From Steroidobacteraceae bacterium (GTDB taxonomy: Bacteria > Pseudomonadota > Gammaproteobacteria > Steroidobacterales > Steroidobacteraceae): a stretch of DNA of 28,410 bases. The stretch spans positions 1 to 28,410 of the forward strand of contig DATAHE010000283.1 of NCBI GenBank assembly GCA_036263355.1, read 5' to 3'. The position numbers and the translations under genes are program-made. The notes beneath the pieces were generated by a model. It had not been told where the DNA came from. It made no database searches and saw nothing but the letters and a program-made list of their open reading frames with translations. Every line of letters begins with the position of its first letter. Positions within the stretch are counted from its first letter, which is position 1. Positions 1 to 28,410 of this stretch are shown in pieces.

Positions 1-386
1 TCTTTACCCGATTGCGTCAGCGGCACATAGATGACGGTCTTGACGCCCAGCAAACGCAATAACAATGTTACCCAAGCTTCTGCTAACACAGTGCCTTCTG
101 CGACGATGGCCAGTTCAGGACGCAGACGCAATACATAGCGGGTGATGCGATAAGCATTTAGAAAGGCATGCCTGATACGAGCGAGCAAGCCGTTACTCGC
201 GCCGGCCAGCGGCACCGCCAGCACGCCCTTTGGTGAGCGTTCATAAAGTCGTGTATCGACACGCGCGACCAACACCGGTGTGATACGTCCTTGCTGATGC
301 AGTTCGGACATCCAGCGCAACAGCATCACTTCGTGTCCACCGAAGGAACGTGCTGTATCGATAAACAGCCAATGCGGTTTATGCAT
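1..386 (-). CDS. Glycosyltransferase family 4, N-terminal part (runs off the left edge; not in the ORF track)
   Basis: Manual translation from ATG at 386: MHKPHWLFIDTARSFGGHEVMLLRWMSEL...LRPELAIVAEG...VIYVPLTQSGK. The FGGHE motif resembles the GT4 N-terminal GGxE motif. The ATG overlaps the TAA of the upstream GT and the frame is open to the edge. Confidence 0.75.
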   Translation of the reverse strand, partial: MHKPHWLFIDTARSFGGHEVMLLRWMSELHQQGRITPVLVARVDTRLYERSPKGVLAVPLAGASNGLLARIRHAFLNAYRITRYVLRLRPELAIVAEGTVLAEAWVTLLLRLLGVKTVIYVPLTQSGK

Positions 387-1701
387 GCCGGTTCACCGTG
401 TGATCAAGCTGTCGAATGGCGGTAGCCAGTTGTTGACCGCGTGTGTTCCAGTCGAACAGCGGTGTTGCAATACGATAGGCTTCGTTCTGCAGCAAGTTCA
501 GCATCTCGATATCATCAATTCTGTTCACTGTGGATCGCACCAGTGTTTCCATGTCATTGCACGCAATCACATAGCGCAGCAAGTCAGCGGGTAGGCCGGA
601 AGTGCAGGCGGTAATCGCCGCAATGGGAAGGCGACTGAAGACGTAATCAAGAAACTTGAGCTTGAACCCACCACCAACGACATCGGGCACCAGCGCGATG
701 CGTGCGTTATCCACCAGTGATGAAACATCTTCGACAAAGCCATGAAAGACAGTTGCAGAAACCTGCGCACGCAATTCACGCAATAGTTCAGGCGGCACAT
801 CGCCAACAATGTCGAGCACCATGCCATGTTGTGCAAACACGGGATCAGCTGCGGCAATCAGGCGTCGCAGATTTTCTTGCTTGATCACCCAGCGAAATGA
901 TCCCATCACCAGCACATGACGCGGAGTGGAGTGCGTAATCTGTCGCTGTGTCTTGCGATGGCCCACATAGCCCGGGGTCAGAACAATAGGTTCACGATGG
1001 TTAAATTTGCGTCGATGCATTGCATAGGTTTGCGCATCTTCCTGGGTGATGGTCGTTACCAGGTCCGCGTGCTTGATCAGTGATTGTTCCATCTGGCGAA
1101 TCTTCAGATAGTTCTGCCATACCGCAAGTCGCCGGGGCGAAGTGACTGGCAATGCGCGGAACATGTCACGCCACAGCGACGCTTCATGATTGTGCGAGAC
1201 ATAAATGATGACAGGAGCTTTGGAGTGACGATGAAGCGTGCTGCGTGCCTTCAGGCACAACGGTAACGCCCAGCCACAGGCGTAACCATCCAGCACAATG
1301 GCATCCCACGGTTGTTGCAGCTGTTGTTCCAGCAACCTGTAGTAAGAAGGTGTGGCATGCATCGCGGCAATGCGTGGATAAAGACTTAACAACGATAAAC
1401 GCTGATCGCGCTTGTTACCGTCAACGATTCGCCATTCGCTAACCCAGTCTGATGGTGGCGTGAAGCCTGATTGTGCATAACCCATGAAGCACACTTCGGC
1501 GTTTGCACGCGTCAACGCAGCGGCGAGATTGCCTGAATAAATTCGATCACCGGCATCCTGTGGAAACGGAATATCGCGTGAGATCCACAGGCAACGCAGT
1601 CTTGGTTGCATTGCATTGCCTATATCGTCAACAGGAGAATAAGTAGAATGCGCGGCGCTATTGCGGACCGTATCAAATGCGGTTGCAGGTACTGCGTTCA
1701 T
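379..1701 (-). CDS. Glycosyltransferase family 4 (GT-B fold) of the EPS cluster
   Basis: 440 aa with N-terminal 'IPFPQDAGDRIYS' and C-terminal GT4-like 'FHGFVEDVSSLVDNARIALVPDVVGGGFKLKFLDY'. ATGA overlap with the GH26 stop at 1698-1701. Confidence 0.85.
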   Translation of the reverse strand: MNAVPATAFDTVRNSAAHSTYSPVDDIGNAMQPRLRCLWISRDIPFPQDAGDRIYSGNLAAALTRANAEVCFMGYAQSGFTPPSDWVSEWRIVDGNKRDQRLSLLSLYPRIAAMHATPSYYRLLEQQLQQPWDAIVLDGYACGWALPLCLKARSTLHRHSKAPVIIYVSHNHEASLWRDMFRALPVTSPRRLAVWQNYLKIRQMEQSLIKHADLVTTITQEDAQTYAMHRRKFNHREPIVLTPGYVGHRKTQRQITHSTPRHVLVMGSFRWVIKQENLRRLIAAADPVFAQHGMVLDIVGDVPPELLRELRAQVSATVFHGFVEDVSSLVDNARIALVPDVVGGGFKLKFLDYVFSRLPIAAITACTSGLPADLLRYVIACNDMETLVRSTVNRIDDIEMLNLLQNEAYRIATPLFDWNTRGQQLATAIRQLDHTVNRHA

Positions 1702-2678
1702 TGTGTGCGCTCTTGAGAAGTTGGAAAGGAACGAAAGGCCTTAATAAACGCCATCGCAGATTTCGGACGTCGTCCATCAGATAATTTGCCGTCGTAATCT
1801 TTCGCTTTGTAATCCCAGTAAGCGTGATAGGCGACATTGTGCTGTCTTATCCATTCGGCCATGTTGTTGACGAAGTAATCATCGTCGTCACCACCGTGAC
1901 CATCGGGCCGCGTGCCGGTAGCCCATTCAGGAATTGAAATGGGCTTGTCGTGCCGAGTGGCAAAGTCACTTAGCCAGTTAAGGCCATAAGCTTGTGTGAC
2001 CAGTTGATGCCAGCGTTCTTCGGGCGTGGGTTGTTGCTTCAGCCATATCTGGTTGTAGAAGTCATAGCCGATCACATCTACATATTCATCACCGGGATAA
2101 ACGTTCGGTGCAGGTATCTGTTGATAGCCCTGCGCCACACACCAGTCGAACAGGAACGCTGCACCGGGAACCGACTTCATTGTGGTGACAATGCGTCGCC
2201 AGTACTTCACCCAGTTCTCCGGATCTTTCTTTGCAGCCCACGGATACCAGCCGCCATTAAATTCCCAGCCAAGACGAATTACGGAATGGGCGAATCCATT
2301 CTTGATCAAGGTTTCTGCAAGCTGACGAAACTGATCATCGAACTTTCCTGATGCTCCTTCGGCCAGTGTGCCGTGATCATTCATTAGCATGGGCACGGAG
2401 AACACCACTTCAATCGGCTGATGTGACCAGCATTTGCTGGCCCAGTTGGCATCGCCCTGCATCGATTGCCATGAATCAGAGGCGATAAAGTCCAGCACAA
2501 AATCCGGGCGACGACCCAGCCAGTTCGAAAAATTACCCATGCGCTTAACACCGTCACAGCCATTGCCCTGATAGGTGCCAAGCATGGCAACAAAGGATGA
2601 TGGCGTTGAAGATGGCTGTGCGGCCGCGGCGCCGATACAAAGAAACACAGCCGAAAAGAAATGTAACGCGCGATTCAT
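1698..2678 (-). CDS. Secreted glycoside hydrolase family 26 (beta-mannanase/beta-glucanase-like)
   Basis: Signal peptide (MNRALHFFSAVFLCIGAAAAQ). GH26 motifs IRLGWEFNGGWYPW (acid/base Glu), YPGDEYVDVIGYDFYN and KPISIPEW (nucleophile Glu). ATGA overlap with the acyltransferase stop, with a GGAGG RBS. Confidence 0.9.
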   Translation of the reverse strand: MNRALHFFSAVFLCIGAAAAQPSSTPSSFVAMLGTYQGNGCDGVKRMGNFSNWLGRRPDFVLDFIASDSWQSMQGDANWASKCWSHQPIEVVFSVPMLMNDHGTLAEGASGKFDDQFRQLAETLIKNGFAHSVIRLGWEFNGGWYPWAAKKDPENWVKYWRRIVTTMKSVPGAAFLFDWCVAQGYQQIPAPNVYPGDEYVDVIGYDFYNQIWLKQQPTPEERWHQLVTQAYGLNWLSDFATRHDKPISIPEWATGTRPDGHGGDDDDYFVNNMAEWIRQHNVAYHAYWDYKAKDYDGKLSDGRRPKSAMAFIKAFRSFPTSQERTQ

Positions 2679-3997
2679 ATGCGACCCTCCTGTCCAACAA
2701 CCATGGCGGGTGATATTGAGGATGATGATGAGGCTGGTGTTGCAGGTAATGCCGTCTCACTGCGTGCAGAGTGATCGACGGATAGCCAGCCCTTCAATTG
2801 CTTCGCCAGTCTTTGTTCTATCCATCGATACGATGCAGTTGAAATCAATACCGCCAGTGTGAATGAGGCCACGGCAAACACGATGGCGGAAACAAACCAT
2901 CCAGCATGTGGCACCAGCCAATTTGTTACGGGCTTCTTGACAGCAAACATCACGATGGGATGCCACAAATAAAAGCTGTAACTGATATTGCCGAGCAACT
3001 GCATTGACGCCTGCTTCAAACCACGCGCCATGCCAATGCCATTGCATACGCATATAAACAGGTGCAGTCCCGACAAGAATGCCAATGTCGCCCATGCAAG
3101 TCCGGGCCATGACAACACATGCGCGATAGCAGTAGTCGTGGGTCTGGCTTCATCCAGATTCACTGCGCGCCATGCGAGCAAGAACAACAGCAGACTGATC
3201 AGTGGATATTGCAACAGCGGTGATTGCAACCAGCGCGATTCTTTAATTGACTGCCAATTAAGTGCAACGATGACGCCCGGTATGAAGAACAGCGCACGCG
3301 GCAGCAACATCAGTAGACCCACAATGATCACTGCCATTACGATCATTGATGCTGGCAGCATGATTGATGCTTTCATCGTGGCATTCACCTTCCGGACCAG
3401 CAGCGCATAGCTTGCTGCTGCCAGTAAATAAAACAACCACTCATAAGTCAGTGACCACGATGCAGGATGCAACACTGGAATTGGCACCAATGGCGGCAGC
3501 AGTAACAGATTGCTGATGAATACCGAGAACTTGTCCGTCAGCGTAGTGCTGGCAAAGTACTTCCAGCCCAATGCAACGCCCAGCGAAAAGATGCACAAGT
3601 GCACCGGAACCCACACTGGAAAGATGCGGATGCAGCGGTCCTTGAGAAAGGCAGCAATGGTTTTATGCCGACGCAGGCTATTGATAATGACGAAGCCGCT
3701 GATCATGAAGAACAGCTCGACACCATATCGCCATGAACTGGCGAAGAATAAAAAGGCGTCCTTGCCGGGCGCTGGCGTTGCCGAAACGGGTATCAGTCCG
3801 GAGTTAATGACGTGATAGGCAAATACCAGCAGCACACACAAACCACGAAAACCGTTGATATAGAAGTTGAAACCACTCTTGGCAGCCGTCACAGATGCAG
3901 CCGGTGATGCGGATTGCGCAGGCAATACATCGCGAATGTCCGGTGCCCTGACCATCTCTGTGACAATACTTCCAGTTGTGAAGTGGTCGCGTGCCAT
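2675..3997 (-). CDS. Acyltransferase family 3 (OafA-like), probable EPS O-acylation
   Basis: Motifs INGFRGLCVLLVFAYH, GVELFFMISGF, WSLTYEWLFY and GNISYSFYLWH, with many hydrophobic segments. Start moved from the track's 4090 (inside the GT2 gene) to ATG 3997, just after the GT2 stop. Confidence 0.9.
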   Translation of the reverse strand: MARDHFTTGSIVTEMVRAPDIRDVLPAQSASPAASVTAAKSGFNFYINGFRGLCVLLVFAYHVINSGLIPVSATPAPGKDAFLFFASSWRYGVELFFMISGFVIINSLRRHKTIAAFLKDRCIRIFPVWVPVHLCIFSLGVALGWKYFASTTLTDKFSVFISNLLLLPPLVPIPVLHPASWSLTYEWLFYLLAAASYALLVRKVNATMKASIMLPASMIVMAVIIVGLLMLLPRALFFIPGVIVALNWQSIKESRWLQSPLLQYPLISLLLFLLAWRAVNLDEARPTTTAIAHVLSWPGLAWATLAFLSGLHLFICVCNGIGMARGLKQASMQLLGNISYSFYLWHPIVMFAVKKPVTNWLVPHAGWFVSAIVFAVASFTLAVLISTASYRWIEQRLAKQLKGWLSVDHSARSETALPATPASSSSSISPAMVVGQEGRI

Positions 3998-4001
3998 GTC
4001 G

Positions 4002-5165
4002 TCATCCCTGGCCGCGAATCGACGCTGACGGTTGCCATGTCTGGTAGCGTTGTCCACGCACGGATTGCCACACACCAATGCCCGCACCACCCAGGCTGCG
4101 TATCACTTCAACAACAGAAGTGAGTGGCCCTGCGGACCAGCGCAGACCAATGTAGAAGCACAGTGCCGTTACTAATGGCAGGATCAGCGCCAACAATGGC
4201 CATTGCGCAAACAGCAGTGCGATTTCAAACAGGCAGGCGCTCAGCACCAGGAAGTAAATGCTCAGCCAACGTAGCAGCTTGTGCGACACATACTTATAGA
4301 TAGTGAGTGCATTCAGCTCACGAATCGCTGGCCATAGAATGCGGTGCACGTTGAAGGCCTGACATGCAATGCGGATCTTGCGACGAAATTCCTCCATGCC
4401 ATTGCTGACTGATTCCTCATACGCGCGGACATCATTCGCTTGCACTACACGATAACCCTGACACAGAATCATGAACGACACATACATGTCATCGATGATG
4501 TGATCGGGTGGTGGCTGATGCAATTCGCGACGGATCGCAAACAACGAGCCATCCGCACCCATCACCGATCCACTGGCTTGCTCAAGTGATTTGATGGCTT
4601 GCTCCAGCCGCCAGTACAACGAACCGGTTGCCGCTGTCACTGAATCATCGCCATTGGTATAAATCAGGTCGCCGCACACACAGCCAATGCTGGGATGGGC
4701 GAAGTAGTTGCGTAGCTTTTGCAGCCCTTCGATATCCAGTCGCACGTTGGCATCGGTGAACACGATGTACGGTGCAGTAGTCTGCGACACCAGCAGATTC
4801 ATGCCATGCGTTTTGCCGTGACGTACTGGTGACACATGCAGCTTGATCTGCGATGCAAACGGCGCAAGTAATTCCGCAGTGCGATCACTTGCGGCATCAA
4901 CATACACCAGAATTTCCAGATCGGGTTCCTGCTGACGCATGGCAAGCAGATTGAGCATCTTGGCCTTGATCACATGTTCTTCGTTATAAGCACACATGCA
5001 AATCGCAAAACGTCCAGTTGCTGGCTCCACTTTCATGTGCGACTTTCCGGGTCGTCGAATGACATTGAACACCTTCAGCGACAATGGATAGGTGATGAAA
5101 GGATGCAGCGCGATGAGCAAACAAAGCCCGCTGAATATAAATAGAACGTTGGCGATGAGGGTCAT
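4002..5165 (-). CDS. Glycosyltransferase family 2 (membrane-anchored, CesA/IcaA-like fold)
   Basis: Motifs ICMCAYNEE, VYVDAASDRT, RHGKTHGMN, VFTDAN, GADGSLFAIRR, DDMY and RRKIRIA. Start at ATG 5165 (ATGA overlap with the wzy stop, GGAGG RBS) rather than the track's 5282. Confidence 0.9.
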   Translation of the reverse strand: MTLIANVLFIFSGLCLLIALHPFITYPLSLKVFNVIRRPGKSHMKVEPATGRFAICMCAYNEEHVIKAKMLNLLAMRQQEPDLEILVYVDAASDRTAELLAPFASQIKLHVSPVRHGKTHGMNLLVSQTTAPYIVFTDANVRLDIEGLQKLRNYFAHPSIGCVCGDLIYTNGDDSVTAATGSLYWRLEQAIKSLEQASGSVMGADGSLFAIRRELHQPPPDHIIDDMYVSFMILCQGYRVVQANDVRAYEESVSNGMEEFRRKIRIACQAFNVHRILWPAIRELNALTIYKYVSHKLLRWLSIYFLVLSACLFEIALLFAQWPLLALILPLVTALCFYIGLRWSAGPLTSVVEVIRSLGGAGIGVWQSVRGQRYQTWQPSASIRGQG

Positions 5166-6487
5166 CGTGCCTCCCGGAGTGTCAATAGACTTTCTAATGG
5201 ATCGTGTGGAATCGCAGCAGGCGCTGCGTTGGTGGAGATAACTTTGTTCTGCGTGGCGAAGGACTTTGGTCGCGATGTCCATACCAGCAAGCTCAACGAC
5301 AGCGCATGGGAAAATGGCACATACAATCCGTTCAACAGAAAGGTGAGTGCGACGGCAAGCGCCACGGCCGATGGCAGCGCAGATGAAGAGAGGCAGTAGA
5401 ACAGGAACGAGAAGTACAGCAGCGCACCCGCGATGCCGAACTCCAGCACCATTTTGAATAGCGGCATTTCGGCCACTGGATAGTGAGCCAGCGGCGCATA
5501 TTCCTTGAACATGCCAGCACCAGCACCAAACAATGCGCGTATGGGATGATCCGAAAGAAACTGGTTGAACAGATAGAAACCGCCGACGAAGCGGGCGAAA
5601 CCACTGGAGCCGGTTGAATTGAATTCACCAATTCGTGAAATAAATTTATCGAGATAGAGATACTCTCCCGCGAACTGCACCAGGATCACTGCAACGATGG
5701 CTGCGATGATCATGCCGAATAACAGACCCCAGCGATTTTGCGCAACGATGACAACCGGCAGTGCAATGCCCAGTACCATGAAGCCAGTGCCTGAATACGA
5801 CACCAGCATGCCAGTGATGTACAGCATGATTCGCCACACGCGATTTAATGTGGATACTTCCAGCACGAGGGCCACTGCGAGTAGCTGACTAAGATAAGAA
5901 GGTTCCAGCATAAACACGCCATTGGCGCGCATTACGGCGGATTCATATTCGAGCGGTGCTTCCTGATTGAAGTTCTGAATGCGAAATCCGTCTGGAATAA
6001 AACTCTCAATCGGAAATAGCCACGGACTGGAGATAAAGTGTTGCAAGACGAATTGAACAATCGCGAGCAAAGCACACAGGCTGCACAGCACGTTGAAAAA
6101 CTTCACCACCTTGTTGATGTCTGCTGACCCCACCCGGAACTGCAACAGCAGTGGCAAGTGCAGCGCGGCCAGTAACAGGATCGAGCTGGAATAGAACATA
6201 TCGTTCTTCAGTAACTGCACAAGCGTAAGCAGGCCAATGGTTAACAGGCCAAATGCAAACCGCCGCGTTTCAATGACGAATTGGCAGGTGATGCAACCTG
6301 CGATCATCACTACCAGTAATATGGGCAGCGCGATGCCAATGCCACGTGAACCAAAGGGCGGCACCGCGATCTTTGAGAATACCGTCGCAGTCAGCAGTGG
6401 CATCGCCCACAGCAAGTTGCGCCACGCAGAAGCTGGTGGAGTATCGTGAGGAGTTGCCGCAACCAATGTACGAGCGGCGGAGGTCAT
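5162..6487 (-). CDS. Wzy-like polysaccharide polymerase (multi-TM)
   Basis: About 10-12 hydrophobic segments, periplasmic-loop motif RANGVFMLEPSY, 'SYSGTG' and 'SGFARF'. The operon position fits. ATGA overlap with the epsL stop gives start 6487. Confidence 0.7.
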   Translation of the reverse strand: MTSAARTLVAATPHDTPPASAWRNLLWAMPLLTATVFSKIAVPPFGSRGIGIALPILLVVMIAGCITCQFVIETRRFAFGLLTIGLLTLVQLLKNDMFYSSSILLLAALHLPLLLQFRVGSADINKVVKFFNVLCSLCALLAIVQFVLQHFISSPWLFPIESFIPDGFRIQNFNQEAPLEYESAVMRANGVFMLEPSYLSQLLAVALVLEVSTLNRVWRIMLYITGMLVSYSGTGFMVLGIALPVVIVAQNRWGLLFGMIIAAIVAVILVQFAGEYLYLDKFISRIGEFNSTGSSGFARFVGGFYLFNQFLSDHPIRALFGAGAGMFKEYAPLAHYPVAEMPLFKMVLEFGIAGALLYFSFLFYCLSSSALPSAVALAVALTFLLNGLYVPFSHALSLSLLVWTSRPKSFATQNKVISTNAAPAAIPHDPLESLLTLREAR

Positions 6488-7773
6488 AAGAAGCTCCACC
6501 TGATTTGCAACGCCGTCATCTCATCCAGATAACTGTATGCATCAATGCTCGAGTCGCGCTTCTCATAGCCATAGTTCAAATTAATATCGAAAGAAGGGCG
6601 TGGCCGAAACAGCAATTCAACGCCAGCCAGCTTCACTTCGTCTTCACGTGGCAACAGACCTGCGGTGGCAATGTTGCGGAAAATATATTGCTGACGTTCC
6701 CAGCGCAGTGGCAAAGATAATGTGATCTTCTCATGCGGCATCCAGCGTGGTGTCAGGCTCGCGCCCCGCGAGATGAAGTGATCTGCTTCAGTATCAAAGT
6801 ACGAAGCGAGGTCCTTCCAGCCGGCGACGGTGAACTGGATGTTGCCGCGTGGTTGCCAGTCCAGTGAAGCACGCCACGTATATCCGGAATAATTGATTGA
6901 CGGATCGTGTTCATAATCGTGTTTCACATGCGATACCGCAGCAGCAAAGATCGTCTTGCTGCCTAGCTCGTAGTGCGCGCGGGCCGATACCGTTTCCTCT
7001 CGATAGTCACGATCAAAGACGGTGTCGTTAATAACCACGGTGAATGGGTAGTTGGCCTGCACGCGTTGTGCACTGAACCCCAGATAGTTTTCAGCGCGAC
7101 TCATCAGAAGAATCTCGGCGACGCCCGTGGTATTTCGATAATTATCGACGCGACGTGATTCGGCATCATGCGAGGTATCAGTACGGTCACCACGCACTCT
7201 TGCAACCACATGCGCACCGAAGTCGCGATTCACTTCCAGAAAGTAGTGGTACGAGTCCACCACATCTTTCACCAGCGGGCGATCATTGACGAAGGTGCCG
7301 AGTGCGCGCTTATAGTCGCCGCCTGCCTGACCATGCCAATTCTTGGCAACCTGCCAGTTCCATAGCAACGCCGCGTTGCCAGAAACATGATTCAGGATTT
7401 TGTTATCCAGAAAGCGGTTGTCATCAATGTTTGCGGTCAGCTTGAATTCCTGTGGATTCAGCTGCCAGCGTTCCTGAATGCATGCCGTGGTGCGTAACGA
7501 CGTGTTGTACCGACTGGCATCCGGACCGAGTCGTTGCGTGACGTCCATATCGCGATTCAGGTGAAATAAATTGGTGTGATAGATGGCCTGTTCAGCAAGA
7601 CAGACGAATGATCGCTCTGTTACCGGCTCTTCTTCGGTTTCCGCGTGGACCGTTGTACTGATGAGCGGAATGCTGATGGTGCATGCCATCGCGATGCAGG
7701 AGGAAAAAGTCCATGCATGCGATTTAGAGTTAACTGTTGTTTGCCTTGGCGGAGTGCTGTTCACATCAACCAT
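6484..7773 (-). CDS. epsL: EpsL-type outer-membrane beta-barrel for polysaccharide export
   Basis: Signal-like N-terminus (ISIPLISTTVHAE), alternating aromatic/polar beta-strands ('YSGYTWRASLDWQP', 'LNYGYEKRDS') and aromatic C-terminus (IRWSFL). Lies next to epsE/F/G. The exact start is uncertain. Confidence 0.7.
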   Translation of the reverse strand: MVDVNSTPPRQTTVNSKSHAWTFSSCIAMACTISIPLISTTVHAETEEEPVTERSFVCLAEQAIYHTNLFHLNRDMDVTQRLGPDASRYNTSLRTTACIQERWQLNPQEFKLTANIDDNRFLDNKILNHVSGNAALLWNWQVAKNWHGQAGGDYKRALGTFVNDRPLVKDVVDSYHYFLEVNRDFGAHVVARVRGDRTDTSHDAESRRVDNYRNTTGVAEILLMSRAENYLGFSAQRVQANYPFTVVINDTVFDRDYREETVSARAHYELGSKTIFAAAVSHVKHDYEHDPSINYSGYTWRASLDWQPRGNIQFTVAGWKDLASYFDTEADHFISRGASLTPRWMPHEKITLSLPLRWERQQYIFRNIATAGLLPREDEVKLAGVELLFRPRPSFDINLNYGYEKRDSSIDAYSYLDEMTALQIRWSFL

Positions 7774-8644
7774 CCAGTACTACACCGAGTAGTTCAGTTC
7801 TGGTTGTAGAAAGCAGTTCGGCAGCCAGCTCCACATCAGCAGTAGGGGTTATGTTGCGACGTGCGCTCAGAATGCAGCCATGAGTACGTGATGCAACGAC
7901 TTGTGCATCCGCGCAGTCGGCCAGCGGCGGCGCCACCACAATCGCAGTATCAAATGCTTTCTGCACCGAATCGAACAGATAGCGCAAAGTCGTCAGACTC
8001 AACAGCTCCTGCGGATTCACTGGTGGCTTGCCAGCAAAAATAACCGAGAGGTGATAGAAGCCCGGAATGGAATGCAACAGGTCCTGCGGATTGCAGTAGC
8101 CTTTCAAAAAATCCACTAAGCCACGCTGACCTTCCATCTTGAACATGCCCTGTTGTTGTGGTGTGCGCAAATTTGCATCGATCAACAAGGTGCGTCGCCC
8201 CAGTTGCGAGAAAGCGCAGGCCAGATCCGCAGCAAGCACATTGGCTCCATCGTCATGACGTACTTCAGTCACCATCAATATCTGGTGATTACGCGCGAAG
8301 CAACGCGACATCAATTCGCTGCGCAGTGAGCGAATGGCTTCGGCGCGTGCGCTTTTGGGTCGGTGCACCATTGAAAGTGCAGATGAAAAAATCTTGTTGT
8401 TAGACAGGTTGGCAGCCAGCTCGCATTGAACCGCGAGTGCGCGTCGCACTTCCAGTTCAGTAATCAGTCCGAGTCGCAGTGCGACATCACTGAAGCATTC
8501 GCCTTTCTCATTCTGTGCAGCCTGGATGCGCTTGAAGTCCTGCTCACTCAATGTGCCTTCGTCATACAGGATTTCGCCCAGGCGGGTATCGAGGTGCGGT
8601 GGAATCTCAACTGCTTTAAGGTTGGTGTCTGGGGCAATCGCCAT
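7766..8644 (-). CDS. epsG: EpsG-family Wzc C-terminal (BY-kinase-like) subunit with degenerate Walker motifs and an N-terminal MshEN-like domain
   Basis: 'AEAIRSLRSEL', 'LAADLACAFSQLGRRTLLIDANLR', 'PPVNPQELL' and 'LLGVVL' match the CpsD/CapB/EpsG fold. Follows epsF, with a GGAG RBS. Confidence 0.85.
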   Translation of the reverse strand: MAIAPDTNLKAVEIPPHLDTRLGEILYDEGTLSEQDFKRIQAAQNEKGECFSDVALRLGLITELEVRRALAVQCELAANLSNNKIFSSALSMVHRPKSARAEAIRSLRSELMSRCFARNHQILMVTEVRHDDGANVLAADLACAFSQLGRRTLLIDANLRTPQQQGMFKMEGQRGLVDFLKGYCNPQDLLHSIPGFYHLSVIFAGKPPVNPQELLSLTTLRYLFDSVQKAFDTAIVVAPPLADCADAQVVASRTHGCILSARRNITPTADVELAAELLSTTRTELLGVVLDG

Positions 8645-8671
8645 ATCAACTCCTCATTCTGCTCATTGAGT

Positions 8672-10069
8672 TTACGAAGGGCGTCTCGCAGGAATACGAC
8701 GTCCCGCAAATCGATCAGATGGAATCTCGGCAAGCAATGGACCAAAGCTGTTGCCTTCAAGATCAAGTTCGGTGTGGATGCGCGGATGCAACGTCTCCGT
8801 AAAGATGCATATCGCTGCGGCCAGCAAGGGCGCAATGAATATCGCCAGTATCATGTTCAGCACTAATCGTGGCGATGAAGGTTGTTCCGGAACTGCCGCT
8901 CGATCCAGCACGGCAATGTTGCTGTGCTCCAGCTGGCTTTGCAGTCTGGTCTGACCGCTGCGCTGTAACGCTGCATCATAGGCAGTGCGTGCACTGTCGA
9001 CTTCGCGCTTCAGTACGGCATATTCATCCTGCTGTGCCTTCAGTGACAGAATGCGTTCGCGCTGCTGCTCAACGGCACGTTGCAGTGATGCGGCTTGCTG
9101 GCGTGAAATGCTGGCTTCGCGTGAGATGGTGGCGCGCGCATTCTGCATTTCCTGATCAACCTTTTTTTGGATCGCGGCAAGCTCTGCTGCGGCGCTCATG
9201 TATTGCGGATGATTGCGATCAAAGCGCTGCGACACATCAGCAAACTTGGCTTCGGCACGTGCAAGTTCCGTCTTCAGGCTTTGCATCAAAGGGTTCTTGA
9301 ACAGATCCGACATTTCATCAGGTCGTTGCAATGAATTGGCCTGATCCATCTGCGTAGAGCGTGCATTGCTGGCATACATCGCCGACTGCGCTGCTACCAG
9401 TTGATTGGATAATTCTTCCAGCCGCGCATTCTCTACATCCAGTCGCGCATCGTCAGTGCCAATCAAGCCATGATCTGACTGATACGCAGAAAGCTTTTGT
9501 TGTGCTTTCTCCAGCGTGCTGCGTAATTCTTCTGACTGTTTATCAAACGACGCCAGCTGCCCGCGCATCGGGCTTACTTTCAACTCAACACTGGTCTGCA
9601 CGTAAGCGTCTGCAAATCCATTGGCGATTTTCGCGGCACGAGTTGGGCTGGTGTCAGGATACTGAATGTAAATAACATTGCCATTGTGTGATGAACGCAC
9701 ACTTAGCTTGTCGAGCAATACATCAGCAATGGCGTCGTCGATGGCGGCGGGGGAGACGGCCTTTAATTTGGCAGTGAAGAAAGGATCTTCCTTCAGCTTA
9801 AGATCGCGCACGACTTTCAGTGCCACATTGCGACTGCCAATCACATCCATCTGTGTCGCAACAAAAGCCGATTGCATCTGCTGGGGGACATTGGCGGTGT
9901 TGGTGTATGGGTCAGTGGTACTGACATCGGCAATGACGGCCGCTTCGCCCAGATATTTTTTTGGCAGCAACAAGCTTGCGGCCAGCGCCAGTATCAGCAC
10001 CGAGCAGAAGATGGAGAAGAACATTCTTCTACGCGCCACCAGAATGCGAACTAACTGTGCAAGGGTCAC
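8672..10069 (-). CDS. epsF: EpsF chain-length determinant / polysaccharide co-polymerase (GumC/Wzz-like)
   Basis: Two TM segments flank a long coiled coil. Motifs LPKKYLGEA, 'SQRFDRNHPQY' and 'NIAVLDRAAVPEQPSSPR'. GTG start at 10069 with AGAGGA RBS, giving MTLAQLVRIL. Confidence 0.9.
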   Translation of the reverse strand: MTLAQLVRILVARRRMFFSIFCSVLILALAASLLLPKKYLGEAAVIADVSTTDPYTNTANVPQQMQSAFVATQMDVIGSRNVALKVVRDLKLKEDPFFTAKLKAVSPAAIDDAIADVLLDKLSVRSSHNGNVIYIQYPDTSPTRAAKIANGFADAYVQTSVELKVSPMRGQLASFDKQSEELRSTLEKAQQKLSAYQSDHGLIGTDDARLDVENARLEELSNQLVAAQSAMYASNARSTQMDQANSLQRPDEMSDLFKNPLMQSLKTELARAEAKFADVSQRFDRNHPQYMSAAAELAAIQKKVDQEMQNARATISREASISRQQAASLQRAVEQQRERILSLKAQQDEYAVLKREVDSARTAYDAALQRSGQTRLQSQLEHSNIAVLDRAAVPEQPSSPRLVLNMILAIFIAPLLAAAICIFTETLHPRIHTELDLEGNSFGPLLAEIPSDRFAGRRIPARRPS

Positions 10070-10090
10070 AAGGAATTCCTCTTTATAAAT

Positions 10091-10158
10091 ATCAACACTC
10101 ATCACCAAAATCATCACCGCATCAACATCACATCAGCACCGGAGCGGAGGGCGGTGCT
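10091..10158 (-). other. Intercistronic hairpin followed by a TGAT-rich tract between epsE and epsF
   Basis: 7-bp stem AGCACCG/CGGTGCT (10135-10158) and 7 ATCA (sense TGAT) units in 10091-10135. Confidence 0.4.
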
Positions 10159-10171
10159 TCAAATCAGATCG

Positions 10172-10990
10172 TCAGAACAGGCTTTCTTTAATCAGCAGTA
10201 CATCGTCAGGTTTCAAAACATCCGTGCTCTTCACGCGCTGCTGATGTTCGTTGCCACTGGAATCGCGACGCTTTAACTTGGCGCCGCGTTCCGTGCCGTG
10301 TTTAGTCAGACCACCGCCGGCTGCGATGGCTTGTGATACCGTCATGTTGCGACCCAGACGATAGACGCCGGGATGTTGTACTTCGCCATAAATATAGAAT
10401 TGCGCTGCACGTGCCACGGACAGAGTGTCGCCACTGTGTACCTCAAGATTCATGCGCAGATCGCCATCTGACAGCTTCTGCAAATCGACGGGTTGCACGT
10501 TACCGTTGGCGCGAATCAACGTGGCCTGGTCTGCTGCGGAGTCCGGCAAGACGCCACCGGCCAGTGCGAGCACATCCAATACTTTCTGCGTACCAATCAG
10601 GGGATATTGACCGGGCTTGCCCACCTGACCAATCACGCTGACCTTCTGACTTTGAAAGTCGCCAACCAGAATGGATACCTGTGCTTTCCTGATGAAGCTG
10701 CCTTCAGTCAACTTCGCAGCAATCATCTCCTCTGCTTCATGAGTAGAGAGGCCTTCGACGTGCACCACACCAATCAGTGGATAAGTGATGTTGCCGGATT
10801 GGCTGACACGCGCATCCAGTGCGAGCTCGGGATGATCGAATACAGTGATGTGCAATAAGTCGCTAGCGCCCAGCTGATAATCAGCAGCCTGAACACAGAG
10901 CGACAGTAACGCGCCAATCAACGTGAGTACCGTTGTGAACACGGAAACAGCATTACCACGTTCAGAATTATTAGAAGTCCTAGTAAGCAT
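10172..10990 (-). CDS. epsE: EpsE polysaccharide export protein (short OPX/Wza-like; Poly_export plus two SLBB domains)
   Basis: 'DYQLGASDLLHITVFDHPEL', 'GNITYPLIGVVHVEGLS', 'VSVIGQVGKPGQY' and 'YIYGEVQHPG'. ATG 10990 with AAGGA RBS. Ends ...KESLF with no Wza C-terminal helix. Confidence 0.9.
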   Translation of the reverse strand: MLTRTSNNSERGNAVSVFTTVLTLIGALLSLCVQAADYQLGASDLLHITVFDHPELALDARVSQSGNITYPLIGVVHVEGLSTHEAEEMIAAKLTEGSFIRKAQVSILVGDFQSQKVSVIGQVGKPGQYPLIGTQKVLDVLALAGGVLPDSAADQATLIRANGNVQPVDLQKLSDGDLRMNLEVHSGDTLSVARAAQFYIYGEVQHPGVYRLGRNMTVSQAIAAGGGLTKHGTERGAKLKRRDSSGNEHQQRVKSTDVLKPDDVLLIKESLF

Positions 10991-12470
10991 GGGTGTCCTT
11001 GAATACAACTGCGACAGTCTGAAACAGAATTTTTATGTCGAACCACAATGACCAGTTGCACAGATATTTAAGATCGAACTCAATGCGCTTGGTCATCGTC
11101 ACCAGATCATCGCCGCCACGATAGCCATTCACCTGGGCCCAGCCCGTGATACCGGGTTTGACTTTGTGACGAATCATGTAGCTTGGAATCTGTTCGCGAT
11201 AACGTTCATTCACTGCGACAGCATGGGGACGTGGACCCACCATACTCATCGAACCGCCCAGCACATTCAAAAGCTGTGGCAATTCATCAAGCGAAGTACG
11301 ACGGATGAAAGCGCCGAACGGCGTGACACGACTATCGTTGCGCGTCACCTGCTTGTATTGATTGTCGCCATCTTCAGTGACCGACATGGAGCGAAATTTT
11401 CTGACCATGATTTCGCGACCATCCAGTCCATAGCGTCGTTGCTTGAATATGACGGGACCTGGTGAACTGAGTTTCACACCCAGCGCTACCATCAGGAACA
11501 AGGGCATCGTAATTGTTAGTGCTGTTAGTGATAGAACGATGTCACTGCAACGCTTCACCAGTCCGCCAACACCATAGAAGGGTGATTCGCAGATGGCGAT
11601 CAAAGGAATGCCACATAGCATTTCAACGCGCGCACCAATCAGATCAAAGGCACCGAGATCAGGAACGAAGTAAACAGAGGCCACTGAGTCCTGCAGTTCT
11701 TCCAGGAGATGCATCAATGCCGGATTGCGTGACAGTGGAAAGGTGATGTAGACAAGTTGAATGTTGTGCTTGCGTACATATGCGGCGATATCGGTCGTCG
11801 AACCGAGGCGTGCCAAGGAATGAAATGACCCCGGCGCCGCAGGGGTACTGCTGTCTTCGTCAATCTGGTTTCCAGAGGCGTCACCGGAGCGGCCGAAATG
11901 ACCATCGAAATAGCCCACACAGTTGATCATGAGTGAAGGCTGCGCTTCCAGCATCTGGCTGAGTAGTGCACCTTGTTCAGTTGCCCCCACAATCACTGCT
12001 GATCGTGCTGCCATGCGCCTGATGCTGACACCAAATAATGGCATGCATATTCCCGCTCGCACGGCAAACAATACAAAGGGTGTGAGCAGCACCCATGCGA
12101 TAAACGGTGCCTCTGCTACGTAGTGCCCCGTGCCCGATAAATACATCAGCAAACAGATGCCAATGCATATGACGCACCAGCGACTGAAAACATAGTTGAA
12201 TGATTTCAGTGTGAACGCGCCAAGGCCATCGAATGCAAATTTTGAAAAGTCGACAAGCTCTGCAACGGCGGTAAAGCCGATCACCGCAATCAGAAAGTAC
12301 GGTCCGAGTAATGGTTGATGCCACCACTGTAGACAGACCAGTAACACCAAGACAGTTGTAACGGGATATACCAGCGATTGAATGGCAATCATCAACGCAG
12401 AATTTCGCGAAGCCGCTTCCATTGGCAGCGACCCTGCGGTCTGCAATGCCGTGAATGAGTCATTGCGCAC
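10980..12470 (-). CDS. epsB: Undecaprenyl-phosphate glucose phosphotransferase (EpsB/WcaJ/GumD family priming transferase)
   Basis: Bac_transf motifs 'KRCSDIVLS', 'GPVIFKQRRYG', 'KFRSM', 'RRTSLDELPQL', 'GPRPH', 'KPGITGWAQVNGYRG' and 'DLKYLCNWSLWFD'. GTG start with GAGG RBS. Confidence 0.95.
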   Translation of the reverse strand: MRNDSFTALQTAGSLPMEAASRNSALMIAIQSLVYPVTTVLVLLVCLQWWHQPLLGPYFLIAVIGFTAVAELVDFSKFAFDGLGAFTLKSFNYVFSRWCVICIGICLLMYLSGTGHYVAEAPFIAWVLLTPFVLFAVRAGICMPLFGVSIRRMAARSAVIVGATEQGALLSQMLEAQPSLMINCVGYFDGHFGRSGDASGNQIDEDSSTPAAPGSFHSLARLGSTTDIAAYVRKHNIQLVYITFPLSRNPALMHLLEELQDSVASVYFVPDLGAFDLIGARVEMLCGIPLIAICESPFYGVGGLVKRCSDIVLSLTALTITMPLFLMVALGVKLSSPGPVIFKQRRYGLDGREIMVRKFRSMSVTEDGDNQYKQVTRNDSRVTPFGAFIRRTSLDELPQLLNVLGGSMSMVGPRPHAVAVNERYREQIPSYMIRHKVKPGITGWAQVNGYRGGDDLVTMTKRIEFDLKYLCNWSLWFDIKILFQTVAVVFKDTHAY

Positions 12471-12475
12471 TGAGA

Positions 12476-12874
12476 TTAACCTCGTTCAGCGTGTGCAATC
12501 AGCTCGGCACCGGCAGCCTGCGACAGCTTTGTCTCTGTGACACGATATGCGCGAGCGTTGAAGCGTTGCAGCGTGTTGAGATTGATGATGCGTGTTTCGG
12601 ACTGCGCCTTCTGATGACGACGCAGCTGCAGCACCACCAATACCACACCAGCTATCATTGCCAGCAACATATCCGACATGCGAAAGCTGTCAGGTTGATG
12701 TTGTGCTTCCAGTGCTGGCGCCAGCCTTTCCTGAATTGCCGTCACTGTTGTTGAAGCCTTGACTGCTGTGGGTGCTGTGCTCTCGGCAGATGCACACTCA
12801 ACCACGGCAAGCAGGGCAGAGCACGCAAGAACAAAAGAAACAATTGCACTATTCAACATGTTGAGTGACCGCAT
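12476..12874 (-). CDS. Small hypothetical membrane protein heading the eps operon (signal peptide, short spacer, TM plus RR, tail)
   Basis: GAGG RBS, hydrophobic N-terminus ending ASA-E, second hydrophobic segment MLLAMIAGVVLVVLQL followed by RRHQK. The stop lies 5 nt before epsB. Confidence 0.65.
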   Translation of the reverse strand: MRSLNMLNSAIVSFVLACSALLAVVECASAESTAPTAVKASTTVTAIQERLAPALEAQHQPDSFRMSDMLLAMIAGVVLVVLQLRRHQKAQSETRIINLNTLQRFNARAYRVTETKLSQAAGAELIAHAERG

Positions 12875-12971
12875 AAACCCTCACAAAGATATAGGGAAAG
12901 ACCCTGAACGTAGCGAGCGATACTCAAACAAAAACACGGCTTGCTTAGTAGATCACTTGCCCCAAGATCGC

Positions 12972-12989
12972 TGTGGGAGTTGTCTTACA
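12972..12989. promoter_or_regulatory. GacA/RcsB-like 18-bp box upstream of the eps operon
   Basis: TGTGGG-AGTTGT-CTTACA, about 100 bp upstream of the first operon gene. Compare the GacA/UvrY site TGTAAG-N6-CTTACA. Confidence 0.6.
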
Positions 12990-13242
12990 GTATGTTTTCT
13001 CTGTTTTGATGCGCACAACAATGCTGCTGCAACAAAGCGCAGCAAAAATTGTTTCAAACTTGAATTGATTTGGAGCAACGCGATTATTCATGCACTTATT
13101 GAGCACGTTTCATTTTTATGAAGTTGTTGTGCGATCAATAGTCAAGTGACATTTGATTCGCAAAATACATACACTCGATAGTTGGCAGTACATGCATGCG
13201 CAACTTTCTTGATGAGTCGCTATATGCCACCAATGTCGTGGC

Positions 13243-13260
13243 TGTCAGACAGTTCTTATA
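13243..13260. promoter_or_regulatory. Second GacA/RcsB-like box in the eps upstream region
   Basis: TGTCAG-ACAGTT-CTTATA. Confidence 0.45.
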
Positions 13261-13324
13261 AGAAGGTGGATGTTAATGACAGTCTGCAACCGAGTCAGCG
13301 CTCGGCTATCAAGCCATCAAGCAA

Positions 13325-14281
13325 TCAGTTTCCAGAATAACCGCCAATGATGGGCAGTATCTCGCCCGTGATGTAGCTGGAACATTGCGATGAGGCTAAA
13401 AACACAAAGGCTGGCGAAATCTCTTCTGGTTGCGCCGGTCGTTTCATTGGCACCTTGGCGCCGAATTGTGCAACCTTTTCACTCGGCGAGTCAGATGGAT
13501 TCAACGGCGTCCACACCGGTCCGGGCGCGACAGCATTGACGCGAATACCTCTGGGCACCAGATGCGAAGCAAGTGATCGCGTAAAGGCGTGAATGCCACC
13601 CTTGGTCATTGAGTAATCGAGCAGATGCCCGCTGCCGAGAATGCCTGTCACCGATCCGGTGTTCACGATGGCACTGCCGGGCTGCATGTAAGGAATGGCC
13701 GCCTGTGCCATGAAGAAGTATCCGTACAGATTCGTCTTGAGCGTGCGATCAAATTGCTCCACTGTCAGCGCTTCAAGTTGCTCGACATGTTGCTGAAACG
13801 CAGCGTTGTTCACCAGGATGTCGAGATGTTCGAATTCATCCATCGTCTTGCTGACCACTGTTTCGCAAAATGTTCTGTCGGTGACATCACCAGCGATCAA
13901 TAGACACTTACGACCTTCGGCTTCGACAGCACTGCGGGTAATCTCTGCATCTGCGCTCTCGCTTTGATACACCACCACAATGTTTGCACCTTCGCGAGCA
14001 AACAGAACGGCAACGGCGCGGCCAATGCCCGAATCGCCGCCGGTGATGATCGCCACTTTCCCTAATAACTTGTTAGAGCCCTGATAATAGGGCGCTTCAT
14101 ACATCGGACTTGGATCGAGCATGTGTTCCTTGCCGGGCTTTGATTGATGTTGCTTGGGAAACGGGGGCTCCGGATAGCGGCGCGCACCGGCTTGCATGGC
14201 AAAATCTTCGTCCTTCGAAGATTTTTGCTTTCCTTCCGTCGAAGAAGAATGCTCTTTAGCGGTGTGTGCTTTGGTGTCCAT
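13325..14281 (-). CDS. Short-chain dehydrogenase/reductase, YghA/YdaD (general stress protein 39)-like
   Basis: 'FPKQHQSKPG', 'YYQGSNKLLGKVAIITGGDSGIGRAVA', 'NNAA', catalytic YSMTK, 'IRVNAVAPGPVWT' and 'RPAQPEE'. Confidence 0.93.
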   Translation of the reverse strand: MDTKAHTAKEHSSSTEGKQKSSKDEDFAMQAGARRYPEPPFPKQHQSKPGKEHMLDPSPMYEAPYYQGSNKLLGKVAIITGGDSGIGRAVAVLFAREGANIVVVYQSESADAEITRSAVEAEGRKCLLIAGDVTDRTFCETVVSKTMDEFEHLDILVNNAAFQQHVEQLEALTVEQFDRTLKTNLYGYFFMAQAAIPYMQPGSAIVNTGSVTGILGSGHLLDYSMTKGGIHAFTRSLASHLVPRGIRVNAVAPGPVWTPLNPSDSPSEKVAQFGAKVPMKRPAQPEEISPAFVFLASSQCSSYITGEILPIIGGYSGN

Positions 14282-14385
14282 TTACTTTAAACGTCAGCGA
14301 TGAATAACTTGACTGGATTAAAGCATCCAAGAAATCACATCGATGTCGGCAAATCATCGAGTAAGTGGTAGTTACTGTCCGACTA

Positions 14386-14571
14386 TCATCCCGGCAGATG
14401 CTGCTTCTTCTCATTACCGTAATCGTCGGAAGGATGCGGCAACACAGGTATGTTTTCCGCGGGCTCTGGCGTTTCTGGCACCGGTTGCTCCTCAGCATCT
14501 GGTGTAGGGCGCGGGTCGTGCATCAATGACGCATATTCAAATGGCTCACACCGCAGTGGTTGGTACGACAT
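14386..14571 (-). CDS. Small Pro/Glu-rich hypothetical protein (61 aa)
   Basis: GGGAG RBS before ATG 14571. Translation MSYQPLRCEPFEYASLMHDPRPTPDAEEQPVPETPEPAENIPVLPHPSDDYGNEKKQHLPG. No family recognised. Confidence 0.35.
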   Translation of the reverse strand: MSYQPLRCEPFEYASLMHDPRPTPDAEEQPVPETPEPAENIPVLPHPSDDYGNEKKQHLPG

Positions 14572-14828
14572 GAAGTTTCTCCCAAGGTTGCGCATAGCAT
14601 CAAGCAGTGAAGTATTTGAAGTTGTCATCAATACGTGCATAACTGTCGTCGGCGGCAGACGTTAGAGCGTCATCATGCAGCTACATAAATGTGCTCCTGC
14701 CTTTACCTTGGGGTCGGATGATGCGGGTGTGCCCGTGGCTCAAGTTCGCCACCAGCATTGTGACCACTTTATAACCCGAGTGAATTGTCCGAGTAGTGCA
14801 TGACGCAACTGCCGAATGGCGACACGTC

Positions 14829-14856
14829 CTTATTTGGGCGACTTATTAGGGCGACT
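14829..14856. repeat. Tandem 13-bp direct repeat in a divergent intergenic region
   Basis: CTTATTTGGGCGA CTTATTAGGGCGA CT (one mismatch). Confidence 0.5.
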
Positions 14857-15102
14857 GGTTGGAAATCAGCTGCGTGTGATGTTGCGGTTTGCGCAACGTC
14901 TTGTGCTCGTCACCTTGATAACTGTAGACAACATCAATCAATTTCGCTGCAAGCACCTATTGCAAAGCGGCAACGACGAAGCATACTATCGGCCGTCACC
15001 TCACACATTCGTAATAAAGCAGCGTGTTGTTGCCTATGCTATTCTCGCGCTTGACTAATTATTTTGTCCTACAAGCTTGATCCACAGGTGATTATCTTGA
15101 AC

Positions 15103-15516
15103 ATGGAAAACGCTGCCAGTAAGACTGCCGCCTCTGTCATTAAATCTGTTCTGGTAGTTGAAGACGAACCAGTCACTTTAATGTATCTGTCCGACACGCT
15201 GCAGGAACTGGGGTTCAACGTCACGCAAGCCAATAATGCCACCGAAGCCATTCATGCTGCTTCGGATTGCCCCGGGTTGTCAGTTGCTTTTGTTGATCTT
15301 GGACTGCCTGACCTTAGCGGACTGGAATTGATTTCCGAACTGCGCAAGATGCAACCAGGATTAAACATCGTTATTGCATCCGGCTACGGCGAAATGGCCA
15401 AACGCGATCTGGACAATGCGGAAGACACCGACAATTTCACTGTCCTCACCAAGCCATACAATCAGGAAACCATCACTGAAATTCTCAGTGACCTTGGCGT
15501 GCTCGGTAACAACTAA
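15103..15516 (+). CDS. Single-domain response regulator (CheY-like receiver)
   Basis: VLVVEDE, AFVDLGLPDLSG (phospho-Asp), IASGY and LTKPY, with no output domain. ATG 15103 preferred over TTG 15064. Confidence 0.9.
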   Translation: MENAASKTAASVIKSVLVVEDEPVTLMYLSDTLQELGFNVTQANNATEAIHAASDCPGLSVAFVDLGLPDLSGLELISELRKMQPGLNIVIASGYGEMAKRDLDNAEDTDNFTVLTKPYNQETITEILSDLGVLGNN

Positions 15517-15563
15517 CGCTATTTTTATTCACCGTCGCTCCTTGTGTTATCGGACCGCTTGAA

Positions 15564-16955
15564 CTACAACCAGTAATTAATCAGGCGACTTGCTGACTCC
15601 TTCAGCTTTTCTCCCGCCGATCTCCGACGCCAGGTGTTGATGTCAATCTCCTTGCTTTGTTGCAGATCGGATAAATAGATTTCCTGCATGCGCGTGCCGA
15701 GCGATTCACTGACGATAATGGCAGTCACTTCATTGTTATGAAGAAAGCTGCGGTAGTCGAAGTTCGCTGAACCGATAATCGATACACTGCCATCGATGAC
15801 AGCGGTTTTGGCATGAAGTAATGCATCGGTGACTTCATACAGCCGCACGCCATGTTTCAGCAATGGCTCGTAACCCCCACGTGCTGCATAGAACACAATG
15901 CTGGAGTCTGTGAAGCTGGGGACCAATACGCGGACATCGACACCACGCGATACCGCAGCAATCAACGCATCGCGTAGTTCCGGCGGTGGTGAAAAGTAAG
16001 CCTGCGTAATCCACACCTGCTTTGACGCATGCTGAATTGCAGCAAGATAAGTGCTGTAAATGGGCTCTTTACGCTGCTTGACGCCAGTGCTGGCAACAGC
16101 AGATACAATATCGGCGCCAGCATTTTCCAGCGGTGGATAGTCGATATCTTTACTGTCATTCATTTCGCCATCCAGCGCCGCCCAGGTCTCAAAGAAGATC
16201 ATCTGGAACAGGCGAACGGCAGGACCTTCTATTTGCGCATCTGTATCACGCCAACCTTCGTTGATGCCACGCTCTGGTCCGGGATGTAACGAGGACTTCG
16301 ATGCATAGGTGCCACTGATGTTAAGGCCGCCAGTGAAGGCGATCTTGCCATCGACAATGAGCAGCTTGCGATGATCACGATTATTGAATTTCCAGAATGC
16401 CACGCTATGAAACGACAGCGGATTGAACTCCTTGACCAGCACACCGGCGTTGCGCATTTCATCGAATAGCGCATCCGATGAGGTCAGGCTGCCGATGGCG
16501 TCGAAGATCACACGGACACGCACGCCAGCACGGGCCTTGCTGATTAGTAGTGATGCGAAGTCTCGACCCAGTTTGTCATCAGAGAAAATATAGGTTTCAA
16601 CATTCACGCTGCGCGTTGCGCCTGCGATGGCGCGACGCAGATGCGCAAACGTATCCGGTCCATCCACCAGCGGTGTGACCTTGTTGCCAACCACCAGCGG
16701 TGAGTTGGTCTTTGCGCGCACGGCATCTACCAGTTGCTCAAGCTCATGACTGTGTGGAGACGCTGGATTGCCCGCAGCTTGAATGATTTCGCTGGATTTC
16801 TTTTCACTGAGCGCGCGTCCGCCCGCTACCACTGGAGCAACTTCTGCTTGGTGCTCCGGTCGATGATCAGAGAGCGTAGACAGGTCGGTGCAGGACCAAA
16901 GCGGGACGGCGATGCAACAGAGAATCAGGTGGTTTAAGAATCTATTTTTGCGCAT
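15564..16955 (-). CDS. cls: Cardiolipin synthase-like phospholipase D (ClsB/YbhO-like) with a possible lipoprotein signal
   Basis: Two HKD motifs (RDHRKLLIVDG, LLHAKTAVIDG), 'AFTGGLNI', 'WRDT', 'ITQAYFSP' and 'IGSANFDYRS'. N-terminus MRKNRFLNHLILCCIAVPLWSC. Confidence 0.9.
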   Translation of the reverse strand: MRKNRFLNHLILCCIAVPLWSCTDLSTLSDHRPEHQAEVAPVVAGGRALSEKKSSEIIQAAGNPASPHSHELEQLVDAVRAKTNSPLVVGNKVTPLVDGPDTFAHLRRAIAGATRSVNVETYIFSDDKLGRDFASLLISKARAGVRVRVIFDAIGSLTSSDALFDEMRNAGVLVKEFNPLSFHSVAFWKFNNRDHRKLLIVDGKIAFTGGLNISGTYASKSSLHPGPERGINEGWRDTDAQIEGPAVRLFQMIFFETWAALDGEMNDSKDIDYPPLENAGADIVSAVASTGVKQRKEPIYSTYLAAIQHASKQVWITQAYFSPPPELRDALIAAVSRGVDVRVLVPSFTDSSIVFYAARGGYEPLLKHGVRLYEVTDALLHAKTAVIDGSVSIIGSANFDYRSFLHNNEVTAIIVSESLGTRMQEIYLSDLQQSKEIDINTWRRRSAGEKLKESASRLINYWL

Positions 16956-17149
16956 GGTTATTCATTTGCGTTCGTCTTCAGCGTCCCAGACGCAAGAATT
17001 CATTAGCGCGACGTGTCTGCAATGTCAGTGCTGCACTAAACAGCATGTGAGGAAGTGATGACGTAAGGGTGCAGATAACGGCCTGGTTTTAAGTAATGCA
17101 CCGCTTATTCCGCTATCCCGGGAAACACCAAGAGTACTAATTTACAATC

Positions 17150-17167
17150 TGTAAGAATCATCCTACA
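17150..17167. promoter_or_regulatory. Best GacA/RcsB-like box, in the cls / response-regulator divergent promoter
   Basis: TGTAAG-AATCAT-CCTACA, one mismatch to TGTAAG-N6-CTTACA. The inner TAAGAATCATCCTA is 12/14 identical to the RcsAB box TAAGAATATTCCTA. A weaker copy, TATAAG-ATGTGG-CCTGCG, lies at 17173-17190. Confidence 0.65.
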
Positions 17168-17354
17168 GTTATTATAAGATGTGGCCTGCGTAAACATTGG
17201 GCCGCGCAACGAACACTATCGGACGTGACCAAAGTGGTTATTTTCCTTGTCAGACTTATGCTGGCAAGTTGGCGCAAGTCATCAGGGAAAAATCTTGACG
17301 CTTGTAAGCCGCGGATCGGCCAACTAATCAGTTATTCAAAAACGGTAATTCAAA

Positions 17355-17987
17355 ATGCCCAAGATACTCATAGCAGATGATCATGCAGTTGTCAGAAAAG
17401 GCTTCAAGCAACTGCTGATGGAAGATCGCGCCCAGTTCGAAGTGGGTGAAGCGTGTACAGGTCGCGAAACACTGGATCGACTGCGCGAACAGAAATGGGA
17501 CCTGCTGGTGCTTGACATCAACATGCCTGATCGCAGTGGTATTGATATCCTGCGGCAGATACATGCTGCCTATCCTGGCATGCGTGTGCTAATTCTCAGC
17601 GCATTTCCGGAGAGACAATATGCAGTCAATGTGCTGCGCTCAGGCGCGAATGGATATCTGAACAAGGAAATGGCGCCTGAAGAGTTGCTGACAGCGGTCA
17701 AGACGGTACTGAGTGGCCGACGCTATGTCAGCGTTGCGCTTGCTGAGTTGCTGGTCACCGAGCTGGACAACGACAGCGAGAAACCAGCACATATGCAATT
17801 GTCGGAACGCGAATTCCAGATCTTCTGCAAGCTGGCAAGCGGCACATCGGTTTCCGCCATTGGTGCGGAGCTGTGTTTGTCAGTGAAGACAATCAGCACC
17901 TATCGCTCAAGACTGATGGAGAAGATGGGCTTCAAAAGCAATGCTGACATCACGGCGTATGCGTTACGCAATCAATTGATCAATTAA
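17355..17987 (+). CDS. NarL/LuxR-family DNA-binding response regulator (UvrY/GacA-like)
   Basis: 'ILIADDHAVVRKG', 'VLDINMPDRSG', 'GANGYLNK' and HTH 'LSEREFQIF...LSVKTISTYRSRLMEKMG'. Confidence 0.95.
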   Translation: MPKILIADDHAVVRKGFKQLLMEDRAQFEVGEACTGRETLDRLREQKWDLLVLDINMPDRSGIDILRQIHAAYPGMRVLILSAFPERQYAVNVLRSGANGYLNKEMAPEELLTAVKTVLSGRRYVSVALAELLVTELDNDSEKPAHMQLSEREFQIFCKLASGTSVSAIGAELCLSVKTISTYRSRLMEKMGFKSNADITAYALRNQLIN

Positions 17988-18099
17988 TCAATTGTCCAGT
18001 TTGATCGTCTGAACTTGGGGTGTGGTGTAAACTGCGGCATCTAATCTAGTGTCGTATTGTGATAACAACAGGAGTGCGCTCGGCAGCGTTACCAATTTG

Positions 18100-18483
18100 A
18101 TGCGTGAGCTTAAGGTACTGTTAGTCGAAGACTCTCCGTTACTTTCGGACCGTATGATGGAATTGCTTTCCGAGATGGAAGGCATTGTATCCGTGGGCGC
18201 AGTCAGCACCGAGTCTGCAGCCATCAATGCCGTCGATACGCAACAACCAGATGTGGTGCTGCTGGATTTGCGACTGAAGGAAGGCACAGGCTTTAGCGTG
18301 ATGCGGCACCTCAAGCATGTCAGTAAGCAGCCTGTGGTGATTGTGATCACCAACTATGCGTTGCCACAGTATCGTCGTGAAGCGGAAGCGCTGGGCGCCC
18401 GTTTTTTTCTCGACAAGAGCCAGGAATTCGATTTGATTCCCGCGATGCTGGCAACGTTACAGATAGAGCAGACCGCACGCTGA
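18100..18483 (+). CDS. Single-domain response regulator (receiver)
   Basis: 'KVLLVEDS', 'VVLLDLRLKEGTG', 'VITNY' and 'FFLDKS'. The start could be 18049 (GTG) or 18100 (ATG). Confidence 0.88.
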   Translation: MRELKVLLVEDSPLLSDRMMELLSEMEGIVSVGAVSTESAAINAVDTQQPDVVLLDLRLKEGTGFSVMRHLKHVSKQPVVIVITNYALPQYRREAEALGARFFLDKSQEFDLIPAMLATLQIEQTAR

Positions 18484-18571
18484 ATAAGCGCCGTCGAAGG
18501 CAAGGCTTTACTGCGTCTGATTGTGCGTGTTCGCGACAGCGCGTGAAGCTGGCAACAATTCCGTAACTGCG

Positions 18572-19945
18572 TTACTCCAGCGTTGCCAATTGATTGGCCA
18601 AGTCTGTTCCCAGCCATACGATTACGCGCGTGCCATGCGGAAAGACAGAGATGATCTGGAAGGTACCGCCAATGGTCTGCATACGGTACTTCATGCTCAG
18701 TAATCCGTGTGAACCACTGGCGCGTCGCGTCGTATTCTCAAAGCCAACGCCGTCGTCTTCAATCGTTAACACCAGCTCTTGATTGGTACCTTTCAAACTG
18801 ACTTTAACGGTTGTAGCGCGCGCGTGCTTGACGATGTTGGTCATTGTCTCCTGCGCCACACGGAAGATGGCAATCGCAATATTCAAATCAACTTTCAGTT
18901 CTTCCTCTGGAAAATCTGCTTCAAGTACGAGATTGGCCTGTGCACAGGTTTCTTCACATTGCCATCTGATGGCAGCGACCAGTCCCAGGTTATCGAGCAG
19001 GGTGGGACGCAATTCTTCAATGACGCGGCGTTTCAATTCAACGCCGGCACTCAATGCAGTCTGAATACGTTGCCAGCGCACCTGGATATCGGGTGCACTG
19101 AAATCAAATTTCTTGGCAAGCTGTGAAAGATCCATCTTCATAGCGACCAGCAGGCCGCCGAGTTCATCATGCAGTTCTCTGGCAAGTCGCAGCTTTTCAT
19201 CTTCGCGCACACTCAGCATGTGCTTGGAAAGATTCGTTAACTCTGCAGTGCGCTCTTCCACCATGCTATTCAGTTTCATTGCCGCAGCGTTGCGTCGTTC
19301 AATTTCCCAGATGACCAGCAGGCCGATTGCCAGCAATAAAAGGATATTCAGCAGCGTCGTTCCGCCTGCCACATACCGGTTTACCTTGACTTGCAATTGC
19401 CAGAAATCAATATCGCTAAAGACACGTTGGCGTTCCCGTGAGCGCATACTTTCAAACGTCGCGCGTATCTCTTCCATCCAGTGCAAATCAAGACGGGTTT
19501 TCACCTGGCGTAATGCTTCAGCGTCGCCGGCTACACGTTGCGCTTCTTCAATTCCGCTTTGCATTTCTGCAAATTTGCTGTCGATGTTGTTCCTTGCCTT
19601 GTTCAGATACGCCAGTTCGTCATTTTCGATTTTTCCATACTGCGATATCAGCGTGTTCAGTGTTTTATTGGCGCGGCTTTTCGCTTCATTGAAGGTCACC
19701 AGAAAACCGGGATCAAGTGTCAGCAAAAATCCACGCTGCGCACTTTCTGCATCGGCAACGGCATAAATCATTTCGGCAAGTTCGCGCAGTCTTTCCTGAC
19801 GACCACGAATGCCTGCGGCCAGCTCCACAGTGTAAGAGCGGCGATATTCAATAACGCCATAGCCAATCAACACCAGGGTAATGGCCGTCAGCACAGCAAT
19901 AACCACGTAGCGCCGGTTAAAGCCGGGGAATAGAAAATTAACCAT
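18572..19945 (-). CDS. Membrane sensor histidine kinase, CHASE3 + HisKA_3 + HATPase_c
   Basis: Two TM segments flank the CHASE3-like 'VADAESAQRGFLLT'. H-box 'RLARELHDELGG', 'ELRPTLLDNLGL', N-box 'QETMTNIVKHARA', 'IEDDGVGF' and 'HGLLSMKYR'. Confidence 0.93.
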   Translation of the reverse strand: MVNFLFPGFNRRYVVIAVLTAITLVLIGYGVIEYRRSYTVELAAGIRGRQERLRELAEMIYAVADAESAQRGFLLTLDPGFLVTFNEAKSRANKTLNTLISQYGKIENDELAYLNKARNNIDSKFAEMQSGIEEAQRVAGDAEALRQVKTRLDLHWMEEIRATFESMRSRERQRVFSDIDFWQLQVKVNRYVAGGTTLLNILLLLAIGLLVIWEIERRNAAAMKLNSMVEERTAELTNLSKHMLSVREDEKLRLARELHDELGGLLVAMKMDLSQLAKKFDFSAPDIQVRWQRIQTALSAGVELKRRVIEELRPTLLDNLGLVAAIRWQCEETCAQANLVLEADFPEEELKVDLNIAIAIFRVAQETMTNIVKHARATTVKVSLKGTNQELVLTIEDDGVGFENTTRRASGSHGLLSMKYRMQTIGGTFQIISVFPHGTRVIVWLGTDLANQLATLE

Positions 19946-20161
19946 GGTAACTAACCATCGGACGACCCATTAGTTGGCTCACTGTCACCATGCTGTTTCT
20001 CTCTTTATTTCAGCAAGCAATTCAACAAACATTCTTTGGCATCCTGCATTTATGGAAACCGTATTACGGAAGACCATTTACTGAAATCCGTTACGAAATC
20101 ATAGGGAAGAAGTATAGGGACAACAATGTGTCGCCGCTATGCGGATAAATAACGTGACCTA

Positions 20162-20179
20162 TGTGAGTGCTGTCCTACC
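20162..20179. promoter_or_regulatory. GacA/RcsB-like box upstream of the DUF1328-ferritin genes
   Basis: TGTGAG-TGCTGT-CCTACC, 110 bp before the DUF1328 ATG. Confidence 0.5.
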
Positions 20180-20289
20180 ACAAATTGTTGTAGCAACCGA
20201 CGGCCCGCTTTTCGGCAGTAACAGAGCATACAAAGCGCCCGACTACTCACAAAGATCCACTTGCTTAGGATCTTTCAACGAAGGAGATC

Positions 20290-20457
20290 ATGATGCTTTA
20301 TTATGCTGTTGTGTTTCTGGTGATTGCATTGGTTGCCGCGCTGTTTGGTTTCACCGGTATTGCAGTGGGTGCGGCCAGCATTGCCAAGATCCTGTTCATG
20401 GTGTTTCTCGCATTTGCAGTGGTGGCATTCATCATGTCTCTTGCACGCAGGGCCTGA
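20290..20457 (+). CDS. DUF1328 (UPF0391, YtjA-like) small membrane protein; absent from the ORF track
   Basis: AAGGAG RBS. Manual translation [55 protein letters not shown] (55 aa) has the family signature '[13 protein letters not shown]...AKILF'. Confidence 0.93.
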
Positions 20458-20459
20458 CC

Positions 20460-21047
20460 ATGGCTATTGCCACACCACAAAACACGCCTGCCAATGGGAA
20501 CGCGCAATTGCCTGCGCTCAGCTCTGCTGCAGAGCTGCGCGCACGCGCCATGCAAAGTCTGGACGATGGCGCGGTGACGCAAAGCTATGCTGCTGATCGC
20601 GAGAAAGTAATTGCGCTGCTCAATCAGGCATTGGCGACGGAGCTGGTGTGCGTGCTGCGTTACCGACATCATTATTTTGTGTCCGAAGGTCTGCCCGCAG
20701 AAGCGATCAAGAAGGAATTTCTTGAACATGCCGAGGAAGAGCAGAGACATGCTGATCAACTGGCGGAACGCATTATTCAGCTGGGTGGAGATCCTAACTT
20801 CGACCCGAAAGGACTGGCAGAGCGGAGTCATGCCGAGTATGGCAATGGCAAGTCGCTGCTCGAATACCTTCGTGATGATCTGATCTCCGAGCGCGTGGCC
20901 ATCGAGTTCTATACTGAAGCGATTCAGTATATTGGCAGTAATGATCCCACCACGCGGCGCGTGCTTGAATCTATTCTGAGTGCGGAAGAAGAACATGCTG
21001 AGGAGATCGCCAGCATGTTGGCGAGTGTTTATCACCGTAAGGAATAG
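20460..21047 (+). CDS. Bacterioferritin-like ferritin-family protein (non-heme type)
   Basis: Ferroxidase ligands TELVCVLRY, EEEQRHAD, SERVAIEFY and EEEHAE. ATG lies 2 nt after the DUF1328 stop; the track's 20139 start is an artefact. Confidence 0.88.
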   Translation: MAIATPQNTPANGNAQLPALSSAAELRARAMQSLDDGAVTQSYAADREKVIALLNQALATELVCVLRYRHHYFVSEGLPAEAIKKEFLEHAEEEQRHADQLAERIIQLGGDPNFDPKGLAERSHAEYGNGKSLLEYLRDDLISERVAIEFYTEAIQYIGSNDPTTRRVLESILSAEEEHAEEIASMLASVYHRKE

Positions 21048-21182
21048 CAACAAGGATTAGTGTCGACTGCTCGAGTTGGATGTGACTACTCGCGGGCTTG
21101 TGTGTATCGATACGGTTACGTATACGAACAGCGTCACCAAAGTTTCAATAGCTTGTCAGACAACGTTACAAGAAGTACAACC

Positions 21183-22373
21183 ATGTCAAACGCAGTGCTG
21201 CCCGTGCCACCCAGGAACAATCAGGACAGGAAGAGTATTTCATCGCTTATCCAGGCTTCGGACATTCCGGGTTGGTCGATCCGGTTGATCGCGTGGGCGG
21301 TGATTGGCGTCGTTCTTTACATTGGTAAACCAGCATTCGCACCGATGCTATTCGCGATGTTGCTGGCGCTGTTGCTATCTCCCGTAGTTGATTTCTTTGA
21401 GCGATATCGAGTACCACGCATGGCTGCGTCGCTGGGCGTGGTGCTTGTGCTGATTGCATTACTCGTGGTCATTGTCGATGCAGCATGGGGGCCCACACAA
21501 CGCTGGGTGGAGAACGCACCCGAAGTACTGCAAACGATTGAGAAAAAAGTCCGGCCGGTGCAGTTGATTGTCAAACGTATCGAATCCATCACCACGCGTG
21601 CGACCACTATTGCCACCGGGCCAGTTAGTACCACCGGAACAGATAAAGCCGTCACGCCCGCGGAAATCAATCCGTTGAGTACGGGACGCGTGATTCTTAT
21701 CGATACAGTCACTATCTCGATTCTCACCCTGTTTCTGTTAATGGGTGGCAATAGTACTTTGCGTGCCGTTGAACGCGCTTCGCAGCAGGGTGGTGGCAGT
21801 TACAAATCCATGAAGATTATCGAATCGGTACGCGCCGAATTGAGCAGATACTATTTAATGCTCACGGCCATCAACATCTGCCTGGGCGTTGCCGTCGCAT
21901 GTGCCATGGCTTTATGGGGACTGCCGAGCCCGTGGTTATGGGGCATCATGGCAGGTGTACTTAACTTTATTCCCTATGTGGGACCCTCTATCAGTCTTGC
22001 AGTGTTATCAATTGTGTCACTGGTAACCTTTGATGGATATGGCACGGCGATTGGTGTTGCAAGCACCTTTCTCTGTTTCACCACCATCGAGGGCCAGTTG
22101 ATTCAGCCATTGCTGATTGGCTTTCGCCTTAATCTCAATCCCATTGTGCTATTCGTTTCCATCTGGCTGGCTGGATGGTTCTGGGGTGTTGCAGGTGTAT
22201 TCCTCATCACGCCATCACTGGTGATCCTGAAAGAAATTGCCTCGATGCAGGATGGCGATTCTTTGTTAAAGGCATTGTTGATTAGTCATTATCAAGTACC
22301 ATTGACCCGTTATCGCATCAGGAAAGGTTTGGTTAAAACCGCGAGCGGAGTTAGCCCGGCTGTTAGCAAGTAG
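21183..22373 (+). CDS. AI-2E family (UPF0118) transporter
   Basis: 'PMLFAMLLALLLSPVVDF', 'GVLNFIPYVGP', 'EGQLIQPLLIG', 'LNPIVLFVSIW' and 'WGVAGVFLITP'. ATG 21183 preferred. Confidence 0.92.
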   Translation: MSNAVLPVPPRNNQDRKSISSLIQASDIPGWSIRLIAWAVIGVVLYIGKPAFAPMLFAMLLALLLSPVVDFFERYRVPRMAASLGVVLVLIALLVVIVDAAWGPTQRWVENAPEVLQTIEKKVRPVQLIVKRIESITTRATTIATGPVSTTGTDKAVTPAEINPLSTGRVILIDTVTISILTLFLLMGGNSTLRAVERASQQGGGSYKSMKIIESVRAELSRYYLMLTAINICLGVAVACAMALWGLPSPWLWGIMAGVLNFIPYVGPSISLAVLSIVSLVTFDGYGTAIGVASTFLCFTTIEGQLIQPLLIGFRLNLNPIVLFVSIWLAGWFWGVAGVFLITPSLVILKEIASMQDGDSLLKALLISHYQVPLTRYRIRKGLVKTASGVSPAVSK

Positions 22374-22409
22374 TCGCTGCGTGCAGATCTTAGATTCAAG
22401 CAGCGACTA
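22371..22409 (+). terminator. Perfect 10-bp inverted repeat starting at the AI-2E stop codon
   Basis: TAGTCGCTGC-(19 nt)-GCAGCGACTA. There is no U-tract, so it may be a stabilising hairpin rather than an intrinsic terminator. Confidence 0.35.
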
Positions 22410-22786
22410 GAGCGGCCCTCATCACACGCCAATAGACCAGGCGCGCTAGAGCTCATGCCAAGAGACTGGATGAAGCGCTTTATCAACGCGCTGCACTCGC
22501 GTCAATCTTATTAAGAACATCAACCGAAGGATTTTCGCTTTGCTTGAACGATGCTAGAGGGTTGTGGGCTCAGCTAACTTCAAACTACTCGTCGTTGTTA
22601 ATTCAAGCGAAGCGTGAATCTGTTCATGCTTCTATACGACTGCTCATCCCCACAACATTCAGAGAAGGATATCTTCCTCTGGTCGAAATGACATGGTGGA
22701 TATTATGAGGTCATACATTAACTTCCACTTGGTCTTGTCATTTCGAGAAACGCGAGAACTCTATTCTTTGGAAACTGAACATGCAT

Positions 22787-22811
22787 AAAAAAGCCGGGCA
22801 TTGCCCGGCTT
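22787..22811 (-). terminator. Rho-independent terminator of the BON gene
   Basis: Minus strand AAGCCGGGC-AAT-GCCCGGC-TTTTTT, about 25 nt after the stop. Confidence 0.85.
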
Positions 22812-22835
22812 CTTATCAATCAACTGTAGAGTTGA

Positions 22836-23366
22836 TTAACGGCCAACTTTGAGGCCATTTTCAACTTTTGCAACGCCGTTGATGTTCTTGGCTACATCTT
22901 CAGCAGCATCCTTCTCAGCAGAGCTGGATACGAAACCGCCCAGTGATACCACGCCCTTGTAGGTCTTCACTTCGATTTGGTAAGCCTTGGTGCGTGAGTC
23001 GGCGATCAGTGCGGATTTTACTTTTGCAGTAATTTCAGCATCGCTCAGCGCATTGCCCATGGTGCGTTCGCCGCTGCGAACTTGCAGATTGTTCTGCACG
23101 GACTTAACGCCAGTGACAGTGCGTGCTGCACTTTCTGCTTCAGACTTTGCATCAGCAGTTTCAACAAAGCCATTCAATTGAACAACACCGTTACGGGTGT
23201 CAACATCGATCTGATGTGCTTTGGTGGTCTTGTTTTCAATCAGTGCGCTCTTCACCTTCGCTGTGACGGCTGCATCGTCGATTGCGTTTTCTGCCATCGC
23301 GGACAAGCTCACACTGGAAATCACAGCCACCGCCAAGCATGTAACTATCTTCTTTGCGTAATTCAT
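22836..23366 (-). CDS. osmY: OsmY-like periplasmic protein with two BON domains
   Basis: Signal peptide ending AMA-E. Two repeats 'DDAAVTAKVKSALI...IDVDTRNGVVQLNGFV' and 'SDAEITAKVKSALI...IEVKTYKGVVSLGGFV'. Confidence 0.92.
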   Translation of the reverse strand: MNYAKKIVTCLAVAVISSVSLSAMAENAIDDAAVTAKVKSALIENKTTKAHQIDVDTRNGVVQLNGFVETADAKSEAESAARTVTGVKSVQNNLQVRSGERTMGNALSDAEITAKVKSALIADSRTKAYQIEVKTYKGVVSLGGFVSSSAEKDAAEDVAKNINGVAKVENGLKVGR

Positions 23367-23504
23367 AAAATCTGTACCTCAATTTGAAAGTAAGAGTCCA
23401 TATGCCGGAGCAATGGGGTTCGTGAATTGAACCATTCAAATGAATGGCGCCGTTACTGTAGTGATGATGCCTTCACGCGCTTATCGGTGACCCACACAAG
23501 CGAC

Positions 23505-23522
23505 TGTCAGTTAAGTACTACC
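23505..23522. promoter_or_regulatory. Weaker GacA/RcsB-like box upstream of the BON gene
   Basis: TGTCAG-TTAAGT-ACTACC (one mismatch to TGTNRG-N6-CYTAY). Confidence 0.35.
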
Positions 23523-23558
23523 GATTAAGGGCTTCGGAAATTACTGAGTGACGATCAG

Positions 23559-24644
23559 TTAATGCGGCATGGAGTAGTGAGCGGTGTCTTGCACTGCCGC
23601 AGCAGTGACAGGCCCGACATGATGTTCGATACATGCATAGTCTGTGATCACCTGATGCACAAAGCCCAGCTTGTTGATAACGGGTTCGGATAATTTATAG
23701 GGATACTCGCCACTGACGCCTGCGCTACGAAGTGCGGCATTTAAGTACTCGCAGAGCTCTGGCCACGTCGAAGTAATCTGGCTGTAAAATGCGCCGTTGC
23801 TTACTGGGGTCATCTGCTGTTGAGTGAGATTTTCATTGCTAACCGATATTCGCCACGCAGCTGCAGTATCCAGTGCGTCGCGAATATGAAGATAGTAAGC
23901 CCATGTCTCCGCCCAGTCTTCCCACGGATGCGAGCTGGCATAGCGACTCACGTATTCATCGCGCCAATCCTCTCTGTTGGTTGCCTTGTTGTAATAGCTT
24001 TGCAACGCCTGATCATAATTCTGGCGCTCATCACCAAAACACTGTCGATACGGTTCAAGAAACGCAGAGTTGGCGATCAATTGATCCCAGTAGAAATGAC
24101 CTACCTCGTGTCGCAAATGTCCCAGCAAGGTTCGATAAGGCTCATTCAGTGAGGCACGGCGTTGTTCACGTCGCACGTCATCGGCTTCAGAAATGTTAAC
24201 GGTGATGACGCCTGATGCATGCGCCGTTAATACCGCTGGCTGATCGGGCAGTGGAGTCAGAAAGTCGAATGCAAGGCCGGTTGCAGGCTGCTGAATTCTA
24301 TCCGGCGGTGATAAACCCAATGACCTGAGCGAATACAGCAGTGAACGTTTTGCGTGTTCGAGTTTTTTCCATGCCTCACGGTTCTCGGCATCGTGTTGCG
24401 GCGGAATGGTTCGAGTGTAACGGCATGATGGACACAGTGAGCTGCCACCGTTCGATGCAGGGTCAACAATCCAGTTGCAGGACAATATATCGCGATTAAC
24501 GCAAGGTACTGCCGTAGGCAGATTCCACATGGAAACCATGCTGTCAGTGTTGAACACATAACCGAGTTCGGTTTCGCAATGCCAGCACGACAGTGCATCA
24601 AAGGATAATCGTGACTGGCATTTAGGGCAGCTGTAATGTTTCAT
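23559..24644 (-). CDS. Putative zinc-binding metallopeptidase (N-terminal zinc ribbon plus Peptidase_Mx-like domain)
   Basis: CPKC...CWHC zinc ribbon, 'EPYRTLLGHLRHEVGHFYW' (HExxH) and 'YASSHPWEDWAETWAYYLH'. Start probably ATG 24644. Confidence 0.85.
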   Translation of the reverse strand: MKHYSCPKCQSRLSFDALSCWHCETELGYVFNTDSMVSMWNLPTAVPCVNRDILSCNWIVDPASNGGSSLCPSCRYTRTIPPQHDAENREAWKKLEHAKRSLLYSLRSLGLSPPDRIQQPATGLAFDFLTPLPDQPAVLTAHASGVITVNISEADDVRREQRRASLNEPYRTLLGHLRHEVGHFYWDQLIANSAFLEPYRQCFGDERQNYDQALQSYYNKATNREDWRDEYVSRYASSHPWEDWAETWAYYLHIRDALDTAAAWRISVSNENLTQQQMTPVSNGAFYSQITSTWPELCEYLNAALRSAGVSGEYPYKLSEPVINKLGFVHQVITDYACIEHHVGPVTAAAVQDTAHYSMPH

Positions 24645-24764
24645 CGCTATTGCTATAACAATCCACCTGGGAGAGAAAAAAAGCACTGCAACGCAGCGGT
24701 TGCAGTGCTTCAAAGTCAGCATTTATCCAAATGCTGAGGTACCCACATCAACCGAACTCAGTGA

Positions 24765-25385
24765 CTAGAAACGCCACGCGGCACCTAACCAGAACGCATC
24801 TGACTGGGTGTTGGGCAATTCCAGTTTTTCATATTCAGCACGCAACTCCAGGCGATGCAATACCACAAAGGACAAGCCGCCGCCCCACATAAAATCATTT
24901 CTGCTATGAGAAGTACGGATATCGGGTCCTGGGGAATCAAAGTCTACACGCGTATCAACGTTGTAGTAGTACTCGCCAGCTTTGGCAAACAGCTCTACAG
25001 GGCCGAGTGGCGCGCTGAGAATGACCGATGGTGCAAAGCCGTTCATCTTTACACGATAGTTACCATTGCTGCCGGTGGCCGAGAAAGAATCTTTGGATTC
25101 ACCGAAATCAATATACGATGCTTCAAGACGCAACCATGGCATGAAGCGATAACCTGCAAAGATCTTCCAGGAGTTGTTATCGGAATGGCGAATATCCTGC
25201 ACAGCGTCATCAACGCCATCTAGATGCTTGATGCCCGCATTGTATCGTCCAATACCTGCGCCAATGTAAGGCCCTGATGGATTGCTGGAACTTGAATCTG
25301 AATCATAGGCGCTGGCACTTAGTGGTGCAGCGATCGCCACGGTCGCCAAGCTTGCAGCTATCAATGTTCGCAATAAAGTCTTCAT
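24765..25385 (-). CDS. Outer-membrane 8-stranded beta-barrel protein (OmpA-like transmembrane domain)
   Basis: GAGG RBS and signal peptide ending ASA-Y. 'GPYIGAGIG', 'KIFAGYRF', 'LRAEYE' and terminal Phe (WRF). Confidence 0.9.
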   Translation of the reverse strand: MKTLLRTLIAASLATVAIAAPLSASAYDSDSSSSNPSGPYIGAGIGRYNAGIKHLDGVDDAVQDIRHSDNNSWKIFAGYRFMPWLRLEASYIDFGESKDSFSATGSNGNYRVKMNGFAPSVILSAPLGPVELFAKAGEYYYNVDTRVDFDSPGPDIRTSHSRNDFMWGGGLSFVVLHRLELRAEYEKLELPNTQSDAFWLGAAWRF

Positions 25386-25594
25386 TTCATACCCCTCGCA
25401 GTTAAGAAATAGTTGAACGACTGCAGTCATTCCCGAAACATGTTGTGGTGATTAGCTTGTAATTCAGCGAAAGCACTCTCAATGCCTGTACGCCGAAGTT
25501 TGCTGTAGGAGCTATTGTTGCAGTGCGAAGACCTACAGGAATATTTGCTAACCCATTCATCTCAATGGGTATCGCTGTTGTGTTACTGAAAAGA

Positions 25595-25612
25595 TGTCGG
25601 AGATTGCCTACG
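25595..25612. promoter_or_regulatory. GacA/RcsB-like box in the OMP / DUF2934 divergent region
   Basis: TGTCGG-AGATTG-CCTACG, overlapping a further half site CGTAGG. Extra half sites TGTAGG and CCTACA lie about 60-90 bp to the left. Confidence 0.45.
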
Positions 25613-25789
25613 TAGGAACTGTCTGCACGGAGATACAGCCTGCGTCACTAAATTCATAGCATTTACGCTGGCAGGAAAGACGTTGCACGAAATGGCGTTA
25701 TTTTCTGCGTGGATTGTCAGTCAACTATTTTAAGAAGCCATCTGAAGTGCAGCCGCTTAAGGTGGTTCCGATTAGAAAGGGTAACGACC

Positions 25790-25972
25790 ATGATGAGCAA
25801 ATACATTCAAGACAAGTCTCCACAAATTTTCAGGCCTCGTGTTACGCCGGATCCCACCATGCAATCCAGGCTTGCAGAAAAACTGAAAGAAGCGCTGGAA
25901 CGAGATCACAAGTTTGTGGGTGGACATCTCGTCAAAACCACATTGACGCACAGTAAGGTCGGCATCTCCTGA
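25790..25972 (+). CDS. Small hypothetical protein (60 aa)
   Basis: AGAAAGGG before ATG ATG. Translation MMSKYIQDKSPQIFRPRVTPDPTMQSRLAEKLKEALERDHKFVGG... No family recognised. Confidence 0.35.
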   Translation: MMSKYIQDKSPQIFRPRVTPDPTMQSRLAEKLKEALERDHKFVGGHLVKTTLTHSKVGIS

Positions 25973-26084
25973 GATGCATCGTGTCGGCACGCGCTTACTT
26001 TCCAATTGGAAAGCGCCGGATGAACTGTAGCGTAGTAATGAATACTATTTCGCCACTTGAAATTCATCTGACAGAGACTCAGCG

Positions 26085-26510
26085 ATGACTGCCAAATATG
26101 AACATGATGACATTGCTCGAATTGCCTATCGATCCTGGCTTGATCGTGGGCAACCAGATGGATCTCCTGAAATAGACTGGTACTACGCATTGTCGGTAGT
26201 CACCAATCCAGAAGAGATTCGTCCAGTGCCTTTCGGCAATTTCGATACGCGTTCATCAGATGAGCAGTCACTTGATGAGGCTGAAAATCAGGCGGGTAAT
26301 TTGTCGCTTGATGGCCAGGGCATTCGCAACGATGGCATGCAGGACGAAGGCATGCGCAATGACACCGATCTTGCCAGCGATGGCATTACCGATAACGAGA
26401 CCACACGTCGCTCTGACCAGTTCAACGTTGATCAAAAGGCCAGCCCGGTACCCCGTTCGCGAAAGAAGTCAGCCGATGGCGGGGACAAACAAAGCGGGCG
26501 TATGCGTTGA
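26085..26510 (+). CDS. DUF2934 domain protein with an acidic disordered tail
   Basis: N-terminal 'IARIAYRSWLDRGQPDGSPEIDWYYA' matches the DUF2934 pattern (I..rAY..W...G.p.G....DW..A). Confidence 0.75.
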   Translation: MTAKYEHDDIARIAYRSWLDRGQPDGSPEIDWYYALSVVTNPEEIRPVPFGNFDTRSSDEQSLDEAENQAGNLSLDGQGIRNDGMQDEGMRNDTDLASDGITDNETTRRSDQFNVDQKASPVPRSRKKSADGGDKQSGRMR

Positions 26511-26584
26511 TGGCTACGGCGGCAATACTCGCTATCCAGTTTCGTTCCTAATATTTATTTCTCAACCCAGTAAGGAAAACCACG

Positions 26585-27043
26585 ATGACCACTAGCAAAT
26601 ATTTCAATTCCCGCATTTTCACTTCATTGTTCGCATTGAGCCTGGCACTTGGCATTACTGCCTGCAATCAGCAGAAGTCACCCGCCGAAGTCGAGCATGA
26701 TGTAGCAAAGGCAGAACAGAAAGAAGCAGAAAAAGTTTCAGAAGCACGCAGTGATGCTGCCAGCACGGTCAGTGCTGCGAATCAGGATGTTGCCGAAGCA
26801 CAGCATGATGCACGTTCCGACGTGAACGATGCAATGGCTGATGCGAACAAGGACATCGCTGAAGCACGCGCCAAGGCCGATAAGGTTGCTGCAGACCAAG
26901 CCTATAACGTTGCCGAAGAGAAGTGCAAAGCATTGCCTTCCGACCAGATCGGTCCATGCAAAGACCGCGCGAAGGCAGATCGTGATGCCACCAAGGCACG
27001 CATTGATGCTGACTTGAAGGCTGCAAAGAATCACAACAAATAA
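26585..27043 (+). CDS. Alanine-rich helical lipoprotein with 11-residue repeats
   Basis: AAGGA RBS, lipobox ITA-C27, repeats DVAEAQHDARS/DVNDAMADANK/DIAEARAKADK, and Cys pair EKC...GPC. Confidence 0.85.
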   Translation: MTTSKYFNSRIFTSLFALSLALGITACNQQKSPAEVEHDVAKAEQKEAEKVSEARSDAASTVSAANQDVAEAQHDARSDVNDAMADANKDIAEARAKADKVAADQAYNVAEEKCKALPSDQIGPCKDRAKADRDATKARIDADLKAAKNHNK

Positions 27044-27075
27044 TCTCTAAACTTCAGAGGTTTTCGTCAGGTGAT

Positions 27076-27109
27076 ATCCCACGGTCGCAACGACGGCCGT
27101 GGGATTTTT
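27076..27109 (+). terminator. Rho-independent terminator after the lipoprotein gene
   Basis: ATCCCACGGTCG-CAACGA-CGGCCGTGGGAT followed by TTTT-G-TTT. Confidence 0.85.
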
Positions 27110-27175
27110 GTTTGTGAAACGACAAAAGCAAACGCCATCCAGATTAAAGACGTACTTCTTTCGGATGTTGGAAGG

Positions 27176-27643
27176 TTAGGATGCAGTTGATTTTGCCGAA
27201 CGACGACGGAGTAATGCTCTGACCAATAGTGCGACTACGGCAAGGTTCACAACGAGGAGCACGGCCGCATGCAAGGTCGGCTTATGAATCAGGCCCGTAA
27301 TTTCGAATGGCACGTAGATGGCAGCACTGATCGCGGCTAGTAGCTCGGCCCAGGTTCGCTCGTAGTAAAGACCGTATGCTTCTACAAGATGGAACAAAGA
27401 ATAAAGGAGTGCCCCAGCAGCAAGCATCAGCAACCGTGAATTCCCGACTTTTGCAGCAGCATCTAAAAAAATCTGTGGGTATTTTGATGCCGGATCGAGG
27501 TGTGCATGCTCGATAAGCATGGCTGCAAATGCGTAGACATCTTTATTAACGAGCGATAGTAACCCTGTGCCAGCCGCCAACACCAAGAGAGCCTTTGCCG
27601 CTTCGAAATAGGCAACGAGTCTAATAGCTTTGTCAGTGGCCAT
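27176..27643 (-). CDS. DUF2127 family membrane protein
   Basis: 'FEAAKALLVLAAG', 'LVEAYGLYYERTWAE' and 'IYVPFEI' are family-like motifs, with four hydrophobic segments. Confidence 0.8.
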   Translation of the reverse strand: MATDKAIRLVAYFEAAKALLVLAAGTGLLSLVNKDVYAFAAMLIEHAHLDPASKYPQIFLDAAAKVGNSRLLMLAAGALLYSLFHLVEAYGLYYERTWAELLAAISAAIYVPFEITGLIHKPTLHAAVLLVVNLAVVALLVRALLRRRSAKSTAS

Positions 27644-27940
27644 TTAATCCTAAGAACTCTGCAAATTGTAGCGATTCAGTCCAAGCTACAGTGCTTGTTA
27701 GATTCAGCTTTCACGAGTATCTAATCTTTTGCATTTGATGAGATCACGGATTCTTTGCGACTCGATATTACAGGTCGTTAGCAAGATAACACCGTATCCG
27801 ATTTTGTCGCAAGTATCGGTGCATTCGAGAAAGCTTGGGGACCGACGTGCAATGGTAGTAGTGCGATCGAACCGCCAATCCGCCTTGCGAAGAAGTAATG
27901 CGACTATTGCTGTAAGCGATGATGCTTACGACTTTCTAAA

Positions 27941-28410
27941 TCAACCTCGAGCCATCATCACGCCATTGCTCACTACACGAAGTCTTTCATCATCTTTCTT
28001 GCGATGAACGCATATAGCATTCTTGCCAGAAAGCTTTGCCTTGTACATGGCCTTATCAGCCTGGCTGATAACACTTTCGATGGGATGTGAGAAGCCACGG
28101 AACAGGCTGACGCCAATAGTGGCAGAGCAATTAAATTGCTCGGAGTCGATGTAGTACGGCTTGCTTAAAGCGGATAACACGTTCTGTGCAATCTGTTCCA
28201 GAATTTCCATGGTGCGTGCACGGCTAGGCGATAGGTTATCCACTAGCACTACAAACTCGTCACCACCCCAACGGGCAATGGTATCGTGTTCGCGTACGTT
28301 AGACTGCAAACGCCTTGCGCATTGCTTCAATAACTTGTCGCCAACGAGGTGTCCCGCAGAGTCATTCACGTTTTTGAAATTATCAAGATCGATAAACAGG
28401 ATGCCAGCAT
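27941..28410 (-). CDS. Diguanylate cyclase, C-terminal GGDEF domain (5' part outside the window)
   Basis: Frame open to the edge: AGILFIDLDNFKNVNDSAGHLVGD...VREHDTIARWGGDEFVVL...SATIGVS...ADKAMYKAKLSGKN. No EAL domain follows. Confidence 0.93.
   Translation of the reverse strand, partial: AGILFIDLDNFKNVNDSAGHLVGDKLLKQCARRLQSNVREHDTIARWGGDEFVVLVDNLSPSRARTMEILEQIAQNVLSALSKPYYIDSEQFNCSATIGVSLFRGFSHPIESVISQADKAMYKAKLSGKNAICVHRKKDDERLRVVSNGVMMARG

Follow-up and report, generated by a model that had tools for sequence, protein, structure and literature searches.

A conserved GacA/UvrY-like palindrome as the predicted operator of a NarL/FixJ-type response regulator in a Steroidobacteraceae genome

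Described systems closest to this locus

The GacA/UvrY box has been described as TGTAAG-N6-CTTACA (PMC3171408), and an earlier note on a stretch of 28,410 nt of DNA (the window) from an uncultured Steroidobacteraceae bacterium, whose metagenome-assembled genome is 86% complete, had proposed that a regulatory palindrome of GacA/RcsB type recurs there. The likeness to the GacA/UvrY box extends to the 18-bp inverted repeat, the half-site core and the N6 spacing: the motif TGTNRG-N6-CYTACA includes the published sequence, and its strongest site here reads TGTAAG-N6-CCTACA. The window also encodes a response regulator of NarL/FixJ architecture (the 17355 regulator, named like other features after its first position in Table 1), with an N-terminal receiver (Pfam Response_reg, 1.2e-29) and a C-terminal HTH (GerE, 1e-15). 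Among NCBIfam models it matches UvrY/SirA/GacA (NF007018) best, but at 152.7 bits this match lies under the cut-off of 280, its identity to E. coli UvrY is 31%, and its partner kinase lacks a receiver or HPt domain, whereas BarA/GacS is unorthodox (HisKA + receiver + HPt). Considering this sub-cut-off score and the different kinase, we rejected the 17355 regulator as a GacA/UvrY orthologue. Unlike GacA/UvrY, its locus also shows no linkage to uvrC, and the boxes here precede protein-coding genes, about 30-40 per genome, whereas Gac boxes precede a few Csr/Rsm sRNA genes.

An analogy with Rcs may also be drawn, since a NarL-family regulator would again be linked with an exopolysaccharide (EPS) operon as well as with envelope and stress genes, and within the box the central 14 bp (TARGA-N4-TCYTA) would resemble the RcsAB box as given in the earlier note. 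The 17355 regulator nevertheless scores 59.7 bits against the RcsB model (NF008098; cut-off 235), is 25% identical to RcsB when aligned, and has a recognition helix that departs from RcsB after KTIS (RcsB continues to SQKKSAMMK); no RcsC/RcsD-type hybrid kinase, phosphotransferase, RcsF or RcsA is encoded in the window. A capsule-plus-osmotic-stress regulon had been imagined as Rcs-like but built from different parts; the system does not belong to the Rcs family, its EPS link is not conserved in relatives and a role for OsmY is unsupported.

Among solved structures, the best match of the regulator is DevR of Mycobacterium (3c3w, E = 4.6e-27). DevR/DosR is likewise an autoregulated NarL-type regulator associated with small stress proteins and palindromic boxes, but the DevS sensor domain is GAF instead of CHASE3, the box sequence differs, and no enrichment of tandem boxes at a fixed distance was seen here: secondary sites lying up to 80 bp away had no preferred offset, with a top count of 4/185. 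A phenotype parallel exists with VsrA/VsrD of Ralstonia solanacearum, which affect EPS as well as cold and peroxide tolerance (PMC11960443). In a comparison by name, the label VsrD appears on none of the 120 listed homologues of the Ralstonia-type regulator, and the named ones belong to Cupriavidus, R. wenshanensis and R. mannitolilytica. No published characterisation of this operator system was found in the literature.

Distribution of the box in the window and across the genome

Searching the window with the pattern TGTNRGN6CYTAY recovered exactly the five boxes listed in the earlier note (12972, 13243, 17150, 20162 and 25595), together with a sixth at 25982 that was absent from that list, and all six are intergenic. 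The search gave seven matches, the 17150 site being matched on the minus strand too because it is palindromic, whereas 100 dinucleotide shuffles averaged 0.21 and gave at most 3; the previous estimate of 1/131,072 per position and fewer than 0.5 expected matches was arithmetically right (about 0.43). Using a symmetric weight matrix trained solely on sites from relatives, the six boxes scored 12.4-22.2 bits and no other position of the window reached 6 bits, while about 0.3 sites of at least 12 bits are expected by chance per 28 kb. The two weaker boxes that had been added at 23505 and 17173 are unsupported, since both score 5.2 bits, a background level at which about three equally good positions per window are expected by chance. 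A 302-aa ORF (20139-21047) spanning the 20162 site was discarded as an artefact, the real genes being DUF1328 (20290-20457) and a ferritin-like gene (20460-21047).

Table 1. Positions of the boxes and of the genes considered with them in the window
Feature	Positions	Strand	Score or basis	Context
EPS biosynthesis/export operon	3..12874	-	Pfam	lineage-specific candidate target; operators 12972 and 13243
Operator	12972..12989	.	19.5 bits	98 bp upstream of first ORF of EPS operon (-)
Second, weaker EPS-side operator	13243..13260	.	13.0 bits	369 bp upstream of EPS operon, 65 bp downstream of SDR gene
Cardiolipin-synthase-like PLD gene (cls)	15564..16955	-	Pfam	candidate target via 17150 operator
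Strongest operator, TGTAAGAATCATCCTACA	17150..17167	.	22.2 bits	divergent region; 195 bp to cls start, 188 bp to regulator start
NarL/FixJ-type response regulator	17355..17987	+	Pfam receiver + GerE HTH	proposed binder
Receiver-only response regulator	18049..18483	+	Pfam Response_reg
Sensor histidine kinase, CHASE3-HisKA_3-HATPase_c	18572..19945	-	Pfam
Operator	20162..20179	+	12.4 bits	gap between kinase gene (-) and DUF1328 (+); 110 nt ahead of DUF1328 start codon
CCGACGGC element	20197..20204	+		exactly 17 nt downstream of 20162 operator
DUF1328 + ferritin-like operon	20290..21047	+		most conserved target
Operator	25595..25612	.	17.7 bits	OMP gene (-) 165 bp away, 87-aa ORF (+) 97 bp away
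Operator	25982..25999	+	13.8 bits	86 bp upstream of DUF2934 gene
DUF2934 gene + 152-aa ORF	26085..27043	+	Pfam	candidate targets of 25982 operator

Genome-wide, the operator pattern TGT[ACG][GA]G[A/C]-N4-T-C[CT]TACA matched 18 intergenic and 9 coding positions outside the window contig, where 300 permuted control patterns gave means of 4.15 and 38.8, respectively, intergenic DNA making up 10.6% of the genome. The motif is therefore enriched in intergenic DNA and depleted in coding DNA. The matrix from relatives only similarly found 27 intergenic against 8 coding sites of at least 12 bits in the genome. With about 27-43 intergenic sites spread over the genome, the idea of a merely local regulon had to be given up. 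Spacing was strictly specific: in the genome, N6 gave 24 intergenic matches and the other spacings from N2 to N11 gave 1-7 each, and in the relatives N6 gave 123 matches against 1-10.

We also considered whether the box could be the chance product of a degenerate pattern chosen post hoc, an RNA hairpin or a dispersed repeat. The pattern was indeed derived from the same five sites, its genome total of 34 lies under the compositional expectation of 47.6, and two boxes looked hairpin-like in a terminator scan. Against this, the enrichment recurred in data independent of those sites (the remainder of the genome, 80 orthologous loci and 60 family genomes), which removes the concern about a post hoc pattern, and Rfam gave no matches in the window or on 19 site-bearing contigs. 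Since only N6 is enriched, the flanks are uninformative and covariation between the arms is absent (A5/C14 is mismatched in 37/105 unique sites and full pairing is possible in just 43/105), the box behaves as a protein site rather than as an RNA hairpin or repeat element; a repeat family is also contradicted by flanks and spacers that are not conserved. Altogether, the control patterns, orthologous loci, N6 spacing and co-occurrence with the regulator lead us to reject these readings as far as computation goes, and we regard them as extremely improbable. On this sequence evidence, the 18-bp palindrome is a genuine DNA docking site that has been conserved in evolution, and its enrichment, N6 specificity and conservation bear out the original view of a GacA/RcsB-type regulatory palindrome.

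Conservation of the box and its probable binder

Conservation, another check that had been called for, was analysed in 80 orthologous loci (1.38 Mb) from Steroidobacteraceae plus Cupriavidus and Ralstonia, which held 123 motif matches. The box has the consensus TGTAGGA-N4-TCCTACA, of which the present low-GC genome shows a looser form. A box lies upstream of the DUF1328-ferritin operon in 31/32 loci, of the CHASE3 kinase gene in 53/63 loci and of the NarL-type regulator gene in 41/82 orthologue copies (at least 12 bits, within 350 bp). Across loci the half-sites are constant and the spacers vary, also in Cupriavidus and Ralstonia, where the regulator is 56% identical, and both genera are among the DUF1328 and kinase loci with a site orthologous to that at 20162. 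Since the box is conserved beside the regulator and kinase genes from Steroidobacteraceae to Cupriavidus, the 17355 regulator is probably autoregulated, as had been suggested.

The motif also tracks the regulator among 60 family genomes, in which it was compared with a reversed control pattern: genomes with the regulator gave 86 motif against 44 control matches and those without it 20 against 50 (Mann-Whitney p = 2e-4, a value that is overstated because the genomes are related). The excess was seen both in genomes whose orthologue is at least 61% identical (58 against 29) and in those with a homologue of 46-55% (28 against 15), and many matches fall close to the regulator gene (within 100-300 bp). 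At the class level the association is blurred: 4/9 genomes with a 43-51% homologue showed a motif excess, as did several genomes without one.

The regulator itself has the phospho-acceptor pocket D8, D9, D54 and K104, invariant in an alignment with UvrY, RcsB and NarL, and a recognition helix (LSVKTISTYRSRLMEK) that is nearly invariant among orthologues and resembles that of E. coli UvrY (LSPKTVNSYRYRMFSK), both sharing KT[VI]x[ST]YRxR. Among the nine GerE-domain proteins of the assembly, this UvrY-like helix occurs in the 17355 regulator and in none of the other eight. The receiver-only gene follows the regulator gene in 74/80 loci and is probably co-transcribed with it; the CHASE3 kinase gene, syntenic in 64/80 loci, presumably encodes the cognate kinase. 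We infer that the 17355 protein, the best candidate, is most likely the binder of the box.

A different NarL/LuxR-family protein, either a GacA/UvrY missing from the assembly or another paralogue, might instead bind the box, in which case the boxes clustered round the 17355 system would mark it as a target and not as the regulator. The match to the published GacA/UvrY box fits this idea, as do the class-level genomes that show a motif excess without a close homologue of the 17355 regulator; the incomplete assembly could lack a further regulator with this helix, and a Gac/Csr-like cascade could exist since the genome encodes a CsrA homologue. However, all nine GerE-domain proteins fall short of the UvrY cut-off, the 17355 regulator being the top-scoring one and the only one with the UvrY-like helix, and the motif follows its presence in the family genomes. 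Csr/Rsm RNAs gave no Rfam match in the window (E<=1) or in 19 site-bearing contigs (gathering score), and no GGA-rich region was found downstream of the sites. We thus consider another binder unlikely.

ECF promoters typically have CGAC-type -10 elements, and the CCGACGGC element is conserved as CCGAC(T/G)GC in the DUF1328 and ferritin promoters of relatives. CCGAC occurs at offset 17 in 25/365 oriented flanks, those of the window's DUF1328 promoter and of several other genes' promoters included, with at most 5 at neighbouring offsets. The element is possibly a -10-like core-promoter element, and part of the box signal may belong to core-promoter architecture. Taken further, the right half-site CCTACA and the CCGAC 17 nt downstream would be the -35 and -10 of an alternative (ECF-like) sigma promoter, the palindrome then not, or not only, being the site of a dimeric regulator; one half-site is indeed conserved far better than the other. 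But CCGAC stands beside only about 14% of the sites and almost none of the other sites of the present genome, the left half-site is kept at the strict N6 spacing with many perfect palindromes, boxes face either way with respect to genes and also occupy divergent regions, the motif accompanies the regulator, and Pfam finds no sigma-factor gene in the window. We therefore judge a sigma promoter improbable, even more so than another binder.

Candidate targets and proposed mechanism

We consider it likely that the box is the operator of the 17355 regulator. The membrane kinase would sense a signal via its CHASE3 domain and phosphorylate the regulator at Asp54, with the receiver-only protein probably modulating phosphate flow, and a dimer of the phosphorylated regulator would bind the inverted repeat with each HTH on one half-site. 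Activation is the likelier direction of control, and the functions of the targets suggest envelope, osmotic or desiccation stress as the signal. The mechanism would be an ordinary one and the regulon prediction is solid.

As core targets the regulator would control the operon in which it is encoded, the kinase gene and, divergently transcribed, the DUF1328-ferritin operon, the predicted conserved core thus being autoregulation plus DUF1328-ferritin, the latter the best conserved of the targets that had been proposed. Beyond this core, the system likely reaches about 30-40 promoters genome-wide, a set that would comprise envelope, signalling and glucan genes and the cls-like gene, and in the present genome also the EPS operon and the DUF2934 cluster.

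The remaining targets that had been named fared unevenly. The cls site is conserved in part (5/11 orthologous loci). For the EPS operon, with its strong box, control in the present genome is plausible, but homologous EPS loci of relatives carry any box in only 3-4/29. The OMP gene likewise has a strong site but 0/10 orthologues share it, and the box might just as well act on the plus-strand ORF at 25709. OsmY is unsupported: its match here is no better than background (5.2 bits), and 1/21 relatives have a site. Orthologues of the 152-aa ORF have a box in 3/8 loci, and the DUF1328-ferritin operon may extend into the AI-2E transporter gene (21060-22373). Target promoters conserved between genomes also include those of a HAMP hybrid kinase (85% identity), a CBM48/alpha-amylase gene, a DUF4398/OmpA operon and a cls paralogue, the latter carrying its box in the relative genome G009.

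Gene content of the window and occurrence of the box

The gene map of the window, which corresponds to contig C283 of a 3.18-Mb assembly of 623 contigs that is 86% complete, was built from a listing of open reading frames (ORFs) and from Pfam matches. The orthologues of its regulator assign the window to Steroidobacteraceae.

Features of the window and of one class-level genome, with the share of relatives' loci in which a box lies upstream (window genes from the ORF listing and Pfam)
Feature	Position	Strand	Box upstream in relatives
EPS operon: glycosyltransferases, acyltransferase, Wzz/GNVR, Poly_export, Bac_transf priming enzyme	3-12874	minus	
132-aa ORF preceding the EPS operon genes	within 3-12874	minus	
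SDR	13325-14281	minus	0/6
Receiver-only protein (first of two)	15064-15516	plus	
PLD-type cardiolipin synthase (cls)	15564-16955	minus	5/11
NarL/FixJ-type response regulator	17355-17987	plus	41/82
Second receiver-only protein, 144 aa	18049-18483	plus	
CHASE3-HisKA_3-HATPase_c kinase	18572-19945	minus	53/63
DUF1328, 55 aa	20290-20457	plus	31/32
Ferritin-like (as first gene in relatives)	20460-21047	plus	9/30
AI-2E transporter	21060-22373	plus	
BON/OsmY	22836-23366	minus	1/21
Zn peptidase	23559-24722	minus	0/7
OMP beta-barrel	24765-25430	minus	0/10
DUF2934	26085-26510	plus	
DUF2127	27176-27643	minus	
GGDEF fragment	27941-28408	minus	
orf152			3/8
Paired TGTCAGCGCCAACCTACA 18-mers, genome G115	C1:773944-774048, 996419-996523, 1524936-1525040		

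A 302-aa ORF (20139-21047, plus strand) turned out to be an over-extended ferritin-like gene, whose true start lies near 20460; ahead of it, and read in a different frame, is DUF1328. Taken at face value, the long ORF would hide the operator at 20162 within "coding" DNA. Between the SDR and cls genes, the plus-strand segment 14800-15516 carries an 84-aa ORF without Pfam match, followed by the first of the two receiver-only response regulators (150 aa).

A pattern scan of the window for the 18-bp box TGTNRG-N6-CYTAY recovered every site reported in the earlier note and added one at 25982, giving seven matches compared with 0.21 in shuffled sequences. All six box loci are intergenic once the artefactual ORF at 20139 gives way to DUF1328 and the ferritin-like gene. 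We then scored sites with a symmetric weight matrix trained solely on sites of the regulator's relatives: six sites of the window reach at least 12 bits when about 0.3 are expected, making it an unusually dense cluster of regulon sites, while the two sites previously described as weaker, 23505 (OsmY) and 17173, are background with 5.2 bits each.

The regulon had been proposed to be local, but its sites are spread genome-wide, the same matrix finding 27 sites of at least 12 bits between genes and 8 in coding DNA across the whole assembly (43 and 29, respectively, at 10 bits or more). The pattern itself has 34 matches in the genome versus 47.6 expected from composition, and 24 of these are intergenic although intergenic DNA makes up only 10.6% of the genome. 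Without the window contig, 18 intergenic and 9 coding matches remain; the averages over 300 composition-preserving permutations of the pattern are 4.15 matches in intergenic DNA (sd 2.66) and 38.8 in coding DNA. When the spacer was varied from 2 to 11 nt, enrichment was seen at 6 nt only, both in the assembly (24 intergenic matches vs 1-7) and in the relatives' loci (123 matches vs 1-10).

The resulting consensus is TGT[ACG][GA]G[A/C]-N4-T-C[CT]TAC-A, with a weak A/T preference at positions 7 and 12 and no information in the flanking positions. The two arms do not covary: 37 of 105 unique sites carry an A5/C14 mismatch and 43 of 105 are fully pairable. Since spacers and flanks also vary from site to site, the box behaves as a protein-binding inverted repeat, and these same features rule out an RNA hairpin or a repeat element as its identity. 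Rfam matched nothing in the window (E<=1) nor on 19 other site-bearing contigs, no GGA-rich sRNA-like region was found downstream of the sites, and secondary sites show no preferred offset that would point to tandem boxes. Scans of four intergenic regions for sigma-70 promoters and terminators stayed at shuffle level and were uninformative.

Two other arrangements were seen. At 25503-25538, 74-108 bp upstream of the OMP gene, half-sites form the inverted repeat CTGTAGG-N22-CCTACAG, with a spacing of 22 nt, not 6; possible explanations are a hairpin, or half-sites split so as to allow looping or to take up two dimers. In G115, a genome of the class-level sample, the identical 18-mer TGTCAGCGCCAACCTACA forms inverted pairs at three loci, with about 87 bp between the two copies; these have the look of a repeat and not of an operator, and such repeats can inflate raw motif counts.

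The NarL-type regulator as candidate binder

Among the nine GerE-domain proteins of the assembly, only the regulator encoded at 17355 carries the recognition helix KT[IV]S[ST]YRxR, which is nearly invariant in orthologues as far as Cupriavidus and closer to that of E. coli UvrY (LSPKTVNSYRYRMFSK) than to that of RcsB or NarL. The reported binding box of the UvrY/GacA family is TGTAAG-N6-CTTACA (PMC3171408). UvrY/SirA/GacA is also the top-ranking NCBIfam model for the regulator, with 152.7 bits against a cut-off of 280, a value reached by no protein in the 86%-complete assembly.

We compared regulator and motif across 60 family-level genomes, grouped by presence of the regulator and not of the motif, by counting the stricter TGTNRGN6CCTACA and its reversed control. 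Motif matches outnumbered control matches in the 19 genomes with an orthologue of at least 61% identity (58 vs 29) and in the 15 with a homologue of 46-55% identity (28 vs 15), and were fewer in the 26 genomes with neither (20 vs 50). The Mann-Whitney p value of 2e-4 for this co-occurrence is overstated because the genomes are related. Many matches in the carrier genomes are found either upstream of the regulator gene, at a distance of 80-300 bp, or some 2 kb downstream of it, where DUF1328 is located. In a class-level sample of 150 genomes, where homologues are just 43-51% identical and thus too distant, genomes with an excess of the motif occurred both with and without a homologue; no conclusion here draws on the unpublished genome G098. 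Two genomes of the window's own genus that are reported as 100% complete (G023 and G059) have no regulator homologue at E<=1e-40 and no strict-motif match, so that the module of two-component system and stress genes seems to be an accessory island even inside the genus.

Conservation and extent of the predicted regulon

We fetched 80 loci (1.38 Mb) encoding relatives of the regulator, with 57-87% identity in Steroidobacteraceae and other gammaproteobacterial MAGs (one labelled Nitrosomonadales) and 56% in Cupriavidus and Ralstonia. They contain 123 pattern matches and 185 sites of at least 12 bits, 122 of which are at most 350 bp upstream of a gene orthologous to one in the window, with constant half-sites and variable spacers. 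The order regulator, receiver-only gene, kinase is kept (receiver-only gene in 74 of the 80 loci, kinase in 64), and the receiver-only protein at 18049-18483 may serve a module of three proteins as phosphate sink or connector. In Cupriavidus necator, a box separates the kinase gene from a DUF1328 gene, an arrangement identical to that of the window.

These counts bear out the earlier proposal of a NarL-type regulator that controls its own gene and DUF1328/ferritin, and show that its extension to OsmY and the OMP was too broad: neither gene is a target that relatives' loci support (see the table), the OsmY site being background in the window as well. At the EPS operon, a strong box (12972, 19.5 bits) stands 98 bp upstream of the first ORF and a second one at 13243, which makes control of the operon plausible in this genome; in about 4.3-kb loci around the priming-transferase homologues of 29 relatives (40-52% identical), only 3-4 had any box. 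As these homologues are distant and may be paralogues, absence of the box there is weak evidence, and we rate the EPS link as lineage-specific and unproven.

Beyond the window, genes of the assembly facing sites of at least 10 bits encode an HlyD-type membrane-fusion protein, a CBM48/alpha-amylase glucan enzyme, a circularly permuted ATP-grasp protein, DUF4398 and DUF4398-OmpA lipoproteins, PAS/GAF and HAMP-repeat hybrid kinases, Big_5 secreted proteins, TonB, a GGDEF-EAL protein, AsmA, DsbA, a subtilase, a PilZ protein and an MBL-fold protein. In 20 regions around strict boxes from three other genomes (G009, G030 and G050), an orthologue of the HAMP kinase (85% identity) has a box 140 bp upstream, a CBM48 gene, a cls paralogue and a DUF4398/OmpA operon also adjoin boxes, and an EPS-like cluster in G030 has a box on both sides. 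Since orthologues of several targets thus adjoin boxes elsewhere, the predicted regulon extends over the genome and is conserved in part, with a leaning towards envelope, signalling and storage-glucan functions. Judged by its link to DUF1328, the ferritin-like gene, cls and glucan genes, the system may act in envelope, osmotic or desiccation stress and, in the window's lineage, also in exopolysaccharide production.

At the DUF1328 and ferritin promoters (loci L001-L061) and a few others, CCGAC(T/G)GC lies exactly 17 nt downstream of the better-conserved half-site (CCTACN). The element occurs in 25 of 365 oriented flanks, corresponds to 20197-20204 in the window, and is missing at almost all other sites of the assembly. 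This implies a fixed geometry of operator and core promoter and is compatible with an activator site that overlaps the -35 region, activation being the direction that we infer; a non-sigma-70 promoter or an alternative sigma factor with an unusual -10-like element is a possibility.

Relation to known systems

GacA/UvrY and RcsB resemble the predicted system in DNA recognition, namely a NarL-family dimer on an 18-bp inverted repeat, but sequence score, kinase type and target type place it outside both. A CsrA homologue is present (contig C108:1567-1722, minus strand, 91 bits), and the searched parts of the assembly yielded no UvrY/GacA orthologue, Rfam Csr/Rsm RNA or GGA-rich target. Among solved structures, that of DevR is closest to the regulator, but tandem boxes are no feature of the window's system. 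Ralstonia VsrAD has phenotypes similar to those proposed here (PMC11960443), and the protein name VsrD is absent among the listed homologues of the Ralstonia-type regulator. With that regulator as query, the proteins at E<=1e-40 run into the thousands, and automatic annotation labels many of them "UvrY"; we found no characterised member of the system, and literature on the half-sites, on DUF1328 with a response regulator, or on CHASE3 with NarL or HisKA_3 gave no account of it. The case is a warning that "UvrY/GacA" labels and GacA-box matches outside Pseudomonas and enterics can denote a different system with direct protein-coding targets.

As a prediction from sequence the system is well supported, and its mechanism would be ordinary. 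More tentatively, the CHASE3-HisKA_3 kinase, the GacA-like NarL regulator and the receiver-only protein might form a widespread three-part module, common to Steroidobacterales and Burkholderiales, that would combine GacA-type DNA specificity with direct control of protein-coding genes for stress, envelope and polysaccharide functions, independently of Rsm/Csr RNAs. At some promoters it would work via a composite of box, 17 nt and CCGAC in fixed geometry, possibly dependent on an alternative sigma factor. The module would then amount to a mobile "stress island" regulator in soil bacteria, which some members of a genus carry and others lack. The analysis names a specific operator, regulator and core regulon, all open to experiment, for a two-component system that is widespread among Gamma- and Betaproteobacteria of soil. 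Because genetically tractable Cupriavidus has the module too, such experiments need not wait until the MAG organism is in culture.
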